Assembly (NCBI GenBank): GCA_964500645.1
Contig: CAZCOH010000003.1
Location: forward strand, 23,536 to 87,535
DNA: 64,000 bases
Direction: 5' to 3'
Source: an uncultured Dehalococcoidia bacterium
GTDB lineage: Bacteria > Chloroflexota > Dehalococcoidia > Lucifugimonadales > UBA826
The position numbers and the translations under genes are program-made. The notes beneath the pieces are model-generated. The model ran no database searches. It worked only from the letters and a program-made list of their open reading frames with translations, and was not told the origin of the DNA. Below are positions 1 through 64,000 of this stretch, piece after piece. How positions within the stretch are numbered: position 1 is the first letter of the stretch; every line of letters starts with the position of its first letter.

Positions 1-756
1 AGCCCTTACGGGTTTTTAGGGGCTCCTATACTTTATGCAATGGCTGCTAGAAGGTATATGCACCAGTATGGTGAAGATTACGCAAGACAGGGAATGGCTG
101 AAGTTGCTGTCGCTACTAGAAAGTGGGCACAGTTAAATCCAAAAGCATATATGAAGGATGATATGTCATTTGATGACTATCACAATTCAAGATGGATTTC
201 AGAACCATTCCATCTGTTTGACTGTTGCCTAGTGACTGACGCTGGAGGTGCGTTTGTTATCACTTCTGCAGAACGTGCAAAGGATACAAAGAAGAAACCA
301 GTTTGGGTACTAGGTGCGGCAGAGTCTCATGATCACAATCTGATTAGCCAGATGCCTGACCTAACTCGAACAGCGGCAAAGAATAGTGGTCCCGCTGCTA
401 TGCAAAGAGCGGGTGTGACTCACGATGATATCGACCTTGCGATGATATACGACTCTTTTACATATACGGTACTAACAACTCTAGAGAGTTTAGGGTTCTG
501 TGGACCAGGAGAAGCACCAGACTTCGTTGCTAATCAGAGGACAGCTCCAGGTGGAGACTTCGCCATGAATACCTCTGGCGGAGGTTTATCTTACACACAC
601 TCTGGTATGTACGGCATGTTCTTAGTACTGGAGGCAGTAAGGCAGTTAAGAGGAGAATGCGGAGACCGTCAATTAGACGATCCTCAGCTCTGCTTAATCA
701 ATGGTACAGGAGGGCAACTCTCCTCCACCGGAACCACGGTTCTGGCGGTCGACTAA
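1..756 (+). CDS. Thiolase-fold protein (SCP2-thiolase/Ltp2-like), 5'-truncated by the window edge
   Basis: Frame is open from base 1. Contains YDSFT, NTSGGGLSYTH and EAVRQLRG. The C-terminal thiolase Cys is absent (INGTGG). Confidence 0.85.
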   Translation, partial: SPYGFLGAPILYAMAARRYMHQYGEDYARQGMAEVAVATRKWAQLNPKAYMKDDMSFDDYHNSRWISEPFHLFDCCLVTDAGGAFVITSAERAKDTKKKPVWVLGAAESHDHNLISQMPDLTRTAAKNSGPAAMQRAGVTHDDIDLAMIYDSFTYTVLTTLESLGFCGPGEAPDFVANQRTAPGGDFAMNTSGGGLSYTHSGMYGMFLVLEAVRQLRGECGDRQLDDPQLCLINGTGGQLSSTGTTVLAVD

Positions 757-775
757 TTATAAGGAGAATCTAAAA

Positions 776-1195
776 ATGGCATATAACAAACCAATACCTG
801 TTCCACAGGGAGAATCTGACGTTTATTGGCAAAAAGCCAAAGAAAAAGAATTGTGGTTGAGATACTGCAATGGTTGTGAAGAGGCGTATTTTTACCCCAC
901 CGACTTTTGTCGCAATCCAGAATGTGCTACTCCACGAGACACTAAATGGGTAAAGGCTTCAGGAAAAGCTACATTGTTCACATACGGTATTGTTCAGAGG
1001 GCTCCACATCCGGGGTTTGCAGATGACGTTCCATTTGTTACTGCGATCGTGGAATTAGAAGAGGGTCCAAAGATGGCTACAAATGTGGTCATTGAAAATC
1101 CGACATTTGATAACTTGAAGATAGGGATGGCTTTGGAAGTTGTGTTCGAGGACATAACTGATGAATTAGCGCTTCCTAAATTTAAGCCTGCATAG
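776..1195 (+). CDS. DUF35-type Zn-ribbon/OB-fold protein, partner of the thiolase-fold enzyme
   Basis: AAGGAG at 761-766 and ATG at 776. CxxC..C..C ribbon (CNGC...CRNPEC); OB-fold motifs PFVTAIVELEEGP and LKIGMALEV. Confidence 0.85.
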   Translation: MAYNKPIPVPQGESDVYWQKAKEKELWLRYCNGCEEAYFYPTDFCRNPECATPRDTKWVKASGKATLFTYGIVQRAPHPGFADDVPFVTAIVELEEGPKMATNVVIENPTFDNLKIGMALEVVFEDITDELALPKFKPA

Positions 1196-1217
1196 GTCAA
1201 AAAGATTTTGTGAATTT

Positions 1218-1250
1218 GAGAAGGCTGTCATCAGGCGGCCTTCTCTTTTA
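1218..1250 (+). terminator. Intrinsic terminator
   Basis: 12-bp stem GAGAAGGCTGTC/GGCGGCCTTCTC (with G-U pairs), 4-nt loop and a T-run, lying between convergent genes. Confidence 0.7.
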
Positions 1251-1271
1251 TGTATAAGGAGCGGGCCTTAG

Positions 1272-1601
1272 TTATTGCTCTTCTCTCTGTGATAAGCAGC
1301 TAGGGCATGGGCACATACCCCTAAGAACGTTAAATGGGAATATACCTGTAAAGTGGGCGTCACTCCACAGAAATTGAATGGCATAGTTTCCTATCATTAG
1401 ATGGTCTTCTGCCTTTAGATCTGATGGTACGCTTGCAGGATCTAGAATTTGGCGCTTGCTCCATTCTTCAACGCACTCAGCGCATTGGCAGCTAATCCTA
1501 ATAGATTTGGCTCCGTAAGTGCTTTCATGAGAGTCAGACCATCTGATTAATATCTTTTCTCCGTATAAACCTACTTTTTCAATTTTCAGTGCCTCGTCCA
1601 A
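1272..1601 (-). CDS. DUF971 / GBBH-like N-terminal domain protein
   Basis: WSDSH, CQCAEC, IGNYAIQFLWSDAH.TGIF pattern; TTG start with AGGAG upstream. Confidence 0.8.
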   Translation of the reverse strand: MDEALKIEKVGLYGEKILIRWSDSHESTYGAKSIRISCQCAECVEEWSKRQILDPASVPSDLKAEDHLMIGNYAIQFLWSDAHFTGIFPFNVLRGMCPCPSCLSQREEQ

Positions 1602-1658
1602 TTGAGTTCTCCTGATTTTATTATTGTTACAAAAATAAAAAGATATAAACTTTTTAGT

Positions 1659-2171
1659 TCAGTTGGGTGTCTCCACGTAACCTATATACGGTAGATTACG
1701 GTATTTTTGGTCTATATCCAATCCGTAACCCACAACGAAGTGATCTTCTATTTCAAATCCCACATACTCTATTTCTAATGTAGTTTTTCTATTCAGCGGT
1801 TTGTTAAGCAGAGTACATATTTTTACTGACTTTGGACCTAATTCGAATAATTTTTCACATATGTATTCCATAGTTTTACCCGTATCAATTATGTCCTCTA
1901 CAACTACTATATCTCTGCCCATAACGTCCTCTAGATCCATGCCATGAAGTTCGATGTTCTGGCTTTGTGTACCGGAGTAGCTGGACACACTTATAAAGCC
2001 AATTCTTACTTCACCAGCTATAGAGCGTAATAGGTCAGCGGCAAAACATATTGATCCCTTTAAAATAGCAACTAATGTTAATGAGGATCCTGTTTTATCA
2101 AGTATCTCTTCGCCTATTTCTGTTACACGTCTTGAAATCTCTTCTGAGGTTATTAGTGGCTTTATAATCAT
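1659..2171 (-). CDS. hpt: Hypoxanthine phosphoribosyltransferase
   Basis: ILKGS, the VVEDIIDTGKT PRPP-binding loop and FVVGYGLD. ATG at 2171 is preferred over the ORF-track TTG at 2189. Confidence 0.92.
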   Translation of the reverse strand: MIIKPLITSEEISRRVTEIGEEILDKTGSSLTLVAILKGSICFAADLLRSIAGEVRIGFISVSSYSGTQSQNIELHGMDLEDVMGRDIVVVEDIIDTGKTMEYICEKLFELGPKSVKICTLLNKPLNRKTTLEIEYVGFEIEDHFVVGYGLDIDQKYRNLPYIGYVETPN

Positions 2172-2459
2172 CAATAATGTTGTTCTCAAATGTTTTTTTC
2201 ATTATGAATCACAATCGAGGATAGAGTATAAATCATCGTAGACGGTTTGACGCATATCTTGAAGAAGGGTACTAGTCACAAGTGGTTTTCAGCGTATGTG
2301 AATGTAAGTTGGCTTTGACATCTAGAATATTGAAGTCAACAGAAAAATTGCAGGGGCATTAATAAATCAAATTATTGATCACATAGAACATTCAAGGTCC
2401 GATGTAAAAGTGACGCTAATAGAGAATGAGATCCTAAGAGGATTCTAAAGGCCAATATT

Positions 2460-4739
2460 TTGGATGTAGAAAGATTTATCGCCGAGATAGTTAATTCCGA
2501 CTGGTATTCGGATCAACTCGTGCATTGGGAAAAAATACCTGGTCGTAGATTTATACCAGGAAAATTAAAGGCCAATCTTTCGCAGTCTATGTGGAATGTT
2601 CTAGAAACCAAGAATATAGAACGTCTGTATTGCCACCAAGCAGAGTCCATTGATCTGGCTCTTTTAGGTAGGCACATCATAATAACTACGTCCACAGCAA
2701 GCGGAAAAAGTCTTTGTTATAACATCCCGGTTTATGAAACCTTGTCGAGGGATAAATTTTCAAGAGCTCTTTATGTTTTCCCAACCAAGGCTCTTGCTCA
2801 AGATCAATACAAAGAGCTCGACTCATTTCATAATTTCTTCGAAAATGTTAGCCATGGCCTATTTGATGGCGATACTCCGTCCGTAGAAAGATCTTATTTA
2901 AGAAGGAATTCACGTTTGCTGGTGACTAACCCAGACATGCTGCATCTTGGGGTATTACCACATCCTAATTTATGGGCTACTTTCTTAAGAGGTTTAAAGT
3001 ATGTTGTTATTGATGAAGCACATATATATAGAGGCGTTTTTGGCTCCCACGTTGCAAACGTTATACGACGCTTAAGGAGATTATGTTCAAAATTTGGAGC
3101 TTCCCCTAAATTCATATTGAGTTCGGCAACAATCGCTAACCCTAAGGATTTGGCATTCAATTTGACCGGTCTTGATGTAGATCTTGTTGATATAGACGGG
3201 TCTCCATCTGCTTCAAAACACTTTATATTTTGGAATCCTCCATTTGACAATCAATCTTTTGGTACGCGTAAAAATACGAATGCTGAATCTGCTAAGCTCA
3301 TGTCAGAATTGATAAAAAGAGAGATAAGAACGATTAATTTCGTTCGTGGAAGAAACCAATCTGAAATCCTATCTCTGTATGCCAGAAATTATCTTTTGGA
3401 TAAAAACAAATGCACGGCCACGAAAATAGCTTCTTATCATGGGAATTATTTGGCTGCTGATAGGAGAGACATAGAGAAACAATTGTTTGAAGGAAAATTG
3501 TTGGGGCTTGTTAGTACTAATGCGATGGAGTTAGGTGTTGATATTGGTAACCTTGAAGCGACGATACTTACAGGGTTTCCTGGATCTGTCTCTAGTTCTT
3601 GGCAACAGTCTGGCCGGAGTGGCCGAGGGGAAGAAGAATCTCTAAGTCTATTGGTAGCTTCTAATGATCCCATAGATCAGTACATTATGGACAATCCTTC
3701 ATCTTTTTTTGAAAAATCTGTCGAATATTCTTTACTCTCTCCTGCCAATTTGCATATTCAGAAGCCTCATTTGAAATGTTCTGCTTATGAAATGCCGATT
3801 TCTATGGGAGACACTAAATTTTTTGGTCCTGAAATGCTTTGGAGTACCGACGAATTGGCTGAATCAGGTTCTCTTAAAGTAAAATCCTCGCAATGGTATC
3901 TTTCCGCTGACATTTCGTACCCAGCCGGAGATGTAGATATTAGAGGCGTAGGATCGTCAACGTACACTTTGGTAAACAAAGTAACTGGAGCGATACTTGA
4001 AACTGTTGATGAAACAACTGTTTATAAGAATCTTTACCCAGGAGCATTACATCTTCATCAAGGGGAATCCTTTTTAATCACTGAAATAGATTTTCCCGCA
4101 AATACTATTTACTGCACTAAGTCAGATGTGTCTTATTACACAGACTCTAAGAGCCTAACGGAAATAAAAATAGTTAACACGATTGGCAATCGGCATGTGG
4201 GAAATTCTATTGTCCATTATGGAGTTGCAAATATATCTACCGATGTGGTTAGTTTCAAAAGGATTCATAAATATTCGAATCAAGTTATCAGTGAAGAAAA
4301 ACTTACTCTTCCTAATTTAAGTTTTGATACCATGGCAGTCTGGGTCGATGTTTCCGTAGAAATTCTAGAACGTATTGAATCTTATGGGTTCAATCAGTTT
4401 GGAGGTTTGCATGGGGCTGAGCACTTAATAATGTCTCTTATTCCTATGTTTGCTATGTGTCATAGAGATGATATTGGAGGAGTTTCTAGTTTGTTGCATC
4501 CTGATACAGGAACACCGCAAATTTTTGTTTTTGATAACTACCCAGGAGGTGTCGGGATATCAGAATTGGGTTATGGAATAATGGAGGATCTGTGGGATAT
4601 GTCTTTAAATGTGATCAAACGTTGCCTATGTGAAAGCGGTTGTCCTGCTTGCATACAGTTTCCGGGGTGCGGTAGAAATAATGAACCTTTGGATAAAAAG
4701 TCAGCAAAATTAATACTTGAAGAAATATTATTGGTCTAA
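2460..4739 (+). CDS. DEAD/DEAH-box helicase with C-terminal DUF1998 (MrfA/Hrq1-like)
   Basis: TASGKS Walker A, DEAH, SATIAN, QQSGRSGR, and the C-terminal CxCxxGCPAC...C Zn motif. Confidence 0.9.
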   Translation: MDVERFIAEIVNSDWYSDQLVHWEKIPGRRFIPGKLKANLSQSMWNVLETKNIERLYCHQAESIDLALLGRHIIITTSTASGKSLCYNIPVYETLSRDKFSRALYVFPTKALAQDQYKELDSFHNFFENVSHGLFDGDTPSVERSYLRRNSRLLVTNPDMLHLGVLPHPNLWATFLRGLKYVVIDEAHIYRGVFGSHVANVIRRLRRLCSKFGASPKFILSSATIANPKDLAFNLTGLDVDLVDIDGSPSASKHFIFWNPPFDNQSFGTRKNTNAESAKLMSELIKREIRTINFVRGRNQSEILSLYARNYLLDKNKCTATKIASYHGNYLAADRRDIEKQLFEGKLLGLVSTNAMELGVDIGNLEATILTGFPGSVSSSWQQSGRSGRGEEESLSLLVASNDPIDQYIMDNPSSFFEKSVEYSLLSPANLHIQKPHLKCSAYEMPISMGDTKFFGPEMLWSTDELAESGSLKVKSSQWYLSADISYPAGDVDIRGVGSSTYTLVNKVTGAILETVDETTVYKNLYPGALHLHQGESFLITEIDFPANTIYCTKSDVSYYTDSKSLTEIKIVNTIGNRHVGNSIVHYGVANISTDVVSFKRIHKYSNQVISEEKLTLPNLSFDTMAVWVDVSVEILERIESYGFNQFGGLHGAEHLIMSLIPMFAMCHRDDIGGVSSLLHPDTGTPQIFVFDNYPGGVGISELGYGIMEDLWDMSLNVIKRCLCESGCPACIQFPGCGRNNEPLDKKSAKLILEEILLV

Positions 4740-4743
4740 AAAG

Positions 4744-6036
4744 ATGCCTAAAAGAAAACTCGGAATTGAAATAAAGAGGTCTGGGCGACTGGACAATGAA
4801 AATGACGTGGTGATTCCTGTAGCTTCAGATCTGCTCAAGGTGGAGGGAATTCCAACACGTGACCCGGAAGTTTCATATTACAGTCGTGAATTTCCTTTGG
4901 AAAGTTTTGCTGTTACAGAGAGTGCCTCTGCAATTTGGGCTGAGCAAGAAAGGAATAAGGTTTCTCCGGAAACTTCAAAGTTATATAAGGCATATCAAGA
5001 GGAAATTATGCCTTGGGTTCAAAAGATAAGAGATTCTTCAGCAAAGCTGCCGACATCCCAGAAAGTATCTAGTAACGTAACTGAATTAGTGAGGGATAAA
5101 GCAAGAGAACTGGGGTACGGAGAAGTTGGATTCACTAAGTTTGATAGAAGGTATATTTATTCTAGTAGGAAAGATGAGGTTAAGAGAGATTTACCTAATG
5201 CCATTTGTCTTGCGTATGAACAAGACTTTGTGAGAACTCAGACCATTCCTAGCCTTGATGCGGAAAGAGCACAAGGTGATGCCTATCTAGAGCAAGCAAA
5301 ATTATCATTGGAGCTTTGTGAATTCTTGCTTGCTCTAGGCTATAGGTCCCAAATATCTGGACCTGTGTGGCATTTCGGACCACTGATACCCATGTTTGTA
5401 CAATCAGGACTTGGTCAACTTGGTGTAAATGGTCAACTTTTGTCACCACATTTTGGATCTAGAGCCAGACTTCAGGTAGTAATAACTGATGCCCCTTTAG
5501 AGCATGATGTACCTATAGATTATGGAATTTATAAACTTTGCGAGACCTGCCAAATTTGCTTTATGAGATGCCCTGGAAAGGCGATTCAGGCCCAGAGAGT
5601 CTGGTATAGAGGAGTCGAAAAAAACAAGTTAATTCATAGGCGTTGTAGGCCTGTAATGACCAGGTACTCTGGATGTGGCATCTGTATAAAAGTTTGTCCT
5701 GTTCAGAAGTATGGGATGGTTGAAGTCATGAGTCATTACCTAGAAACGGGAGAAATACTTGGTAAAGGGACAGAAAATTTAGAAGGATATGAGATGCCAG
5801 GGAAAGGCTACTTTCCTCCAGGTAAGGTCCCGGCGTTTGACCGTGAATTTTTTGATATGCCGACAGGTAGTGAAGAGGAAATAGCATTGTCAGATTTTAA
5901 TAATGCGATGGATCGTACCCCTGATCTTACTGACAATGAAAAGGAAGATATATGGAGAGAATTTCAGAATAGACTTATGAAGGATAGGGAAAAGAAAACC
6001 GCGATAATTGATATGGGTATGGACATCGACAGCTGA
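4744..6036 (+). CDS. Reductive dehalogenase-like (RdhA/QueG superfamily) 2x[4Fe-4S] protein with no TAT signal
   Basis: ARELGYGEVG..FDRRYIYS, FLLALGY, GLGQLGVNGQLLSPHFG, PIDYG..LCETCQICFMRCPGKAI and CRPV....GCGICIKVCP. ATG lies 4 nt after the helicase stop. Confidence 0.75.
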   Translation: MPKRKLGIEIKRSGRLDNENDVVIPVASDLLKVEGIPTRDPEVSYYSREFPLESFAVTESASAIWAEQERNKVSPETSKLYKAYQEEIMPWVQKIRDSSAKLPTSQKVSSNVTELVRDKARELGYGEVGFTKFDRRYIYSSRKDEVKRDLPNAICLAYEQDFVRTQTIPSLDAERAQGDAYLEQAKLSLELCEFLLALGYRSQISGPVWHFGPLIPMFVQSGLGQLGVNGQLLSPHFGSRARLQVVITDAPLEHDVPIDYGIYKLCETCQICFMRCPGKAIQAQRVWYRGVEKNKLIHRRCRPVMTRYSGCGICIKVCPVQKYGMVEVMSHYLETGEILGKGTENLEGYEMPGKGYFPPGKVPAFDREFFDMPTGSEEEIALSDFNNAMDRTPDLTDNEKEDIWREFQNRLMKDREKKTAIIDMGMDIDS

Positions 6037-6138
6037 TAAATAAGAGAAAAAAACCTGTTAAGGTGTGGTGACATTAATAGGTGGTTTTCGTGTATGATAC
6101 TGGATATTGGTATTTAGCCTAGTTACAAGGAGTAGAAT

Positions 6139-6405
6139 ATGGCTGGAGAAGGTAAGTTCGAGGTAGAGATAGTTTATTGCGTTCCTTGAGCGCATCACGG
6201 TACGGCGGCCTGGATGGCCGGTGAATTCTTCGCCGAAGGCGGAAAAGATGTTGCCATAAAGATAACACCAGGAACTGGTGGGATTCTGCAAGTGTTTGCT
6301 GATGGTGACAAAATTTATGATAAAGCAGAAGAAGATGGAGCCTTTCCGAACCTCCCACGAGTTAAAGAAATGCGAGCAGCTATAAAGGAAAAACTGGAAG
6401 CTTAA
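6139..6405 (+). CDS. Rdx-family (SelW/SelT/SelH-like) selenoprotein with CxxU; in-frame TGA at 6187-6189
   Basis: AAGGAG at 6127-6132. ATG 6139 reads MAGEGKFEVEIVYCVP-TGA-AHHGTAAW in frame into the track ORF 6214..6405 (PGTGGILQVFADGDKIYDK...FP). Confidence 0.85.
6195..6224 (+). promoter_or_regulatory. Putative bacterial SECIS element
   Basis: TCAC/GTGA lower stem and CGGCC/GGCCG upper stem. The TGGAT apical loop starts 22 nt after the UGA. Confidence 0.55.
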
Positions 6406-6416
6406 ATACCAGTTTT

Positions 6417-6469
6417 ATGAATTAAAAAGGCCCCGAAGGAAACGCTCCTTCGGGGCCTTTTTAATTCAT
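6417..6469. terminator. Strong bidirectional intrinsic terminator
   Basis: Perfect 24-bp inverted repeat ATGAATTAAAAAGGCCCCGAAGGA with a 5-nt loop and A5/T5 tracts on both sides. Confidence 0.9.
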
Positions 6470-6753
6470 TTATAATTTTATATATATGTTATTTCTGAGC
6501 CGCAGTGTTTTCATGTATTCAGATTTATGCTTTTAATCCAATTTGAAAGTGATAAACAGGCATTTATTCTTCTAATCAGGGGAATAATTTTTTCATTCGT
6601 TGGTTGGGATCTTCTTATTGCTTACAAATTGCTGTTATCAATACCACTTATGTTGATTGATACTGCTGATGTAGTACTCTGTTCAATCCACACCTATCAT
6701 TCTTTTGACAGCAATCCTACGTTTGTCAGTTTCTCCATTCCAAGTAGAACATA

Positions 6754-7506
6754 GTGAGTGAGATTCTAATAGATATAGCCGTAGTGTTGTTAGCATTGTT
6801 TTTCGGTGCGCTAGTTCTTTGCTTTGCTGGTTTTGGAATAGCCATCGCGAGCTCCCCGCTTCTACTCCTAACCTTGGATCCCAAAAACACTGTAGTGATA
6901 ATCAATACGGTGTCGTTGGCAGTTTTTTTATTATTGATATTCCAAAACAGGAAAGAAATTGATTATGGAGAGATGCGTTTCCCAATCATATTTGGACTTC
7001 TTGGAGTACCTTTTGGCCTTGTGTTCTTTGAAGGGATAAACAATATTCTGCTTGGTATATCAATAAGCATTTTAATTATTTGTTCTGGAGCATTCATTTA
7101 TTATGCTAAGGACACCAAAATAGAATTGACTAGAACGAAGTTTTATATGATTTCTTTTGTTGTCGGGACATTACTAACCTCGACTGGGATTGGGGGACCA
7201 TTAATGGCTGTAGCTGGTTTGAGCAAAAACTGGACTAAAAACGAGATCAGAGGTTCACTTTCCCTCTACTATATTTTTGTAGAAGGTGCCGCGGTTATTG
7301 GTTATTTGTATACAGGGAGCTTCGAGAGGGAAGTGAGTTTGTTGGTATTGGTAGGTTTGTTTCCTTCAATTTGTGGATTTTTAATAGCTTCATATTTAGC
7401 GAATAAATCTACCGAAGAGGTCTATAAAAAAGCCCTATTGGGTGTGATAATTTTATCAGGGATAGTCGCTTTTTTGACTCAAACAGCATCTTTTTTGAAT
7501 ATTTGA
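6754..7506 (+). CDS. TauE/SafE-family sulfite/sulfonate exporter-like membrane protein
   Basis: About 8 TM helices with the AGFG motif and the repeat-half TGIGGP motif. Confidence 0.8.
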   Translation: MSEILIDIAVVLLALFFGALVLCFAGFGIAIASSPLLLLTLDPKNTVVIINTVSLAVFLLLIFQNRKEIDYGEMRFPIIFGLLGVPFGLVFFEGINNILLGISISILIICSGAFIYYAKDTKIELTRTKFYMISFVVGTLLTSTGIGGPLMAVAGLSKNWTKNEIRGSLSLYYIFVEGAAVIGYLYTGSFEREVSLLVLVGLFPSICGFLIASYLANKSTEEVYKKALLGVIILSGIVAFLTQTASFLNI

Positions 7507-7533
7507 TCTCATTAAAAATGATTTACAGATAAA

Positions 7534-7562
7534 TTGACCCTACAAATAGGCAAACATATAAT
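7534..7562 (+). promoter_or_regulatory. Sigma70-type promoter upstream of thrS
   Basis: TTGACC-17 nt-TATAAT. Confidence 0.6.
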
Positions 7563-7709
7563 TCGCACGATTCTCATCGTCGGTTTTAGGTTTAAGTAAA
7601 ACAAAAACTTGTCGGGGGACTTCACTTTGCTACACTGTTAGCTTCAACATTATTTTTCAGAAGCTATTTTTTTATTTGGATCAACTGCTTTTTGTGTGAG
7701 GCTTGTTAC

Positions 7710-9443
7710 ATGAATGACGAGGAACTTTCAAATTTAAGGTATAGAATCAGGCATTCTGCTGCGCATGTAATGGCTGATGTTGTGACCACGATGTATCCCG
7801 ATGCTAAATTGGCTATTGGTCCCCCAACTGAAGATGGATTCTATTATGATTTTTTAGTTGAAAATCCTTTTTCTGATGAAGACCTTAAAAGAATAGAGCG
7901 ACAGATGAAAAAAATCATCGGTCGTAATCTTTCATTTGAATATTCTGAGTATTCCCGCCAGGAAATTTTAGAAAAAAACAAGCATGAGCCTCTGAAATTA
8001 GAGGTTATTTCAGAAATTCCTGAGGGCGAAACAATCACCACATATAAGCATGGTGATTTTGAGGATCTTTGTGCTGGCCCTCATGTTGATTCAACGGGCC
8101 AAATTCCCGCATTTAAGCTTATTAATGTTGCTGGCGCTTATTGGAGAGGGGATGAAAACAGGCCGATGCTACAGCGAATATATGGTACGGCTTGGGAAAG
8201 TAAAGAGTCTTTAGAAAAACACTTGAACAACCTAGAGGAAGCAAAGAAACGTGATCATAGAACTCTAGGTAAAGAAATGGATTTGTTTTCTGTACATGAA
8301 GAGACTGGACCCGGTTTAATCATATGGCATCCTAAAGGTGCTAGGGTGAGAAACATCTTCGAAAATTTTTGGAGAGAAGAACATTACAAAAGAGGATATG
8401 ACTTAATTTACACGCCTAATATAGGGAGAGCAAATCTTTGGCAGACAAGTGGGCATCTTGATTTTTTTAAAGAGAACATGTTTTCACCATCAGAAACAGA
8501 CGGACAAGATTATTATCTAAAGCCCATGAATTGTCCTTTCCATATAATGTATTACAAATCTTCCCTACGAAGTTATAGAGAACTTCCGATGAGGATAGGA
8601 GAACTTGGGACTGTTTATCGTTATGAAAGAGGTGGCACTCTTCACGGAATGATGAGAGTTAGAGGGTTTACTCAAGATGATGCACATATATTTTGCAGAC
8701 CTGATCAAATTGAACATGAGATTAATAACGTTTTGGACCTCACTTTTTATTTATTGGAGGCTTTTGGCTTTAAGGATTTCACATTAAATCTATCTACACG
8801 CCCAGATAAAGCTGTTGGTTCTGATGATCAATGGGATCTCGCTGAAAATTCTCTTAGAAATACTTTGCTAAGCAGGGGATTGGATTTTGACATAGAAGAA
8901 GCGGGCGGAGCATTCTATGGCCCTAAAATAGACGTCAATATAAAGGACGCACTTGGACGATCTTGGCAATGTACTACGGTACAGTTTGATTTTAATTTAC
9001 CTCAGAGATTTGGGATAACTTATATTGGGGAAGATGGAAATGAACACCAGCCATATATGGTTCATAGAGCTATATTTGGATCTCTGGAAAGATTCATGGG
9101 TGTTTTAATTGAACACTACGGTGGTGCATTTCCGGTGTGGCTGGCTCCACTTCAGGTAAAGGTCATACCAATAGCTGATCGTCACTTTGAGTACGCAAAG
9201 AAAATCGGAAATGAAATGGATGCCTCTGGCCTACGTTGTGAAGTGGACTTAGGTACTGATCGTATGAATTCTAAGATCAGGCAAGGACAACTTCAGAAGA
9301 TCCCTTATATGATCATAGTTGGAGATAAGGAAGTCGATTCCGATACTGTGAGTGTAAGATCTAGGAATGGAGAAGACGTAGGGGTTGTTAGTTTGAAAGA
9401 CTTAGTTAGTCGCATAGTTTCCGAATCAGACAATAAAGAGTAA
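7710..9443 (+). CDS. thrS: Threonyl-tRNA synthetase (short form without the N-terminal TGS domain)
   Basis: RHSAAH editing motif, DLCAGPH, LKPMNCP, YRYE, MRVRGFTQDDAH, FYGPKID. ATG at 7710. Confidence 0.97.
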   Translation: MNDEELSNLRYRIRHSAAHVMADVVTTMYPDAKLAIGPPTEDGFYYDFLVENPFSDEDLKRIERQMKKIIGRNLSFEYSEYSRQEILEKNKHEPLKLEVISEIPEGETITTYKHGDFEDLCAGPHVDSTGQIPAFKLINVAGAYWRGDENRPMLQRIYGTAWESKESLEKHLNNLEEAKKRDHRTLGKEMDLFSVHEETGPGLIIWHPKGARVRNIFENFWREEHYKRGYDLIYTPNIGRANLWQTSGHLDFFKENMFSPSETDGQDYYLKPMNCPFHIMYYKSSLRSYRELPMRIGELGTVYRYERGGTLHGMMRVRGFTQDDAHIFCRPDQIEHEINNVLDLTFYLLEAFGFKDFTLNLSTRPDKAVGSDDQWDLAENSLRNTLLSRGLDFDIEEAGGAFYGPKIDVNIKDALGRSWQCTTVQFDFNLPQRFGITYIGEDGNEHQPYMVHRAIFGSLERFMGVLIEHYGGAFPVWLAPLQVKVIPIADRHFEYAKKIGNEMDASGLRCEVDLGTDRMNSKIRQGQLQKIPYMIIVGDKEVDSDTVSVRSRNGEDVGVVSLKDLVSRIVSESDNKE

Positions 9444-9465
9444 ATGAAAAATCGGATTTGATATG

Positions 9466-9494
9466 TTGAACGAAGTTTGATGGTGTGCTATATT
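9466..9494 (+). promoter_or_regulatory. Promoter for infC-rpmI-rplT
   Basis: TTGAAC-17 nt-TATATT with an extended -10 TG. Confidence 0.55.
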
Positions 9495-9553
9495 CGAAGT
9501 GGCTCAGTGTTGTTACTGAGTTGTTCATATTTACAAGTAAACGGAGAAATAAC

Positions 9554-10120
9554 ATAGCTAAAAATTATCGGGTTAATGACAGAATAAGGGTTCCATCAGT
9601 GCTTCTTGTGGATGACAAGGGAAATCAACTGGGGGAAATGTCAACCCCAGATGCCATTGCCCTGGCCAGTGAAAGAGGGTTGGATTTGGTTGAGGTAGCT
9701 CCTGCAGCTGAGCCTCCTGTGTGCCGCATTCTAAACTACGGAAAATTTAGATATGAGGCTACTAGAAAGGAACGTGAGGCAAGGAAAGCGAACAAAGCAA
9801 AATCTAAAAATCAACTTAGGGAAGTCAGGATGAAGACGAGGATAGGAGAGCACGATAGGCTTTCTAAGACTAGGCTTGTGAAGAGATTGATGTCCCAAGG
9901 TTCAAAAGTAAAAGTTTCCATAATTTTTAGGGGTAGAGAGATGCAGCATCCCCAAATAGGGATGGACCTGCTTAAAATTGTTGCTGAGGATCTCGGAGAG
10001 GACGCTGTTCTTGATAAGGCTCCGTCGTTTGAAGGGAGATTTTTGGCGATGGTTTTGGCTCCAAGTGCATCACTAAAAAAATCAGTACAGAATAAGGAAC
10101 TCGAGAGTGCCAAAGCTTAA
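9554..10120 (+). CDS. infC: Translation initiation factor IF-3, non-canonical ATA start
   Basis: YRVNDRIR, GLDLVEVAP..PPVCRILNYGKF, IIFRGRE. GGAG at 9543-9546 precedes an in-frame ATA at 9554. Confidence 0.93.
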   Translation: MAKNYRVNDRIRVPSVLLVDDKGNQLGEMSTPDAIALASERGLDLVEVAPAAEPPVCRILNYGKFRYEATRKEREARKANKAKSKNQLREVRMKTRIGEHDRLSKTRLVKRLMSQGSKVKVSIIFRGREMQHPQIGMDLLKIVAEDLGEDAVLDKAPSFEGRFLAMVLAPSASLKKSVQNKELESAKA

Positions 10121-10304
10121 GACCCACAAAGGGGCAAAAAAAAGATTTAAAGTCAGCGGCTCAGGTAAACTTTTAAGAATGAAAGGTATGAGCAGCCACC
10201 TTCGTAGGAAAAAACCAAAGAGAGTCAAAAGGTTGTATGACAGCAAATTGCCTGTCAGTGATGCGGATGTTCCAAGACTTAAAAAGTTACTTCCATACGA
10301 ATAA
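10107..10304 (+). CDS. rpmI: 50S ribosomal protein L35
   Basis: MPKLKTHKGAKKRFK; GTG start. Confidence 0.97.
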   Translation: MPKLKTHKGAKKRFKVSGSGKLLRMKGMSSHLRRKKPKRVKRLYDSKLPVSDADVPRLKKLLPYE

Positions 10305-10331
10305 TAATCAATTGATTTGTAGGAGATAGAT

Positions 10332-10697
10332 TTGACAAGGATAAAAGGCGGCGTAACTCGACGCCGTAGACACAAAAAAATTCTCGGGATGACCAAAGGT
10401 CATCAAGGTGTGAGGCACAGGTTATATAGACGAGCCCATGAATCTATGATTCATGCAGGTCAATATGCCTACGATCATAGGAAGCAGAAAAAAGGTGATA
10501 TGCGAAGGCTTTGGAATATCAGGATCAATGCTGCCGCTAGAGCTAATGGGATAAAGTACAGCCAACTCATACATGGACTTAACTTGGCGGGTATAGAAAT
10601 CAATAGGAAAATGCTGGCGGAGTTAGCGGTTAGTGATATTGATGCATTTTCTGCGATCGTTGCTGAAGCCCAGTCCGCTCTTGAGGAAGCTGCCTAA
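10332..10697 (+). CDS. rplT: 50S ribosomal protein L20
   Basis: RRLWNIRINAAAR and INRKMLAELAV. Confidence 0.97.
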   Translation: MTRIKGGVTRRRRHKKILGMTKGHQGVRHRLYRRAHESMIHAGQYAYDHRKQKKGDMRRLWNIRINAAARANGIKYSQLIHGLNLAGIEINRKMLAELAVSDIDAFSAIVAEAQSALEEAA

Positions 10698-10751
10698 AAA
10701 CCTGATTATAATTGAATCTCTTTTCCTCAAAGGTTATAGAATTGTCTCTGG

Positions 10752-11360
10752 TTACCATTTAGATACTATGGATATGTCTTTAGCCAGGTCTTCCGTCGTT
10801 ATTGGGTTTGTGTGAATTACTCTGGGTTTGCCAGTCCTATCTATTATGTATATAGGGGAAGTGTGTACAACTTGGTATTTTTCCTGAAACAATGATTTTA
10901 GAGACTTTTGACTATCAGCGATTTCGCCTTTCTGAGGATTTATAAAATATGCATCCCAGATCAAGTCTAATTCAGATTGTGCTCCTGATAAATAAACCCA
11001 GTTACCTGGTAAGTCCCACTTATTCATAAATGAAACCCTAGATTCTCTGTTATCTCTATGTGGGTCTACAGAGATAATGTGTACGTCGATTTCTGACTGA
11101 GACTCTAAACTGTTCATGGCTTTTTTAATTTTTGAGGTGACTATAGGACAAACATCCGTGCAATTTGTAAACATGAATGTAAGCACAGTAGGTTTGTCAG
11201 TTCTGCTTGAAATACTCTGGCCTAGGTGGTCATTGAGAACGTATTCGTGTCCTTGGTGATTAGATAATTTTGTACCTAATAGTTCATTATTGGTATCGTT
11301 TGCAGAACAACCAACTAAGGAAATTATAGAAAATATAGCAACAATTATCGGATAGTACAA
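10752..11360 (-). CDS. SCO1/SenC copper chaperone (lipoprotein)
   Basis: LVGC lipobox, FTNCTDVCP CxxxC, ISVDPHRD and the distal His (VHTS). Confidence 0.9.
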   Translation of the reverse strand: MYYPIIVAIFSIISLVGCSANDTNNELLGTKLSNHQGHEYVLNDHLGQSISSRTDKPTVLTFMFTNCTDVCPIVTSKIKKAMNSLESQSEIDVHIISVDPHRDNRESRVSFMNKWDLPGNWVYLSGAQSELDLIWDAYFINPQKGEIADSQKSLKSLFQEKYQVVHTSPIYIIDRTGKPRVIHTNPITTEDLAKDISIVSKW

Positions 11361-11416
11361 ACTGTATCGGGGGAACCTAGGGTTATTGTATTTTGTCAGT
11401 CCTATAATACTGTACT

Positions 11417-11623
11417 CTAGTTTTTTTCGGTGTTCCGTTCCAAAAGATATGCGATTACTGGAGTTAAAATTAATAAGGCCATACCTATAATTATGACGCC
11501 TCCGGTGCTTAATGACGTGTTGTGGTGAACTTGGTAAAAAACGTACCCAAGTACTATCGCAAAGGCTGCTATAAACGCTAGCGATACAACCGGGACAATT
11601 ATAGACAGAGCTACCTTATTCAT
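11417..11623 (-). CDS. Small two-TM hypothetical protein inside the cta operon (68 aa)
   Basis: AGGAG 5 nt upstream of ATG 11623. Two hydrophobic helices joined by a QVHHNTS loop. Confidence 0.7.
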   Translation of the reverse strand: MNKVALSIIVPVVSLAFIAAFAIVLGYVFYQVHHNTSLSTGGVIIIGMALLILTPVIAYLLERNTEKN

Positions 11624-11694
11624 TTGTTCTCCTAATATGTGACCGCAAAAAGATTCAGCTACCACATTTTAATAAATTGCACATCACGTTTCAA

Positions 11695-12492
11695 TTATAA
11701 AGCTGTTTCGTCTTTTGAACCTTCATCAAACCACTTAAAAAATGTAATTATTATTAATATTAGGAATAGGAATCCACTTCCCACTTTCATTATAATGCCA
11801 CCGATTTGCTGATCCCAAAGTGGACTGATATTCCAAATTCTTGGAGCTTCTATGTAGTGCGAATATATTGGCTCTTGTGAAAAAGTGATTATCCCAAAAA
11901 CTATGATTTGCGCTAATGACATTACGAATAAATAGATTAATTGTATGGGATAGGAAAGTCTTGGTAGTTCAGGAACTTTACTCGATAAAGGCCACCACAT
12001 AATGAAAGCAGCAACCATAAATAGGATATGTTCGCCTACATGTATTGAATGAAAAGTGACAGATAAATTATATAGGACGGGAAGATGCCAAATGGAAAAT
12101 ACCATGTTGAATATTACAATAGCTGCTATCGGATGGAAGATTAATTTGAATATCCTGAGTACCGTTCGGTTTCTTAGTAAAGGACTAATGAGCCAGGCCG
12201 GAGTTCCTAATATGATTAGAGGAGGGGATACTAAAGTTAGTAAGACATGCTGAAGCATGTGTGCGCTAAATAGGTACTGATCGCTTAATATATGGAGGGG
12301 TGACAATAGACATAAAAATATAACTAAAATTCCAGTGGTGAAAAGAGTTGTCTGACCTTGATCAATACTTGGTGAAAGATTATATTTTTTTCTAATTGGT
12401 CCGATTCCAATGAAATATATCGTAAGAAAAGCTGTTAGGCCTATTAAAGCGTCTGGGTGACCATGCCAGTGAAGCCAGATAGACTCACTCAT
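11695..12492 (-). CDS. ctaG: caa3-type oxidase assembly factor CtaG
   Basis: FSAHMLQH, WHLP, HVGEH, WDQQIGGIIM. Confidence 0.88.
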   Translation of the reverse strand: MSESIWLHWHGHPDALIGLTAFLTIYFIGIGPIRKKYNLSPSIDQGQTTLFTTGILVIFLCLLSPLHILSDQYLFSAHMLQHVLLTLVSPPLIILGTPAWLISPLLRNRTVLRIFKLIFHPIAAIVIFNMVFSIWHLPVLYNLSVTFHSIHVGEHILFMVAAFIMWWPLSSKVPELPRLSYPIQLIYLFVMSLAQIIVFGIITFSQEPIYSHYIEAPRIWNISPLWDQQIGGIIMKVGSGFLFLILIIITFFKWFDEGSKDETAL

Positions 12493-12549
12493 ATTATGAT
12501 CAACCTGCCAAACCTGTAGTCATATGAGACTTTGGTAAATATAGTCAGT

Positions 12550-12861
12550 TTATATTAGAGCTTGAAATAGGAACATTAGTGCAAATATGACTGCGGTGGC
12601 TAAAATGAATCCGCCAACAAACATGTAGCTAAACAGTTTGTGGTCGAATTTCAAATGCATGTAGTACATGGCAACTAATGCAAATTTTCCTGCAGAAAGC
12701 ACAAATAATACCGGGATTATCCAATGACCAAGCCATTCTAAGTAGAATATGCCCACTTCAATTGCCGTAACAACCGAAAGTATCATGGCTATTTTGAAGT
12801 ACAGTCCCGCGGTTGGATGACCTTCGTCGTGACTTTCTACCACAGATGTATCTTGACTCAT
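12550..12861 (-). CDS. ctaF: Cytochrome c oxidase subunit IV
   Basis: LSVVTAIEV and KFALVAMYYMHLKFD. ATG at 12861; the longer track ORF overlaps ctaE. Confidence 0.88.
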   Translation of the reverse strand: MSQDTSVVESHDEGHPTAGLYFKIAMILSVVTAIEVGIFYLEWLGHWIIPVLFVLSAGKFALVAMYYMHLKFDHKLFSYMFVGGFILATAVIFALMFLFQALI

Positions 12862-12878
12862 TTGATCTCCATTTCCTA

Positions 12879-13643
12879 TCAGTATCCTGGGAATACTCCG
12901 AACAGATAGACTACAGTGAATATTACTATCCAAACTACGTCTACAAAGTGCCAATAAAGTGCTGCTAGATCTAGGTCCAAGTTTTTCTCAGGAGTGACAA
13001 TTCCTCGCTTAAATGATAAGAAAAATATAGACAAAAGCCATACCACTCCCAAAGTGACATGAGCACCATGGAAGCCAGTAAGTGTAAAGAAAGTGGTGCC
13101 AAACAAATTTGTTTGAGGCTTGAGGCCGTATTTTTCATCTACATGGTGATCGGTTTTAACAAGACCGTTTTCATCAATACATTCCTTATTGAAAAAGTGT
13201 TCATCACCAGGTTTTACGTGCTTGCCTTGAGCTATATCTTCGCCAATTTCAGAGCATTCGAAATGCACATGGTAGTTTGCAAAACTGGCGAATTCATATA
13301 CTTGGAAGCCTATAAAAGTTGAACCCATTATTGCAGTAGATACCATCCAGATACGAAAACCCTTTATGTTTCCACGGGTTAGTGCAGCATAGGCTAAAAC
13401 CATGCTCATACTACTGATCAGAAGTACGAACGTGCTAACAGATGTTACTGGTATATCGAAAACATCCATAGGCATAGCCCCTGATAGGCTTTTACCTTTG
13501 TATACCAAGTACGTCGCTATTAACGACCCGAAAAACATGCAGTCAGACCCTAGGAATGCCCACATCAGCATTTTCCTGTGGTTTAGACCAGTGTATGTCT
13601 CCTCGTGTTCGCCGTGTACAGGCGCTGTATGTTCTTGTGCCAA
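12879..13643 (-). CDS. ctaE: Cytochrome c oxidase subunit III (5-helix form) with a His/Cys-rich loop insert
   Basis: FFTLTGFHGAHV and LYWHFVDVVWIVIF. Confidence 0.93.
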   Translation of the reverse strand: MAQEHTAPVHGEHEETYTGLNHRKMLMWAFLGSDCMFFGSLIATYLVYKGKSLSGAMPMDVFDIPVTSVSTFVLLISSMSMVLAYAALTRGNIKGFRIWMVSTAIMGSTFIGFQVYEFASFANYHVHFECSEIGEDIAQGKHVKPGDEHFFNKECIDENGLVKTDHHVDEKYGLKPQTNLFGTTFFTLTGFHGAHVTLGVVWLLSIFFLSFKRGIVTPEKNLDLDLAALYWHFVDVVWIVIFTVVYLFGVFPGY

Positions 13644-13658
13644 ACTATTTAGCCTCTC

Positions 13659-15527
13659 TTAGTGTCCACTATCTTCATCTGGGTCATTCACAGGTTCAAG
13701 AGACCAAGCATAAACCCCTACAAAACCGATGAAGGTGCCGATTATTGCTATCGCCCACGGAACGATCAGATCATTGAATACGACGCCGTATGCTGCAATG
13801 AAAACTCCCAAAGATACAACGAGCGGCCAATATGAAGGCTGAGGGAGGTGGATTCCGTGGCCACTTTCTTCTTCGTAACCTCCGGATCCTCCGGAAGCAG
13901 GAACCTCTCTATGGGGATTACCTTGCTTTGTCGCCCACCAGTCATCTAATGATCTCACAACAGGTATCTCTTTGAAATTGTATTCTGGCGGCGGTGAAGG
14001 TATGGACCATTCAAGTGTCCGTGCATCCCATGGATCCCCTGGTGCAGGCTCTCCGTTTTTCCAACTGTTTACCATGTTGTAGATAAAGACAAGGAATCCG
14101 GCGATTAGTATAAATACCCCGAATGTGGATACACCATTCCATAGTTCCCATCCCATTCCATCTACATAGGTGTATATCCTGCGTGGCATACCGTCGAGCC
14201 CAACAAAATGCATAGGGAAGAAAGACAGGTTTTGACCAATCATCATCAACCAGAAATGTATCTGCCCTTGTTTTTCATTGAACATCTTTCCAGAGAACTT
14301 AGGGAACCAAAAATAAACTCCGGACATCAGAGCCATGATGGCCCCACCGAACAACACATAATGAATATGTGCAGGTATGAAATATGTGTCTTGTTGTTGT
14401 GCGTCTGAAGCGGAAACTGCGTGCATGACTCCACTGATTCCACCGATCAAAAACATTGCTATGAATCCCAATGAGAAAACCATGGGAGTATTTAGTCTTA
14501 ACGAACCTCCCCATACTGTCCCCATCCAGTTAAAAACCTTAATCCCGGTAGGTACGGCTATAAGCATAGTCGTTATTGTAAATACAGCGTTTGCAACAGG
14601 GCCAAGTCCCACTGTAAACATATGATGGCTCCAAACCATCCACCCCATGAAGGCAATTATAGCTCCGGCGAGCACAACAGTTGTGTAACCGAATAGAGGT
14701 TTTTTCGAAAATACAGGTATAACTTCTGACACTATACCCATCGCAGGTAGGATCAATATGTATACCTCAGGGTGGCCAAAAACCCAAAAAAGATGCTGCC
14801 AAAGAACTACGCTTCCACCTTGCGCTACATTGAAAAAGTTAAAGGCGAAGTATCTATCGAAGGTGAGTTCTATAAGTGCGACGGTAATTACCGGAAATGC
14901 AAGTACTAACAATATAGCTGTTAGAAAGCTCATCCACGTAAACAAAGGCATCCTCATCATGGTCATGCCTGGTGCTCTCATATTTATGATCGTCACTATA
15001 AAATTGAATGCGGCGGCTAGAGAGGCTATCCCTAGTACCTGCAAGCTAATAATCCAAAAATCAATTCCTTTACCTGGATTTTGGTCAATTGAAGTTAAGG
15101 GAGCGTATCCGAACCATCCAGCGTCGGTTGCTCCTCCTATCCAACTGAGTTTTAGCATTATTGCTCCTGCTAAAAATGTCCAGTAGCTAAACGCATTAAG
15201 TCGAGGGAATGCAACGTCACGCGCCCCTATTTGGAGGGGGATTAGAAAGTTGAAAAATGCGGCACCCATGGGCATTATGGCTAGAAATATCATGGTTGTA
15301 CCGTGCATAGTAAATAGCTGGTTGTAAACAGCTGCACTCACTATGTCCAACTCGGGGCCACTTAGTTGGATTCTCATTAAGGTTGCTTCTATACCACCCG
15401 TTATGAAAAGAATAAAAGCCGTGACACCGTATAGTATCCCGATCTTTTTGTGATCTATTGTCGTTATCCAGTTCCATATTCCTGTCGGATGGACCGGTCT
15501 GGGTATCGCTAACGGGAATGTACTCAC
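13659..15527 (-). CDS. ctaD: Cytochrome c oxidase subunit I (type A1)
   Basis: FTMHG, GHPEVY, WSHHM, HIHY. Confidence 0.97.
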   Translation of the reverse strand: MSTFPLAIPRPVHPTGIWNWITTIDHKKIGILYGVTAFILFITGGIEATLMRIQLSGPELDIVSAAVYNQLFTMHGTTMIFLAIMPMGAAFFNFLIPLQIGARDVAFPRLNAFSYWTFLAGAIMLKLSWIGGATDAGWFGYAPLTSIDQNPGKGIDFWIISLQVLGIASLAAAFNFIVTIINMRAPGMTMMRMPLFTWMSFLTAILLVLAFPVITVALIELTFDRYFAFNFFNVAQGGSVVLWQHLFWVFGHPEVYILILPAMGIVSEVIPVFSKKPLFGYTTVVLAGAIIAFMGWMVWSHHMFTVGLGPVANAVFTITTMLIAVPTGIKVFNWMGTVWGGSLRLNTPMVFSLGFIAMFLIGGISGVMHAVSASDAQQQDTYFIPAHIHYVLFGGAIMALMSGVYFWFPKFSGKMFNEKQGQIHFWLMMIGQNLSFFPMHFVGLDGMPRRIYTYVDGMGWELWNGVSTFGVFILIAGFLVFIYNMVNSWKNGEPAPGDPWDARTLEWSIPSPPPEYNFKEIPVVRSLDDWWATKQGNPHREVPASGGSGGYEEESGHGIHLPQPSYWPLVVSLGVFIAAYGVVFNDLIVPWAIAIIGTFIGFVGVYAWSLEPVNDPDEDSGH

Positions 15528-15582
15528 TTATGCGCCTCGCTTTTCAAAGACGGTGATTTCTTTTTTAAAGTGTCCAAATTGT

Positions 15583-16740
15583 TCATTTAAGCGTTGTCAG
15601 ATATGAAACTAAAGCAGATAGTTGATTCTCTGTTAAAGCTCTGTCAGGGTCAGTGTAAACAGCAGCTTGTGCAGACATAATGTTCCCCTGTTTTATTGAC
15701 TCTGGGTTTTCTATCCATTTCCTCAGGTTTTCTTGTAGATAGCCATCATTTACCGGACCACCATGTCCATCGGTATTATCCAACATTCCTGCTGCGAGAT
15801 CTCTTCTAGAAGCTACATGAGCCAGGTTCGGGCCTACTCTTCCCTTGGAACCTTTTTTGACTACGGTTTTTAACGCGTGGCAACCGCTGCATCCGGCACT
15901 TTTAAAGGTTGCAGATCCTTCTTCCACAAGTGGATCAGTGGACACCAAGGCTGGTTTCGATTGTTCTGAGAGCCATTTGTCGAAATCTGATTTTTCTACG
16001 GCTATCACTTTAAACTTCATATTGGCATGAGAAGTACCACAGTATTCCGCACACTGACCATAGTATTCTCCGGGTTCGTCCGCTTGAAACCACATGTAGT
16101 TTCCTTCGGATGGCACCATGTCCACTTTACCTGCTAATTTTGGTACCCAAAAACTGTGGATAACATCCACTGACTCGAGGTTGATTTTGATAGGCTCGTT
16201 GATTGGTATATATACCTCGTTGGCAGATACAATCTCTTCCTCTGGATTATCGGGATTAGGGTATCTAAATTCAAACCACCATTGGTGACCTATTGCCTCA
16301 AGAGTATATTCGTCTTTTGCTGTGTTGGGAGCATCGCTAGCGTAGAAAAGAGCATCAATAGTTGGGAACATTAATATGGCGAGTAATATCAATGGTATTA
16401 CAGTCCATGTTATCTCTAATTTATGATTGCCGTGTGTCTGCTGAGGTATATCATCTTCGTTTTTCATTCGATATTTAAATATCGAATAGATCAATACCGC
16501 TTCGACTAAGACGAAGACTATCATCCCTCCGGCCAAGATCCACCAGAAAATATTCAATTGGGATTCCGCTACGGGCCCTCTAGGGTCGAAAGTAGATTGA
16601 TTATTATCAGGATTGATAATGACGCAGCCTGCCAAAAGGGCGGTCATGGCTAAAGCCGCTAGGAGAGATGTTATCTTACTACGTAGGGAAGATTTCATTA
16701 ATTGTGCTTCCGAGTCCACTTCAATTATATTTATACTCAA
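15583..16740 (-). CDS. ctaC: Cytochrome c oxidase subunit II with a fused cytochrome c (caa3); start may be ATG 16698
   Basis: LAGC lipobox, DVIHSFW, CAEYCGTSHANM CuA site and CSGCH heme c motif. Confidence 0.95.
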   Translation of the reverse strand: MSINIIEVDSEAQLMKSSLRSKITSLLAALAMTALLAGCVIINPDNNQSTFDPRGPVAESQLNIFWWILAGGMIVFVLVEAVLIYSIFKYRMKNEDDIPQQTHGNHKLEITWTVIPLILLAILMFPTIDALFYASDAPNTAKDEYTLEAIGHQWWFEFRYPNPDNPEEEIVSANEVYIPINEPIKINLESVDVIHSFWVPKLAGKVDMVPSEGNYMWFQADEPGEYYGQCAEYCGTSHANMKFKVIAVEKSDFDKWLSEQSKPALVSTDPLVEEGSATFKSAGCSGCHALKTVVKKGSKGRVGPNLAHVASRRDLAAGMLDNTDGHGGPVNDGYLQENLRKWIENPESIKQGNIMSAQAAVYTDPDRALTENQLSALVSYLTTLK

Positions 16741-16778
16741 TCACAAGGGAAAAATCTATCAAATTTCCCCTTGCTGAG

Positions 16779-17681
16779 TCAAGGTAAAACATTAGTTAAT
16801 CCAAAGTCCATCCACGCTATCATTCCATCTATCATAATCGATCCGAAGCTTACAGCGAGGTAAAGGAGAGAAAAAAGATAAATTGGCAACGCGAGCCGTA
16901 TGTTTGATTCACGCATTAATTTCCAAGACATCCATGAGAATATTAGGACGAATATGACGTTTGTAAGGCCGTATATTATGCCTAGTCTATCCACAGTTAA
17001 AGCGGTGATTATAACGACTGCCATTAAAATCCAGGTATAAACAAAAATCTGTTTTTTTGTGTTCTCTACTCCTTTAACTACTGGCAGCATAGGAACTCCT
17101 GCTCTCGCATAGTCGTCTTTCAATATTAGTGATAATGCCCAAAAATGCGGAGGGGTCCAGACGAATATATTTACAAACAACATGATCGGAGCTGGGTCAA
17201 GTATGTTGCCCGTTACAGCAGCCCAACCAACCATTGGAGGTATAGAGCCTGCAGCGCCTCCGATGACAATATTTTGTGAAGTCGTTCTTTTCAGTAACAT
17301 CGTATAAACAAAAACGTAAAACAATGTTGCTGCAAGAGTGAGGATTGCACTTATGAAATTTGCAAATTGCCACAATATGGCAAAAGCCACCAAATTCAAA
17401 ACAATTCCAAATATTAATGCAGTTAATGGACCTATAGACCCAGATACTAAGGGCCTTCCGTCAGTTCTGGACATTTTGTCATCTATGTCACGCTCTAGGT
17501 ATTGATTGATTGTGTTAGCACCGCCAGCCCCGAGCGCTCCCCCTGTCAGAACTGCTAGAGTGATCCATAAATCAGGTATCCCTTCTGAAGCCAAAAACAA
17601 ACCACCAACTGCAGTTACTAGTAAGAGAACTATAATCTTTGGCTTAGTTAAGGCTATTAAATCGGAAAATAATGTAGTCAT
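16779..17681 (-). CDS. ctaB: Protoheme IX farnesyltransferase (heme O synthase)
   Basis: ERDIDDKMSRTDGRPL, IGGAAG, WTPPHFWAL. Confidence 0.95.
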   Translation of the reverse strand: MTTLFSDLIALTKPKIIVLLLVTAVGGLFLASEGIPDLWITLAVLTGGALGAGGANTINQYLERDIDDKMSRTDGRPLVSGSIGPLTALIFGIVLNLVAFAILWQFANFISAILTLAATLFYVFVYTMLLKRTTSQNIVIGGAAGSIPPMVGWAAVTGNILDPAPIMLFVNIFVWTPPHFWALSLILKDDYARAGVPMLPVVKGVENTKKQIFVYTWILMAVVIITALTVDRLGIIYGLTNVIFVLIFSWMSWKLMRESNIRLALPIYLFSLLYLAVSFGSIMIDGMIAWMDFGLTNVLP

Positions 17682-17692
17682 ATTTGATTTGT

Positions 17693-18682
17693 CTAAGTAC
17701 TTCTCTCTTCAAAGATGAACGTAGTAACTACAGCCAAGAGCACAGTTGCCATCCAGACCAATGTGGCGACACTTAAATGGACTGCTTTTAAGTGGGCGTC
17801 GAACCCTGTCCAGATCATTACAGCCCCAAGCAAAATTTGTAAAGTTATAAGTCCCAAAGTTGTGTGTGCAGCCTTTCGTATAGCAGCGTTGTCTCTTCTT
17901 TTCCGTATGAATTGTATAGCAGTAATACCAATATATACCGTTACTATTGCCGCGACATAGCGGTGCAGCATGTGTATCGCGTATTCAAATCCGTCGGGAA
18001 ATAATTCCCCTCTGCATAAAGGCCATGTTGAGCATGCGGAACTTGCTCCAATTCCTATCATGTAAGATCCAGAAAGCATCAACAGAAAAACGAGAATTAG
18101 TGCGGTGACTAGTTTTCCAGCTGAACCCATATCTATTGTAATACTAACTTCACCCTGACCGATTTTATTTTGAAATGCTATCCAGACTAATATCAAGAGA
18201 CTAGCAATGAGAAATTGGGCAATACTTAAATGTATTAATCGGAGCCACCAAGCTAACTCCGTCAGTACTGTTAGTCCTCCAAGCAATCCTGCGGCAATTA
18301 CCAAGAATAATGACCCTAAGCAGAGTCGGAAACTAACACTATCACGTTTTCTTTCCAGTGCTGCAACCCAGAGAGTTATGATGACCAGGATGCCTAGAAC
18401 GGTTCCTGTTAACCTGTGTGAATATTCAACCAATGTATGAAATTCAAACGGGGGGATCAACTCTCCATGGCACAGAGGCCAGTCTGGACAACCCAATCCT
18501 GACTCCGAGGCTCGGACAATTCCGCCTAAGGTAATTTGACTAAACGCCACGACTAAGCTTATCAAAATTAACAACTTTAATGTAGCAGATCTTGAAATTC
18601 TTGGGTTGGGTAGTCTAGTGGAAATCGGTGCCTCTCTTATCGACAGCAAACACTGTGTGTTTTTTTTCACTAATACACTCAT
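17693..18682 (-). CDS. ctaA: Heme A synthase (COX15/CtaA)
   Basis: GLGCPDWPLCHG, EYSHR, HMLHR and conserved His residues in TM helices. Confidence 0.92.
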   Translation of the reverse strand: MSVLVKKNTQCLLSIREAPISTRLPNPRISRSATLKLLILISLVVAFSQITLGGIVRASESGLGCPDWPLCHGELIPPFEFHTLVEYSHRLTGTVLGILVIITLWVAALERKRDSVSFRLCLGSLFLVIAAGLLGGLTVLTELAWWLRLIHLSIAQFLIASLLILVWIAFQNKIGQGEVSITIDMGSAGKLVTALILVFLLMLSGSYMIGIGASSACSTWPLCRGELFPDGFEYAIHMLHRYVAAIVTVYIGITAIQFIRKRRDNAAIRKAAHTTLGLITLQILLGAVMIWTGFDAHLKAVHLSVATLVWMATVLLAVVTTFIFEERST

Positions 18683-18823
18683 ACAATGCTACTACAGGGA
18701 AAATATTCGGTCAAAATTGACAAGTCATTGAAAGGTATAAATGCGTAAATCAATAACTCTGAGTTTGAGAAATTCACGAACACCAACAATCTTATATACT
18801 TCCAAGGCTTTTTATAAATATAT

Positions 18824-18899
18824 CGGGGCGTAGCGCAGTTGGTAGCGCGCCACGTTCGGGACGTGGAGGTCGCTGGTTCGAGTCCAGTCGCCCCGACCA
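18824..18899 (+). tRNA. tRNA-Pro (anticodon CGG), CCA encoded
   Basis: Cloverleaf: CGGGGCG/CGCCCCG acceptor stem, CCACG-TTCGGGA-CGTGG anticodon arm (CGG at 18857-18859), GTTCGAG T-loop, 3' ACCA. Confidence 0.97.
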
Positions 18900-19022
18900 G
18901 AGAAAGTCACGGTCAATAATTCATAAAGATGTGTTTTGGATTTTAAAAATGTAGCTGGTGATAAATAGATTTTTATTATATTGAGTGAAATTGATTACAT
19001 GCATTTGTGCAAGATTTGAGTT

Positions 19023-21272
19023 ATGAATATAAAGAAAGTTGGATTTTTGTCAGGTACGGTTCTTGTAGCACTGCTTCTAGCTGTGTTGATAATTGCCTAC
19101 GTACTTAATATTCGTGGTGAAAGTGACAAAAACAGTTTTCACCAGGACGATCTATATACAGTCTCAAAGCGGAATATAACAAGTGTGGTATCCATCAATG
19201 GAAATGTACGTTATTCAGCCATAGAAAAGCTTTCGTTTCCTGTTGGTGGTGAAATAGAAACGATTTTTGTTAGAGAAGGTCAAATCATTGCTGAAGGTGC
19301 TCACCTAGCTGAATTAGATAAGGAAATAAGGCTTTCGTTGGACAGTGAATTAGCTGAGTTACAAAAACTTCTGCAGGATGCGGTTTACTCACTAGATCAT
19401 ATGAATAATTTTGAGTCCTCACTCAGGATAGCTGATGTACAGAAAAAACTTTGGTTGGCAAAAGAGAATCTAAGGGAATCTAAAGAAAGTTTAGACTCCT
19501 TGACAACACCTTCTGATGAAGAAATTTCGACAGCAACCATGGAAATTTTAAATCGTCAGAAAGACTTATCTTCCGCGGAAGAGGCTTTGCTTGAGTTTGA
19601 ATCCGAAAACCCTCAAACTCTTGCCGATTTAGAACATGATCATGCAATCGCAGTTAATAACTTGGATTCTGTAGAGGAAACTTATGAAGCCTTAATGTTA
19701 AGCCCAGACGTGGCTGGAGTAGAGAACTTAGAGAGGATCATAGAGTCAGCTTCTACCACATTGTATGCGGCTGTAATTGAGGCTGAGTTATCTAAAACGG
19801 AATGGCAGGAAAAGATTGATGCTGCTGAGGTAGCACACTTAGAAAATGAGGAAAACTACATTTTGTTCTGGCGAAGATGGTTTGGGGTTGAAGATGTAGG
19901 CTTACTAGATTATGAACCTGCGGCTGTATATGGGAATTGGGGAATAGATTTAGACTACGAATTTGATCGTAATGCACGTAGTAATGATGTTAGAAAATTC
20001 ATAGCAAACTTTTCCCCGGATCATGGTCCAAATGTCTGGAGCGATATATCTATTTTAACGTGGTTGGCGTTCTATCCCGGAGTAATACACGGAACCTGTG
20101 ACGATTTATCGCTAAGGGATGGTGAGTTGTGTGTAGACAGAGAGCTTAATGATGCTTGGGATACCATGATGTCTTCTCGCCTAGAACTGGAAAAAATGAA
20201 GACTTTGGCGAAAAAAAATCACCATTTGCATGACGACAACGTAAGAAAAGCAAGAGACACTTATCAAGGGCAGTTGACAGTGCTAGAAGATTTTCTAGAG
20301 GGCCCAAAGCAATCTGCAATTGCATATGCAAAGTCCAATGTCTCATTGGCTAAATCGGCGCTGGATTCCTCAAAGAGAGCCCTTGATCAGGCTTATGAAA
20401 AATTACTTTTCGAGACCGAGTTACAAAAGCAATTAGTGGACGTTTTGAAATATCAGCTTGCTGATGCTGAGGATAACCTAACGTCGTTGTTGCAAGGCCC
20501 TAATGAATTTCAATTCGCTGCCGCTCTAGCTGATGTAACTATGAAGGAAAACGAAGTAGCCTATGCTGAAAAAAGTCTATTGATGGTAGAAGAAATTTTG
20601 TCTATAGACTTATCTATTCAAGAGTCGGAAGTTAATAGACTGACACATAAGGTTTCTCAGCTAGAAAGAAAAGCTAATGATACCTTGATGAAATCTCCGT
20701 TTACATCAATAGTTTTGTCTGTATTAAAGGCCGAAGGAGATACAGTAAATTCAAATGAAGACGTGTTAGAAATTGCTGACTCGAAAATCTTTGATCTAGA
20801 GGGATTCGTAGATGAAATAGATGTGTTAAATCTTAGTGAAGATTTATCGGTGCTAGTAAGGTTAGATGCCTCAAGATCAGAAACATTTACAGGGACGTTA
20901 GTAGACATTGGGGTCACACCAGTAATCCACCAAGGCGTAGTTTCCTATCCCGTAAAAATTTCTTTAGATAATCCAGATTCATTTCAGTTGCTGGATGGTT
21001 TGTCGGGAATAGGAGACATAATCATTAGGGAATCCTTGTCAGTGATTTCAGTCCCTATATCGGCTATTCATGGTAAGGGTGACAACTCTTTCGTATTATT
21101 GAAATCGGGAGATGACTTTATTGAAAGACGGGTAACGACAGGGCATGGTGATGATTTTTGGGTGGCTATTAACGACGGTCTTAAAGAAGGTGACCAAGTC
21201 ATAGTTGAAAACAAGCCAATTGATAATCAAGAATTTAATATAAAGTCACTAAGGCAACTGCGAAAAAAGTGA
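19023..21272 (+). CDS. HlyD/MacA-like membrane fusion (adaptor) protein with a greatly extended alpha-helical hairpin
   Basis: N-terminal TM; lipoyl halves SFPVGGEIETIFVREGQ and KSPFTSIV..EGDTV; C-terminal GLKEGDQVIV; about 450 aa between the lipoyl halves. Confidence 0.8.
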   Translation: MNIKKVGFLSGTVLVALLLAVLIIAYVLNIRGESDKNSFHQDDLYTVSKRNITSVVSINGNVRYSAIEKLSFPVGGEIETIFVREGQIIAEGAHLAELDKEIRLSLDSELAELQKLLQDAVYSLDHMNNFESSLRIADVQKKLWLAKENLRESKESLDSLTTPSDEEISTATMEILNRQKDLSSAEEALLEFESENPQTLADLEHDHAIAVNNLDSVEETYEALMLSPDVAGVENLERIIESASTTLYAAVIEAELSKTEWQEKIDAAEVAHLENEENYILFWRRWFGVEDVGLLDYEPAAVYGNWGIDLDYEFDRNARSNDVRKFIANFSPDHGPNVWSDISILTWLAFYPGVIHGTCDDLSLRDGELCVDRELNDAWDTMMSSRLELEKMKTLAKKNHHLHDDNVRKARDTYQGQLTVLEDFLEGPKQSAIAYAKSNVSLAKSALDSSKRALDQAYEKLLFETELQKQLVDVLKYQLADAEDNLTSLLQGPNEFQFAAALADVTMKENEVAYAEKSLLMVEEILSIDLSIQESEVNRLTHKVSQLERKANDTLMKSPFTSIVLSVLKAEGDTVNSNEDVLEIADSKIFDLEGFVDEIDVLNLSEDLSVLVRLDASRSETFTGTLVDIGVTPVIHQGVVSYPVKISLDNPDSFQLLDGLSGIGDIIIRESLSVISVPISAIHGKGDNSFVLLKSGDDFIERRVTTGHGDDFWVAINDGLKEGDQVIVENKPIDNQEFNIKSLRQLRKK

Positions 21273-21363
21273 TAAGACTAATCACGAAAAATTTCTCCAA
21301 TAATTATTTTTTGCTGAATGCCTGCAGATTCAGTGAACTTGATAGACGTTCAAAGACAATGAC

Positions 21364-22581
21364 ATGAGAGTTGTTGATGTTTTATTAATATCTGTATTGT
21401 CTCTCAAGGTAAATAAGTTGCGTTCGCTGTTGGCTCTGTTAGGTATTGTTATAGGCGTGACCGCAGTAACGACACTTATGTCTATCGGCAGAGGAGTCCA
21501 AGATTCAATCACCAGCAGTTTGCAGTCGCTTGGAACTAACCTAATTTTTGTGTCTCACGAAGGCGATAGACCCAACAATTTGTCCGCGGAAGATGCTAGT
21601 CATATAGAAGCGTTACTAGGGGACTCATGGGTTAATGGTATTGCTCCAGAAATAGTTACTAATTCCAAGGTGATTTACGGTGAGGAAAATCAGACGGCGA
21701 CTATTGTAGGTGTTACGGCTGACTATCGTAAGGTGAGAAATATAGAGATGAAAGTCGGACAATTTATCTCAGAAGTCCATGTTGATCAGATTAACAATGT
21801 GGCTGCTATCGGATCTTCAATAAAAGATGACTTTTTTGGCATTTCTAATCCTGTAGGACAAGAACTCAAAATTGGCAATAAACGATTTACTGTAATAGGA
21901 GTTTTAGAAAGTCACGGAGGACAAAGTTTTACTTCGGTTGATAACCGTATTTTTCTTCCAATAACTACCGCTCATTACCGACTTAATCGTGAGAAGACGG
22001 CAAATGGGGAAATGGGGGTTTCACTTATTAGTGTGCAGGCTAGAAAACACGATATGGTTGATGAAACGATTGGAAAACTGGTGGAAATATTAAGGGAAAG
22101 ACACAAAGCAGTTGAAGAAGATGATTTTAGAGTTACAAATATGGAAGATGCTGTCGAAGCTGCAAAGGAAGCAACAAATTTCATCGTATTTTTTCTTGGA
22201 AGTGTAGCTGGGATATCACTTCTAGTCGGAGGTATTGGCATAATGAATATCATGCTTGTGTCGGTAACGGAGAGGACTAGAGAAATAGGTGTAAGAAAAG
22301 CGCTGGGAGCTAGAAAACTAGATATTCTAATTCAATTTATATCGGAGGCTGTTTTCTTAAGTATAGGTGGAGGGTTATTGGGAATTATTTTGGGATATGT
22401 GATTTCAAGATTGCTTGATGGAATATCGATGTCAAATAGCTCTACTTTAAGTACTTCTTTCGGTTTCGATGTAGGGCTTCTAGCTTTATTAGTTTCCATA
22501 TCAATCGGATTGTTTTTCGGTATTTTCCCAGCCTTTAGAGCTTCGTTGATGCACCCAATAGATGCACTGAGATATCAGTGA
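21364..22581 (+). CDS. MacB/FtsX-like ABC transporter permease without an NBD
   Basis: LRSLLALLGIVIG and GGIGIMNIMLVSVTERTREIGVRKALGA; PIDALRY terminus. Confidence 0.92.
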   Translation: MRVVDVLLISVLSLKVNKLRSLLALLGIVIGVTAVTTLMSIGRGVQDSITSSLQSLGTNLIFVSHEGDRPNNLSAEDASHIEALLGDSWVNGIAPEIVTNSKVIYGEENQTATIVGVTADYRKVRNIEMKVGQFISEVHVDQINNVAAIGSSIKDDFFGISNPVGQELKIGNKRFTVIGVLESHGGQSFTSVDNRIFLPITTAHYRLNREKTANGEMGVSLISVQARKHDMVDETIGKLVEILRERHKAVEEDDFRVTNMEDAVEAAKEATNFIVFFLGSVAGISLLVGGIGIMNIMLVSVTERTREIGVRKALGARKLDILIQFISEAVFLSIGGGLLGIILGYVISRLLDGISMSNSSTLSTSFGFDVGLLALLVSISIGLFFGIFPAFRASLMHPIDALRYQ

Positions 22582-22639
22582 AGCTGTATGTCAGCCTTAG
22601 TGATTTTAATGTGGTTCAGACTTCCAAGGTGCTATTTGC

Positions 22640-23869
22640 TTGGATATGAATAGGGAAATAAATCCAAATAAAATAGGTATTTGTTCTTGGATTATCTACG
22701 ATATGTCCAGCACACTATTTTTTTCTGGTGTTGTTGGCTTAGTTTTTCCACTTTGGGTGACTGGACCTATGGGTGGAAATGACGCGACAGTGGGATATAC
22801 GTTGACCGTATCAATGATACTGGTGTTTTTCCTGTCTCCATTTCTCGGAGTTTTTTCGGATTCCATAAAGAAGAGAATGCCGTTTATATTGATTCTCACC
22901 TTGCTGGGTTTTTTCATGATAATGTCTGTTGGTACCTTCACATACGAGGTTTCCATAATAATTTTCTGCATAGCTGCATCTTGCCTACATCTTGTTGGGA
23001 TTTTCTATAATGGAATGTTATCGGATATAACTACTAGGAAAAACGTGGGATACATAGGAGGTATTGGGGTTGGTATTGGGTATGTAGGAGGTATTTTAGC
23101 GGTGCTTTTGGGGGTACTTTTTCTTGAAAGCATGGGTCATGTTTTTCTTTTCAGAGTAATGGCTATTACTTCTTTAATTTTGGCAACGCCACTTTTAATT
23201 GTGGGTAATTACAGGACTATGAAAGGTCCTTCGGTTTCAATTTATAGACTGTTACTGGTTTCCGTAAAGTTCACTTCACTGGCGGTGACTAAATCTTTTA
23301 AAGACAGAAATTGGATGTTTTTTCTCTTTGCTAGATTTTGGTATCTATGGGCGGTAAATGCAGCTTCTTTCTTTGCTGTTTTGTACGGGGTAAATACAGT
23401 TGAATTGTCAGAAAGAGAGGTACAGTTGATCCTTTTGTTGGGAATAGTAACAGGTATTCCAATGGGATTGTTTTGGGGTCGGGTTACTGATCGTATGGGT
23501 CCACTTTTCGTAATGAAGATCAACGTTTTTGTCTGGGTTATTATTTTGTCTTTGGCGGCTTCCATTCCAGTATTCGATCTTCAGAAAGAATTATGGTGGT
23601 TAGTAGGCCCTTTCAGTGGATCAGCCTTGGCAGGGTTGTATGTTTCGGAACGTCCTTTTGTATTGTCACTTGCGGGACGAAATCAAATAGGAGAATTTTT
23701 CGGCGTATTTAATATGGCTGGAAGACTTGCAGCCATCGTCGGACCATTTTCGTGGGGGTTTATATCAGTTACATTGGGGTTGGGGCAGACTGCAGCCATA
23801 ATCTGCCTCGCCATCTGTGTGGTAATAGCATTGGGCATACTTATGTCCGTAAAAGCCCCTGGAACATAA
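22640..23869 (+). CDS. MFS transporter (UMF1/Atg22-like)
   Basis: SWIIYD, LGVFSD..KKR, GEFFGVFNMAGR; about 12 TM helices. Confidence 0.8.
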   Translation: MDMNREINPNKIGICSWIIYDMSSTLFFSGVVGLVFPLWVTGPMGGNDATVGYTLTVSMILVFFLSPFLGVFSDSIKKRMPFILILTLLGFFMIMSVGTFTYEVSIIIFCIAASCLHLVGIFYNGMLSDITTRKNVGYIGGIGVGIGYVGGILAVLLGVLFLESMGHVFLFRVMAITSLILATPLLIVGNYRTMKGPSVSIYRLLLVSVKFTSLAVTKSFKDRNWMFFLFARFWYLWAVNAASFFAVLYGVNTVELSEREVQLILLLGIVTGIPMGLFWGRVTDRMGPLFVMKINVFVWVIILSLAASIPVFDLQKELWWLVGPFSGSALAGLYVSERPFVLSLAGRNQIGEFFGVFNMAGRLAAIVGPFSWGFISVTLGLGQTAAIICLAICVVIALGILMSVKAPGT

Positions 23870-23900
23870 TCTTATTTTCAGTTGTTAAAAACCAAATTTA

Positions 23901-24791
23901 TTACGGTGAAACGGCCAATTCTGTTAACAATTTTTTTGTAGATACAATGTGTTTGTTTAGGCGCATTTTTTCCGGTTCAATTCCCAGTGCAAGCCCCACA
24001 AGTTGAGGGAGATGAATTATGGGGAGGTCAATTTCCCTCTTAGCCATCGACGATGCGTTTGGTTGATATCCATCGAGATTCAGGTGACACAGAGGACACG
24101 GGGTCACCATAGCATCAGCTCCTCGGTCTTTGGCATCTGATGTGTGGTTTGCAACCATTTTCACTGAGTTTTCAGGGTTAATAGTTAGTATAGGGAATCC
24201 GCAGCAAAGGGTTTTACCTGGAAAATCTACGACTTCCCCTCCAACGGCTTCAATAACTAATTCCAAGGCTTGTTTTCTTTCGGGTTTTTCGTTAAAACCA
24301 AGGGCTTCTGAAGGTCTGACGATGTAACAACCGTAAAATGGGGCTAGCTTCAGACCGTCCAGCTTTCGGACAATTTTGGATTCGAAAACTTCCATTCCTA
24401 GATCTTCTGCAATTATCCACAACAAGTGCTTGGGTTCTACGGTTCCTTTGTATTCTAGACCTTCCTCTCGAAGGTCCTCATTTATTGAGGCAAGATATTC
24501 GGGATCTTTTAAGAGGCGCTGATTTGCTTGTGCCATCACACCCTGACAAGTACTGCAGATAGTCATTAAAGGGAGGCCAGACTTTTCCACCATAGCAAAA
24601 GTGCGCGCGTTTAGTGTGTCTCCCAGTCGTTCATTTTTTTCTTGGAGTACTCCCGCACCTGTACAAGAAGCCCCTTTTAAGGCATCTTCATCCAGTTCTA
24701 AACCAAGTATTTGGCAAACTTCTATTGTGGCGGAGTAGAGTTCAGGGCAAGCACCCCGAGAAACACAACCGGGATAAAAAGCATATTTCAT
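23901..24791 (-). CDS. HdrB-like CCG-domain protein (SdhE-type anchor)
   Basis: YPGC, CSTC, FYGC, CCGFP, TPCPLCHLNLD. Overlaps the sdhB stop by 4 nt. Confidence 0.88.
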   Translation of the reverse strand: MKYAFYPGCVSRGACPELYSATIEVCQILGLELDEDALKGASCTGAGVLQEKNERLGDTLNARTFAMVEKSGLPLMTICSTCQGVMAQANQRLLKDPEYLASINEDLREEGLEYKGTVEPKHLLWIIAEDLGMEVFESKIVRKLDGLKLAPFYGCYIVRPSEALGFNEKPERKQALELVIEAVGGEVVDFPGKTLCCGFPILTINPENSVKMVANHTSDAKDRGADAMVTPCPLCHLNLDGYQPNASSMAKREIDLPIIHLPQLVGLALGIEPEKMRLNKHIVSTKKLLTELAVSP

Positions 24792-25744
24792 TTCTTCCCC
24801 TCAACTTTGTCAAAGATTCTTTTTATATTTTCCGAACCAGGTAATTTTTTATGAATTATTGGTGGGACTTTTCCTGCCCTTTGCGAACGTATGGCCAATG
24901 GTATTAGCCCGATCATAGCTTTTATGTTGAATATCCCAAAACTTTTTATCGGTAGCTTTAATTCATCGAGCCATCCGGAATGTCTGACCGAATCTACGAA
25001 GGCGTTTGCGTGCCTAGCTCCATTGGTGTTTTCATGCCCTGCTTCCATTACTTTTTCTCTGAGTGCCATTATTCTGTCCATTGGAGCCACTCCTTTTGGA
25101 CATACTTCGACACATTTCATACACCTTGTACAATCCCATACTCCACCTGACTTGTTAAGATTGCTAAGACGTTCTTCCTGTGCATCATCTCTAGGATCTC
25201 CTACAAACCTGTACGACTTGGCTAATGCCGCCGGACCCAGGAAATTTTCGTCCACCTCCATTACCGTACAATCAGATACACATGCTCCACATAGAATACA
25301 TGAGACTACTCCTGCTAGATGAAGCATATCCTCGTCGGGAGCCAAATATTCTGTTTCAGGCTCTTCCCCTTCCGGCTGTAACCAGGGTTCTACAGCCTTA
25401 ACATTTTTCCAAAATGGCTGGAAGTCTACTACAAGATCTTTAATAACAGGTAAATTACCTGCAGGCTCGACCGTTATGGCAGATCCATCTTTAGGCAACA
25501 TGTCTATTATTTTGGTGTTACATGCTAGACCTGCCTCACCATTTACTCTCATGGCGCATGATCCGCAAATGGCGCTTCTACATGAGCATCGAAGGCTCAG
25601 AGTTCCGTCCACGTCTTCCCTGATCTGAATGAGAGCATCCAAAATCGTAGAGGAATCATCCATTTCAATTTGGTATTCTTGAAAATGTGCGACGGTATTT
25701 GTAGATTCTGGGTCGTATCTGCGAACGCTCAATTTAACTTGCAT
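24788..25744 (-). CDS. sdhB: Succinate dehydrogenase/fumarate reductase Fe-S subunit (type E)
   Basis: CRSAICGSC [2Fe-2S], CILCGACVSDC and CTRCMKCVEVCP. Confidence 0.93.
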   Translation of the reverse strand: MQVKLSVRRYDPESTNTVAHFQEYQIEMDDSSTILDALIQIREDVDGTLSLRCSCRSAICGSCAMRVNGEAGLACNTKIIDMLPKDGSAITVEPAGNLPVIKDLVVDFQPFWKNVKAVEPWLQPEGEEPETEYLAPDEDMLHLAGVVSCILCGACVSDCTVMEVDENFLGPAALAKSYRFVGDPRDDAQEERLSNLNKSGGVWDCTRCMKCVEVCPKGVAPMDRIMALREKVMEAGHENTNGARHANAFVDSVRHSGWLDELKLPIKSFGIFNIKAMIGLIPLAIRSQRAGKVPPIIHKKLPGSENIKRIFDKVEGKK

Positions 25745-25764
25745 ATTGTTCGATTCCTATTAGC

Positions 25765-27438
25765 CTAGTACTGTCTAACGGTGGGAGTCCAATCGGTTAT
25801 CACTACATCTTTGTATGATAGATTTGGTTTGCCTTCTACATCCGTAACTACTATATGTTTTAGCCAGTTTTCGTCATCCCTGTCAGGCATGTCGGTTCTT
25901 GTGTGTGCCCCTCTACTTTCTGTTCTATCACTGGCACTTACTGCAATAGCTTCTGCACACTCTGTCATGAAGTCCAATTCCAAAGTGAATATTAAATTTG
26001 TGTTGAAAGTTTTAGTTTTATCAGCCACATATACCGATTTTGCACGCTCTTTTATGGCTGCAATTTTTTTAACGCCCTCGGACATACCATGTTCTTCCCG
26101 AAACACCCCAAAATGTTCCTTCATAGTCGTTCCCATATCGAATCTAATTTGCCCAAACGACTCATTTTTTTCGTTGGATAACAATCTTTGTATGTTGTCC
26201 TTGTCTGAGTTTGCTGCCGAGTCATCAATATTTAAGTGTGTTTTGTTTCTGCTTAACTCTGCAGCATGCACCCCTGATCTACGACCGAACACCAAGGTGT
26301 CTAGTAGAGAATTTGCACCTAGTCTATTACCCCCATGAACACTGACACAGGCTACTTCACCGGCAGCATACAGACCTGGAACGTCGGTTTCTCCATCTAT
26401 ATTTGCTTTCACTCCGCCCATTTGATAGTGCATGCCTGGCATAATTGGTACAGGTTCCTTCACCATATCAACATTTGCAAAGTCCATTGCCAATTCTCTG
26501 ATTTGCGATAGCCTTTCACTAATGTATTTTTCACCCAGATGTCTGAGATCTAAAAGAACACATCCGTCTATGCCCCTTCCCTCATTTATTTCTGTCTGCT
26601 CGCACCTTGATACGACGTCTCTAGAAGCAAGTTCTTTAAATTCAGGTGCATACTTCAACATAAATCTGTCATTTTCTGAGTTTAGAAGATATGCGCCTTC
26701 GCCTCTGGCCGCTTCACTAATTAAAACCCCACTGCCTTTTAATGTGGTTGGGTGATATTGAACCATTTCCATATCCATGAGTGAGGCGCCAGCCTGATAG
26801 GCTAGGGTCATGCCGTCGCCAGTGCAAATCATCGCATTGGTACTTGGTTCAAATACTCTTCCTAATCCACCTGCGGCCATTATTACTGCCTTAGCCCTAA
26901 CTACCTCGATTTTTCCTGTTCTTATATCCATCATTACCACGCCACCGCAAACCCCATCTCTCACAATTAAGGAAAGTACGAACCATTCTTCATAGACAAA
27001 TGCCCCAGCTTTCACTATTTGTTCGTATAAGACATGCAGAAGTGCTTGCCCGGTGAAGTCCGCAACAAAAAATGTTCTATCTTTACGTTGTCCCCCGAAA
27101 CTTCTTGTACCCAGCCTACCTTCCTCATCTCTGTTGAAAATGGCTCCCATGTGTTCCATGGCGATTACTTCCGATCCGGCTTCCCTGCACATTACCTCAA
27201 TAGCATCTTGATCACCTAAAAAGTCACTGCCCTTTATCGTGTCGTACGCGTGGTCTTTCCAATCGTCTCCTCGGTCTGTAAGGGCGGCATTTATGCCGCC
27301 TTGAGCAGCATTAGAATGACTTCGTACTGGATGCACTTTTGAGACGACTGCAACGTCTGCGCCCGCTTCTTTTGCTGAAAGCGCAGCTCTCATACCTGCT
27401 AGTCCTGCACCAATAATTAAAACATCGTGATCTTGCAT
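25765..27438 (-). CDS. sdhA: Succinate dehydrogenase/fumarate reductase flavoprotein
   Basis: GAGLAG, RSHSNAAQGG, QYHPT, ASRDVVSR, HYQMGG, HGGNRLGANSL, ESRGAH. ATG at 27438. Confidence 0.95.
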   Translation of the reverse strand: MQDHDVLIIGAGLAGMRAALSAKEAGADVAVVSKVHPVRSHSNAAQGGINAALTDRGDDWKDHAYDTIKGSDFLGDQDAIEVMCREAGSEVIAMEHMGAIFNRDEEGRLGTRSFGGQRKDRTFFVADFTGQALLHVLYEQIVKAGAFVYEEWFVLSLIVRDGVCGGVVMMDIRTGKIEVVRAKAVIMAAGGLGRVFEPSTNAMICTGDGMTLAYQAGASLMDMEMVQYHPTTLKGSGVLISEAARGEGAYLLNSENDRFMLKYAPEFKELASRDVVSRCEQTEINEGRGIDGCVLLDLRHLGEKYISERLSQIRELAMDFANVDMVKEPVPIMPGMHYQMGGVKANIDGETDVPGLYAAGEVACVSVHGGNRLGANSLLDTLVFGRRSGVHAAELSRNKTHLNIDDSAANSDKDNIQRLLSNEKNESFGQIRFDMGTTMKEHFGVFREEHGMSEGVKKIAAIKERAKSVYVADKTKTFNTNLIFTLELDFMTECAEAIAVSASDRTESRGAHTRTDMPDRDDENWLKHIVVTDVEGKPNLSYKDVVITDWTPTVRQY

Positions 27439-27479
27439 TAAAAAAAGTACCCCCAAACTTACGAACAACTCAACAGAAA

Positions 27480-27508
27480 ACGATAGCACAGGGATTGTAA
27501 CCTAACAA
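27480..27508 (-). promoter_or_regulatory. Possible sdhA promoter
   Basis: TTGTTA-17 nt-TATCGT with an extended -10 TG on the minus strand. Confidence 0.35.
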
Positions 27509-27612
27509 TATGACGACGCATCTTTGGTCTACTATTTTTAGCATTGTTAATTTCTAGATTAAGATTTCTCATTTAGTTGTTAGGGGAAAGCAATTTAAGT
27601 TATCCTTGTTCG

Positions 27613-27642
27613 TTGACGCGATATTTAAATGAGTGATAAAAT
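27613..27642 (+). promoter_or_regulatory. Promoter for the T-box/ilv-leu transcript
   Basis: TTGACG-18 nt-TAAAAT with an extended -10 TG. Confidence 0.55.
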
Positions 27643-27694
27643 CGTGCGCCTGCGTGGAGACTTTTTTAGTTTTCATTAAGGAACTGCATAATGA

Positions 27695-27950
27695 TGCTTT
27701 GAGAGGGAGTAGTAACCGGAGGATACAGTTTACAGAGAAACCAAGGTTTGCTGAGACTTGGTGGTTGGATGAAACGGTGAACTCGCCCAGGAGCACATTT
27801 TCTAAAGCTTTGATATGTCTAGGGAAATGCGGTGGCTACGTTATAGCTAATGAGTGGCCTTTATATGTTACTAAACATGTTCTGGCAACGTGGGTGGTAC
27901 CACGGGATCTCTGTTTCCCGTCCCATATTTTGGGCGGGATTTTTGTTTTT
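27695..27950 (+). ncRNA. T-box riboswitch (transcription attenuation) with Leu specifier CUC
   Basis: Stem I closed by TGCTT/GAGCA, AGTA, AGAGA bulge, GCTGAGA loop, GAA-CTC-G specifier at 27782-27784, T-box GGGTGGTACCACG at 27892-27904, terminator TCCCGTCCCA/TGGGCGGGA plus T-run. Confidence 0.9.
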
Positions 27951-27986
27951 GGAAATAAATTACATAGTTTAGTTGGGGTGACACAG

Positions 27987-29681
27987 ATGAAAATGAAAGG
28001 GGCACAAATCGTATGTGAAAGTCTTCTAAGAGAAGGCTGCAACGTTGTGTTTGGAATACCAGGAGGAGCGATCCTACCCCTTTACCAGACGCTTCCCGAA
28101 TTTCCAGATCTAAGGCATATATTAGTTAGGCATGAGCAGGGAGCTTCACATGCGGCTGACGGGTATGCGAGAGTTACAGGTCGGCCTGGTGTTGCATTTG
28201 CCACTTCTGGTCCTGGAGCCACTAACCTTGTGACTGGCATAGCTTCTGCCCAAATGGATTCAGTCCCGATGGTAATAGTAACGGGACAAGTGGCAACCAC
28301 TGTTATCGGTTCAGATGCGTTTCAGGAGACAGATATTACAGGTATCACTCTGCCCATCACCAAGCATAATTTTCTTGTGATGGATGCATCGGATATCGCG
28401 CAAGTGATTAAGGACGCGTTTCATATAGCCAATACTGGTAGGCCAGGACCAGTTCTTGTTGACATTCCAAGAGATATATTTCTACAAGAAGTGGAATATA
28501 CAGTTCCAACAGAAATTGATCTCCCTGGTTATTCTCCAACGACCATTGGTAACACTAAGCAATTAAAGCGGGCGGCAGAATTAATAAAGAATTCAAAAAA
28601 ACCGGTCATTTTGGCGGGACATGGTGTACTAATTTCTCAAGCATATTCTGAGCTTAAAGATCTGGCTGAGAATGCGCAGATTCCGGTCATAACGACCCTT
28701 CTTGGTATAAGTTGCTTTCCAGAGGACCATGTTTTGTCAGCGGGTTGGCCAGGTATGCACGGTTTGGCGTATTCAAGTTTGGCGATCGATGAATCCGATT
28801 TATTGATTGCTTTGGGGATGAGATTTGATGACCGCATCACTGGTAACCCCAGTAAGTTCTCAACTAATTCTAAGAAAATTCATGTTGATATAGATCCGTC
28901 TGAAATAGGGAAGAACATACATGTGGATGTGCCTATAGTTGGGGATGTTAAAGAGGTGCTCTCATCACTTAACAAGTTGGTTGAGCCTAAGACACACCCT
29001 GATTGGATAAAGAGAATAGAACAACTCAAAAAAGAACATCCGTCACTAGATTTGCCCAAAACTGAGAAGTTACTTGCACGACAAGTCATTAAAGATATTT
29101 CAGAGATTACTGATGGAAGGTCCATTGTTGTCACAGGCGTTGGACAACACCAAATGTGGGCTGCCCAGCATTACACTTTTAAAGAGCCTTGTTCACTGAT
29201 AACGTCTGGTGGATCCGGAACAATGGGATTTGAGGTTCCTGCTGCTATGGGGGCTCAGGTAGCGAAACCAGATAGTACAGTATGGTCGATCGCCGGAGAT
29301 GGTGGTTTCCAGATGACTATGAGTGAGTTAGCTACTATCGCTGAAAATAATCTCCCTGTGAAGTTCGCTATTCTAAACAATGGATTCTTAGGAATGGTTA
29401 GGCAATGGCAGGAGATTTTTTACGAGAGTTCGTATGTTTCGACTGCATATACGGGCAATCCTGATTTTGTGAAACTTGCAGAGGCTTTCAACATCAAGGG
29501 CATTCGGGTGAGTGACAAGGCCCAAGTTAAATCGGCTATTCAAGAGGCAATGGATCACGACGGTCCAGTTTTGATAGATTTCATAGTAGAACAGGAAGAA
29601 AATGTTTACCCAATGATACCTTCTGGGATGACCGTGGCAGATATTATCGAAGAGCCAATTAATGAGAGAGTAACAGTATGA
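27987..29681 (+). CDS. ilvB: Acetolactate synthase large subunit
   Basis: FGIPGGAIL, RHEQGA, TSGPGATN, RFDDR, GDGGFQM, NNGFLGMVRQWQ. ATG 27987 follows GGGGTG. Confidence 0.97.
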   Translation: MKMKGAQIVCESLLREGCNVVFGIPGGAILPLYQTLPEFPDLRHILVRHEQGASHAADGYARVTGRPGVAFATSGPGATNLVTGIASAQMDSVPMVIVTGQVATTVIGSDAFQETDITGITLPITKHNFLVMDASDIAQVIKDAFHIANTGRPGPVLVDIPRDIFLQEVEYTVPTEIDLPGYSPTTIGNTKQLKRAAELIKNSKKPVILAGHGVLISQAYSELKDLAENAQIPVITTLLGISCFPEDHVLSAGWPGMHGLAYSSLAIDESDLLIALGMRFDDRITGNPSKFSTNSKKIHVDIDPSEIGKNIHVDVPIVGDVKEVLSSLNKLVEPKTHPDWIKRIEQLKKEHPSLDLPKTEKLLARQVIKDISEITDGRSIVVTGVGQHQMWAAQHYTFKEPCSLITSGGSGTMGFEVPAAMGAQVAKPDSTVWSIAGDGGFQMTMSELATIAENNLPVKFAILNNGFLGMVRQWQEIFYESSYVSTAYTGNPDFVKLAEAFNIKGIRVSDKAQVKSAIQEAMDHDGPVLIDFIVEQEENVYPMIPSGMTVADIIEEPINERVTV

Positions 29682-30190
29682 CCCAGCGCATTGAACGCCA
29701 CACTGTAACAGCACTCGTTGAAGACCGACCCGGAGTTCTCAATCGTATTTCGAGCATGTTTAGAAGAAGAGGGTATAACATATCCAGCTTGGCCGTAGGG
29801 CAAAGCGAAACTGAAGGATTGTCAAGGATGACGTTCGTTGTTGAAGGAGACCCTGACACGGTAGAGATGGTTTCGAAGAACTTACATAAATTGGTTGAAG
29901 TTATAAAAGTTGTAAACATATCCCAAGATAATGTCGTGTCAAGAGAATTGGCTTTAGTAAGGGTTGAATCTGATGCTTCATCGAGAAGCGAAATCATGCA
30001 GATAATAGATATTTTCAGGGCGAAAATAGTTGATGTTTCACAAGGCACCTTAATCGTCGAGGTAACGGGCGATGAAGACAAGGTAGATTCTCTAGTCGAT
30101 CTACTTGGCACATTTGGAGTTAAAGAAGTAATGCGTACCGGTACAATAGCTATGAGCAGGGGAGTGTCTTTTGAGCAAGAGACTCAATGA
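29678..30190 (+). CDS. ilvN: Acetolactate synthase small subunit
   Basis: LVEDRPGVLNRISSMFRRRGYNI ACT domain; RELAL. Confidence 0.95.
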   Translation: MTQRIERHTVTALVEDRPGVLNRISSMFRRRGYNISSLAVGQSETEGLSRMTFVVEGDPDTVEMVSKNLHKLVEVIKVVNISQDNVVSRELALVRVESDASSRSEIMQIIDIFRAKIVDVSQGTLIVEVTGDEDKVDSLVDLLGTFGVKEVMRTGTIAMSRGVSFEQETQ

Positions 30191-30256
30191 CAAAGATCTA
30201 TTGATAATGCCTAACAATTCATATAAAGGTTAATCTAATTTAGGAGTTTGATAACA

Positions 30257-31258
30257 ATGCCAGCGAAGATGTATTACGAAACAGATGTAGATATGTCACT
30301 TTTGGATGACCAAAAAATTGGAATTATTGGTTATGGTAGTCAAGGGCATGCGCACGCATTAAATTTAAAGGATTCTGGCTTGCAGGTCTCGGTTGGTCTT
30401 TACGAGGGAAGTCAGAGTTGGGCAAAAGCCGAAGAAGATGGACTTAAAGTTGGCACAGTAGCTGAGGTCTGCGAGGAATCCGATGTGATAATGCTGCTAA
30501 TACCTGACCACATACAGGCTCAAGTTTACAGAGACTCAGTGTTACCTCACCTTCTTCCAGGAAAGACATTGATGTTTGCTCATGGATTTAACATTCATTA
30601 CGATGCAATCGTCCCTCCTGAAAATGTTGATGTGACGATGGTTGCTCCAAAAGCGCCGGGCCATAGAATGAGGGAGGTGTATACAAAAGAATCGGGAGTA
30701 CCCGGGTTGCTTGCAGTTCATCAAGACTCTTCTGGAAATGCCCACGGGATTGGTCTAGCTTATGCAAGAGGAATAGGTTGTACAAGAGCGGGCGTTCTTG
30801 ATACAACATTTAAAGAGGAAACTGAGACAGATCTGTTTGGAGAACAAGCAGTTCTATGTGGTGGTGTAGCGGAGCTTGTAAAAGCGGCTTTTGAAACCCT
30901 TGTTGAAGCTGGTTATCAGCCTGAGTCAGCATATTTTGAATGCATGCATGAGCTCAAACTTATCGTTGATTTGTTCTACCAAGGTGGGATGGAATATATG
31001 AGGTATTCCGTAAGCGATACTGCTGAGTACGGAGATTACACTAGAGGACCTGTCGTGATTGACGATAGTGTTAAAGAAAAAATGAGGGAAGTGCTAGACC
31101 AGATACAAGATGGCACCTTCGCAAGAGAATGGATTACAGAAAACGATGAAGGTAGGCCGACTTTTAATAGGTTGAGAGAGGAAAATGCAGGTCACCCCAT
31201 TGAGAAAGTTGGTAAAGAATTAAGGTCCATGATGTCTTTTCTAACGGATTCTGATTAA
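30257..31258 (+). CDS. ilvC: Ketol-acid reductoisomerase
   Basis: [37 protein letters not shown]. Confidence 0.97.
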
Positions 31259-31340
31259 CCTGGGTTTTTAGAACTTTAATCATAGGTGGTTAGTATGTCT
31301 GGTATGAAGTTTAAAAATGAAATTTGTATGAGGAATGAAC

Positions 31341-31395
31341 ACGCAGTTCGCTTAAGTGGTTTGGTCTTGGCAGGGCTGAACCCAGCGGACTGCGT
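31341..31395 (+). promoter_or_regulatory. Long hairpin in the ilvC-leuA spacer, overlapping a candidate leader ORF (31295-31405)
   Basis: 12-bp outer stem ACGCAGTTCGCT/AGCGGACTGCGT plus an 11-bp inner stem rich in G-U pairs. Confidence 0.45.
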
Positions 31396-31459
31396 TGTCC
31401 TGTGAAGATTTGGGATAGACGACGGATATTTTTAACCGAGAAACTGTTTGGAGGTTCCA

Positions 31460-32983
31460 ATGTCACAGGAAAAGGTAATAATTTTTGATACAACATTAAG
31501 AGATGGCGAACAATCGGCTGGGATTGGATTGACTACTCAGGAAAAATTAGAGATTGCACAGCAGTTGGAAAGACTAGGAGTCGATGTTATTGAAGCAGGA
31601 TTTGCTGCTAGTTCGCCTGGAGATTTAGAAGCAGTCCAAACGATTGCTGCCCAGGTTAGGAGCCCGATCATAACTTCCTTGGCTCGTTGCTATATACCCG
31701 ACGTAGATGCGGCATGGGAGGGAGTCAAAGGAGCAGCTAAACCAAGGATTCATGTGTTTATTTCCAGTTCTGATAATCACATAATGAATCTACTTCGAAA
31801 GAATCCTGAAGATGTATTGGAGACCGCTGTAGCATCGGTTGCAAGGGCCAAAACATATTGCGACGATGTGGAATTTTCACCTATGGATGCAACTCGGACC
31901 GATCCAGAGTATCTGTTTAAGATGCTTGAATCGGTGATAGAGGCTGGAGCTAACACAGTGAACATTGCCGATACAGTGGGCTACACTATACCTTCCGAAT
32001 TTGCCCAGCGTATCGAGGACATAAAGGAAAATGTGCCCAATATTGATAAAGCTGTAATTAGCGTACATTGCCATAATGATCTAGGTCTATCAGTGGCGAA
32101 CAGTCTTGCTGCGGTTAAGGCCGGAGTCAGGCAGGTAGAGGGGTGTATTAACGGTCTAGGAGAGCGTGCAGGGAATGCTTCCTTAGAAGAAATCATTATG
32201 GCTTTAGAGACTAGGGATGATTTATTCGATGTCTCTACCAGCATAGATACTACCCAGATATATAGAACTAGCCGCCTTGTTAGCGATATAACGGGATTTC
32301 CAGTACAACCCAACAAAGCCATTGTTGGAGCTAACGCGTTTAGACATGCCTCTGGTATTCATCAGGATGGAGTTATCAAAGATAGGAGCACCTACGAGAT
32401 AATTGATCCTAAAACTGTAGGCTGGCCGAGTAATTCACTCGTTTTAGGCAAACTAAGTGGTAGGGCAGGTTTGAGAGCTCGATTAGAAGAGCTTGGATAC
32501 CATCTTGAACAGGAAGAGCTTAACGAGGTGTTTGAAGCCTTTAAGTCGTTGGCTGATAGAAAGCGAGAGGTTACCGATCAGGATTTGGAATCACTGATGT
32601 CAACCACTCGGAGGACAGCAGATGTTCCCACTATTTATGAACTACTGCATGTACAGGTTTCTACTGGCGATCACGAAGTTCCAACCGCGACAGTGAAAAT
32701 TAATTCTCCCACTGGGGAAGAGATTGTTGACGCGGCCACTGGAACTGGCCCGGTCGATGCAGTATATCAAGCAATTAATAGGGTGATAGGAGTTGAAAAC
32801 AGACTGACAGAATTTAGAGTTGACGCTGTTACGGAAGGTATCGATTCACTTGGGGATGTAACTATTCGTATCGAGAGTAATTCAGATGTGTATGTCGGGA
32901 GAGGTAGCGACACGGATATAATAGTAGCAAGTGCTAAAGCGTATATGAACGCCCTCAATAGAGCTCTTTCTGTAACCGAGTAA
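31460..32983 (+). CDS. leuA: 2-isopropylmalate synthase
   Basis: DTTLRDGEQ, HCHNDLG, GERAGNA, HASGIHQDG and the regulatory domain GTGPVDA. Confidence 0.95.
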   Translation: MSQEKVIIFDTTLRDGEQSAGIGLTTQEKLEIAQQLERLGVDVIEAGFAASSPGDLEAVQTIAAQVRSPIITSLARCYIPDVDAAWEGVKGAAKPRIHVFISSSDNHIMNLLRKNPEDVLETAVASVARAKTYCDDVEFSPMDATRTDPEYLFKMLESVIEAGANTVNIADTVGYTIPSEFAQRIEDIKENVPNIDKAVISVHCHNDLGLSVANSLAAVKAGVRQVEGCINGLGERAGNASLEEIIMALETRDDLFDVSTSIDTTQIYRTSRLVSDITGFPVQPNKAIVGANAFRHASGIHQDGVIKDRSTYEIIDPKTVGWPSNSLVLGKLSGRAGLRARLEELGYHLEQEELNEVFEAFKSLADRKREVTDQDLESLMSTTRRTADVPTIYELLHVQVSTGDHEVPTATVKINSPTGEEIVDAATGTGPVDAVYQAINRVIGVENRLTEFRVDAVTEGIDSLGDVTIRIESNSDVYVGRGSDTDIIVASAKAYMNALNRALSVTE

Positions 32984-33055
32984 TGAATATAACTAGTTTT
33001 ATAAATTGAAGCCCTAGTAAAGATGACTAGGTGAATAATTTAAATGGAGTTTTTA

Positions 33056-34459
33056 ATGTCTCCTAAGACCATGTTTGAAAAAATTTGGGATGCACATGTT
33101 GTTAAAGAAGAGACAGGGAAGCCAAGCGTGCTTTATGTGGACCTACATTTAGTACATGAAGTTACCTCTCCACAGGCCTTTGACGGTTTACGAATGGCGG
33201 GAAGGGAAGTCAGAAGAAAGGATCTTACTGTAGCTGTTGCCGATCATAACACTCCTACGTGGGATTTAAGTCTTCCTATTACTGATCCCATTGCCCAGCA
33301 ACAGTTGGACGCTTTGTCAAAAAATTGTGAAGACTTCGGTATAACTTTGCATGACAGATTTAGTCCGATGCAAGGGATAGTTCATGTTATCGGACCTGAA
33401 CAAGGACATACTCAACCTGGAAAAACCATCGTATGTGGAGACAGCCACACTTCTACTCATGGCGCTTTCGGTGCATTTGCAATGGGTATAGGTACATCTG
33501 AAGTGGAGCATGTACTAGCGACGCAAACTTTGAGACAGTTCAAACCTAAAACTATGGAAGTTAGGGTAAACGGAGAACTTTCTAGTGGAGTCACCGCTAA
33601 AGATATTATCCTTGCGATCATAGGAAAAATAGGCACAGCTGGGGCAACAGGACATGTGATTGAGTACACGGGAAGTGCTATTCAGGCTCTCTCTATGGAA
33701 GGCCGTATGACTGTTTGTAATATGAGTATTGAGGCAGGTGCCAGGGCTGGTATGGTGGCTCCAGATAAGACCACATTTGAATACATGAGGGGGCGAGAAT
33801 TCGTTCCGCAGGGAAGTGATTTTGATGATGCTGTGGAGGAATGGGAGAAACTCTCAACTGACGCGGGAGCAACCTATGACAAGGTTATTGAAATAGAGGC
33901 TTCAGAATTGGAGCCATTTGTCAGTTGGGGAACAAATCCAGGTATGGTCGTTCCTGTAACTGCTACAGTACCTGATCCAAATGATTTTCAGGACGAAGGT
34001 GATAAAGAATCAGTTCAAAGAGCCTTAGAATATATGGACTTGAATCCTGGCATGAAAATCGAAGACATATATATCGACAGAGTTTTTATAGGTTCTTGTA
34101 CGAATTCACGTATAGAGGATTTGAGGTCGGCTGCGAAGATTGCTGAAGGGAACCAAGTAGACAAAAACGTATATGCGATGGTTGTTCCAGGATCTAACGC
34201 TATTAAGAGGCAGGCCGAGGAGGAGGGATTGGATAAGGTCTTTATTGAAGCTGGGTTTGATTGGAGGGAGGCGGGCTGTTCAATGTGTCTGGGTATGAAT
34301 CCTGATATTTTGCAGCCGGGTGAACGTTGTGCGTCTACATCTAACAGGAATTTTGAAGGCAGACAGGGAAAGGGTGGAAGAACTCATCTTGTAAGTCCAG
34401 AAATGGCAGCAGCGGCCGCGCTCAAAGGACATTTCGTAGATATAAGATACTGGGATTAA
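33056..34459 (+). CDS. leuC: 3-isopropylmalate dehydratase large subunit
   Basis: [48 protein letters not shown]. Confidence 0.97.
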
Positions 34460-34475
34460 TTGAGGATATTAAGTT

Positions 34476-35096
34476 ATGGAGCCGTTTAGAACGCTTAATG
34501 GAGGGGTTGCACCCCTTAATCGTGTCAATGTTGACACTGACCAAATCATACCCAAGCAGTTTTTGAAGAGAGTGGAAAGAACCGGATTTGGACAATTTTT
34601 ATTCAATGATTGGCGTTTTTCTGAGGACGGGTCTGAAAATCCCGACTTTGTTTTAAATAAACAAACATACAAAGATGCATCTGTTTTGGTGAGTGGAAGA
34701 AACTTTGGATGTGGTTCTTCACGAGAGCATGCACCATGGGCACTTCAGGACTTCGGGATAAGATGCATAATAGCTCCAAGCTTCGCAGATATATTTTTTG
34801 GAAATTGTTTTCAAAATGGGATACTCCCTGTGGTATTGCCGGAGGAAGTTGTTAATCAAATCATTGATAATTCTGAGAAAGATCCTGGGTATAAAGTTAC
34901 TATTGATTTAGAATCTCAAAGGGTCTGGGATATAAATGAAGAAGTCGTTGCAGACTTTGACATTGAACCATTTAGAAGGCACTGCCTTTTGAACGGCTTG
35001 GATGACATAGGCTTAACACTTGAAGACGAAGATGACATAGCCAAATTCGAGTCCAGTCGTTCAAAGCATGGTGGGGTTATTAAGAATAATTACTAA
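34476..35096 (+). CDS. leuD: 3-isopropylmalate dehydratase small subunit
   Basis: NVDTDQIIPKQFL, NFGCGSSREHAPWAL, GLDDIGLTL. Confidence 0.97.
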   Translation: MEPFRTLNGGVAPLNRVNVDTDQIIPKQFLKRVERTGFGQFLFNDWRFSEDGSENPDFVLNKQTYKDASVLVSGRNFGCGSSREHAPWALQDFGIRCIIAPSFADIFFGNCFQNGILPVVLPEEVVNQIIDNSEKDPGYKVTIDLESQRVWDINEEVVADFDIEPFRRHCLLNGLDDIGLTLEDEDDIAKFESSRSKHGGVIKNNY

Positions 35097-35192
35097 TCAC
35101 ATGAGTCGCCGTAATTACCTGTTGGTTACCTATTACGGGAGTTGCGAATAATAATCAATCTACATGAAATATAAGGCTAGTATCAACAAATC

Positions 35193-37781
35193 CTAACCTG
35201 TATTAATCATCACATCTCTTGACTTAGAGCCGTCGCTTGGCCCTACAATGCCCATGTCTTCCAGTTCATCCATGAGCCTAGCAGCCCTAGGGTACCCTAT
35301 CCTCAATCGTCTTTGAAGCAGTGAGGTTGATAACTTACTATGTCTTTGAGCTAGTTCAATCGCTCTATCTGTCAGATTATCTCTCCCGACTGAATTGGCA
35401 GATCCATACTGTGAGGAATCGCTTTCTTCAGATTCAGAATCACTGACTGTGTGAAGGTCGACCTGAGGTTTTGTAGACCACGGAGTATCTTTCCAATGAT
35501 TTACAATTTTCCCGATTTCATCGTCAGATATGTATACGCTTTGTACCCTTACAGGCCTAGTACCATCTATAGGTTGGTATAGCATGTCACCTCTTCCAAG
35601 CAGACGCTCAGCACCAGTAGTGTCTAAAATAGTTCGTGAGTCCACTTGAGAGGTGACTCCAAAACTGATTCTGCTAGGGAAATTTGCTTTTATAAGTCCC
35701 GTTATCACGTCAACTGAAGGTCTTTGTGTAGCGATTATGAGATGTATTCCAGTAGCTCTGCCAAGTTGTGCCAATCGGCATATTGATTGTTCTACGTCGA
35801 ATGCTGCAGTCATCATCAAATCTGCCAATTCGTCAATTGCAACCACTAGATAAGGCATTTTTGAAGTAGGTGTTTTTTTGTTGTAAGTTTCAATGTTTCT
35901 TACGCCTATCTCTTCCATGGTTCTGTATCGGTCCATCATCTCTTTTATTAATCCTTTGAGTAGGTTTACTACCCTGTCTGTTTCCACAACGACAGGTGTA
36001 ATGAGATGAGGTATTCCGTTATAGGGTGTTAGTTCGACTCGTTTCGGATCTACGAGCAACATCTGTAATTCTGACGGTGTTCGTTCCATTATCAGGCAAG
36101 ATATGATTGCATTCATACAGACGCTTTTGCCACTACCTGTTGCCCCAGCAATTAATAAATGAGGCATCCTTGCTAGGTCGAATACCACTTCATCACCATC
36201 TGATCCTCTGCCCAAGGCAACAGGTAGTGGTGACTTTGCTTTTATAGTTCCGTATGTTTTACTCCCCATTACTCTTTTAAGGGAAACTATGCTTGGATTA
36301 GGATTTGGCACTTCTATACCTAGTAAGGACTCTCCCATCACAGGGGTTTCAATTCTCAGACTTGGCGTTTTTAGGGCTAGAGAAAGATCTTTTTCTCGCC
36401 GTAGTATGTTGTCTACGCTTATTCTAGTTTTGTCTTCTTCCTGGGCAATAATTTGCTTACCATTCTTATCGAGTTTAGGATTTCCTTTTTCATCTTTTAC
36501 CCTTACTCTTTTATACTTTCTAACCCATCCGGGTTCTATACCATACATAGTTACTGTAGGACCTGGACGAACTTTTTCTACCTCCACTTCTATTCTGTAT
36601 TCAGCAAATGTTGTCTTGATTATGTCTGAAGTTTTTTTGATATCGTCGCGACTTATGCCTCCTTCGTCTGAGTCAGTTAATAGCTCTAAACTGGGAAGAA
36701 TCCATCTCTTGGACAATGGGGCAGAATCTGTTTTTGATACTTCTGAATACTTTTCAGGGATATCTTGTTCATTTGGTATGTTGTAGGGAGTTGTATTTAT
36801 GGTTTCTGACTCACTGTAAATAACATCTGTGTTAGACCAAAATTTATTAAACTTGGTTCCGTCTCTTTCTAATAAGTTCTTTTCCTTAGGGTTGAAAACC
36901 CCTTCAATTTCTCCCGCTGTTTTTGAATAATTAGGTTTTGGTATGGGTATTCCACTTGATTTAGTCTCTGGTATGAAATAACCAAGTCTTTCAGCACTCT
37001 CAGACCAAGAATCATCCTTATCTGAAGGTGATGTCTCTCCTTCGAGTACTTCTAGTTCAACATCCATTCCCTCAAGACTGCCGATTATTTCACTTTCTCT
37101 AATATGGGGAGTTAAGATTTCAGGGGGGATGTTTGGTTCGTCACTTTGAATTGGGGAGGGGAGGATTTTCGGAGACTCTGATTTTACATAAAACCTTGAT
37201 AGTGCCCTTGATGTTGCAAATAATCCAAGGTATAACGATACAATTCCAAATTTGAGAATCTCTATTATTTCTATGACTGTTTTTGGTCTATAAATAATAA
37301 GAGATGCAAATAAAATGGAGCTGACTCTAATAATGCCTTGGACGATACCTTGCCCTGTAATTGCACTGCTTATTTTGCCCCCTATGGGATTTCCATATGA
37401 CGCTGATGTCCAGCCAGGGAATCCCTCACTAGGGGTGTAGAAAGAAAATAATCCCCAGACACCTATGAATAATCCAATAAACGAAATTAGGTTTTTCTTA
37501 TTATGGCGTATGTAAATTCGCATTAGGGATGAGTAAAAAAGTGTAACTAGAATTCCTACTGAGACGGTTGACAGGACTATTCCCAACCCGAACCAAATAA
37601 GTACCAATTCCGTTTTGGTTGTAACAAAATTTAGAACTGTGTCTTGGTTAAAGTATCCCCATATTATGCCGCCCGCTAACATGATACCGGTTATTGAAGT
37701 AACCAATAATTTCCATGTTATTACAAATGCAGGCACGTTGATGGATGAGGCTGATTGTGTGCTAGATCTCTTCTTGACCAT
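35193..37781 (-). CDS. ftsK: FtsK/SpoIIIE DNA translocase
   Basis: N-terminal TMs, HLLIAGATGSGKS, DELADLM, ATQRPSVDV and the gamma domain LQRRLRIGYPRAARL. Confidence 0.95.
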   Translation of the reverse strand: MVKKRSSTQSASSINVPAFVITWKLLVTSITGIMLAGGIIWGYFNQDTVLNFVTTKTELVLIWFGLGIVLSTVSVGILVTLFYSSLMRIYIRHNKKNLISFIGLFIGVWGLFSFYTPSEGFPGWTSASYGNPIGGKISSAITGQGIVQGIIRVSSILFASLIIYRPKTVIEIIEILKFGIVSLYLGLFATSRALSRFYVKSESPKILPSPIQSDEPNIPPEILTPHIRESEIIGSLEGMDVELEVLEGETSPSDKDDSWSESAERLGYFIPETKSSGIPIPKPNYSKTAGEIEGVFNPKEKNLLERDGTKFNKFWSNTDVIYSESETINTTPYNIPNEQDIPEKYSEVSKTDSAPLSKRWILPSLELLTDSDEGGISRDDIKKTSDIIKTTFAEYRIEVEVEKVRPGPTVTMYGIEPGWVRKYKRVRVKDEKGNPKLDKNGKQIIAQEEDKTRISVDNILRREKDLSLALKTPSLRIETPVMGESLLGIEVPNPNPSIVSLKRVMGSKTYGTIKAKSPLPVALGRGSDGDEVVFDLARMPHLLIAGATGSGKSVCMNAIISCLIMERTPSELQMLLVDPKRVELTPYNGIPHLITPVVVETDRVVNLLKGLIKEMMDRYRTMEEIGVRNIETYNKKTPTSKMPYLVVAIDELADLMMTAAFDVEQSICRLAQLGRATGIHLIIATQRPSVDVITGLIKANFPSRISFGVTSQVDSRTILDTTGAERLLGRGDMLYQPIDGTRPVRVQSVYISDDEIGKIVNHWKDTPWSTKPQVDLHTVSDSESEESDSSQYGSANSVGRDNLTDRAIELAQRHSKLSTSLLQRRLRIGYPRAARLMDELEDMGIVGPSDGSKSRDVMINTG

Positions 37782-37837
37782 GTCAAAATGATATTGGAGG
37801 TGTGATCTAGGATTTTTGTCTGCTTACATATTTCTAC

Positions 37838-39517
37838 TTATATCAGCTTCAGCAGAGTGATAATCACAGGCCTCTTCTCTGTCTCCTTGTAAATATTTTC
37901 TGATACCAAATCAGAAACGTTTTTTTCTATCTCACTAAAATCTAGTACGCCTAGCCATTTTTCTTCTAGGGCAGTCTGGACCATTTTTATAGACGATTTT
38001 AGTATTGATTCATTTTCATTGTTCTCTTGGAATCCCCTTGAGTCATAAAGGATTGTACCTTCCAAAGTATTGGCACTCCCATTTATAGTAGCTGTAATAG
38101 TGACAACTCCACTAGACATTAAATCCATTCGCTCTTTCATTAGAGTACCCTGAGAATTCATAGAATTTCTACTTTCCATGTAAATTGTTCCCGACTCTAC
38201 AGTGTCGACGACTTCGGCCGAATCGTGACCGATCTCCAATACATCTCCATCTTCTAGCACAAAAGTATTTTTACTTGGACGGCTGAGATCATTGGATATT
38301 TTAGCGTGGGCCAAAAGGTGTCGGTATTCACCATGGATTGGTATAAAATACTTTGGCTTAGTTACTTCCAGCATCAGTTTCAGTTCTTCTTTACTAGCGT
38401 GGCCGTGAACGTGGACTTTGGAAATGCGATTGTAGATGACGTTGGCTCCCTTTCTAAACAAATTATCTATAATTTTAGATACGGAGGTTTCGTTTCCAGG
38501 AATAGGAGATGAGCTCAAGACGATTGTGTCGTTAGGTTTCACACTGAGCTGTTGATGATTCCCTTTTGAAATCCTAGACATGACGGATGATGGCTCTCCC
38601 TGACTGCCAGTTGCAATAATAACTACTTTATTGTCTGGCAACTTTGCTGATTGGCGTATAGGAATCAACACATTTCCGGGGTCATTAATATAACCCATTC
38701 TTAGAGACATTTTCACATTGTTGTTCATACTTCTTCCAACCACGGAGACTTTTTTTCCTTGCGAAAATGCCGCATCGATAATTTGCTGAACTCTAGAAAT
38801 TAGAGATGCAAAGGTCGCTATTAAAACCCTTCCTTTAGAATTGTGAATTATTTCTTGTAAAGCGACACCGACGACAATTTCCGATTCAGAATGGCCTTCC
38901 ATTTCTGCATAAGTTGAGTCTGACATGAGTAAAAGTATGCCTTTATCAGCCATATTAGATAGATATGAAAAATCGGTTGGGAATCCATCTTGGGGAGTGT
39001 GATCTACTTTGAAATCACCTGTATGAATCAAGGTTCCCAACTCTGTGTTTATAGCTATCCCCATTGAGTCGGGTATTGAGTGGCACACTCTAAAAAATGT
39101 TACTCCAAATTTTCCCAAAAAAAATGGAATTTCAGGATCAATTATATTGAGTTTCGATTCTTTTAATAAACCGTGAGCCTTTAATTTAGAAGAGATCAAA
39201 GAATTGGTTAAATTTGATGAGTAAATTGGGACATTAACTCGCGATATAACATAAGGAAGAGCACCAATATGATCTTCATGTCCGTGAGTTATCAGGATGC
39301 CTTTAACTTTATCTGCGTTTTTTTCAAGGTATGTGATATCCGGTACACCGAAATCTGCATTGGGAACATCCTTGTCTGGGAAAATTAGTCCGGCGTCGAT
39401 CACAACTATTTCCCCCGACATTTCTATGGCCATCATATTTTGACCAAATTCACCGAGTCCACCGAGTGGGATTACCTTAATCGAATTGGTTGAATAGTTT
39501 CCGTGTGGTTCTGTCAA
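37838..39517 (-). CDS. rnj: Ribonuclease J
   Basis: PLGGLGEFGQNM, THGHEDHIG, CHSIPD, HTGDFK, HVHGHA, PIHGEYR. Confidence 0.95.
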   Translation of the reverse strand: MTEPHGNYSTNSIKVIPLGGLGEFGQNMMAIEMSGEIVVIDAGLIFPDKDVPNADFGVPDITYLEKNADKVKGILITHGHEDHIGALPYVISRVNVPIYSSNLTNSLISSKLKAHGLLKESKLNIIDPEIPFFLGKFGVTFFRVCHSIPDSMGIAINTELGTLIHTGDFKVDHTPQDGFPTDFSYLSNMADKGILLLMSDSTYAEMEGHSESEIVVGVALQEIIHNSKGRVLIATFASLISRVQQIIDAAFSQGKKVSVVGRSMNNNVKMSLRMGYINDPGNVLIPIRQSAKLPDNKVVIIATGSQGEPSSVMSRISKGNHQQLSVKPNDTIVLSSSPIPGNETSVSKIIDNLFRKGANVIYNRISKVHVHGHASKEELKLMLEVTKPKYFIPIHGEYRHLLAHAKISNDLSRPSKNTFVLEDGDVLEIGHDSAEVVDTVESGTIYMESRNSMNSQGTLMKERMDLMSSGVVTITATINGSANTLEGTILYDSRGFQENNENESILKSSIKMVQTALEEKWLGVLDFSEIEKNVSDLVSENIYKETEKRPVIITLLKLI

Positions 39518-40140
39518 TCGAACAATCCTAATTGTCTTTCTTTCATAATTCCTGATTCATCAGTTGGATATTGGGCTACATTTTTTGGAGGGTTTATTAG
39601 TTCAAGTAGTTTTTCAAAGTCTTTTTCCAATCTAGGTCTTAACGAAGGATTGTATAAAGCAGCGGCAGGATGGTACATAGGCAGAATGTTTATATTGTTC
39701 CATTTTCTTACTATACCTCTGGATTGGGTAATAGTCTCACCGGGAAAGAATTTACCGAATGAAAATCTTCCGAGGGTCACAATTACTTTAGGAGATAATG
39801 CCTCAATTTGTGAGTCAAGATAACTTGAACATGATTCAATTTCATCATTTTGAGGATCTCTATTGTTAGGAGGCCGGCACTTTACCATGTTGGTAATAAA
39901 GACTTTATCCCTATCTAGGCCAATTGAATTAAGCAATTGGTCTAATAAATTACCTGCCCGCCCTACGAACGGGTGACCACTTTTATCTTCGTTAGAACCT
40001 GGAGCTTCTCCCACAAACATTATTTGTGCTTGACTGTCTCCGGAGCCTGGTACTGTCTTTGATCTTGTCGCACTCAGTTTACAAGAAGTGCAATTGGAAA
40101 TCCCTGATGCGATTTCTTGCAAATTTGTATAAGGTGTCAT
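39514..40140 (-). CDS. udg: Family-4 uracil-DNA glycosylase
   Basis: CTSCKL, VGEAPG, VKCRPP, YHPAA. Confidence 0.92.
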   Translation of the reverse strand: MTPYTNLQEIASGISNCTSCKLSATRSKTVPGSGDSQAQIMFVGEAPGSNEDKSGHPFVGRAGNLLDQLLNSIGLDRDKVFITNMVKCRPPNNRDPQNDEIESCSSYLDSQIEALSPKVIVTLGRFSFGKFFPGETITQSRGIVRKWNNINILPMYHPAAALYNPSLRPRLEKDFEKLLELINPPKNVAQYPTDESGIMKERQLGLFD

Positions 40141-40345
40141 TAGGAATGGCCTTGGTTAAACACTTGAAGTCGTTACAGGTTTTTTTGGGACATAACCACA
40201 GACCCAGATCGTATCAGCGTAATTATATTAGGGTCAATTATCACGAGCGATATAATCATATTTCAGGATACTACAAGTTTCCTTGATTGATGCGACTAGA
40301 ATGTATAGATTAGAAATTTAAAACTGTAACTATTGTAGAGTGTAA

Positions 40346-41191
40346 ATGACTAAGAAATTTGGAATATTTGGATATCCCCTCTCTCATACTTTATCTCCGG
40401 TTTTTCACAATGCAATCTTTGATTATTTAAACATGGATGCTACATATGAAGCTTGGGAGGTGTCTCCCAAGAATTTGAAGACTCAGCTTGAAAGGTTAAG
40501 GGGGCGACCATACATTGGGGCGAACGTAACGATCCCTCACAAGGTTGCGGTCATGGATTTATTAGATGAAATAGAGCCGCAGGCTAAGGAGATAGGATCA
40601 GTAAACACTATATTAAGTAAAGAAGGTATTTTGATCGGATTTAACACTGACACCCTGGGTTTAGTTAGATCTCTGAAAGAACATGGCAGATTTGATCCAA
40701 AAGGTAAAAATGTCTTGATAGTTGGGGCTGGTGGAGCTGCAAGGGCGGCTGTTTTTTCTTTGTTGAATGAAGGAGTACGGTCAATAATAATAAAAAACAG
40801 GACTTTTAGTAGGTCACGTTCCTTGGCAAATGAATTTTGTAAACTTGGTGAAATTACCGCCGTCCAAGATTCTGATTCTTCTCTTGATCTTTTTAAAACT
40901 AATATAGATTTGATATTGAATTGCAGTTCTGTGGGCATGAAGAATGGACCTGCGGAGGAAATTTCGCCATTAAAAGCAGATCAAATACCATCATATTCTT
41001 TGGTATGCGATATGGTTTACAACCCTTCAGTAACACCTCTGATGAGACAAGCAAACCTCGCTGGGGCGTCAGTTCTTGGAGGGTTGCCGATGCTAATTTA
41101 TCAAGGAGCAGCATCTTTCGAATTATGGACTAACCGGCCTGCTCCTATTCAAGTCATGTTTAGAGCTGCGGAGAAAGCTTTGGGATATTAA
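40346..41191 (+). CDS. aroE: Shikimate dehydrogenase
   Basis: HTLSP, GANVTIPHK, NTD, GAGGAAR, DMVYNP, MLIYQG. Confidence 0.95.
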   Translation: MTKKFGIFGYPLSHTLSPVFHNAIFDYLNMDATYEAWEVSPKNLKTQLERLRGRPYIGANVTIPHKVAVMDLLDEIEPQAKEIGSVNTILSKEGILIGFNTDTLGLVRSLKEHGRFDPKGKNVLIVGAGGAARAAVFSLLNEGVRSIIIKNRTFSRSRSLANEFCKLGEITAVQDSDSSLDLFKTNIDLILNCSSVGMKNGPAEEISPLKADQIPSYSLVCDMVYNPSVTPLMRQANLAGASVLGGLPMLIYQGAASFELWTNRPAPIQVMFRAAEKALGY

Positions 41192-43770
41192 TTTGCATCA
41201 TTTTGAGCTTTTTTCTGAAATTCATATAGTAGTGTGATAGCTTCTAACGGAGTCATCGACATGATGTCTAAATGTTTCAGATCTTCAATAAACTCCGGGT
41301 TTTTTGCTAATAATGGAAGTTGAATTCCTTTAACAGAATTCTTTTTTTCGTGACTTATGTTTAAAAGACTCTGATTTTCTAAATCTGAAAGGACAGACCA
41401 TGCTCTTGTGATTACGTTAGTTGGTAAGCCGGCGAGTCGTGCGACATGTATACCATAGCTTTTGTCTGCTCCTCCTGGCAAAATGCTTCTTAAAAATATC
41501 ACTTCACCGTTGCTTTCCGAAACAGATACGTGCAAGTTTTTTACTCGGGGGAGTGTGTTGGCAAGGTTTGTGAGTTCGTGATAATGGGTGGCAAACAGTG
41601 TTTTGCAGCCTAGTCCAGGATGGTTATGGATATGTTCAGCAACTGATTGTGCTATAGCTAGACCATCATATGTGCTAGTGCCCCTACCTATTTCATCTAG
41701 TATGATCAAGGATTTTTTTGACGCTTGATTTAGAATAGATGCGGTTTCTACCATTTCAAGCATGAATGTAGATTGCCCTACAGTTAGATCGTCTTGAAGT
41801 CCGACCCTAGTGAAAATCCTATCTACAATTCCTATTCTGGCTGATCGGGCAGGGACATAGCTTCCTATCTGGGCCATCAATGTGATAAGCCCCACTTGCC
41901 TTAAATAGGTGGATTTTCCTGACATGTTCGGTCCTGTTAGGAGTACAACTTGAGTTTCGTCTACGTCAAGATTTGTGTCGTTTGATATGAATGATCCAGT
42001 TTCGACAATTCCTTCTATTATTGGGTGACGTCCACCTTCGATTTCGAGGACTCCTGAGTTGTCAAGCAAAGGTCTTACATATCCATTTTCTTCAGCTACA
42101 GTGGCTAGCGATGATAATACATCAAGATTGGCTATTATTTCTGAAGATTTCAGGAGAGCGGTAACTGAGTGTGAAACTTGGTCGCAAACTTGCCTAAATA
42201 TACGAGTTTCGATCTCTCCGATTTTTTCGCTGCCTGCAAGTATTCTTGCTTCACATTCCTTCATTTCAGGAGTGATATATCGTTCTGCTGAAACTAAAGT
42301 TTGTTTACGTATGTACTCTTGTGGAACTGAATCAAGGTTTGAATTACTTACTTCAATGTAGTAGCCAAAGACTTTGTTGTAGCCTACTTTTAATGATTTT
42401 ATACCTGTTGTTTGACGTTCTCTTGATTCCATTGTCGTCATGTAATGTCGGGCCGATTCTGCCTCTTTACGAGCTTCATCAAGTTCACTGGAAAATCCAT
42501 ATTTTATCGTTTTCCCATCACCTACTGTCGTTGGAGTTTCATCGCTGAGGGCATTGGATAATAGATTAGCTAATTCGTCATGATATGAAAGTCCTTTCAA
42601 CATAGATTGAAGATTCGGTGATTCATCTTTCGACAGAATTATCTCTTTAAGGACAGGGAAAGTATTTATACTATGTGAGATTCCTGACAAATCTCTAGGT
42701 GATGCGCTTTTATGGAGTATTTTTGTACAGAGTCTTTCAAGATCCGATATTTTTTTAAGAGAATCTGTAATTTTCTCCTTTTTTGGTCTGTTATCTTTAA
42801 ACCATTCAATGGTTTCGTATCTGTTATTTAATAAAGATATATTCAATGCCGGTTGTCCAATCCAACTTCGTAACATTCGTCCACCCATGGGAGTATTCGT
42901 TCGGTTTAAAACCGCAAATAAGGATGCTTGCTTTGAGTTCCATCTCCCGCCCACAAAGAGTTCCAAATTTCGCCTGGTCTGTTCGTCGAGTACCATGAAG
43001 TCTTCGGTGGAATAAGTTGACAAGGAAGTCAAAGACCGAAGCGATTGTTGCTCGTGATCCCTCACATAATTAACTATTGCGGCGGCCGCATCCACTGCTA
43101 AGGGCATTCGTTCTACCCCAAACGATTCTAGGGTATTAATCGAAAAATGATCCTTAAGAATTGATGTGGACCATGTCGAACTAAAATTGTCGTCATTAAC
43201 TTGTGTTACTGTGCAATTAGCATTGTTTAATATTGTAGAATCCATAAGCTTGGCTGGTACGATTAATTCTTTTGGAGATAGTCGGGATAATTCCAGGTCT
43301 ACTTTGGATTCATCTAATTGAGTTATTTTAAATGTACCGGTACTTATATCCGCATGTGCTAGCCCAGCTTGTCCATCTCTAATCAACAAAGCTACCAAGA
43401 AATTATTTGTTTCGCCCTGTAGTAGACTTTCTTCAACAATCGTTCCGGGAGTAATTATTCGTATGACTTCCCGGTCCACGATTCCTTTTGAGGTTGATGC
43501 GTCACTAGTTTGTTCGCATATCGCAACTCTATGCCCATTTTCGACAAGTTTGGGTAAATATGTTTGTAAGGAGTGAAAAGGTATTCCAGCGAGAGGTATT
43601 TTGGTTCCTTTACCCATTTCACGGGTAGTTAATGCGATTTCAAGTTCTTTTGCTAATATCTTTGCATCTTCATCAAATGTTTCATAAAAATCGCCCATTC
43701 GAAAAAGAAGAAGATCATTTTTGTGCTGGGCTTTAATGTCAAGGTATTGTTTTCTTGCTGGTGTTGTCAT
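41188..43770 (-). CDS. mutS: DNA mismatch repair protein MutS
   Basis: FRMGDFYETF, TGPNMSGKSTY, STFMLEM, DEIGRGTST, FATHYHEL, SYGIHVARLAG. Confidence 0.97.
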   Translation of the reverse strand: MTTPARKQYLDIKAQHKNDLLLFRMGDFYETFDEDAKILAKELEIALTTREMGKGTKIPLAGIPFHSLQTYLPKLVENGHRVAICEQTSDASTSKGIVDREVIRIITPGTIVEESLLQGETNNFLVALLIRDGQAGLAHADISTGTFKITQLDESKVDLELSRLSPKELIVPAKLMDSTILNNANCTVTQVNDDNFSSTWSTSILKDHFSINTLESFGVERMPLAVDAAAAIVNYVRDHEQQSLRSLTSLSTYSTEDFMVLDEQTRRNLELFVGGRWNSKQASLFAVLNRTNTPMGGRMLRSWIGQPALNISLLNNRYETIEWFKDNRPKKEKITDSLKKISDLERLCTKILHKSASPRDLSGISHSINTFPVLKEIILSKDESPNLQSMLKGLSYHDELANLLSNALSDETPTTVGDGKTIKYGFSSELDEARKEAESARHYMTTMESRERQTTGIKSLKVGYNKVFGYYIEVSNSNLDSVPQEYIRKQTLVSAERYITPEMKECEARILAGSEKIGEIETRIFRQVCDQVSHSVTALLKSSEIIANLDVLSSLATVAEENGYVRPLLDNSGVLEIEGGRHPIIEGIVETGSFISNDTNLDVDETQVVLLTGPNMSGKSTYLRQVGLITLMAQIGSYVPARSARIGIVDRIFTRVGLQDDLTVGQSTFMLEMVETASILNQASKKSLIILDEIGRGTSTYDGLAIAQSVAEHIHNHPGLGCKTLFATHYHELTNLANTLPRVKNLHVSVSESNGEVIFLRSILPGGADKSYGIHVARLAGLPTNVITRAWSVLSDLENQSLLNISHEKKNSVKGIQLPLLAKNPEFIEDLKHLDIMSMTPLEAITLLYEFQKKAQNDAN

Positions 43771-43978
43771 GGGTGGTACTATGCCAGATTATAAATTCTC
43801 CATTAACCAAATTTATACCATTTTGAAAGTTAAAACATGACATTAAGAAATCTTGTCGTAACTCACGCAATATTTTAATGAGTTTATCAATGAAAACACC
43901 CACTAGAAATATTAGGTGATTGTAAATGGTTCTTTATCTCTTAGGTACTGACTTCAGTTGTTGAAAAAGTAGGTCCTG

Positions 43979-44728
43979 CTAATCGTCTTTCCAGAATCGT
44001 TCCTCTAAGAACTCAAAGCCTAGCGGAACTACTTGTTGTTTGACATCCTCAATCATTCCAGGATGACCGCAGGCGTAGATCATTGTGTTGATAGTCTCTA
44101 GTCCGAACTCGCGTATTTTTGATTGCACGATTTTGTTGACTCTGCCTTTTTCGCCATTCCATGAGTCATTTTTATTTTCTGTTGGTCTACTTACTGTCGG
44201 CACAAAGGTTAATAAATCAGGGCGCTCTTTAGCTATGGCTATAAATTCGTCATCATAAACAAACTCATCTTGGTAGCTTGCTCCTTCAAGGACGTAAAAG
44301 TGATGGCCTTCCTTATTAGCCTCAATATAGTCCCTAACAAAACTGACGTAGGGTACAACTCCAGTTACAGTCGACACCAGGAACTGATTCTGCTTTTCTT
44401 CTTTAAAAGTGAATATACCTTTCGCTCTGGGTCGTATAGTTACTTTGTCCCCTTCATGCAGGTCCCATAAAATAGGAGTGAGTACACCACCTTCTTTAAC
44501 AGGTACTAGTTCGATGAATAATTCGATGTATTTTTCATGTGGTGCTGATGCTATTGAATACGCCCTTTCAATACCTTTATGGCCTATTGTGCAGTATTGT
44601 CCGGGTTTGAAACTGTATCCATCGGGTTTCTCCAGCCATACAAGTGTGAGATCTTCTGTTTTATCTTGTCTCTCAACTATCTGAACTTCCGCTAAGGGAG
44701 GCTTTTTAATTAACTTTTTAGTGGCCAT
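43979..44728 (-). CDS. fpr: Ferredoxin/flavodoxin-NADP+ reductase (bacterial Fpr type)
   Basis: FKPGQY, RAYSIAS, YACGHPGMI, EERFW. Confidence 0.85.
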   Translation of the reverse strand: MATKKLIKKPPLAEVQIVERQDKTEDLTLVWLEKPDGYSFKPGQYCTIGHKGIERAYSIASAPHEKYIELFIELVPVKEGGVLTPILWDLHEGDKVTIRPRAKGIFTFKEEKQNQFLVSTVTGVVPYVSFVRDYIEANKEGHHFYVLEGASYQDEFVYDDEFIAIAKERPDLLTFVPTVSRPTENKNDSWNGEKGRVNKIVQSKIREFGLETINTMIYACGHPGMIEDVKQQVVPLGFEFLEERFWKDD

Positions 44729-44762
44729 TCATTCTCCATATTTTTTAATGTCGTGTACGGTT

Positions 44763-47438
44763 CTATTCTTTTTCTATTCGTACATGCTTCACTTGCAGAG
44801 GCTGTACCTTGAGCATAGGATCTTCATCCTTACTTGCTGTCAATTGCTCCATCAGACTTCCAAACAGGCTTGTTGAAGCTACTAGGCCGCTATGCAATCC
44901 GTTGAGGTGAGCAGTGCCTTCTTTTTCGAAGTCCTCACCGATTAATTTTATTTTGTCGCCTTCTGAAATCCCCGCACTTTGTGCGTCCTGTTCATTTAGT
45001 TCGATTATTTCTGTCCGGGTTATCGAATGCATATTATCTATAATTGATATGTCTGCTTCCCTGTCTGGTTCGTGCAATACGCGACCAGGTACAAATGACA
45101 TTGGGAATTGAGGATCGTGATGAGTTGCATCAATTGATTCTAGCGTTAGAGGTTGGAAGCTATATTTATCTGGCTCCGAGTATTCCCAAATTTGACCAAA
45201 CTTTTCTATTTGATTGATATCTAAGCTATTGTAGTGTTCAACGTTAGCTTGCAATTCCTCGAAGATTTCTAGCTCACTGCTAAAGTCAAAGGACGAGCTT
45301 CCCATTCTCTTAGCAAGTTGAGATATTATTCTCCAGTCCTCGTCTGCATCCCCTGTTGTCCCAATCGCCTTTCTGACTTTGTGCACTCTTCTTTCCATGC
45401 TTGTGTAGGTTCCTGACTTCTCTGCGAACGTGACAGAAGGGAAGACAATGTCGGCTTTATCCGTTAAATGGTTTTCGAAGGTGGAGTGTACAATTAGTAG
45501 TTCAGACTGGCCCAAAGCTTCTTCTAGACCACCTGATATCTGGTCAGAATAGGATATGTTATCTCCTATTATCTGGACTGCTTTAATCTTTCCTTTAGAA
45601 ATAGAGTCAGACAGGTTAACAATTCCGACGCCATCTTTTGAAATCGACTTATAACCTGGACCTAGATTTGGCACGCATCCAACGTCTCTTGAACCTTGTT
45701 GATTAGCACCTGAGAATAGAGGATATAGTCCGGCTGAAGGCTTACCTATATTACCGGTCAGCAGAAGTAGATTCACCAATGCTTCTACCGTTTTCGGTTT
45801 GAGGCTTTTATCAATAGTGTCTAGGCTATATAAAACCGAAGAGGAGTCTGCTTTGGCGAATAGCCTAGCAGCTTCTCTTATAGAATCTTGAGGCAAGCCT
45901 GTTAGTTCTGAAATTTTTATCAGATCAAAATCCCAAATCGAGTTTCTAAGTTCTGAGAATCCCTGACAATTTTCTGTTGAGAATTCGTGATCCTCTAATG
46001 ATTCATCTAAGATGGTTCGGATTATTCCCCCAATTAGGTGACTTTCTGAATTCAGTTTTGGCCTTAGCCATAAATCTGAATATCTGGTTAGTTCAGTTTC
46101 TCTTTGATCAATTACGATCAGCTTTGCTCCCTTGGAAACGGCCTGTTTTATTGGTACAGAAGCAACATTTTGATCTTCGGTAATGTTTGATGAGACTACC
46201 AATATGCAATTTGAGTCTAGTAATTCCCAGGTACGTGATGTTGACCCCTGAATCCCTATCATGGATTCAAGAGGCTCAACCAAATCAGGATTTGTGTTAG
46301 ATGCGACGTCCACGTTGGGTGAGTTCATAATCTGACGTGCAAACTTTTGAGCAATAAAATTATCCTCGTTAGTTCCGCGGTCAGATGCCACAATGGCATA
46401 GTCTCCGTTTTTGTAATTCGCTAGTTTCTCAGACGCATAATCCAAAGCTTCTGGCCAGGTGGATTCAGTCAATGTGCCGTCTATTCGGATTAAAGGTTTG
46501 GATAATTTTTTCTTATGATTTACAAAATCCAAACCGAATTTGCCTTTAAAGCACGCCATTCCATGGTTTGCTTCAGCTTCACGAGAAGCTATAGACCGTA
46601 TTACCTTGTTACGTTTATTTACGTCCAAATCTAACTGGCAACCAACTGGGCAGTGTGGGCACGTGGTAGAGATTTGTTTTTCTGCTTTGTCCCATTTGTA
46701 GTCCCTTTCCACGATGGCTCCAGTAGGACAAACATCTATACATGCTCCACAGAATTCACAACCTGATTCTAAAAGGGAAATTCCTTGCGAGGTTCCTATT
46801 ATGCTCCGTCCTGAACGTTCCTTTAGGGTTATGGCTTTATCACCTCTAACCTCGTCACAGGCCCTAACACATCTCGAGCATACGATGCACAGATTCATAT
46901 CCATGTCCCAATATGGGTCTTTTACATCGAGTGGGAGATGACGATTGTTGTAGGTAAGAGGAGTGGTTAAATCCATCTCCATATATCTTACCGTGTCTTT
47001 CAGTTCACATCTTTCATTTTTAGGACACGTTACACACCTGTCATTTACAGTAACATGGCGCAGGCAAACATCAGTTGGACCACACAGATCGATTCGATGG
47101 CAATTAAGACATCCATGCGGATGTTCAGATATAAGAAGCTCCATTATGCCTTTTCTGAGGTCTACGATTTCGTCAGTATTTGTCTCTACCCTCATGCCTT
47201 CCGAAACTGGTGTAGTACATGAGGCAGGGCTGCCAGGAAGGGCTCGGTAACTTCCATCTGGTGTGGGTGCCTCTGCTTTAACTACACACATCCGGCATGC
47301 GCCATAAGGCTTCATTCCTGGGTAATAACAGAGGTACGGAATGTATAGGCCATTGTCCATAGCAGCTTGTATGATCACGCTTCCAGAATCAGCTTGAACC
47401 TCCACTCCATCTATCGTCAGATTAACTTTATCTGCCAT
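44763..47438 (-). CDS. NuoG/FdhA-like Fe-S protein with a molybdopterin-oxidoreductase fold, apparently lacking the Mo ligand
   Basis: [2Fe-2S] C..CRMC..C, His-ligated cluster, CIVCSRC, CEFCGACIDVCP, TCPHCPVGC..CFKG. No Cys/Sec-His after NVD. Confidence 0.85.
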   Translation of the reverse strand: MADKVNLTIDGVEVQADSGSVIIQAAMDNGLYIPYLCYYPGMKPYGACRMCVVKAEAPTPDGSYRALPGSPASCTTPVSEGMRVETNTDEIVDLRKGIMELLISEHPHGCLNCHRIDLCGPTDVCLRHVTVNDRCVTCPKNERCELKDTVRYMEMDLTTPLTYNNRHLPLDVKDPYWDMDMNLCIVCSRCVRACDEVRGDKAITLKERSGRSIIGTSQGISLLESGCEFCGACIDVCPTGAIVERDYKWDKAEKQISTTCPHCPVGCQLDLDVNKRNKVIRSIASREAEANHGMACFKGKFGLDFVNHKKKLSKPLIRIDGTLTESTWPEALDYASEKLANYKNGDYAIVASDRGTNEDNFIAQKFARQIMNSPNVDVASNTNPDLVEPLESMIGIQGSTSRTWELLDSNCILVVSSNITEDQNVASVPIKQAVSKGAKLIVIDQRETELTRYSDLWLRPKLNSESHLIGGIIRTILDESLEDHEFSTENCQGFSELRNSIWDFDLIKISELTGLPQDSIREAARLFAKADSSSVLYSLDTIDKSLKPKTVEALVNLLLLTGNIGKPSAGLYPLFSGANQQGSRDVGCVPNLGPGYKSISKDGVGIVNLSDSISKGKIKAVQIIGDNISYSDQISGGLEEALGQSELLIVHSTFENHLTDKADIVFPSVTFAEKSGTYTSMERRVHKVRKAIGTTGDADEDWRIISQLAKRMGSSSFDFSSELEIFEELQANVEHYNSLDINQIEKFGQIWEYSEPDKYSFQPLTLESIDATHHDPQFPMSFVPGRVLHEPDREADISIIDNMHSITRTEIIELNEQDAQSAGISEGDKIKLIGEDFEKEGTAHLNGLHSGLVASTSLFGSLMEQLTASKDEDPMLKVQPLQVKHVRIEKE

Positions 47439-47440
47439 TT

Positions 47441-49180
47441 TTAATCTCCAGCCGCGAAGTCAGTTGCATATGGTCTTGTGTTTTTAGGTACGATTTTCGG
47501 AGAATTGCAAGCGTCCGTTGGACATATACCATCCTCGATATGAGAGCGGAAATCCTCTTCAAAATGTGTAATGGCAGATCTGATCGGTCCGAAACCTAGT
47601 TGACCATGTCCGCAAAGGGATCCTGCTTCCATGGTGCCACCTATACTTTTCATCAACTCCATGTCACCAGGCTTACTTTCAAAATTCGCTATTCTTTCTA
47701 CTATTTCTAAAAGATGTTCCATCCCTAATCGACACGGAAAACACTTTCCGCACGATTCAAATTGACAGAAAGCTACTAGAACTCTGGTTAGGTCGACTGC
47801 ACAGACTTTATCACTGCCCACAATTATTCCACCGGAACCGAATATTGCGCCTGCTTCCCTCATTTCATCAAAATCTATATGGATGTCTCTGCTGTCTGGC
47901 CCGAGTACACCACCTAAAGGTCCTCCAGTTTGGAGTAATTTAAGAGATCTACCTTCTGCTACCCCACCTCCTAAATCGTCTACGACTTGACCCAGGGTCA
48001 TTCCCATTGAGACTTCGTACAGCCCAGGCCTGTTGACGTCACCACTAAGACAAACAATGGCTGTTCCAGTACTTCTGTTTACGCCGATTGAGGAGAACCA
48101 ATCTGCTCCTTTTGAAATTATTTCAGGAGCGTATGACAGGGATTTTACGTTATTTATGTTACTAGGCTTACCCCATACGCCAAAGGCGGCAGGAAATGGT
48201 GGGCGATATCGTGGCATGGATCGCTTGCCTTCAACAGCTTCCATCAATGCGGTTTCTTCCCCTGCTACATATGATTCACCTGTTAGTGCAACTTCCACGT
48301 CAAAGTTGAAGTCACTATCAAATATATTTTTCCCTAGCACACCAATTTCATATGCCTCTTTAATAGCCTGTTCAGTTCTGTCTATTGGGCCGTTATGGCC
48401 ATGACGTATGAAAACTATTCCGTTTGTCGCTCCTGTAGCATATCCAGCTATTGCTAGTCCCTCTATAAGGGTGTGAGGATCACTCTCTAAAATCCCCTTA
48501 TCGTTATAAGCTCCTGGATCTCCCTCTTCACAGTTACACAGAATGTATTTGGTTGGACCTGGAGATCCGACCAGAAAACTCCATTTCACGCCAGTAGGGA
48601 ATGCGGCTCCACCTCTGCCACGTAGTCCAGAATTTTTGACTTCGTCAATGACCTCGGATGGTGACATCATAGATATCGCTTTATTTAGACCACTGTACCC
48701 ATCATTAGCTATATATTGGAGAATGTCAGCGGGAGCTATGTGCCCTGCATTCCTTAATGCCACTCTATTTTGAAGCTTTATTCCTGGAATTGAACTTAGA
48801 GGCACTACACCAGAGCTAGTGATATCTTCCTCACCAATATAACCGAGTATTTTGCTCCCAGGTATAGAATCCTCGATAAGGTAAGATTGAACAATAGTAG
48901 GAATTTCTTCAGGGGTCACATTCTTGAAAAATAATCTCGGATGACCTTTCTTTTTTATTTCAATTATTGGTTCGGCATAGCAAAGGCCTAGACATCCAAC
49001 TTCATCCACATTTGCTTCGACGTTTAGGCTGGATAATGTTTCTAAAATAGTTTTTTTGACCCGAAACGCTCCCGCTGCGTGTCCACACATAGCACTTCCT
49101 ACTCGAATCAGAGGGGTGTCTCCATAGACGCGGTCGTTCCAGTGAACATCTGCTTTTTCTTTAATACTTTCGTAAGTCAA
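47441..49180 (-). CDS. NuoF/HydB-like FMN/NADH-binding subunit with an N-terminal thioredoxin-like domain
   Basis: GLRGRGGAAFPTG, EEGDPG, YVAGEETAL, ESCGKCFPCR, SLCGHG. Confidence 0.9.
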   Translation of the reverse strand: MTYESIKEKADVHWNDRVYGDTPLIRVGSAMCGHAAGAFRVKKTILETLSSLNVEANVDEVGCLGLCYAEPIIEIKKKGHPRLFFKNVTPEEIPTIVQSYLIEDSIPGSKILGYIGEEDITSSGVVPLSSIPGIKLQNRVALRNAGHIAPADILQYIANDGYSGLNKAISMMSPSEVIDEVKNSGLRGRGGAAFPTGVKWSFLVGSPGPTKYILCNCEEGDPGAYNDKGILESDPHTLIEGLAIAGYATGATNGIVFIRHGHNGPIDRTEQAIKEAYEIGVLGKNIFDSDFNFDVEVALTGESYVAGEETALMEAVEGKRSMPRYRPPFPAAFGVWGKPSNINNVKSLSYAPEIISKGADWFSSIGVNRSTGTAIVCLSGDVNRPGLYEVSMGMTLGQVVDDLGGGVAEGRSLKLLQTGGPLGGVLGPDSRDIHIDFDEMREAGAIFGSGGIIVGSDKVCAVDLTRVLVAFCQFESCGKCFPCRLGMEHLLEIVERIANFESKPGDMELMKSIGGTMEAGSLCGHGQLGFGPIRSAITHFEEDFRSHIEDGICPTDACNSPKIVPKNTRPYATDFAAGD

Positions 49181-49215
49181 TTTTTTGTGACCGCCGTTTT
49201 AATTTTGCTATGGAT

Positions 49216-49704
49216 TTAATGGGAGATATCATCTTTGGACATGTTTTTGATTAAATCTACGACATGGTCAGGGTTAACTTTGCCAAAGAGTTCGTGGTTT
49301 AAATTTACAACTGGAGCTTGTGAACAGGCTCCTAAACAAGTGTTAAACCTGAAAGATACTTTGCCGTCAGAGGTGTCACCTTCTGTTTCTAGTTTTAATT
49401 CATCGAGCACTTTGTCTAATATGTTAGCTGCTCCAGCAAGATGGCAGGTTGGACCCCAACATACTTCTACGGTGTGATCTCCAGGGGGTGTAAATCTAAA
49501 GTTGGGGTAAAAAGAGGCAACCCCGTATACAGCGTTTTTAGAAGTTCCCATTTTTATAGCTACTTGCTCTATTGCTTCATTGGGGATATATCCAATCTCG
49601 TCTTGAACAGCAAGCAGAGAAGAAAGCACTGTCACGGTAGGGCGTTTCTGGTTCTGTATGGCTATGTTAATTTGATCGACTAGACTTTCAGTTTCTGGTG
49701 CCAA
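49216..49704 (-). CDS. NuoE/HydC-like [2Fe-2S] subunit
   Basis: GVASFY, CWGPTC, TCLGAC; TTG start with GGTGAGG upstream. Confidence 0.9.
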   Translation of the reverse strand: MAPETESLVDQINIAIQNQKRPTVTVLSSLLAVQDEIGYIPNEAIEQVAIKMGTSKNAVYGVASFYPNFRFTPPGDHTVEVCWGPTCHLAGAANILDKVLDELKLETEGDTSDGKVSFRFNTCLGACSQAPVVNLNHELFGKVNPDHVVDLIKNMSKDDISH

Positions 49705-49722
49705 AGATGTCCATCCTCACCT

Positions 49723-49768
49723 TCGTAAAAATCTTCACAATCATAGCACAGCACATATACATGAACAA
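49723..49768 (-). promoter_or_regulatory. Promoter (TTGTTC-17-TATGAT) overlapped by a Rex-like operator TTGTGAAGATTTTTACGA
   Basis: -35 at 49763-49768, -10 at 49740-49745. The 18-bp box at 49723-49740 has 2 mismatches to TTGTGAA-N4-TTCACAA. Confidence 0.5.
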
Positions 49769-49775
49769 TTAAATT

Positions 49776-51086
49776 CTAAACGAAATTTTTGATGACAATA
49801 TCTGCTACTTCATGACCCATTTTTACGCTGTAATTTGTACCTCTGTCTTCTGGGTAAATCTGTGTGGTATTCGCCAAATACAAATTGTCTACTCCAGTCA
49901 AATGTGAGGGGATAGTTGAAGAATAGTTTTTACCAATAATAGGTTGTGCTCCGTCTATTTTGAAATGATATTTACGCAGCATCCAGGACTTCTCGAAATT
50001 CGGATTTATTTTCGAGATATGAGGAAGATAATGTTCTAGAAGTTCTTGTTCGCTCATTTGGTACATTTCGCTATCTCGAGTAAGGTAATTTGAAAGATAA
50101 ACTATGTGTTTTCCACCGTAGTTTTCAGTACCGACCAGATTCGTGTGTTCTATAACACCTACAAACGGTGTATCCCGATCTGCTACGTTGAGCCAGTATA
50201 TATTGGATAATGGTCTGTCGAGAACTAGTATAAGTAGGACTGCAGACATGTAAGGTACGGTAGACAATTTTTTTCTGTAGTCGTCACTGAGTCCCTCAGT
50301 AATCATATTAAAGATGTGAGATGGGGTCGTTGAAATCACGGCGTCAAATTTTTTAAAATGATTGTTTTTTCCCACTTCAATCCCTTCTAATTTGTTAGAA
50401 GTCACTTTGATTTTATTTACAGGAGTGGACATCACAATGTTTGCTCCCTGCGAGATTGTTTTATTCAACAGAGTTTCAAAGACTTCTTTAAAGCTACCAC
50501 TAGGGTATCCAAGCATTTCTTTTGAAACTCCTTTTCTCGATGCAAAGCGGGTATTCATTTTTCCCCATACCCATGCCATTCCAACTTCTTGATAATGGGT
50601 TTCCCCAAATTTGCCTTTCAGCATAGGTTCCCAAAAAGCTTTGAAGGCTTTTTCGCCTGCATTTTTCTGCAACCAATCCACAGCAGTTATATTTTCAACT
50701 TCTGCCCAGTTTTTTATAAACCGTATCTTCAGTGAGGAAAGACCGAGCCTGATTCTGTTGAAAGGAGATAGTGGTGTGTATTTAAGCAAGTCTAGAGGGG
50801 ATGAGAAGTTGTAAATTTTTCCGCCTGATAAAGTACCTACGCTAGAAGGGAACCAATCAATAGTTTTTTCAAGACCGATTTCTTTGCATAATTTGATAAT
50901 GTCAATATCGCTTGTGAACCAGTGATGATAGCCCTTTTCCAAAGGGAACCCTTCTATATTAAAAGTAGCTGCGTGGCCACCTACAAAATCATCCCGTTCG
51001 TATATAGTCACGTCATGATTTCTTTTTGTTAAATAATAGGCGGCCGTAAGGCCAGTCGCGCCCGCTCCTAGTATAGCTATCTTCAT
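49776..51086 (-). CDS. FAD-dependent oxidoreductase (amine oxidase/PPOX-like fold), substrate unknown
   Basis: GAGATGLTAA, ERDDFVGG, YHHWF, YPEDRGTNY. Confidence 0.75.
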   Translation of the reverse strand: MKIAILGAGATGLTAAYYLTKRNHDVTIYERDDFVGGHAATFNIEGFPLEKGYHHWFTSDIDIIKLCKEIGLEKTIDWFPSSVGTLSGGKIYNFSSPLDLLKYTPLSPFNRIRLGLSSLKIRFIKNWAEVENITAVDWLQKNAGEKAFKAFWEPMLKGKFGETHYQEVGMAWVWGKMNTRFASRKGVSKEMLGYPSGSFKEVFETLLNKTISQGANIVMSTPVNKIKVTSNKLEGIEVGKNNHFKKFDAVISTTPSHIFNMITEGLSDDYRKKLSTVPYMSAVLLILVLDRPLSNIYWLNVADRDTPFVGVIEHTNLVGTENYGGKHIVYLSNYLTRDSEMYQMSEQELLEHYLPHISKINPNFEKSWMLRKYHFKIDGAQPIIGKNYSSTIPSHLTGVDNLYLANTTQIYPEDRGTNYSVKMGHEVADIVIKNFV

Positions 51087-51089
51087 TTG

Positions 51090-52142
51090 TTATTCCGTTT
51101 TCGAGCTCTGGTTATTTATTTTCGATAAGGATAAAAGACTTATCCCATCTAACCATAAAAAGATCTGCCCCAGTATTATCATAGACAACAGCAAGCAAGA
51201 ATGAGTTATTGTGGCGAAAGCCGCCGCATCAGGTCTTTCAACTGTGCCATGCGGCATTAATACTAGAGTTTCTCGTGCAATCAACTCAAATAATCCTACA
51301 CCGCCTGGAGCTAATGGTATGGACGAACCAATGTTGGTGATGCCTGTCACTAATATGGTTGCTGAAAATGTAGAGATTATTCCGTCAAAATACATGTTAA
51401 GGTCCAGGCTTAGAGCTACAAACAAAAACAAGAAAGTTTCACAAATCCAAATCGGTATAGAAAGTAACAGTACTTTTGTTATCATCGAAATGCTTTTAAG
51501 AGATTCCAACCCGTCAAAAAGCTTTCCTGAGGAATCTATCAATTTCAGATGCAATCTTTGGGGGACGAATTTGGTAAATTTATGCAAGAATTTTTCGGTT
51601 TTTTTTCGAAATAATGCAATAAATATCAATGCACCGAATAAGGCAACGAAAGGAGCCACAAATATAAAAACCAAAAAAGGTTCAGGGATTTTCGCTAAAG
51701 ATGATAGACCGTGAACCGTATCACCTATGGGAATGAAAATCGAAGTGATTCCTATTAAAAATATTAAGGCTAAAGCATCTAATATCCTTTCAATAAAAAT
51801 GGTACTCAATCCTGTGACAGTGCTTACGTTTTCCCGCTTACTTAAATAATAACCTCTGACCAACTCTCCTAGTCTGAATGGCAGAAGATTGTTTGCCATG
51901 TATCCAACCACAACAACAGGGTAGAGCCTGAAAGAATTTACTGTTTTCGTTGTTGTTAATAAATATTTCCATCTCAATGCCCTAAACCAAATGCTTAACA
52001 TATATATCAGGATGCCTGGTATCAAATAAATATATTCTGCCCTTTTAAAGGCCGATTTCATAAGGTCAAAGTCCGAGGTGTAGAAAAATATGACTAGAAG
52101 CAATAACCCTAGTGATGATGCGACTATGAATTTAATTAACAT
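51090..52142 (-). CDS. Lysylphosphatidylglycerol-synthase TM domain / AglD2-like flippase family protein
   Basis: RALRWKYLL, YMANNLLPFRLGELVR, IERILD, PLAPGGVGLFE. Confidence 0.85.
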   Translation of the reverse strand: MLIKFIVASSLGLLLLVIFFYTSDFDLMKSAFKRAEYIYLIPGILIYMLSIWFRALRWKYLLTTTKTVNSFRLYPVVVVGYMANNLLPFRLGELVRGYYLSKRENVSTVTGLSTIFIERILDALALIFLIGITSIFIPIGDTVHGLSSLAKIPEPFLVFIFVAPFVALFGALIFIALFRKKTEKFLHKFTKFVPQRLHLKLIDSSGKLFDGLESLKSISMITKVLLLSIPIWICETFLFLFVALSLDLNMYFDGIISTFSATILVTGITNIGSSIPLAPGGVGLFELIARETLVLMPHGTVERPDAAAFATITHSCLLLSMIILGQIFLWLDGISLLSLSKINNQSSKTE

Positions 52143-52161
52143 ATTTGTTGCGATATATAAT

Positions 52162-54354
52162 TCATTTGGGAGATCTGATTTCAGTTGAAATTAAATTAAT
52201 TTCAGGGAAGTTTTCTTTTGTGTATAAATAGGCATCTTCACTCCCTATGTTTTCTGATACTCCGTCTCTATGTAACCAATATGACAATAGTCTGTGCCAA
52301 GAGTTTAGGTCCGCTACACTCCCAATAATTTTTTTTATGCTGACTTCTCGGTATGTGTATTCTGGAAACCACCACCTGTGAGGGATGATGACGCCATTTT
52401 TAAATCCACTGGATATTATTTTATTTGAACTGACCTCATTGTTTGAAGAATGGACCAATATCACGTCGGCGGTTATTGTTTGCTCTATGGGCCCAGAGTT
52501 ATAAACGGGGTAACCAACGTTGGGACGGTTTCTTAGATACCATGACCAAGGCCATGTAAACCCATTGGTCTGGTCGATCTGTATATCGGTGGATAGGCTG
52601 ACTTGATCAATAGCTACTGCCACGGTTTTAAGGTCTGGTGATGTTTGAGTGTATACAATCATCTCTACTGGTATGTCGGCGTTTTTAAAGCTGGCATGGA
52701 TAGATGTTCTGATTGTGAGAATAGCTAGGAATAGAACGAATCCAATGATTACAAAATTTATTCGATCAGAGTTCTGGTTGTCTAAAATCTTTTTGATGAA
52801 TATGTAGAGGCCTACGAACAATGACAATGCAATTGTTATTGCTATGACTGTTGAAACATCACTGTTAGTGTCTTTAAATGATCTAATGCTTGTCCATAAT
52901 AATATGCAAGCCACTGGCATTGAAATTATGGAAATCATGTTTTTGATTGATGTGAGATTTTGAACTCTAGTTGTCGTTAAAATATTCCCTATGTAGTGTC
53001 CCGACAATACAATTAGTGGAACTGTTATGTTTACCAGCAACCAAGGCATTTTTTCGCTTGCTACTGTGTATAGAATGAATGTGGTGACACACCAATATAT
53101 TAGAAATAATTTGAATCTGCTTGGATTACTTAGATAGTGAAGTATTGCAAACAAAGCTACACAAAGAGACAGATACTCGTATAGTGGGGTGAGCATTAAA
53201 TAATAATGAAGAGGTTGCCCTCCCCTGGCTTCCCCTTGTTGAACAATCCAATAGCCCAGAGATTGCCATATGCCCGATCTTATTCCCCCTCCGATATTTG
53301 TTAAAAGAGTGGTGTAAATTAAAATCCAGATTGTGTAAAAAATCAGAGCACACCGCCACCATATGCTCCAACACCATCTGTAACCGATGTAAAAAGAAAA
53401 TCCTAGTAATGCTGATACAAATGTAAAGGCGAGTACTTTTCCTCCTCCGATTGGCATGCCTATCATGCCTTTTTCGCTCAATAGTGTGATGTTCATCCAC
53501 GATATTGGAGGGAAGTTTTCCGTAATACCTAGAAATGCTGACCATTGAGGTAGAGTAACGGAAGCAATCACAATCAATAACGACACTTGAGGTGATACTT
53601 TGGATAATGAAATTCCACCTCGATAGTAAGTAAAAGTGTTTTTAAGAAATTTTACAAAAAGATTGGGATATGTAGTTATTGATAGATCGATAGGTTCAAT
53701 TGTGCGGTTCCATACTTCATACAGGCAATAAAGTATCAGGTAAAGTCCTATTAGTCCTGATATTAAATAAGCACTTTCCTTTGTGCCAAAACTTAATGCC
53801 AATAGACCGGTAAAGAAGTACAAATATTTGACTTTAGAGGTCTCTAAATATTTCCACATAGCGACAATTATTCCGAAAGTAAATACAGCCATTAGAATAT
53901 CGTTACGTGCGAATCTACTAAAGTAGAGTAGGGCAGGGGATATTGCAAACAACAGTGAGGTGATTACTCCTCCAGTTCTACCTAGCGAGCTCCTAAAAAG
54001 AAAAGGCATAAGTGTGAGGAGTGATCCTGCTAAAACGTATATAAGTCTTGCCGTGAAATCGCTGTCGCCAAACAGGAAAAATATTCCCGCGGTGAGCTCC
54101 ATTTGAAGTGGCCCATGCATCATCGGATTGTGAATTAGCCCTAATCCTTCAGAAAGTTGCCATGAGTGAAAGGCATGTAGACTTTCGTCATGGTGCATAG
54201 CTCGATCCCCTAAATTGTAGAGCCGGAGAAGTAAAGCTCCTAAAAATATGGTGAGGTATAGACCAATTTCAATAAAAAACCTTAAACGGGTTCTATATTT
54301 GGAACTTATATTACTTAGCAATCTATTCTCTGATACGGTAAATTCTGGGGCCAT
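52162..54354 (-). CDS. TIGR03663-family (Agl23-like) PMT-related GT-C membrane protein; start uncertain (ATG 54354 or TTG 54321)
   Basis: HHDESLH (DE dipeptide), MHGPL (HGP), ARL, SRFARND; polytopic. Confidence 0.8.
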   Translation of the reverse strand: MAPEFTVSENRLLSNISSKYRTRLRFFIEIGLYLTIFLGALLLRLYNLGDRAMHHDESLHAFHSWQLSEGLGLIHNPMMHGPLQMELTAGIFFLFGDSDFTARLIYVLAGSLLTLMPFLFRSSLGRTGGVITSLLFAISPALLYFSRFARNDILMAVFTFGIIVAMWKYLETSKVKYLYFFTGLLALSFGTKESAYLISGLIGLYLILYCLYEVWNRTIEPIDLSITTYPNLFVKFLKNTFTYYRGGISLSKVSPQVSLLIVIASVTLPQWSAFLGITENFPPISWMNITLLSEKGMIGMPIGGGKVLAFTFVSALLGFSFYIGYRWCWSIWWRCALIFYTIWILIYTTLLTNIGGGIRSGIWQSLGYWIVQQGEARGGQPLHYYLMLTPLYEYLSLCVALFAILHYLSNPSRFKLFLIYWCVTTFILYTVASEKMPWLLVNITVPLIVLSGHYIGNILTTTRVQNLTSIKNMISIISMPVACILLWTSIRSFKDTNSDVSTVIAITIALSLFVGLYIFIKKILDNQNSDRINFVIIGFVLFLAILTIRTSIHASFKNADIPVEMIVYTQTSPDLKTVAVAIDQVSLSTDIQIDQTNGFTWPWSWYLRNRPNVGYPVYNSGPIEQTITADVILVHSSNNEVSSNKIISSGFKNGVIIPHRWWFPEYTYREVSIKKIIGSVADLNSWHRLLSYWLHRDGVSENIGSEDAYLYTKENFPEINLISTEIRSPK

Positions 54355-56620
54355 CTTGATTTCCAAATACCAGGTCCCCAATTTCATCGAATTTTCCGAA
54401 GTCTGTGTTCGAATAATCTTGATCCGTATTACTTCCGATGAAAACGTATTTGACCTGGTAGCTTGCAAGTAATCTTTTTGTTAATCCGTGATCCTCGGAT
54501 TCGTATATAACCTTGACGTCTTCAATCCTTTTCTCTATTTCTTGTATTTGACCTCTCCATTGAATCTGATGACCCGGCCAATTAATTATGTTTGGTATAC
54601 CAGTACTACTGGATATTTGAGCGTAATTCCCCCATTCTCCGACTATTTCGAGGATACCGTCTTTTGGAGATATATTTTTTCGTGCGTACATGATGGCATT
54701 ATAAAGTTTCGGGTTATCGACTTTCAGAAATTTTAGTCCGTCCAAAGTTTTGTGCGGAGATTCAGATGCTCTTGTAGAAATTGAGGCAGGAGCGTAATAG
54801 AGTCCCATAGAAACAACAATAACTGTGATCGCAATTACTAGGTTTAATGTCAACTTTTTCAATCCTGATGAATCTTTCATATAAGCATATAGCGAATACA
54901 TAGAGTATCCGGCGGGTATGGAAAGTATGATCCAAGCCTGGTAATAAAGCTTAAAAACCGTGTTCATGCGATTACCATATACATCCCCGATGTATATAAA
55001 TTCTGGTATTAGTATTAATAACAATCCAGACGATATTAGAAATAATGATAGCGCTTTTGGACTAAATCCCTGGTTCATAGTTAATGAAATGGTAGTTAGA
55101 GAGCATAAGAAAACTAATGCTGTGATCAGTGGAGTGAAGCCCCTGATCCCAGTGTCTAGATTTGTCCCAATTTCGGTCGTAAATAGGCTGAATATCCACG
55201 GCGATATTGCTACCGCAATTGCTATTAATATGTTTGTTTTCCAAAGACGTGAAATCGGAGATTTCCAAAAATGCATCAGTGAGCTTGGCATTATCACTAT
55301 AAAGAGTGGGCCCCACATTATTAAACCATGTCCGATCCCTGTTTTTACTTGGGTAGTAAATATTCCAGATGCAGAAGTTTGGAAGTCATATAAATATGGG
55401 GATAGCAATAGAATACTGAGAATAAGCATAGCAGCTGGTATCCAAAGCATTTTCACATCGAGTTTTGAATCTGTAGCTAATATTTTCAAAAAGAATATTG
55501 AAAACAAAGAAGCTATTAATATTGGTAAATTCCATAGATTTGAGAAACTAGCTGTGAATAGACATATTGCCGATATGACACACGTGAAAATGTTTGTTGC
55601 ATTAAATTGAGTCAACCGTTTGCTATTTGTAAATGTGAACAAAATTGCTATGAATGTGACGATAAAAGGCGCAGACATTACGTGTGGATGTAGGTCTCCT
55701 AAGAGGTAGCTAAAAAAAGGGAATTCTGTGATCGTGTAATCTAGACCTTTTAGTTCGCATTGGTTCCCAAAATAATTCGTTATCCTGGAAGCTTTAAACC
55801 ACCACCAGAAGTCGACTGGTCTCCAGGAATCGACAACTGTAGTAACCTCATCAGTCATTCCATCAATACAAACCAAGTTCCAAAACGAAGAAGATCCAAT
55901 CATGTTTTGTCGGATCAGTTCCATAAAGCCTTGCAAATTAGCAAGTAAGATCGCAGAAATTACTGAAATAATGCCAAATAAAAACCGTGTTGAAAGCTTT
56001 GGTATCTTTTTTAACAGAGTCGTAGATAAGCCAAATACACTTATTGCAACAAGGCTAGGTACAGTGGCCATACTTAGGTTATATGCAATTTCAGGCCTAA
56101 CTGCAGTAAGTTTACCTATATTTCCGAATATCCAATATCCGAAATAGTAGTAGCTAATATTCGTATTTTTCATCCAAGGGTCAATTGGACCACCTGTGTC
56201 TGAGACCAGCATAGCATTAAGAAACGCAAAATCCATGAGCTGTTCAGTATGGTTTATTGCGGGGTTAAGATATCTGACAAATGAAAATAAAAGGAAAGTA
56301 ACTAGAAATACGCACTCACATGCAAAAAGGTATTTCCATCGGTTTTGTAGATAGGACAGGAATTCATTTTTGTTATAAATAACAATATATCCAGATCCTA
56401 CGATTAGCAGTGCTAGGATCAAGTAAATCCAAATGATCAATGTGCCAAAAGGCACAAATAAATTTGTCATCCATGAAGCCAGAGCGATTGTAGCTAATCC
56501 TAAGGCTTTCGAAAAACAATAGCCCTTGTCTTCAGATCCAGCAAAAATTTTGAAAAGAATTGGTAGAAATATAAAACCAATTAATTCAATTACAAGTAAC
56601 CAAATTAAGGGAGCCATCAT
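54323..56620 (-). CDS. Chlor_Arch_YYY (TIGR03662/DUF2298) membrane protein
   Basis: TEQLMDFAFLN, DPW...ISYYYFG, ITEFPFFSYLLGDLHPH, TVFKLYYQAW. Confidence 0.88.
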   Translation of the reverse strand: MMAPLIWLLVIELIGFIFLPILFKIFAGSEDKGYCFSKALGLATIALASWMTNLFVPFGTLIIWIYLILALLIVGSGYIVIYNKNEFLSYLQNRWKYLFACECVFLVTFLLFSFVRYLNPAINHTEQLMDFAFLNAMLVSDTGGPIDPWMKNTNISYYYFGYWIFGNIGKLTAVRPEIAYNLSMATVPSLVAISVFGLSTTLLKKIPKLSTRFLFGIISVISAILLANLQGFMELIRQNMIGSSSFWNLVCIDGMTDEVTTVVDSWRPVDFWWWFKASRITNYFGNQCELKGLDYTITEFPFFSYLLGDLHPHVMSAPFIVTFIAILFTFTNSKRLTQFNATNIFTCVISAICLFTASFSNLWNLPILIASLFSIFFLKILATDSKLDVKMLWIPAAMLILSILLLSPYLYDFQTSASGIFTTQVKTGIGHGLIMWGPLFIVIMPSSLMHFWKSPISRLWKTNILIAIAVAISPWIFSLFTTEIGTNLDTGIRGFTPLITALVFLCSLTTISLTMNQGFSPKALSLFLISSGLLLILIPEFIYIGDVYGNRMNTVFKLYYQAWIILSIPAGYSMYSLYAYMKDSSGLKKLTLNLVIAITVIVVSMGLYYAPASISTRASESPHKTLDGLKFLKVDNPKLYNAIMYARKNISPKDGILEIVGEWGNYAQISSSTGIPNIINWPGHQIQWRGQIQEIEKRIEDVKVIYESEDHGLTKRLLASYQVKYVFIGSNTDQDYSNTDFGKFDEIGDLVFGNQDGPRIYRIRE

Positions 56621-56769
56621 GGAATCATTATATGTCTACATCTGGTGATTCGTAACACTTTTGTAATCTACATGCTCACGTTGATATTTTCAGTTTTTCA
56701 GAGAGAAACCATTGAAAGTGATTCAAGCATCATTGCGCTTATGTTCCCTAAAGTTAATATGGAAGTCAA

Positions 56770-58140
56770 TTACTGGATTAAGGGTCTTTGTAAGTGAAAA
56801 TCTGAAGTTTTTTGAAAATTGTGAGCAATTCTCAACGTCAGATCGTCTGTGTGTTTTTTAGTAGAAATCATAAGTCCGGTTGGTAGCCCATCTTTGTCAA
56901 AGCCATTTGGTATCGATATGGATGGCTGCCTGGATTGATTGAATACTCTCGTATTCCTACTTTTGTAGTCAATATTGTTGTGTTTGTCACCTATGATTTC
57001 AGCAACTTGATTACATGTTGGGACTATATAGCCGTCTATATTCCCTGCATGTAGTGTTCTTTCAAATTCCAACTCTAAATTTGCGCGCCATTCTAAGGAT
57101 CTTACATATTCATGCGCAGAGTCATCGAGACCTGCCAACAATGAATTTCGCACCTCTTCCCCTATTAATTGACTGTTTTCTCTAAGAATATCTTCTATAT
57201 ATGTTGCCCCTTCTACACGGACAATAGAGTTAGGCGTATATCTCACATTTGGTTCAGACTCAGTTATTTTGACACCGATTGTAGATAGTAATTTTAAAGA
57301 TTCCTCAAAGGAGTCTATGACAGAAGATTCACAATTCTCTAATAGGCTTGGGATGATCGCTAACGTCAAACCTTTGACTGAATGTTCTATTTTATTTGTA
57401 AAGGATTTATTCACATGTGGGTCTAGCATAGATTCCAACAAAAGAGCGCATTCATATGCCGATCTTGCCATAGGTCCGGCGTGATCCAAGGTTTTTGACA
57501 AAGGTATGATTCCTTCAGTGCTTACTAGTCCGTAGGTTGGTTTATGTCCTGTTATTCCGCAGAACGCCGCAGGGTTTCTGACGGATCCACCAGTGTCCGT
57601 TCCAAGTGCTGCTGGAATTTGGCCAGCGGATAGAGCTGCTCCTGATCCACCTGAAGAGCCTCCGGGAACGCGGTCCAGATTCCAAGGATTACGAGTGGGC
57701 CCATAGTGTGGATTATTGGTAGTCATGCCAAAAGCCAATTCATGTGTGTTGGTTTTGCCTATCATAATCATACCGGCTTGGGTTAGCAGTTCCACAACTT
57801 TAGAATTTCTTTCGGGGATTCTATTGTGATATGCCAAAGTTCCACCCGCAGTTGTTACCCCAGCGGTGTCGTATAGATCCTTCACGGCTAACGGGATTCC
57901 ATCAAGAGGGCTTTTGGGTCCTTTAGTCGAAAGTCGCCTGTCAGCAGCTTTTGCTTGTTCGATCGCTAGATCTGCAGTAATAAGAACAAAGGAATTTATA
58001 ATGGAATTGGTTTTATCTATGTTACTTAGAGTATCTTGAGTAAGTTCAACAGCAGAAATCACTTTTTTATCTAAAAGGTTTCTGAGATCAATTATTGAAC
58101 GGTAATCACTGTTAACTGTTTTCATTTCTGCATAATACAA
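56770..58140 (-). CDS. Amidase-signature family enzyme
   Basis: AVKD, GKTNTHE, PGGSSGGS, GTDTGGSVRNPA. Confidence 0.9.
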   Translation of the reverse strand: MYYAEMKTVNSDYRSIIDLRNLLDKKVISAVELTQDTLSNIDKTNSIINSFVLITADLAIEQAKAADRRLSTKGPKSPLDGIPLAVKDLYDTAGVTTAGGTLAYHNRIPERNSKVVELLTQAGMIMIGKTNTHELAFGMTTNNPHYGPTRNPWNLDRVPGGSSGGSGAALSAGQIPAALGTDTGGSVRNPAAFCGITGHKPTYGLVSTEGIIPLSKTLDHAGPMARSAYECALLLESMLDPHVNKSFTNKIEHSVKGLTLAIIPSLLENCESSVIDSFEESLKLLSTIGVKITESEPNVRYTPNSIVRVEGATYIEDILRENSQLIGEEVRNSLLAGLDDSAHEYVRSLEWRANLELEFERTLHAGNIDGYIVPTCNQVAEIIGDKHNNIDYKSRNTRVFNQSRQPSISIPNGFDKDGLPTGLMISTKKHTDDLTLRIAHNFQKTSDFHLQRPLIQ

Positions 58141-58259
58141 AAATTTGTACTTAGAGCAAATAGTGAATCACAAGATGTGAATTCATAATAAGTATCAAAT
58201 CAAAGTTATATTGAGTCATGTGAGCCTACACAGATACGTTTTTATTTGTAAAAACATTA

Positions 58260-59207
58260 TTAATTTTTATTTATTTCACTCTCTATTAATGAGTCGACAA
58301 ACTGATTTGCATCGAACAGTGCCATATCGTTTGCTTCCTCACCAGTACCAACGAATAAAATCGGCAATCTAACGTCTTTTACTATTGATAGGGCTATACC
58401 TCCTTTCGCAGATCCATCAAGTTTAGAAAGAAATACCCCATCGCACTGTACAGTTTCTTGGAAGGACCGTGCTTGAGATATTCCATTTTGTCCAGTTGTA
58501 GCATCTATGGTTAATAGTACTTTCACCCTGCTATCTCCAGCTTCTCTCATGGATATTCTGTGAATCTTTTTCAATTCTTCCATTAAATTAGATTTATCTT
58601 GTAGTCTGCCGGCCGTATCAATTATTGCGACGTCGACTTTCCTGCTTTTTGCTGCAGATATAGTGTCGAAAGCTACGGCTCCAGGGTCCGATCCGGATTG
58701 ATGGGAAATCATCTGCACTGAAAGTTTGTCTGCCCAAGACTTAAGTTGCTCCGGAGCAGCAGCTCTAAAAGTGTCGCCAGCACCCACTAGAACTTCTTTG
58801 CCATTTTCTAGGTACCAATTTGTCAGTTTAGCGATAGTTGTCGTTTTTCCTGCTCCGTTTACACCAACCATCAATATAACAAGAGGACTTCCGCTAGTAT
58901 CCATTATCCAGCTGGGTGGTTGCATGGTTAGTATTTCAATCAATATTTCTTTCAGCAATAAAAAAACATCATTTTTGGAGTCATTTGATTTATCGGTATA
59001 GCGTGTTTTCAACTCAGTAATGATTTGTTCTGAGGTATTTATGCCGACGTCTGAAGAAACTAAAATGTCTTCTAGATCTTCTAGTAATTCATCATTCAGA
59101 AGATTGTTGGCAAACAAATTTTTGATTTGTCCTAACATCGAACCTCTTGTTTTAGTCAGAGCACCCGTCATATTTTCTTGATTGTTCTTTTTGAAAAACT
59201 TGAGCAT
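58260..59207 (-). CDS. ftsY: SRP receptor FtsY
   Basis: GVNGAGKTTTIAKL, DTFRAAA, DTAGRL, SKLDGSAKGG. Confidence 0.95.
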   Translation of the reverse strand: MLKFFKKNNQENMTGALTKTRGSMLGQIKNLFANNLLNDELLEDLEDILVSSDVGINTSEQIITELKTRYTDKSNDSKNDVFLLLKEILIEILTMQPPSWIMDTSGSPLVILMVGVNGAGKTTTIAKLTNWYLENGKEVLVGAGDTFRAAAPEQLKSWADKLSVQMISHQSGSDPGAVAFDTISAAKSRKVDVAIIDTAGRLQDKSNLMEELKKIHRISMREAGDSRVKVLLTIDATTGQNGISQARSFQETVQCDGVFLSKLDGSAKGGIALSIVKDVRLPILFVGTGEEANDMALFDANQFVDSLIESEINKN

Positions 59208-59302
59208 TTTCCTTTATGTGATCCTTCGTTAATATGTACTTATATAATATTAATTGCTAGTATATATTTTTACATATGATATTCAAGCGAAGGGAATTTT
59301 GA

Positions 59303-60202
59303 ATGGAACTTAGAGAACTGAAAAGTTTTGTGGCTGCCGCTCGTCATAGCAGCGTGTCGAAGGCGGCAGAAGAGCTGGGGCTGGGTCAACCTACGGTTAC
59401 GACTCATGTTAAAAAGTTAGAGAAAGAGTTGTCTATGGTGCTTTTTGATAGGATAACTAGACCAATACGGCTTACTCTGTCGGGTCAAGCTATTTTTGAA
59501 TTAGTAGAACCTTTGATTGATGGGATCGAGTCTCTCGCTTCTCGGACCTCGGAGGCTGAAGAACGTGGACCAGTTACGATCGCTTCGACCCCCGATATTA
59601 TTCCTCATACCCTGTTGAGGGTTGTTAGAGTTTTTAATGAACTCTACCCCAATGTATATCTCAAGATACTTTCAGCAACAAGAACAGAAGTTATATCTAT
59701 GGTCAGAAAAGGTGAGATAGATGCCGGAATAATCCAATACCCTGAAAGAGGCGATGATTTAGATTTTGAACCTTTGTTTCTGTATGAAAGAGTTTTGATA
59801 GCTCCGAGAGATCACGATCTTCTTTCCAAACCAATAGATTCGTTAGATCCAATCGCTGATTATCCTCTCATTTTAATGGCGAGAGGCACCTATACACGTC
59901 ATATTCTTGAAGAACAACTTCAAAAAAGAGGTCTAAATTATGAGGTGATCATGGAACTAGAGAGCATGGATATGATAAAGAAATTTGTATCTCTTGGAAT
60001 GGGCGTCTCTATAGGTCCAAGATTAGCTATTGAGGAAGAAGATTTAAATGAACTAGGTATGATCAGTCTCGCTAATTTTCTTCCAGTGGATCAGGCTGGC
60101 TTACTCACATTACCTGGAAAGACACTTTCAACGCCGGCGTCTCAATTCATGTCTGTTATGAGAGAAACACTTAGGGTCTCAGAAGATGATCAGACAGTTT
60201 AA
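59303..60202 (+). CDS. LysR-family transcriptional regulator
   Basis: SVSKAAEELGLGQPTVTTHVKKLEKEL..LFDR helix-turn-helix. Confidence 0.92.
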   Translation: MELRELKSFVAAARHSSVSKAAEELGLGQPTVTTHVKKLEKELSMVLFDRITRPIRLTLSGQAIFELVEPLIDGIESLASRTSEAEERGPVTIASTPDIIPHTLLRVVRVFNELYPNVYLKILSATRTEVISMVRKGEIDAGIIQYPERGDDLDFEPLFLYERVLIAPRDHDLLSKPIDSLDPIADYPLILMARGTYTRHILEEQLQKRGLNYEVIMELESMDMIKKFVSLGMGVSIGPRLAIEEEDLNELGMISLANFLPVDQAGLLTLPGKTLSTPASQFMSVMRETLRVSEDDQTV

Positions 60203-61187
60203 CGTCTACTAGTTTGGCGGTTACCAACTGACGATGGTCATAGTAAGGTCTATTTGAGCATGTCACCAAAACTATGTGATCATTACCAGGGTCATACAGT
60301 TCCAGGTCCGATTCATGTAATACTTGTGATTTGATGGCCTGATATACAAACTCGTTTTTGTCAGTGGAGAGTAGGACGTAAACTGGGTCACCGTCTCTTA
60401 GCATGTCGGCTATGTCTGGGAGATTATGAAAAACGTTTCCTTCGCTTTTAATAGGGCTTTCCAAATGCCCGAAATACCAACCTGTTACGCTTATGTCATA
60501 ATCCTTATTATATGGAATTCTTCCGACAATATTTTTCGGTGTTTCATATTGCCATTCACCATCTTTTTGTACTATTTGTAGATTCTCTATGGTGGAATCG
60601 ACTCCAATTGCTGGGATTTGCATGTTGACAGGTATTTGCATCAGATCAGCGATAGTTAAATCTTCAATTCTTTCTGACGACCCCATAGCAGTAATAATTT
60701 GAGGACTTTCATTTTTGACAGCCCACATTGGGTCTGCCCAATCTTTAGGATGAGCCAAAGACGCAAAGTTATCTAAGGCATACCCGTTTAATAAAGGAGT
60801 AATAGAATGGGATTCTACAGGGAGTTCTGTGTTTGTAGCCTTTGGTTGGGGCGTTGAAACAAGTAAGGTCTTCTCCTGATAATATTTTTTTTCCTCAGCA
60901 GATAAATCTGTTGTGTTTTCTGGCAGGTGTACTGGTTTGTTATCTGGTGTTATGAAAGATTTACTGGATTGTTCATTAGCATGAACAAAGTCGCTGTTAG
61001 AGTTTTTTTTATCAATGACCATGATTTTAGTCACGTCAGTATTTGCGAGTGGAATTGATGCGTTCAAATCATCAAGTTGGCTTCCTGAGTAAAGCCCCAA
61101 TATGTACATAGATGCTGCAAACAAAATTAGGACCGAACCAATTGTTGCCAAGATTACGCCTAATGTTTTTTGTCCAGGTAATTTCAT
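60171..61187 (-). CDS. Sortase-domain protein with an N-terminal TM anchor and long linker
   Basis: MQIPAIGVD, FGHL..VFHNL..GD, LVTC...R: the His/Cys/Arg triad pattern is intact. Confidence 0.82.
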   Translation of the reverse strand: MKLPGQKTLGVILATIGSVLILFAASMYILGLYSGSQLDDLNASIPLANTDVTKIMVIDKKNSNSDFVHANEQSSKSFITPDNKPVHLPENTTDLSAEEKKYYQEKTLLVSTPQPKATNTELPVESHSITPLLNGYALDNFASLAHPKDWADPMWAVKNESPQIITAMGSSERIEDLTIADLMQIPVNMQIPAIGVDSTIENLQIVQKDGEWQYETPKNIVGRIPYNKDYDISVTGWYFGHLESPIKSEGNVFHNLPDIADMLRDGDPVYVLLSTDKNEFVYQAIKSQVLHESDLELYDPGNDHIVLVTCSNRPYYDHRQLVTAKLVDVKLSDHLLRP

Positions 61188-61277
61188 ATGTACACGTAAC
61201 GCAAATTCATTAATCTTATGTAATTGACTGTTACAAGCGAATTATACGTTAATTGACTGTCTTAATATTGGCCTTGA

Positions 61278-61321
61278 AATTAAAAAGGGAGACCAAATTT
61301 AATTGGTCTCCCTTTTTAATT
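61278..61321. terminator. Bidirectional intrinsic terminator
   Basis: Perfect 19-bp inverted repeat AATTAAAAAGGGAGACCAA with a 6-nt loop. Confidence 0.88.
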
Positions 61322-61332
61322 CTGCCTGGTGA

Positions 61333-61545
61333 TTATCTGATTCTGGGAGAGTGAGACGCTCCACTAGCTATAGGTTCATTCAAATAAACGTCACCGTTAC
61401 GGATTTTGATATTGAATCCGCAGCTTGGGTTACTGCAAACCCAGGCCTTGTAGTGAATTGGTGCCCCTTGGCTTCCGAAATCAGATAATGGCAGCAGGCT
61501 TCCATCACTGCATTCCCTGCAATCGGGATATGCGCTTTCAGTCAT
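61333..61545 (-). CDS. Small four-Cys (Zn-ribbon-like) hypothetical protein, 70 aa
   Basis: AGGAG 7 nt before ATG 61545; CREC...LLPLSD...KAWVCSNPSC; followed by its own terminator. Confidence 0.8.
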   Translation of the reverse strand: MTESAYPDCRECSDGSLLPLSDFGSQGAPIHYKAWVCSNPSCGFNIKIRNGDVYLNEPIASGASHSPRIR

Positions 61546-61938
61546 ATACACACTCCTATCTTCCCAGCATTCTATTTAAAATTACAGGTTCAAGACTAGC
61601 ATGCTTGTGACAAAAAGAACAAGTATTAATTTGCAATACTGGATTTAATATCTTAATAATTGTGATTTAGAAATAAACGTGAAATTAGAGTTTCCTTTCA
61701 TTATAGTTTTTCGTTAAATGTCCAATTTATTTGGATACATGGTTAGTGAGTTTGTAACAATGAACTCGACATCTATATATTTATTGGTTTATGGAGTCTT
61801 GAAACATGGGTGAAATTAAATCTATCCAACATGGTGATAATTGTAGAAATCCTTCTATGCAGGGTTTCTACACAAGGATTTGCCTTCAATGTAAATTTTG
61901 ATTAGTTACATGGAAAATAATTTGCATACCGTGCAGTG

Positions 61939-62772
61939 TTAGCCAAATAATTTCAGTGCTGTTAATGATTTTATTTGTCTTTTTGTAAGTGGATCAAAGC
62001 CAGATCTGTCGATCTGCTTGAGAATTACATTTGGATTTACCAAAGGGTAGTCGCTGCCAAATAATATTTTATTTGATCCACAGATTTTTTCTACTACTTG
62101 GAAAATCCTAGGATCGTAAAGCAGATTCGTTGCGGCGGTATCAAAATAAACATTTGAAAAAGTAGCATCAACCTCAGGCATTAATAAATAAAAAGGTAGA
62201 CCTCCACCCCAGTGGGCTAGAATAATTTCAGATTGAGGAAAATTCGAGACAAATTCTCCGACAGTTTTTGGATAAGTGGTGCCCTTACCTGAATATTTGT
62301 GCCCAACCGGTTCTGAACAATGAATTACAACAGGTATATTTTTAGCATTAGCTAATTGCATGAATGGTTCCATCAAAGAATGTTTACCTAAGTCAACTCC
62401 GAGGTTGGTTGTGTGGATTTCTCCAATACCCCGAGATCCTCTTATCACGCATCGTTCAGCTTCATAGATAGCTTTAGGTTCACCGGAGGGTATAATTCCG
62501 GTCACTGGAATAAGTCTATCTGGGTATTTTGAGGAGGATTCTAATAAATAGTCGTTGACGTATTGATTTAATGAATGATCCGTCCATCCCATTCCCATCA
62601 CCACTGAAATTTCGATACCATGTTCATCCATACAATCTATTAATGCTTCGGCTGTGCTAGTTTTACTTCTTGGGTTAAACAATTCATTTAAAGTAGAATC
62701 GTTTTTTGAGTATTTGGATAGATTTTTGGTAATTTCTAATGGCAGAATATGTGTGTGGCTGTCTACGATCAT
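61939..62772 (-). CDS. Amidohydrolase (amidohydro_2-like) metalloenzyme
   Basis: DSHTH, GIGEIH, IHC, AHWGGG, LFGSDYP. Confidence 0.88.
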   Translation of the reverse strand: MIVDSHTHILPLEITKNLSKYSKNDSTLNELFNPRSKTSTAEALIDCMDEHGIEISVVMGMGWTDHSLNQYVNDYLLESSSKYPDRLIPVTGIIPSGEPKAIYEAERCVIRGSRGIGEIHTTNLGVDLGKHSLMEPFMQLANAKNIPVVIHCSEPVGHKYSGKGTTYPKTVGEFVSNFPQSEIILAHWGGGLPFYLLMPEVDATFSNVYFDTAATNLLYDPRIFQVVEKICGSNKILFGSDYPLVNPNVILKQIDRSGFDPLTKRQIKSLTALKLFG

Positions 62773-62891
62773 ATTTTGTCCTGTTAAAAGGTCGTAAATT
62801 TTTAAAATTTGTTACTTGGACGGCAATGGATTGCCGATTGTATTAATTATTCTGCACTAACAAATTGTAAAGTGTAAATTGGGAGTGTTTT

Positions 62892-63929
62892 ATGAAGGCT
62901 GTTTATCTAGAGCAACATGGGGGCCCAGAGGTTTTGATCTATGGAGAAGTGGAAGATCAGCCAATGGGGGCATCAGAGGTTAGAATAAAAGTTAGAGCCT
63001 GTGCCCTTAATAGATTGGATCTTTATACCAGAGCAGGTCTTAGAGGTACTACTATCGATTTTGATGGACCTCATGTACTGGGTGCCGATGTGTCAGGTGA
63101 AATCGTTGAGGTAGGTAGTGAGGTAAAAAACCTAAGTGAGAATATGAGGGTACTTGTAAATCCTCGGATTACATGTATGCAATGCAGGTATTGCCTTTCA
63201 GGGAAAACTGAGTTTTGTCCAAAATCTTCAATGGTTGGGTCTAGCAAATTTGGTGGATACGCGGAATTTATAGTCGTTCCTGCTTCTTCAGTAATCCCGA
63301 TTCCCGATGTTTTAGATTTCGTACAGGCTGCTTCTCTACCTACAGTATTTATGCCTTCATGGAACATATTGGTTAGGACAGCTCAATTACAGCCATGGGA
63401 GACAGCTCTTGTTCCATCTGCTTCTAGCGGCGTAGGTACTGCGGCTATACAGGTTGCAAAGAATATTTGTGGTTCCAAAGTAATTGCAACCACAAGTACA
63501 GACGCAAAAGTCTCAAAAGCATTGGATATCGGTGCGGATTATGCCCTTAACTACAGAGAGGATAATTTATCTGAAAAAATTAAAGAAATCACCCAAGGGG
63601 TTGGTATAGACGTGGTAATTGACCATGTTGGAACTGACTTGTGGAATGCTATTAACAGAAGCCTCGCAGTTGGGGCCAGGTATGGTATATGTGGGGTGAC
63701 GTCAGGGTACCGTGCTGAACTACAAATGGGAGCAATGTTCACGCGATATTTAACAATGTTCGGCGTATTTATGGGAAGACCAGAAGATCTGAGACAGATT
63801 ATATTCCACGCTGGACAGGGAAATATTAAGGGCGTTATAAGTAATACATATCCATTGGAAGATGCTAGGAAAGCTCACGAAGATATGGAAGATCTCAATT
63901 TCTTTGGTAAGTTGGTACTCACACTATAA
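62892..63929 (+). CDS. MDR-superfamily (Zn-binding ADH/quinone reductase-like) oxidoreductase
   Basis: GGPEVL, CALNRLD, structural Zn site CMQCRYC...C, SSGVG, FFGKLVL. Confidence 0.9.
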   Translation: MKAVYLEQHGGPEVLIYGEVEDQPMGASEVRIKVRACALNRLDLYTRAGLRGTTIDFDGPHVLGADVSGEIVEVGSEVKNLSENMRVLVNPRITCMQCRYCLSGKTEFCPKSSMVGSSKFGGYAEFIVVPASSVIPIPDVLDFVQAASLPTVFMPSWNILVRTAQLQPWETALVPSASSGVGTAAIQVAKNICGSKVIATTSTDAKVSKALDIGADYALNYREDNLSEKIKEITQGVGIDVVIDHVGTDLWNAINRSLAVGARYGICGVTSGYRAELQMGAMFTRYLTMFGVFMGRPEDLRQIIFHAGQGNIKGVISNTYPLEDARKAHEDMEDLNFFGKLVLTL

Positions 63930-64000
63930 CCAATCTTATTTAGAACTTAGAAGATTACTTTAGGCACTAAAATATAATTTCTAAGGTCTGGTTGCTGGGG

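Follow-up and report, generated by a model that had tools for sequence, protein, structure and literature searches.

A probable SelW-like selenoprotein gene in SAR202-type Dehalococcoidia, recorded by gene callers as a short Rdx fragment

Our results suggest that a short gene in a Dehalococcoidia bacterium, which gene callers record as a fragment of 63–70 amino acids, is a genuine selenocysteine-decoded gene for a SelW-like selenoprotein. The gene lies at positions 6139–6405 of a 64,000-nucleotide stretch of contig CAZCOH010000003.1, the whole of which we analysed and call the window. We put the probability of this reading at about 92%. The gene would encode a SelW-like (Rdx) thiol/selenol oxidoreductase of 88 residues. 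The protein would have a thioredoxin-like fold, and its redox centre would be Cys14-x-x-Sec17, with the UGA at codon 17 probably read as selenocysteine (Sec). In the mechanism we propose, SelB with Sec-tRNA(Sec) would bind a hairpin (6203–6223) that lies 21 nt past the UGA, and would supply Sec to the ribosome so that translation does not terminate there. The cellular role of the protein is presumably redox or antioxidant, by analogy with other SelW-like proteins. An 88-aa selenoprotein had already been proposed in the initial annotation of this DNA. That proposal is now supported by the match to the Rdx family, the pairing of Cys with TGA among homologues, a selB gene on a near-identical contig and a hairpin that agrees with the published criteria for bacterial SECIS elements (bSECIS).

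The gene layout can be read directly from the window (Table 1), and it bears out the initial annotation on several points. A strong Shine-Dalgarno sequence precedes the ATG. The frame that this ATG opens begins with the peptide MAGEGKFEVEIVYCVP (translation of 6139–6420) and has a single internal stop, a TGA that directly follows Cys14-Val15-Pro16 and completes the CxxU motif. After the TGA, 71 sense codons follow up to the TAA. The suspected truncation by standard ORF calling is equally evident: the mechanical ORF listing gives only the 63-aa piece, and most database homologues are 63–71 aa long. ORF callers are well known to cut selenoprotein genes short in this way.

Table 1. Features of the Rdx gene and its immediate surroundings in the window
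Feature	Position	Strand	Remarks and basis
Shine-Dalgarno AAGGAG	6127–6132	+	ATG 6 nt further on; read from the sequence
Full CDS of the probable selenoprotein, SelW-like/Rdx	6139–6405	+	88 codons including Sec17, then TAA 6403–6405; translation, Pfam, PDB matches
CxxU redox motif Cys14-Val15-Pro16-Sec17 (TGC GTT CCT TGA)	6178–6189	+	Sequence, translation
Probable Sec-encoding UGA codon (codon 17)	6187–6189	+	TGA in 79/80 genome loci
Candidate bSECIS hairpin	6203–6223	+	Folding, alignment
63-aa ORF from standard gene calling	6214–6405	+	Truncation artefact; ORF listing
Strong intrinsic terminator, 20-pair stem then T run	6420–6466	+	3' of the Rdx gene

The membership of the read-through product in the Rdx family is supported by sequence and by fold. 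With U written as C, the 88-aa product scores 47.6 bits against Pfam Rdx (PF10262; cut-off 22.6, E=2e-12), and the match spans residues 8–77 of the product and positions 1–70 of the 74 in the profile. The NCBIfam model TIGR02174 (CXXU_selWTH) gives a near miss, with 32.0 bits against a cut-off of 34.2. This may be a reason why annotation pipelines leave the Sec codon unrescued. The product is no member of the Campylobacter-type equivalog NF041051 (SelTWH_Campy), where it scores 35.2 against a cut-off of 88. Six solved bacterial Rdx/SelW-related proteins (PDB 2oka, 2ojl, 2obk, 2fa8, 2p0g and 3dex) match at E values of 2e-9 to 6e-7, and U17, encoded by TGA, is aligned with the second Cys of their CxxC. 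They match the window protein over residues 4–81 and are like it in the b-a-b-b-b-a thioredoxin-like fold (TM 0.6–0.7) and in the position of the motif. They differ in having CxxC (CTQC in 2oka and 2ojl) and about 100–108 residues, whereas the window protein has CVPU and 88 residues; identity is 25–34%.

The structural evidence comes from an AlphaFold model of a Cys orthologue (P0001) that is 94% identical to the window product. The model is of moderate confidence (pLDDT 70) and has the thioredoxin-like topology b1(7–14)-CVPC-a1(17–37)-b2-b3-b4-a2, with the redox motif at the beta1/alpha1 junction. When the model was compared with the PDB by Foldseek, the best 22 matches were Rdx proteins and mouse SelW (TM 0.5–0.7), ahead of thioredoxins. 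Mammalian selenoprotein W (PDB 2npb) has the same fold (TM 0.68–0.70) and CxxU at the b1/a1 junction, at only 15% identity. The two genes also differ in where the SECIS is found. In the eukaryotic selenoprotein W gene the SECIS lies in the 3'-UTR and works with SBP2 and eEFSec, whereas the candidate SECIS of the window is in frame and immediately downstream of the UGA, as in bacteria.

The TGA itself is highly conserved. From a collection with one genome per GTDB species we obtained 80 loci, all from Dehalococcoidia/SAR202/Chloroflexota MAGs, at 59–97% protein identity. Codon 17 is TGA in 79 of these loci and TGC in the remaining one (L027). Such agreement at one codon is, by this count, far beyond chance. 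The sequence YCVP in front of it is invariant in all 82 unique homologous sequences. The codon for Pro16 just before the UGA (6184–6186 in the window) is CCT in 80 of the 82, with an entropy of 0.17 bits, a bias that may reflect a codon-context constraint on Sec decoding. Three MAGs (SAT215, UBA1123 and B38T1B5) carry two TGA-containing Rdx copies on different contigs (L019/L020, L034/L035 and L031/L085, respectively). The copies in UBA1123 and B38T1B5 are diverged paralogues, whereas those in SAT215 are identical over the compared region, so that the second SAT215 copy may be an assembly duplicate.

Protein homologues in the databases are of two kinds. A few are full length, and most of the 120 listed are fragments of 63–71 aa that begin at the Met which also opens the 63-aa piece; the same 63-aa product was called on 23 contigs that we read. 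At the Sec site the full-length homologues have C (P0001 and P0006), W (P0002, P0003, P0005, P0008 and P0022) or L (P0004). For P0002 the encoding DNA (L008) has TGA at this site, and the recorded protein is not obtained under code 11. Hence, the W in P0002 is an artefact of a gene caller that used code 4.

The Cys and Leu forms are present in the DNA. P0001 is encoded with TGC by a metagenome locus (L007) in which the gene order helicase, Fe-S-like gene, Rdx is the same as in the window. The TGC at L007:3049–3051 stands against a TGA at L010:10049–10051, on a MAG contig that is 99.4–99.5% identical to L007 over 3.8 kb. The difference may be a Sec/Cys single-base polymorphism within one species; otherwise, it stems from an error in assembly. 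P0004 comes from a 585-bp metagenome contig with TTA (Leu), one base from TGA, at the Sec position (L092:71–73), which points to an inactive variant or to a sequencing error. The lone TGC among the 80 genome loci, at L027:10049–10051, suggests a recent Sec-to-Cys conversion, given that its nearest relatives all have TGA and that the hairpin sequence is kept. L007 keeps the same hairpin sequence as well. Together with the Cys of the solved Rdx proteins, the TGC of L007 and L027 provides the Cys/TGA pairing that an alignment of homologues had been expected to reveal.

A hairpin with a G-containing apical loop 22 nt downstream of the TGA had also been noted in the initial annotation. We find it as CGGCGGCC-UGGAU-GGCCGGUG, with the 5' arm at 6206–6210, the apical loop at 6211–6215 and the 3' arm at 6216–6220. 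The loop begins 22 nt past the TGA, which equals a spacing of 21 nt. In the window the helix extends by the pairs 6203/6223 and 6204/6222, giving the structure ((.(((((.....))))).)) with −11.6 kcal/mol. The hairpin sits within the coding sequence for Ala-Ala-Trp-Met-Ala, and the ATG chosen by gene callers (6214–6216) falls in its apical loop. The bSECIS consensus model describes a loop of 3–9 nt, an upper stem of 4–16 bp, a G in the first two loop positions, a distance of 16–37 nt from the UGA and a minimum free energy of at most −7.5 kcal/mol (PMC13188914). The window hairpin lies within every one of these limits: it has a 5-nt loop, a 5-bp stem, a G at loop position 2 that is followed by another G, and the spacing and energy given above. 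The energy cut-off is also reached by 59 of 62 homologues.

How much of this structure is conserved? Downstream from the TGA, 62 distinct sequences align without gaps, with hardly any variation in the core GCGGCCUGGAUGGCC. The only stem that RNAalifold predicts is a 4-bp GGCC/GGCC (6207–6210 with 6216–6219) around the loop UGGAU. This core stem pairs in all 62 sequences. They contain 28 changes in it, all of them one-sided C-to-U (G-C to G-U), and none breaks a pair; double compensatory changes do not occur among them. Extended lower stems, in two registers, are not consistently kept (the pairs 17/37 and 18/36 are kept in part), and a 13-pair extended structure reaches 70.8% pairing, no better than shuffles. 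We claim only the core hairpin. Single-sequence folding of the hairpin region is no better than shuffles (z = −0.34). At its gathering thresholds, Rfam detects neither a SECIS nor a tRNA-Sec family, whether in the window or in four loci that bear SelB.

The strongest evidence that supports a constraint at the RNA level is the suppression of synonymous sites. At the four-fold Ala codons 23, 24 and 27 the third-position entropy is 0, 0 and 0.14 bits. Most of the remaining four-fold codons have 1.2–1.9 bits, and the codon of Pro16 is the main exception among them. In codon 28 the third base stays C whether N, S, T or G is encoded. Part of the hairpin conservation could come from the Ala-Ala-Trp-Met-Ala peptide: the Trp-Met dipeptide fixes six bases, UGGAUG, which are four loop bases and the first two of the 3' arm.

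A selenoprotein gene implies that the lineage has Sec machinery, and this implication of the initial annotation holds for SelB. We used SelA, SelB and SelD of E. coli MG1655 as tblastn queries against the window and all related loci. SelB has matches with E values of 1e-57 to 1e-77 in nine SAR202 loci, 5–7 kb upstream of the Rdx gene, and these cover query residues 1–607 of 614 in eight loci and residues 1–359 in L045. A database search with SAR202 SelB returns many Dehalococcoidia/SAR202 proteins named “selenocysteine-specific translation elongation factor”. One SAR202 SelB (P0182, 620 aa) scores 341.6 bits on TIGR00475 (cut-off 242.25) and carries the winged-helix domains PF09106 and PF09107. 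It is encoded on the same 26,684-bp contig as an Rdx gene (L001) identical to that of the window, and this contig is 99.3–99.5% identical to positions 1–8661 of the window. The selB gene at L091:10001–11863 corresponds to about −6733 to −4871 relative to window base 1. By collinearity, selB would therefore be located about 11 kb upstream of the Rdx gene, just off the left edge of the window. A lack of SelB had been named as grounds for giving up the selenoprotein; what we found is a SelB at this distance from an identical gene on a near-identical contig.

For tRNA-Sec, SelA and SelD the implication did not find support in the sequence available. Neither selA nor selC was seen beside selB at the SelB loci. 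ARAGORN gave no tRNA-Sec in the window and 1.59 Mb of related loci, and tblastn gave no match to SelA or SelD in the window and about 1.6 Mb of related loci, which are small slices of each genome. In the window ARAGORN finds only a tRNA-Pro (18824–18899), and Rfam finds only that tRNA and a T-box. By Pfam, the window ORFs of SelA/SelD size are unrelated enzymes (aconitase, amidase, amine oxidase, KARI and similar).

One could argue that an Rdx gene with CxxC has simply acquired the TGA by a nonsense mutation, because standard ORF calling stops there and Cys forms exist. We consider such a pseudogene extremely improbable. TGA occupies the same codon in nearly every species of the collection, both flanks are under purifying selection, and none of the 80 genome loci has further stops or frameshifts in the Rdx gene. 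Since the nearest relatives of both Cys forms (L007 and L027) all have TGA, Cys is the derived state. The spread of protein identities (59–97%) also excludes a single clonal contaminant as the source of the TGA forms. Alternatively, the true product could start at ATG 6214 and have 63 aa, with the upstream 16 codons serving as an untranslated leader or as a separate micropeptide. Every pipeline annotates the gene in this way, for example as an “Rdx family protein” of about 70 aa. However, ATG 6214 has no Shine-Dalgarno sequence comparable to the AAGGAG of ATG 6139, and the upstream peptide MAGEGK..EI.YCVP is conserved. At codons 2, 3, 5, 9, 11 and 15 the amino acid is kept while the third positions vary by 1.2–1.75 bits among the 82 unique sequences. 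Hence, this frame is translated over the 16 N-terminal codons, and purifying selection acts on them. Taken together with the conservation of the TGA across loci, we see this as excluding both the nonsense mutation and the 63-aa ORF as the real product. Strand b1 and half of the redox centre also come from the 16 residues before the TGA, so that a 63-aa fragment would be without the CxxU active site and could not be a functional Rdx protein. The short product is therefore very unlikely.

The remaining alternatives accept translation across the TGA and differ in the amino acid that is inserted. If TGA were a sense codon in this organism (Trp or Gly, genetic code 4 or 25), the W recorded at the site in five homologues would be explained. 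As described above, the DNA of P0002 has TGA and its W was introduced by the gene caller. In the window, TGA ends 12 of the 44 long ORFs, including both neighbouring genes (4717–6036 and 6754–7506). TGA is thus a normal terminator that has not been generally recoded. With a dedicated SelB also present, we give a sense-codon TGA practically no chance. A scan of the window gave no second TGA-interrupted selenoprotein candidate. It is also conceivable that, at least when selenium is limiting, a near-cognate or mis-charged tRNA inserts Cys or Trp at the UGA in place of Sec. Seawater contains little selenium, and single-base Cys variants coexist with TGA forms. Nevertheless, the conserved SECIS-like hairpin and the linked SelB favour a dedicated pathway, and insertion of Cys or Trp seems very unlikely to us. 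Hence, we prefer to read the UGA as a Sec codon.

A selenoprotein of this type fits what is known from the ocean. Among the prokaryotic selenoproteins of marine metagenomes, the SelW-like CxxU family ranks first in abundance (PMC2398784; PMC9402790). The GOS data contain 427 Sec forms and 56 Cys forms of this family (PMC2398784), and in a later reanalysis the SelW-like family was still the top family with 11.3% of selenoprotein genes (PMC9402790). The window protein is like the SelW-like selenoproteins reported from the Sargasso Sea, GOS and sequenced bacteria (PMC2398784; PMC1794560; PMC9402790) in its Pfam family, in CxxU with Sec as the second redox residue, in size class and marine origin, and in a bSECIS (a candidate in the window) within the coding region just after the UGA. 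The excess of Sec forms follows the same pattern, with 427 versus 56 in GOS and 79 versus 1 at the window-type loci. In contrast, the sequences in those surveys were not assigned to SAR202/Dehalococcoidia, and the candidate SECIS of the window clade has the nearly invariant core GCGGCCUGGAUGGCC.

The proposed decoding also resembles that of E. coli fdhF. In both cases a hairpin with a G-containing apical loop is found shortly past the UGA inside the ORF, and there is a dedicated SelB with C-terminal winged-helix domains. The upper stem in the window is short (4–5 bp) and its loop is UGGAU. We liken the two systems by their layout, and the SelB of SAR202 would bind the window-type hairpin.

In the literature that we searched we found no paper linking SAR202 with selenocysteine or selenoproteins. 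Assigning the SelW-like family to SAR202 and describing its SECIS hence appears to be undocumented so far. For the Rdx gene itself, our result is mainly an annotation correction and involves no new mechanism or family. The correction matters because public SAR202/Dehalococcoidia MAGs record the gene as a 63–71 aa “Rdx family protein” or with a spurious Trp; either way, the probable selenocysteine of the active site goes unseen. At the level of sequence, the analysis establishes SelB as evidence of the Sec-decoding trait in the abundant deep-ocean SAR202 clade, along with at least one predicted selenoprotein that is nearly universal there. Sec use by SAR202 would bear on estimates of the selenium demand of oceanic microbes, and the Rdx hairpin could provide a clean SECIS example for training selenoprotein finders.

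A more speculative extension, which we hold to be rather doubtful, is that Sec is near-fixed in Rdx across SAR202/Dehalococcoidia through an unusually rigid minimal SECIS in the coding sequence for Ala-Ala-Trp-Met-Ala, and that single-base TGC (Cys) and TTA (Leu) variants segregate in natural populations. Provided that these variants are real and not assembly errors, they would offer a natural gauge of how far selenium is limiting in the dark ocean, and SAR202 would make a large and so far unrecognised contribution to the marine selenoproteome.

The window is a stretch of chromosome with 40% GC from an aerobic Dehalococcoidia bacterium of the SAR202 type. It carries genes for cytochrome oxidase, ThrRS and IF3 as well as an ilv/leu cluster under T-box control. 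Directly upstream of Rdx lies a gene (4717–6036, +) for a protein of 439 aa, in which Fer4_16 gives a weak 4Fe-4S dicluster signature (28.9 bits, under the cut-off of 30). We considered this Fe-S-like gene as a functional partner and rejected it: it adjoins the Rdx gene in only 21 of the 80 loci, which is clade-level synteny and not a conserved operon. Downstream, a 75-aa ORF (6527–6754, +) abuts the start of a gene for a TauE/SafE-family membrane protein (6754–7506, +). The ORF has no family match and no tblastn match in the 80 genome loci; it is called as a gene in five of six near-identical metagenome contigs. Further along the window, a T-box leader (27690–27928, +; 109 bits) precedes a TPP-enzyme gene of the acetolactate-synthase type, which is followed by genes for ketol-acid reductoisomerase and then an aconitase-family protein. 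Together these look like a T-box-controlled cluster for branched-chain amino acids.

What the first reader, a model, noticed from the sequence alone, without database searches (positions are those of the whole stretch)
43979..49704. Stand-alone NuoE-F-G-like module with a silent FDH-fold subunit and a dedicated FNR
Seen: nuoE-, nuoF- and nuoG-like genes plus fpr are co-oriented with gaps of 35, 2 and 34 nt and no membrane nuo genes. The large subunit keeps all Fe-S motifs but has NVDVASNTNP where formate dehydrogenases carry the Cys/Sec-His Mo ligand. The F subunit ends after CPTDAC without the C-terminal 2x[4Fe-4S] domain typical of bifurcating HydB. Known: Dehalococcoidia-type complex I often lacks NuoEFG. 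Inference: a detachable NADH input module for an 11-subunit complex I, or a soluble NADH-to-NADP(H)/ferredoxin transhydrogenase that could feed the cytoplasmic RdhA-like enzyme.
Basis: partly seen in the sequence, partly recalled or inferred. Interest (0 to 1): 0.68.

Follow-up and report, generated by a model that had tools for sequence, protein, structure and literature searches.

The report
NADH/NADPH iron-sulfur flavoprotein operon of SAR202
A conserved, transcribed four-gene operon of marine SAR202/Dehalococcoidia bacteria encodes a NuoE/F/G-like iron-sulfur flavoprotein built on an inactivated formate-dehydrogenase subunit plus an NADPH-type flavoprotein; it most likely moves electrons between NADH and NADPH without ferredoxin, as a stripped-down descendant of bifurcating transhydrogenases.

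Summary
Four co-oriented minus-strand genes, E 49704-49216, F 49180-47441, G 47438-44763 and FNR 44728-43979, are separated by 35, 2 and 34 nt. No nuo membrane genes lie nearby.

G aligns full-length to NAD-dependent formate dehydrogenase FdsA but has lost the catalytic Cys-His and Arg. F lacks the C-terminal 2x[4Fe-4S] domain.

New points:
- E and F are closest to NfnC/NfnB and HydC/HydB of bifurcating Bfu enzymes, not to NuoE/F or FdsG/B.
- G carries an invariant doubled His/Cys cluster motif seen in no solved structure. It is the best-conserved part of G.
- At least 579 species genomes encode a relative of G. In the 80 best (all Dehalococcoidia/SAR202), E and F precede G wherever the locus reaches far enough, and FNR follows G in about 75.
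- A sister clade with the same flanking genes has a GltD/NfnB-like NADPH flavoprotein in the FNR slot. More distant relatives have PyrK-like plus GltD-like partners and a full bifurcating-type F.
- Marine metatranscriptome contigs span all three gene junctions.

Best reading (about 0.45): a non-bifurcating NAD(H)/NADP(H) oxidoreductase. A role as NADH input module of an 11-subunit complex I (about 0.25) could not be tested. I rate it a new variant of a known kind.

The parts
49216..49704 (-). E subunit (162 aa): NuoE/HydC/NfnC-like thioredoxin-fold [2Fe-2S] protein. Ligands C82, C87, C123, C127.
   Evidence: Pfam PF01257 4.6e-38. Best solved relative is NfnC 9n5u_C at 111 bits, against Nqo2 at 74 and FdsG at 56-68. 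The four Cys are invariant in 79 orthologues.
47441..49180 (-). F subunit (579 aa): N-terminal thioredoxin-like domain (C32, C63, C67), an NADH/FMN core, the N3-type [4Fe-4S] (C477, C480, C483, C523), a Zn-linker-like H547/C553/C558, then a short conserved tail in place of the 2x[4Fe-4S] ferredoxin domain.
   Evidence: Pfam. Best solved relatives are NfnB of C. saccharolyticus (9bov_B, 495 bits), HydB, StnB and NfnB of T. sibiricus, against FdsB at 338-356 and Nqo1 at 335 bits. Conserved Cys/His are listed.
47441..47524 (-). C-terminus of F: 'CPTDAC' followed by the tail '..PKNTRPYA..' and the stop codon. There is no B3/B4 cluster domain.
   Evidence: 'NTRP' is at least 90% conserved in 79 orthologues. 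Relatives in L087 and L090 continue here with two CxxCxxCxxxCP motifs. L091, L094 and L095 keep only one.
44763..47438 (-). G subunit (891 aa): FdsA-like. It has a [2Fe-2S] (C37, C48, C51, C74), a doubled His/Cys motif, two ferredoxin-type [4Fe-4S], the MopB [4Fe-4S] (C260, C263, C267, C296), and a MopB domain with the C-terminal barrel but no catalytic residues.
   Evidence: The AlphaFold2 model has mean pLDDT 75, with the MopB part mostly above 90. Foldseek top hits are FdsA-type FDHs; NuoG chains rank 17 and below.
46995..47123 (-). Doubled cluster motif in G (residues 106-148): H106-x3-C110-x2-C113-x5-C119, then C125-x9-C135-x2-C138-x5-C144-ELKD. This is the usual His-ligated [4Fe-4S] site plus four extra invariant Cys (also H108, H114, H128). 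I infer a probable additional metal or Fe-S site.
   Evidence: Invariant in A1 and in 81 orthologues. At 89% mean identity it is the most conserved segment of G. FdsA aligns only with a gap, while other solved chains align to the second half, and none has both halves. The motif also occurs in more distant representatives.
46287..46316 (-). Remnant of the FDH active-site loop, 'NVDVASNTNP', where FdsA has 'NTDTCARVCH'.
45693..45722 (-). 'PLFSGANQQG': the catalytic Arg of FDH ('PLRGQNNVQG') is replaced by Phe.
43979..44728 (-). FNR-family flavoprotein (249 aa) with no Fe-S domain. Motifs: R55-AYS (FAD), V121-TGVVP, T178-VSRP (the Ser-Arg of the 2'-phosphate site), Y218-ACGHPGM, and a C-terminal aromatic pair F246-W247.
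   Evidence: Pfam PF00175. The best solved relatives are bacterial NADPH-dependent FPRs (5tr9, 6rr3, 4b4d, 2qdx, 1a8p, 1fdr) at E 1e-13 to 1e-8. It is present after G in about 75 of 80 species loci.

Best explanation
The four genes encode one soluble iron-sulfur flavoprotein complex that links the NAD(H) and NADP(H) pools without ferredoxin.

Proposed mechanism:
1. F binds NADH/NAD+ at FMN.
2. Electrons run through the N3-type cluster of F and the [2Fe-2S] and [4Fe-4S] chain in the N-terminal third of G, including the family-specific doubled His/Cys site.
3. They reach the FAD of the FNR subunit, which binds NADP(H).
4. E supplies the flavin-adjacent [2Fe-2S].
5. The FdsA-like molybdopterin domain of G has lost Cys, His and Arg and serves only as a scaffold, like the dead FdhF domain of StnC.

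The complex descends from Nfn-Bfu/Stn-type electron-bifurcating transhydrogenases. In the aerobic SAR202 lineage the ferredoxin-binding domain of F was lost and the GltD-type NADPH module was replaced by an Fpr-type FNR.

Shown: the domain content, motif losses and gains, synteny, displacement of the partner gene, and transcription.

Inferred: that FNR is a physical subunit, where it docks, its NADP(H) specificity, that the extra Cys bind a cluster, and the direction of flow in vivo. Flow is probably NADPH to NAD+, since the reverse is uphill at cellular ratios.
For: 1. E and F are most similar to the Bfu core. E matches NfnC at 111 bits. F matches NfnB/HydB/StnB at 457-495 bits, against FdsB at 338-356 and Nqo1 at 335. 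9bov is the C. saccharolyticus Nfn-ABC.
2. G is a full-length FdsA homologue without Cys-His and Arg. Its MopB part is the least conserved region (39-56% identity) and its Fe-S part the most (83-89%). This fits a scaffold plus a working electron wire.
3. StnC is a precedent: a NuoG-like subunit with a catalytically inactive FdhF domain, joined to an NADPH flavoprotein module (PMC10482914).
4. FNR lies 17-50 nt after G in most of about 75 of 80 species. F and G overlap by 1-11 nt in many loci. Metatranscriptome contigs span the E/F, F/G and G/FNR junctions.
5. Non-orthologous displacement. In L091/L093, L094 and L095, which share the flanks (mutS downstream in all three lineages; the amine-oxidase and LPG-synthase genes upstream in L091-L093), the gene after G is a GltD/NfnB-like NADPH flavoprotein.
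6. In L087, L089, L090, L096 and L097 a PyrK/NfnA-like gene and a GltD-like gene follow G. F there carries the 2x[4Fe-4S] domain (L087, L090) or is fused to GltD (L089).
7. The ferredoxin domain of F decays in steps: two clusters (L087, L090), one (L091, L094, L095), none (L088, SAR202).
8. The FNR motifs and its nearest solved relatives are those of NADPH-dependent FPRs.
Against: - Nothing here shows physical association of FNR with E-F-G. mutS is also syntenic and clearly unrelated, so synteny alone is weak.
- About five lineages (L002-L004, L016, L046, L049/L064, L088) keep E-F-G without an adjacent FNR, so E-F-G must work without it, or FNR is encoded elsewhere.
- FNR shows no sequence similarity to the PyrK-like partners, so the argument rests on analogy.
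- An uncoupled transhydrogenase with roughly 8-9 metal centres is extravagant compared with SthA.
- I could not check whether these genomes have any other NADH-input module for complex I.
- AlphaFold2 gave no usable model of the Fe-S region (residues 99-248, pLDDT below 50).
Confidence: 0.45

Rival explanations
1. E-F-G is the NADH-input (N) module of an 11-subunit respiratory complex I in these aerobes. It would be encoded away from the nuo operon and recruited independently from a Bfu/FDH-type ancestor. FNR would be either an accessory NADPH entry point or unrelated.
For: - All cofactor motifs of NuoE, F and G are present.
- The organism respires aerobically: a caa3 oxidase and succinate dehydrogenase are in the window.
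- The cluster sits in a conserved housekeeping block, and at least 579 species genomes encode a relative of G.
- E-F-G persists where FNR is absent.
- Dehalococcoidia commonly have 11-subunit nuo operons, and one relative has nuoEFG as a separate operon (PMC5736913).
- Bfu-type modules can replace NuoEFG in a nuo operon, as in the predicted Geobacter Nuo-Bfu (PMC9304861).
Against: - The cluster is never next to nuo genes in the window or the 85 loci scanned.
- E, F and G all score below the curated NuoE/F/G cut-offs.
- G is much closer to FdsA (403 bits, full length) than to any NuoG (114-160 bits, N-terminal part only).
- Relatives at the syntenic locus and beyond pair with NADPH flavoproteins of the Nfn type, not with complex I genes.
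Confidence: 0.25
2. E-F-G is an NADH dehydrogenase hub that hands electrons to soluble terminal enzymes or carriers, such as MOSC-type reductases, oxygenases or ferredoxin-like proteins. FNR is a second, NADPH-fed donor to the same wire, or an independent housekeeping Fpr that merely lies in a conserved gene block.
For: - In six species loci a MOSC_N+MOSC protein without its own Fe-S domain is inserted, co-oriented, between F and G.
- From my own knowledge, MOSC enzymes (mARC, YcbX) are fed by FNR-family reductases through a small carrier.
- mutS is equally syntenic, which shows that block conservation exists.
- The doubled motif in G, the best-conserved segment, could be a new exit point.
Against: - The MOSC insertion is confined to six loci that share a similar layout.
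- No acceptor gene is conserved across the family.
- The G-FNR gaps are short, a transcript contig spans the junction, and a GltD-like gene fills the same slot in the sister clade. These argue that the partner flavoprotein belongs to the complex.
Confidence: 0.15
3. G is still a molybdenum or tungsten enzyme with a non-canonical ligand, for example a Ser of the 'SSN' loop, acting on an unknown substrate with NAD(P)H as partner.
For: - The MopB fold and the C-terminal barrel are predicted with confidence.
- PF00384 matches at 2e-41, and PF01568 is detected in most longer homologues.
- The MopB [4Fe-4S] and the following Lys (CFKG) are invariant.
- The L088 lineage keeps a Cys and the Arg.
Against: - Cys-His and Arg are lost throughout the SAR202-type family.
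- Read from the alignment and consensus, the cofactor-contact motifs are degraded: 'NPxxxHP' becomes 'N(I/M)TE(D/E)QNV', 'DPR' becomes 'DQR', and the 'TRR' of the barrel is gone.
- The MopB part is the least conserved region.
- No fdsC/fdsD-type or cofactor-insertion genes lie nearby.
Confidence: 0.05

Closest known systems
Stn / Nfn-Bfu transhydrogenases (StnABC of Sporomusa ovata, 8oh5; NfnABC of C. saccharolyticus, 9bov, and of T. sibiricus, 9n5u)
   Same: - A NuoE-like [2Fe-2S] subunit.
[quoted passage not shown]
- A NuoG-like Fe-S subunit carrying an inactive formate-dehydrogenase-like domain.
- An NADPH-binding flavoprotein module at the other end of the wire.
E and F have their best solved matches here (PMC10482914, PMC12018979).
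   Different: - F lacks the C-terminal 2x[4Fe-4S] ferredoxin-binding domain.
- Two of three Bfu signature residues are changed (M203 to N, F281 to Y, T. sibiricus numbering), and GGPSG reads GGPLG.
- The NADPH module is a separate Fpr-type FNR, not a fused GltD domain.
- G keeps the complete FdsA architecture including the C-terminal barrel, and carries four extra Cys.
- The hosts are aerobes.
NAD+-dependent formate dehydrogenase FdsGBA(D) of Rhodobacter capsulatus and Cupriavidus necator (6tg9, 6vw7)
   Same: - The gene order gamma-beta-alpha equals E-F-G.
- G aligns to FdsA over residues 5-835 (E 2.5e-119), and FdsA-type FDHs are the top fold matches.
- It is non-bifurcating, with a beta subunit that has no ferredoxin domain.
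   Different: - The catalytic Cys, His and Arg are absent.
- E and F are closer to Bfu subunits than to FdsG and FdsB.
- No fdsC or fdsD lies nearby.
- An FNR gene follows G.
- G has the doubled His/Cys motif.
N-module of respiratory complex I (NuoE, NuoF, NuoG / Nqo2, Nqo1, Nqo3)
   Same: - The same three-subunit domain plan and the same cofactor motifs (FMN, N1a, N3, N1b, N4, N5, N7-like).
- A cofactor-less molybdopterin-fold domain.
   Different: - The genes are not in or near a nuo operon.
- All three score below the curated NCBIfam cut-offs.
- NuoG chains match only the N-terminal 380-440 residues of G, at 114-160 bits.
- F has an extra N-terminal domain.
Bacterial ferredoxin/flavodoxin-NADP+ reductases (Fpr/FPR: 1fdr, 1a8p, 2qdx, 4b4d, 6rr3)
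   Same: - The two-domain FAD/NADP fold and a similar length (249 aa).
- The RxYS, SR and CG motifs and a C-terminal aromatic residue.
   Different: - It is only distantly related (E about 1e-13; NF008178 54 bits against a cut-off of 390).
- It is encoded as the last gene of a NuoEFG-like operon. Its partner is presumed to be a cluster of G rather than a free ferredoxin.

Membership tests
Respiratory complex I N-module (NuoEFG) | Encoded within or next to nuoA-N, or shown to assemble with NuoB/CD/I | tested here: not met
   No NuoB, NuoD or NuoH signatures in the window or in the 85 loci fetched by then. Neighbour Pfam lists show none. Physical assembly cannot be tested here.
Respiratory complex I N-module (NuoEFG) | Reaches the curated equivalog scores for NuoE, NuoF and NuoG | tested here: not met
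   E: 110 bits against a cut-off of 141 for its best NuoE model (NF005722), and 106 against 142 for the subfamily model TIGR01958. F: TIGR01959, 440 against 559. G: TIGR01973, 303 against 470.
Respiratory complex I N-module (NuoEFG) | FMN/NADH site and ligands for N1a, N3, N1b, N4 and N5 | tested here: met
   all ligands are invariant in 79-81 orthologues.
Respiratory complex I N-module (NuoEFG) | It is the only NADH-input module in a genome whose nuo operon has 11 genes | not testable with these tools
Only +/-10 kb around known proteins can be fetched.
NAD+-dependent formate dehydrogenase (FdsABG) | Mo ligand Cys/Sec followed by His, and the catalytic Arg | tested here: not met
   'VASNT-NP' stands in place of 'ARVCHSP', and 'PLFSG' in place of 'PLRGQ'.
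NAD+-dependent formate dehydrogenase (FdsABG) | Curated score for the FDH alpha subunit (TIGR01591) | tested here: not met
   396 bits against a cut-off of 666.
NAD+-dependent formate dehydrogenase (FdsABG) | Gene order gamma-beta-alpha, with the alpha subunit carrying a NuoG-like N-terminus plus a MopB domain | tested here: met
NAD+-dependent formate dehydrogenase (FdsABG) | Accessory fdsC (FdhD-like) and fdsD in the operon | tested here: not met
   The Pfam lists of neighbours in L001-L004 and in the window show no such genes.
Bfu family (HydABC / NfnABC / Stn) | BfuB C-terminal ferredoxin domain with two [4Fe-4S] clusters (B3, B4) | tested here: not met
   F stops 21 residues after CPTDAC. 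PMC9304861 treats these clusters as invariant in true Bfu enzymes.
Bfu family (HydABC / NfnABC / Stn) | BfuB N-terminal thioredoxin-like domain (B5 site) and the Zn/B2 linker site | tested here: inconclusive
   The domain aligns to NfnB/StnB with C32, C63 and C67 conserved, and H547, C553 and C558 are conserved. Metal content is unknown.
Bfu family (HydABC / NfnABC / Stn) | Bfu-specific residues at the FMN/NADH site (A201, M203, F281 and GGPSG in T. sibiricus NfnB) | tested here: not met
   A is kept, M becomes N, F becomes Y (as I recall for NuoF), and GGPSG reads GGPLG. Read from the alignment, with the residues named in PMC12018979.
Bfu family (HydABC / NfnABC / Stn) | BfuC-type [2Fe-2S] subunit | tested here: met
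Bfu family (HydABC / NfnABC / Stn) | For the Nfn/Stn type: a GltD-like NADPH/FAD module on the large subunit | tested here: not met
   G has no GltD domain. A separate FNR follows instead. GltD-like genes occupy this slot only in the sister clade.
Bacterial Fpr-type ferredoxin-NADP+ reductase | FAD (RxYS) and NADP (SR, CG) motifs, two-domain fold | tested here: met
Bacterial Fpr-type ferredoxin-NADP+ reductase | Curated equivalog score (NF008178) | tested here: not met
   54 bits against a cut-off of 390.

The most novel reading that the evidence does not exclude
E-F-G-FNR is the electron-input module of the SAR202 complex I. On this reading, an N-module was recruited a second time in evolution from a bifurcating Nfn/FDH-type ancestor. 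It would carry an extra Fe-S centre (the doubled His/Cys motif) as its outlet and an FNR subunit, so that both NADH and NADPH feed the respiratory chain.
Probability: 0.15. Interest if true: 0.85.

Novelty: new variant of a known kind. Interest (0 to 1): 0.6.

Why it matters
SAR202 is, from my own knowledge, among the most abundant bacterial groups of the dark ocean, and this operon appears to be part of its conserved gene set. At least 579 species genomes encode a relative of G, and the operon is transcribed in seawater.

If the main reading is right, it shows how an electron-bifurcating enzyme of anaerobes was simplified for aerobic life. The ferredoxin domain of F is seen at two clusters, one cluster and none. 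The formate site was lost. The NADPH module was swapped from a GltD type to an FNR type.

That would define an undescribed iron-sulfur route between NADH and NADPH in organisms that, again from my own knowledge, rely heavily on NAD(P)H-consuming oxygenases.

If the rival reading is right, it would be an independent invention of the complex I input module.

Either way, automated annotation currently mislabels these genes as NuoE/NuoF, 'molybdopterin oxidoreductase/YjgC' or formate dehydrogenase, which distorts metabolic reconstructions. The doubled cluster motif is a structural feature absent from every solved homologue.

Tried and rejected
1. Finding the nuo operon of the same genomes. Motif scans of the window and the 85 loci fetched by then found nothing. 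The only genome-collection scan had gone to G, and neither context look-ups nor homology searches can be aimed at one genome. Four of the nine literature searches aimed at SAR202 respiration gave nothing useful and a fifth only one generic passage. The question stays open.
2. AlphaFold2 of G with a 20-sequence alignment. The Fe-S region (residues 99-248) came out below pLDDT 50, so the geometry of the four extra Cys could not be judged. Coordinates are not returned, so I did not attempt a G+FNR fusion model.
3. FNR as an orthologue of the PyrK/NfnA-like partners of distant relatives. Rejected, as BLASTP shows no similarity.
4. A riboswitch or other known RNA around the operon. None at E up to 0.1.
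5. Promoter and terminator scans. Counts were at or below shuffled expectation and therefore uninformative.
6. Exact look-ups of two window proteins in the contig collection. Not on record.
7. A link to the RdhA-like gene. No linkage evidence.
8. The idea that the doubled motif is specific to the dead-FDH family. Rejected, because at least one representative with an intact Cys-His/Arg site has it (P0269).

Full report
**1. What is in the sequence**

Four co-oriented genes lie on the minus strand:

| Gene | Coordinates | Length |
|---|---|---|
| E | 49704-49216 | 162 aa |
| F | 49180-47441 | 579 aa |
| G | 47438-44763 | 891 aa |
| FNR | 44728-43979 | 249 aa |

Pfam assigns the following:
- E: the thioredoxin-like [2Fe-2S] family.
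- F: the 51-kDa FMN domain, SLBB and the NADH_4Fe-4S domain.
- G: Fer2_4, the NuoG His-cluster motif, Fer4_Nqo3, Molybdop_Fe4S4 and the molybdopterin oxidoreductase domain.
- The last gene: the FNR-type NAD-binding domain.

None of the four reaches a curated NCBIfam cut-off for NuoE/F/G, FDH subunits or Fpr.

The surroundings are housekeeping genes: mutS, aroE, a uracil-DNA glycosylase family gene, RNase J, ftsK, ilv/leu genes, a caa3 oxidase operon and succinate dehydrogenase. This is an aerobe. Related contigs are labelled SAR202 or Dehalococcoidia. No nuo membrane genes or cofactor-biosynthesis genes are in the window.

**2. The three claims of the observation**

(a) *Dead formate-dehydrogenase site.* G aligns to R. 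capsulatus FdsA over residues 5-835 (E 2.5e-119). The Cys-His of 'ARVCHSP' faces 'ASNT-NP', and the Arg of 'PLRGQNNVQG' faces Phe in 'PLFSGANQQG'. Both losses hold in all 120 listed homologues for which the motif could be read. Within 81 orthologues the molybdopterin part is the least conserved region (39-56% identity) and the Fe-S part the most conserved (83-89%).

(b) *All Fe-S ligands kept.* This is true; they are invariant.

(c) *F lacks the 2x[4Fe-4S] domain.* This is true. Alignments to HydB, NfnB and StnB end just after 'CPTDAC', and 21 residues later the protein stops.

**3.

*E and F are Bfu-like.* They are not NuoE/F-like or FdsG/B-like in detail.

| Subunit | Bfu-type match | FDH-type match | Complex I match |
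|---|---|---|---|
| F | NfnB of C. saccharolyticus, 495 bits; HydB, StnB and T. sibiricus NfnB, 457-478 | FdsB, 338-356 | Nqo1, 335 |
| E | NfnC, 111 bits | FdsG, 56-68 | Nqo2, 74 |

[quoted passage not shown] Of the residues that PMC12018979 names as Bfu-specific, only Ala201 is kept. Met203 is Asn, Phe281 is Tyr, and GGPSG reads GGPLG. F is therefore a Bfu-type subunit that has lost the bifurcation hallmarks.

*G has a doubled cluster motif.* It reads H106-x3-C110-x2-C113-x5-C119, followed by C125-x9-C135-x2-C138-x5-C144-ELKD.
- All eight ligand candidates are invariant, and so are three further His.
- This segment is the best-conserved part of G (89%).
- FdsA aligns to the first half with a gap, and other solved chains align to the second half. 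No solved structure has both.
- I infer an additional [4Fe-4S] or Zn site next to the His-ligated cluster. AlphaFold2 could not model this region.

**4. Distribution and synteny**

A scan of one genome per species found at least 579 genomes with a relative of G. The best 80 are all Dehalococcoidia or SAR202.

In those 80 loci:
- E and F precede G wherever the locus reaches that far upstream.
- F and G often overlap by 1-11 nt.
- FNR follows G in about 75, usually after 17-50 nt.
- mutS comes next.

FNR identity to the window (53-92%) tracks that of G (51-92%).

About five lineages lack the adjacent FNR (L002-L004, L016, L046, L049/L064, L088).

Marine metatranscriptome contigs cover all four genes. 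Single contigs span the junctions as follows:
- E/F: 49152-49380.
- F/G: 47329-47602.
- G/FNR: 44653-44807.

DNA carry-over in those libraries cannot be excluded.

**5. The comparative result that decides most**

A search of 1.8 billion representatives shows the doubled motif in many more distant G-like proteins, some with an intact Cys-His/Arg site. Their contexts fall into three groups.

| Group | Loci | Arrangement |
|---|---|---|
| Distant relatives | L087, L090 | E, F with the full 2x[4Fe-4S] domain, G, a PyrK/NfnA-like gene, a GltD/NfnB-like gene |
| Distant relatives | L089 | The same, but F is fused to a GltD domain |
| Distant relatives | L096, L097 | G, PyrK-like, GltD-like |
| Sister clade with the SAR202 flanks (mutS downstream in all; the amine-oxidase and LPG-synthase genes upstream in L091-L093) | L091/L093, L094, L095 (54-56% identical to one another) | E, F, G, then a GltD/NfnB-like gene in the FNR slot; F keeps one of the two ferredoxin-type clusters |
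| Syntenic, no partner | L088 | F without the domain; G still has a Cys and the Arg; no flavoprotein gene after G |

One slot after G is thus filled by three unrelated kinds of NAD(P)H flavoprotein in different lineages. The SAR202 FNR shows no similarity to the PyrK-like partners. Across these groups the ferredoxin domain of F is seen with two clusters, one cluster and none.

This is the pattern expected for a complex whose constant job is to connect the NADH site of F to an NADP(H) site. It is not the pattern expected for a complex I module.

**6. Mechanism proposed**

NADH/NAD+ reacts at the FMN of F. Electrons pass the N3-type cluster, then the [2Fe-2S] and [4Fe-4S] chain of G, and reach the FAD of FNR, where NADP(H) reacts. 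E holds the flavin-adjacent [2Fe-2S].

The FdsA-like domain, with its own [4Fe-4S], is an off-path scaffold. This matches the C1/C2 clusters and the inactive FdhF domain of StnC, which that enzyme needs for assembly (PMC10482914).

Without the ferredoxin domain, the reaction is an uncoupled transhydrogenation. At cellular ratios this would run from NADPH to NAD+, which is my inference from established thermodynamics.

The NADP(H) preference of FNR is inferred from two things: the 'TVSRP' Ser-Arg, 'RAYS' and 'YACGHPGM' motifs with the C-terminal Phe-Trp, and its nearest solved relatives, which are NADPH-dependent bacterial FPRs.

Where FNR docks is unknown. Candidates are the doubled motif or the plant-type [2Fe-2S] domain of G.

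**7. Rivals**

*Complex I input module (0.25).* It cannot be excluded, because I could not read the nuo operon of these genomes.
- In favour: literature shows 11-subunit operons in Dehalococcoidia and a separately encoded nuoEFG in one relative (PMC5736913). A Bfu module is predicted to replace NuoEFG in Geobacter (PMC9304861). E-F-G persists in lineages without FNR.
- Against: see section 5, the sub-threshold scores, and the much closer relation of G to FdsA than to any NuoG.

*Electron hub for soluble acceptors (0.15).* It is suggested by a MOSC_N+MOSC gene inserted between F and G in six species.

*Still-active molybdoenzyme (0.05).* It is unlikely given the lost catalytic residues and the relaxed conservation of the molybdopterin part.

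**8. Comparison with known systems and novelty**

The system works most like Stn/Nfn-Bfu transhydrogenases, but it fails their defining test, the B3/B4 ferredoxin domain. It looks most like FdsGBA in its large subunit, but it fails the active-site test. It has the cofactor plan of NuoEFG, but not the gene context or the curated scores.

I found no paper describing this operon. Searches for nuoEFG, SAR202, Stn and Bfu returned nothing on it. The Bfu survey has no mention of FNR or ferredoxin-NADP reductase, and its passages on Chloroflexi describe only Por-, Mbh- and Fdh-type Bfu clusters.

I classify it as a new variant of a known kind: an aerobic, non-bifurcating, FNR-partnered derivative of the Bfu/FdsABG lineage with an extra metal-site motif.

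Interest is 0.6. The operon is widespread in a major ocean clade, it documents step-by-step loss of electron bifurcation, and it leaves open a more striking possibility, an independently recruited complex I input module. The function remains unproven.

Noticed in passing
L052:9088-9885; also L053, L056, L057, L066, L079 (between F and G): A 256-276 aa MOSC_N+MOSC protein ('DPRCAITT' motif, no Fe-S domain of its own) is inserted, co-oriented, between F and G of the operon in six Dehalococcoidia species. It may be a terminal reductase fed by the module.
   Followed up: partly
L091:10871-12367, L094:7955-9367, L095:9683-11125: In a sister clade with the same flanking genes (mutS downstream; the amine-oxidase gene upstream in L091-L093), the slot after G holds a GltD/NfnB-like flavoprotein instead of FNR. 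F there keeps a half-decayed ferredoxin domain with one CxxCxxC motif plus a lone CP.
   Followed up: yes
L023, L038, L045, L050, L059, L065, L073, L077 (between G and FNR); L049 and L064 (after G): One or two genes for zinc-ribbon proteins with a polytopic membrane domain and a conserved C-terminal 'YxDLRxRKEG(F/Y)' are inserted after G in several lineages. Their function is unknown. In L067 the G-FNR gap instead holds unrelated ORFs.
   Followed up: partly
L090:1-3334: Upstream of the Bfu-type cluster on this contig lies a second set: a NuoF::GltD fusion of more than 1000 aa, a short NuoG-like Fe-S protein (230 aa) and a Glu_synthase-domain protein. This looks like an NADH-linked glutamate-synthase-like assembly.
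   Followed up: no
window 49776-51086 (and upstream to about 56620): A PRK07233-type FAD amine-oxidase-like gene sits 71 nt upstream of E, preceded by a flippase-like LPG_synthase_TM gene, a PMT_2 glycosyltransferase and a DUF2298 gene. This block is syntenic with the operon in many SAR202 and in the sister clade. Whether it is functionally linked is unknown.
   Followed up: partly
It follows a DEAD-box/MrfA-type helicase gene.
   Followed up: no
window 10752-18682 and 23901-27489: A complete caa3-type cytochrome c oxidase operon (SCO1, CtaG, COX4, COX3, COX1, COX2, CtaB, CtaA) and a succinate dehydrogenase with a CCG-domain subunit show an aerobic respiratory lifestyle.
   Followed up: partly
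L088:8001-10721: A syntenic orthologue of G (906 aa, from a 2.9-Mb contig) keeps a Cys at the ligand position and the catalytic Arg but not the His. It has no FNR after it; a methyltransferase gene lies on the opposite strand instead. It may be an intermediate stage of active-site decay.
   Followed up: partly

Follow-up and report, generated by a model that had tools for sequence, protein, structure and literature searches.

A four-gene cluster in the genome of an uncultured marine SAR202 (Chloroflexota) bacterium most likely serves to attach sugars, delivered on a membrane lipid, to the cell surface. The four genes probably provide the membrane part of a system for extracytoplasmic glycosylation that is fed by a lipid-linked sugar, with a flavoenzyme editing this donor before it is flipped. 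The cluster lies in a window of 64,000 nucleotides, the whole stretch of DNA analysed, which belongs to a MAG whose assembly is 93% complete. Inspection of the sequence and its ORFs located four co-oriented, tightly packed genes on the minus strand at 49776-56620 of the window, and profile searches placed all four products above curated HMM cut-offs. The original prediction had described four packed, co-oriented genes of these families; coordinates, strands and HMMs agreed with it in every detail, and the motifs it named (ISYYYFGYW in the YYY protein, HHDES and MMHGP in the Agl23-type protein) were present and were invariant or nearly so among 35-37 homologues. All four families carry names, and to our knowledge two of them have never been the subject of a study.

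The YYY protein (54323..56620, minus strand, 765 aa) matched the TIGR03662 Chlor_Arch_YYY model with 435.3 bits against a cut-off of 300.25 over residues 4-764, and its DUF2298 domain was recognized with an E-value of 2.6e-91. The protein is polytopic, comprising about 13-16 helices, and has a soluble domain of ~145 aa at its C-terminus. The motif ISYYYFGYW occupies residues 155-163, and Y157-Y159 were invariant in 37 sequences, as were D31, E126, D130, D147, E299, D309, H311, H313, R551, H684 and R689, among others; the homologue alignment further revealed a conserved C-terminal motif, WPGHQxQWRG. An AlphaFold2 model (pLDDT 89.4, pTM 0.93) was compared with the PDB by Foldseek, the fold check suggested alongside the original prediction, and all 13 best matches were GT-C enzymes (probability 0.89-1.00, E-values down to 1.2e-6), beyond which the probability fell below 0.1 and the matches were transporters. 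DPY19 (E 1e-6) and AglB (6e-6) ranked first, followed by STT3, AftA, PglB, AftD and Pmt4 (PDB entries 7zlh, 7e9s, 3wak, 6ftg, 8if8, 6gxc, 6w98 and 9i5k), at modest TM-scores of 0.3-0.5. The C-terminal domain of the model resembled the C-terminal globular domain of AglB (3vu0, probability 0.99, TMt 0.54). The YYY protein is thus predicted from its model to have a GT-C fold with an oligosaccharyltransferase-like architecture, in which a many-helix core is followed by an outward-facing soluble domain. The class A GT-C enzymes AglB/STT3/PglB and DPY19 are its best structural neighbours, including the AglB-like C-terminal domain, but the resemblance is one of fold only and sequence homology to them is lacking: profile searches with the YYY protein matched no PDB sequence, the WWDYG motif is absent from its sequence, and a search for PF02516 (STT3) across the 93%-complete assembly returned zero matches. 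Among the invariant residues, D31, just past helix 1, E126, D130 and D147 are candidates for the acidic catalytic residue that GT-C enzymes have in their first extracytoplasmic loop.

The second gene (52162..54354, minus strand) encodes an Agl23-type protein of 730 aa when read from the ATG at 54354; its longest ORF reaches 54468, so that the length ranges over 730-768 aa by choice of start, and the start either overlaps the stop of the YYY gene by 32 nt (ATG at 54354) or, with an in-frame TTG, follows it after a 1-nt gap. The protein matched TIGR03663, named 'flippase activity-associated protein Agl23', with 247.3 bits against a cut-off of 126.25 in two stretches; in the whole-genome search, the two scored 164.5 and 86.8 bits in one frame. 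It also carries a PMT_2 domain (PF13231, E 8.9e-11, 42.7 bits against 26.1) and comprises about 12-14 helices and a C-terminal domain of ~175 aa. Across 35 homologues, the first-loop motif R-A-M-H-H-D-E-S-L-H and an HGP motif showed a conservation of 90% or more. The first-loop Asp-Glu pair is catalytic in PMT-type GT-C transferases; here D56-E57, likewise at least 90% conserved, lies about 10 residues past the first hydrophobic segment. On sequence grounds, the protein is predicted to be either a GT-C enzyme or a translocator of lipid-linked sugars.

The division of labour among the three membrane proteins is uncertain because the Agl23 family has a published flippase-type activity. In proteoliposomes, purified Agl23 of Haloarcula translocates Man5GlcNAc2-PP-dolichol, and the protein also rescues a yeast rft1 deletion (Chen et al. 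2024, PMC11182771). Within the same pathway, the Agl23-type protein could therefore be the translocator (scramblase) of the donor and the YYY protein the only transferase, leaving the UPF0104 protein encoded by the third gene for carrier recycling, flipping of a second lipid or anchoring of the flavoenzyme. The NCBI family name agrees with such an arrangement, and the published translocation would make UPF0104 redundant in a simple model; UPF0104 is missing from three of 11 full clusters of diverse Chloroflexota and from two SAR202 loci, in all of which the Agl23-type gene directly adjoins the flavoenzyme gene. YYY and PMT_2 modules also occur strictly 1:1, as expected of a unit of deliverer and transferase, and can be fused: the host genome contains exactly two of each, one pair being split in the present cluster and the other joined in a 1469-aa protein on contig 10. 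Nevertheless, this arrangement is considered unlikely, given the PMT_2 domain and the conserved Asp-Glu motif. Scrambling in vitro might, moreover, occur with any GT-C enzyme able to bind lipid-linked sugars, without being its actual role, and the reported tie of Agl23 to the use of hexose-P-dolichol (Lu et al. 2020, doi 10.1111/mmi.14577, as cited in PMC11182771) would suit a transferase as well as a flippase. The likeness to the Agl22/Agl23 system of Haloarcula hispanica consists in the Agl23 family membership of the second gene. In contrast to that system, the host is a bacterium whose carrier comes from a UppS-type enzyme, and no Agl22-type dolichyl-phosphate hexose synthase (GT2) was found in the cluster or in the between-gene inserts of related loci. 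The YYY protein, the UPF0104 protein and the flavoenzyme are additions that are not known from the published work on Agl22/Agl23.

The assignment preferred here gives the flipping step to the UPF0104 protein (51090..52142, minus strand, 350 aa), whose gene is separated by 19 nt from the Agl23-type gene and by 3 nt from the flavoenzyme gene. It resembles the flippase domain of MprF, matching PF03706 LPG_synthase_TM over residues 5-325 (E 1.1e-46, 160 bits against 33.4) and the TIGR00374 flippase-like domain with 89.5 bits against 43.2. It is a stand-alone protein of about 8 helices, and a domain search identified no second, aminoacyl-PG synthase domain. Of 40 diverse Chloroflexota loci, 21 have its gene directly upstream of, and co-oriented with, the flavoenzyme gene, and among SAR202 loci the two genes overlap by 4 nt in 18 of 41. 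UPF0104 proteins, whose archaeal genes adjoin PMT/STT3-like and AglD-type genes, have been predicted to act as glycosylation flippases (Makarova et al. 2015, PMC5898192). In that archaeal neighbourhood, composed of UPF0104 (arCOG00899), a PMT/STT3-like protein (arCOG00563) and an AglD-type GT2, a stand-alone MprF-flippase-like protein stands beside a PMT-like GT-C as it does here; its predicted role there is to flip the lipid-linked sugars with which the surface is glycosylated (PMC5898192). However, both the YYY family and the flavoenzyme are absent from the archaeal prediction (PMC5898192), and no GT2 is adjacent in the present cluster. Judged by its sequence families, the UPF0104 protein is a candidate flippase for the lipid-linked donor.

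The fourth gene (49776..51086, minus strand) encodes a 436-aa FAD enzyme of the amine-oxidase/phytoene-desaturase superfamily, which matched NF005560 (PRK07233) over residues 1-433 with 479.4 bits against a cut-off of 252 and contained an Amino_oxidase domain (E 4.3e-32). A search for hydrophobic or transmembrane segments predicted none. Its AlphaFold2 model (pLDDT 92) was nearest to rice phytoene desaturase (5mog, TM 0.86/0.81) and then to protoporphyrinogen oxidase. Together with HpnE, these enzymes share the overall fold and the N-terminal FAD-binding motif with the flavoenzyme, which, like them, is probably membrane-peripheral with a lipophilic substrate. Sequence identity is only 15-19%, and all named families remained below their cut-offs: HpnE (75 bits against 283), PPO (56 against 98), phytoene_desat (44 against 569) and crtI_fam (39 against 238), while no match to GLF (PF03275, UDP-galactopyranose mutase) was found in the protein. 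In contrast to the carotenoid, haem or hopanoid synthesis served by these relatives, its genomic context is lipid-linked sugar metabolism, and it is a candidate editor of the lipid-linked donor at the cytoplasmic face. Donor editing is proposed through guilt by association, since the enzymes closest in fold have hydrocarbon chains or tetrapyrroles, and not sugars, as their substrates.

Such structural neighbours raise the question of whether the flavoenzyme and the UPF0104 protein might instead handle an isoprenoid lipid other than the carrier (squalene-, hopanoid- or carotenoid-like, as do HpnE and HpnL), with the GT-C proteins either glycosylating this lipid or merely adjoining, so that the cluster would remodel membrane lipids rather than glycosylate the surface. 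Phytoene desaturase as the best structural neighbour is consistent with this role, as are the second-best named HMMs, HpnE for the flavoenzyme and HpnL for the UPF0104 protein (28 bits), and the proposal that UPF0104 proteins are general lipid translocators (bioRxiv 10.1101/2022.03.11.483950). Yet both scores are far below the cut-offs (196 for HpnL), and the polar residues of PRK07233 that are invariant across phyla (H54, D60, R113, K159, R184, E190, N300, D303, E313, N316 and Q381) include many Arg, Lys, His, Asp and Asn, which would suit the head group of a phospho-sugar better than a bare hydrocarbon. In three phyla, PRK07233 is found among sugar-activation, polyprenyl-phosphate-sugar and GtrA genes and not among terpenoid synthases, and the enzyme is present in nearly every genome with the YYY family (counts below). 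Isoprenoid-lipid processing by analogy with HpnE and HpnL is hence regarded as improbable.

The operons of other phyla support the donor-editing role that is preferred here. In Agrobacterium, Burkholderia and a Rhodobacteraceae plasmid, PRK07233 is part of an operon in the order UbiA-type phosphoribosyltransferase, DprE1-like, DprE2-like, SDR epimerase, PRK07233 and GtrA, with a 4-nt overlap between the last two; the Agrobacterium member is a bona fide PRK07233 (510 bits). In the actinomycete Embleya, DegT and a GT2 precede PRK07233, with an overlap of 4 nt. At loci devoid of UPF0104, the neighbours of the flavoenzyme gene were GT2, DegT, GFO/IDH/MocA, GT4, Bac_transf and UDP-GlcNAc 2-epimerase genes. 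The PRK07233 family is thus associated with lipid-linked-sugar operons in three phyla. The original prediction had read the cluster as a pathway that modifies, flips and transfers a lipid-linked sugar; this reading was supported by both the fold and the co-occurrence checks, and the order of its steps gains further support from other phyla, where homologues of PRK07233 are translationally coupled, within donor-synthesis operons, to a GtrA flippase or a polyprenyl-phosphate GT2. Its label 'Archaeal-style' was too narrow, as PRK07233 also occurs in Proteobacteria and an actinomycete.

A GT2 donor synthase was found neither in the cluster nor adjoining it. The host genome does encode UppS and, outside the cluster, four small DPM1/ALG5/AglJ-like GT2s resembling AglJ, PpgS, ArnC or the haloarchaeal dolichyl-phosphate hexose transferase; all four are far below equivalog cut-offs, the best reaching 49 bits against 375 for the latter model. 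Searches of the 93%-complete assembly for MraY/WecA and for Bac_transf (PglC-type) gave no match, and no enzyme initiating a polyprenyl-diphosphate-linked glycan or peptidoglycan was detectable in it. Transfer of a glycan en bloc in the bacterial manner is unlikely because the genome lacks an enzyme that starts a diphosphate-linked oligosaccharide. The cluster matches the logic of the three-component systems, namely GtrB/GtrA/Gtr*, the mycobacterial decaprenyl-phospho-arabinose pathway and Citrobacter ORF15/ORF14/ORF12 (GT136) (Kelly et al. 2024, PMC11127046), in which a polyprenyl-phosphate monosaccharide donor, a small flippase, an outside GT-C transferase and auxiliary editors (DprE1/DprE2, SDR epimerases) are combined, and in Proteobacteria PRK07233 homologues were found within operons of this type. 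It differs in that the candidate flippase is UPF0104 rather than GtrA/SMR or MATE, that there are two unrelated proteins of predicted GT-C fold rather than one, that the auxiliary position is taken by a flavoprotein of phytoene-desaturase fold for which no reaction is known, and that candidates for the donor synthase are encoded only elsewhere, whereas three-component systems encode synthase, flippase and GT-C together.

From the identities, folds, synteny and co-occurrence observed, we infer each catalytic step, the order of the steps, the donor sugar and the acceptor as follows. UppS, a cis-prenyltransferase encoded elsewhere, would provide polyprenyl phosphate, onto which one of the four GT2s would load a sugar at the cytoplasmic face. 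The soluble or peripheral flavoenzyme, produced in concert with the UPF0104 protein, would then edit the lipid-linked intermediate near its head group, most likely by oxidizing or rearranging the sugar, or by saturating or desaturating the first isoprene unit. The UPF0104 protein would carry the edited donor to the outer leaflet, where the two proteins of predicted GT-C fold, probably as a pair, would pass the sugar to a surface acceptor, which could be a glycan or else a protein of the envelope or S-layer type. A bolder generalization is offered only tentatively, as it appears doubtful at present: PRK07233 may be an unrecognised fourth component of widespread systems for outer-face glycosylation, in which it would dock to UPF0104 or GtrA as the flippase and turn the polyprenyl-phosphate sugar, or the first isoprene unit of its carrier, into the donor form required by YYY-class GT-C enzymes. 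YYY/DUF2298 proteins would then be sequence-orphan, oligosaccharyltransferase-shaped enzymes that glycosylate surface proteins from monophosphate-linked donors in an obligate pair with the Agl23/PMT_2 module. If so, pairs of YYY and Agl23/PMT_2 would serve organisms that, like the present SAR202 bacterium, have no diphosphate-linked glycan pathway at all.

To assess how far the arrangement is conserved, 80 SAR202/Dehalococcoidia loci, all from this one class, were retrieved, 75 of them with enough flanking DNA. All four genes were kept in the same order in 48 of the 75 at only 31-59% protein identity, so the arrangement is not due to chance. In 20 of the 75, the YYY gene was found without the other three within 10 kb, and inserts between cluster genes were transposases or unrelated genes. 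Only 11 of the 40 diverse Chloroflexota flavoenzyme loci adjoined YYY/Agl23 genes. The four genes might be mere neighbours by descent in one lineage, the flavoenzyme belonging with the NuoE/NuoF-like redox operon directly downstream; 21 of 51 SAR202 loci have NuoE/F-like genes after that of the flavoenzyme, and the retrieved loci come from a single class. This appears very improbable, since UPF0104, GtrA or GT2 partners are kept in Chloroflexota classes and other phyla in which NuoEF is not adjacent, and in the present cluster nuoE lies 71 nt from the flavoenzyme gene on its downstream side, compared with 3 nt to the UPF0104 gene.

At the genome level, the co-occurrence of the oxidoreductase with the YYY family, another check suggested with the original prediction, showed that the two families travel together. 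Among 301 Chloroflexota genomes, 205 had both, one had YYY only, 19 had the flavoenzyme only and 76 had neither (raw counts that ignore kinship); the flavoenzyme was thus present in 205 of the 206 genomes carrying YYY. This co-occurrence, which also speaks against a mere neighbourhood by descent, reaches archaea, as NF005560 and TIGR03662 both matched the same two of 14 reference genomes and no others, those of Haloferax volcanii and Methanosarcina acetivorans.

The four co-oriented, tightly packed minus-strand genes at 49776-56620 that the original prediction had grouped as a surface glycosylation cluster were borne out by ORF coordinates and junctions. They lie on contig 3 of an assembly of 2.07 Mb (93% complete), and the closest relatives of the window in public genomes were all Dehalococcoidia/SAR202 metagenome-assembled genomes. 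The YYY gene (54323-56620, 765 aa) matched TIGR03662 Chlor_Arch_YYY at 435 bits (cut-off 300) and DUF2298 with an E value of 2.6e-91. The Agl23-type gene (52162-54354, with the ORF open to 54468; 730 aa) matched TIGR03663, "flippase activity-associated protein Agl23", at 247 bits (cut-off 126) and PMT_2 with an E value of 8.9e-11. It is followed by the UPF0104 gene (51090-52142, 350 aa; PF03706 LPG_synthase_TM, E 1.1e-46; TIGR00374 "flippase-like domain") and the flavoenzyme gene (49776-51086, 436 aa; NF005560 PRK07233, 479 bits against a cut-off of 252; Amino_oxidase, E 4.3e-32). YYY and Agl23-type overlap by 32 nt, or are separated by 1 nt if an alternative TTG start is used; the following gaps are 19 nt and 3 nt. 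The flanks are unrelated to the cassette, with a NuoE/F/G-like and FNR operon downstream and an amidase gene and ftsY upstream. Scans of 49.5-58.4 kb for promoters (26 found, 30.7 expected from shuffled sequence) and terminators (8 found, 5.8 expected) performed no better than shuffled sequence.

We consider it fairly likely that the cassette is an outer-face glycosylation module using a lipid-linked sugar. The donor would be synthesized by enzymes encoded outside the cassette, edited by the flavoenzyme and flipped by UPF0104, and the YYY/Agl23-type pair would use the flipped donor. Such a scheme shares its logic with three-component systems (GtrB/GtrA/Gtr*, the mycobacterial arabinose donor pathway and Citrobacter GT136) and with the archaeal neighbourhood of UPF0104, a PMT-like protein and AglD predicted by Makarova et al. 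(PMC5898192). What sets the cassette apart is that two unrelated GT-C-fold proteins occur in it as a 1:1 pair, that its flippase candidate is of the UPF0104 type and that it includes a flavoenzyme of the phytoene desaturase fold.

When PDB chains were searched by sequence and by profile, no relative of YYY was found among solved structures, and nothing matched Agl23-type or UPF0104 either. An AlphaFold2 model of YYY built from 37 homologues was confident (pLDDT 89.4, pTM 0.93). The GT-C fold, whose absence would have spoken against the glycosylation reading, was recovered in all 13 best PDB matches, after which the match probability collapsed. The top matches were DPY19 C-mannosyltransferase (E 1.2e-6) and archaeal AglB (5.7e-6), with STT3, AftA (TM up to 0.50), PglB, AftD and Pmt4 also represented, and the C-terminal domain resembled the globular domain of AglB. 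YYY is not a member of the STT3 family, since PF02516 matched nothing in the host genome and YYY lacks the WWDYG motif. The YYYxG motif of YYY and the DE and HGP motifs of Agl23-type, all noted earlier, were present and invariant or nearly so among homologues. Eight acidic or histidine residues (D31, E126, D130, D147, E299, D309, H311 and H313) were invariant across the 37 homologues and, judging from sequence conservation, are candidate catalytic residues or metal ligands.

The Agl23-type protein is clearly a member of the TIGR03663 family. It carries a PMT_2 domain and, about 10 residues past its first hydrophobic segment, an Asp-Glu pair that 90% or more of 35 homologues share; a first-loop Asp-Glu is a hallmark of PMT-type GT-C transferases. 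These features stand against the main rival explanation, a different division of labour in which the Agl23-type protein is the translocator, and we regard that alternative as unlikely. It draws on Haloarcula hispanica Agl23, which when purified translocated Man5GlcNAc2-PP-dolichol across liposome membranes and which rescued a yeast rft1 deletion (PMC11182771). Citing papers regard the same protein as a putative flippase for hexose-P-dolichol, which serves as sugar donor when N- and O-glycans are made at the outer face.

Within the preferred model, in which both large proteins use the donor, YYY and Agl23-type would act as a pair. The family descriptions already note that TIGR03662 and TIGR03663 co-occur. 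Paralogy of the two was considered and rejected: profile-profile comparison gave no homology (probability 7%), and the "twin GT-C" proteins are therefore not detectable paralogues. YYY and PMT_2 modules number exactly two each in the host genome, and all four are accounted for by the cassette and by a 1469-aa fusion of an N-terminal PMT_2 and a C-terminal DUF2298 on contig C10 (C10:1083-5492; L006:1083-5492, plus strand). That one genome contains both a split and a fused pair offers good evidence for a joint function of the two module types. The fusion gene stands alone, with an acetyl-xylan-esterase-like gene on one side and CoA-transferase genes on the other. Separately, open frames of ~2500 aa in other Chloroflexota genomes (for example G223:C1:1845661-1853321 and G130:C120:1754-9414) contained two full YYY modules next to a third YYY gene; in some lineages, the YYY family has thus grown by expansion to include tandem giant proteins.

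To define the conservation of the gene row, YYY relatives were sought in one genome per GTDB species, yielding 499 confirmed stretches, the best 80 of which were all from Dehalococcoidia/SAR202. Among the 75 loci of these 80 with at least 7 kb downstream of YYY, all four genes were kept in order in 48, at identities of 31-44% for YYY, 31-50% for Agl23-type, 34-48% for UPF0104 and 48-59% for the flavoenzyme. Only UPF0104 was missing from 2 loci, 5 had just the two large genes and 20 had YYY alone. The tightest junction was that between UPF0104 and the flavoenzyme: with start codons chosen heuristically, the two genes overlapped by 4 nt in 18 of 41 loci, and the median gap was 13 nt. Long open frames that hinted at UPF0104::flavoenzyme fusions turned out to be overlapping reading frames. 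Intergenic inserts in other SAR202 loci were rejected as missing components; they encoded transposases, a molybdopterin oxidoreductase, LRR and STAND proteins and one extra PMT_2. NuoE/NuoF-like genes (43979-49704 in the window) lay directly 3' of the flavoenzyme gene in 21 of 51 SAR202 loci (L007-L086) and were not beside it in other Chloroflexota or other phyla; this module may exchange electrons with the flavoenzyme or be an inherited neighbour only. In many of the same SAR202 loci (L007-L086), ftsY was located within ~1 kb upstream of YYY, even where the other three genes were missing, and this proximity is probably inherited synteny; in the window, the amidase gene lies between the two.

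Co-occurrence bears on whether the four genes are a mere inherited adjacency, which we judge very improbable. Of 301 Chloroflexota genomes in a single evenly drawn sample, 224 had PRK07233 and 206 had YYY. The predicted co-occurrence of the oxidoreductase with YYY was confirmed, with both in 205 genomes, the flavoenzyme only in 19, YYY only in 1 and neither in 76 (Fisher p = 8e-52, a statistic uncorrected for phylogeny). The genomes lacking both, among those listed, were all small-genome Dehalococcoidia. DUF2298 and PRK07233 are large families with almost no mention in the literature searched, and each was found in roughly 70% of the Chloroflexota genomes sampled. Of 14 reference genomes, Haloferax volcanii and Methanosarcina acetivorans were the only ones in which NF005560 and TIGR03662 each scored above cut-off; TIGR03663 matched four, including these two, and was above cut-off in two of the four. 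Since the YYY, PRK07233 and Agl23 families have hits in these genetically tractable archaea, the predicted functions can be tested without culturing SAR202.

The flavoenzyme model (pLDDT 92) was nearest in fold to plant phytoene desaturase 5mog (TM 0.86/0.81) and protoporphyrinogen oxidase (TM 0.81), with UDP-galactopyranose mutase farther away (TM 0.76). Named family HMMs besides PRK07233 each scored under their own cut-off, and close homologues (at least 55% identity) were SAR202-type proteins only, with no functional names. Because the protein lacks any hydrophobic segment, its expected site of action is the cytoplasmic face. Across phyla, 11 polar or charged positions were invariant, a pattern that would suit a substrate bearing a phospho-sugar head group. 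The reaction is tentatively a sugar modification (oxidation or ring rearrangement), at slightly short of an even chance; a change to the carrier's first isoprene unit is a lesser possibility, and the remainder falls to some other reaction. PRK07233 is unlikely to be a general archaeal polyprenol alpha-reductase, because the family is absent from the reference genomes of Methanocaldococcus jannaschii and Sulfolobus acidocaldarius, both of which use dolichol-type carriers.

It is also conceivable, if improbable, that the flavoenzyme/UPF0104 pair handles a non-carrier isoprenoid lipid. The genomic company of PRK07233 points to lipid-linked sugars. On plasmids or chromids of Agrobacterium, Burkholderia and a Rhodobacteraceae strain (L097-L099), full-length homologues (26-30% identity) reside in an operon of a UbiA-type polyprenyl-phosphate phosphoribosyltransferase, DprE1-like and DprE2-like proteins, an SDR epimerase, PRK07233 and GtrA; the Agrobacterium homologue scored 510 bits on NF005560 and overlaps GtrA by 4 nt. 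This proteobacterial operon corresponds to the lipid-linked pentofuranose donor pathway known for mycobacteria and Citrobacter O antigens (PMC11127046), which places PRK07233 additionally in lipid-linked pentose operons. In the actinomycete Embleya, a homologue of 36% identity overlaps a preceding GT2, itself preceded by a DegT aminotransferase. Across 40 diverse Chloroflexota loci, UPF0104 was directly upstream of the flavoenzyme in 21, the row YYY/Agl23-type/(UPF0104)/flavoenzyme occurred in 11 and a GT2 was nearby in 6, while the neighbours in loci without UPF0104 were enriched for GT2, DegT, GFO/IDH/MocA, GT4, Bac_transf and UDP-GlcNAc 2-epimerase. Thus, in three phyla PRK07233 is associated with lipid-linked-sugar metabolism, and its flippase neighbours come from two unrelated families. 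Two other Chloroflexota loci, L134 (6968-8995) and L138 (6928-8996), are expanded versions of the cassette, with a tandem UPF0104 pair upstream of the flavoenzyme and two Agl23-type ORFs in a row. The UbiA-type protein of L097-L099 (PRK08238, 486 aa) has ~200 extra N-terminal residues before its phosphoribosyltransferase-like part, and membrane-sized hypothetical proteins of 529-578 aa near these operons, with no NCBIfam match, could be GT-C partners.

The host genome encodes UppS (C18:2719-3384, 263 bits) and four small GT2s, for which the nearest named relatives were AglJ, PpgS, ArnC, PgfS and the haloarchaeal dolichyl-phosphate hexose transferase, all scoring far under the equivalog cut-offs. 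MraY/WecA, a PglC/WbaP-type transferase and STT3 were not detected in this 93%-complete genome, which therefore has a polyprenyl carrier and no detectable peptidoglycan or diphosphate-linked glycan pathway. Subject to that completeness, monophosphate-linked sugar donors and the GT-C proteins that would use them are the only obvious customers for polyprenyl phosphate, and the cassette, its fused paralogue and a few small GT2s are the only obvious users of the UppS product. The cassette is therefore a prime candidate for building or decorating the cell surface of this organism. SAR202 and other Dehalococcoidia are abundant in the deep ocean and uncultured. A second UPF0104 gene, on contig 26, had uninformative RsmG-like and QueG-like neighbours, as judged by reading the sequence only. 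Another lipid-linked glycosylation set may lie at C119:760-3094, where a small GT2 precedes a 198-aa protein and a polytopic membrane protein; the latter is cut off by the contig end and has no NCBIfam match. A 390-aa membrane GT2 at C52:4624-5796, matching HpnB (155 bits) and the carotenoid 2'-O-glycosyltransferase CruG (111 bits), both under cut-off, hints at glycosylated terpenoid lipids.
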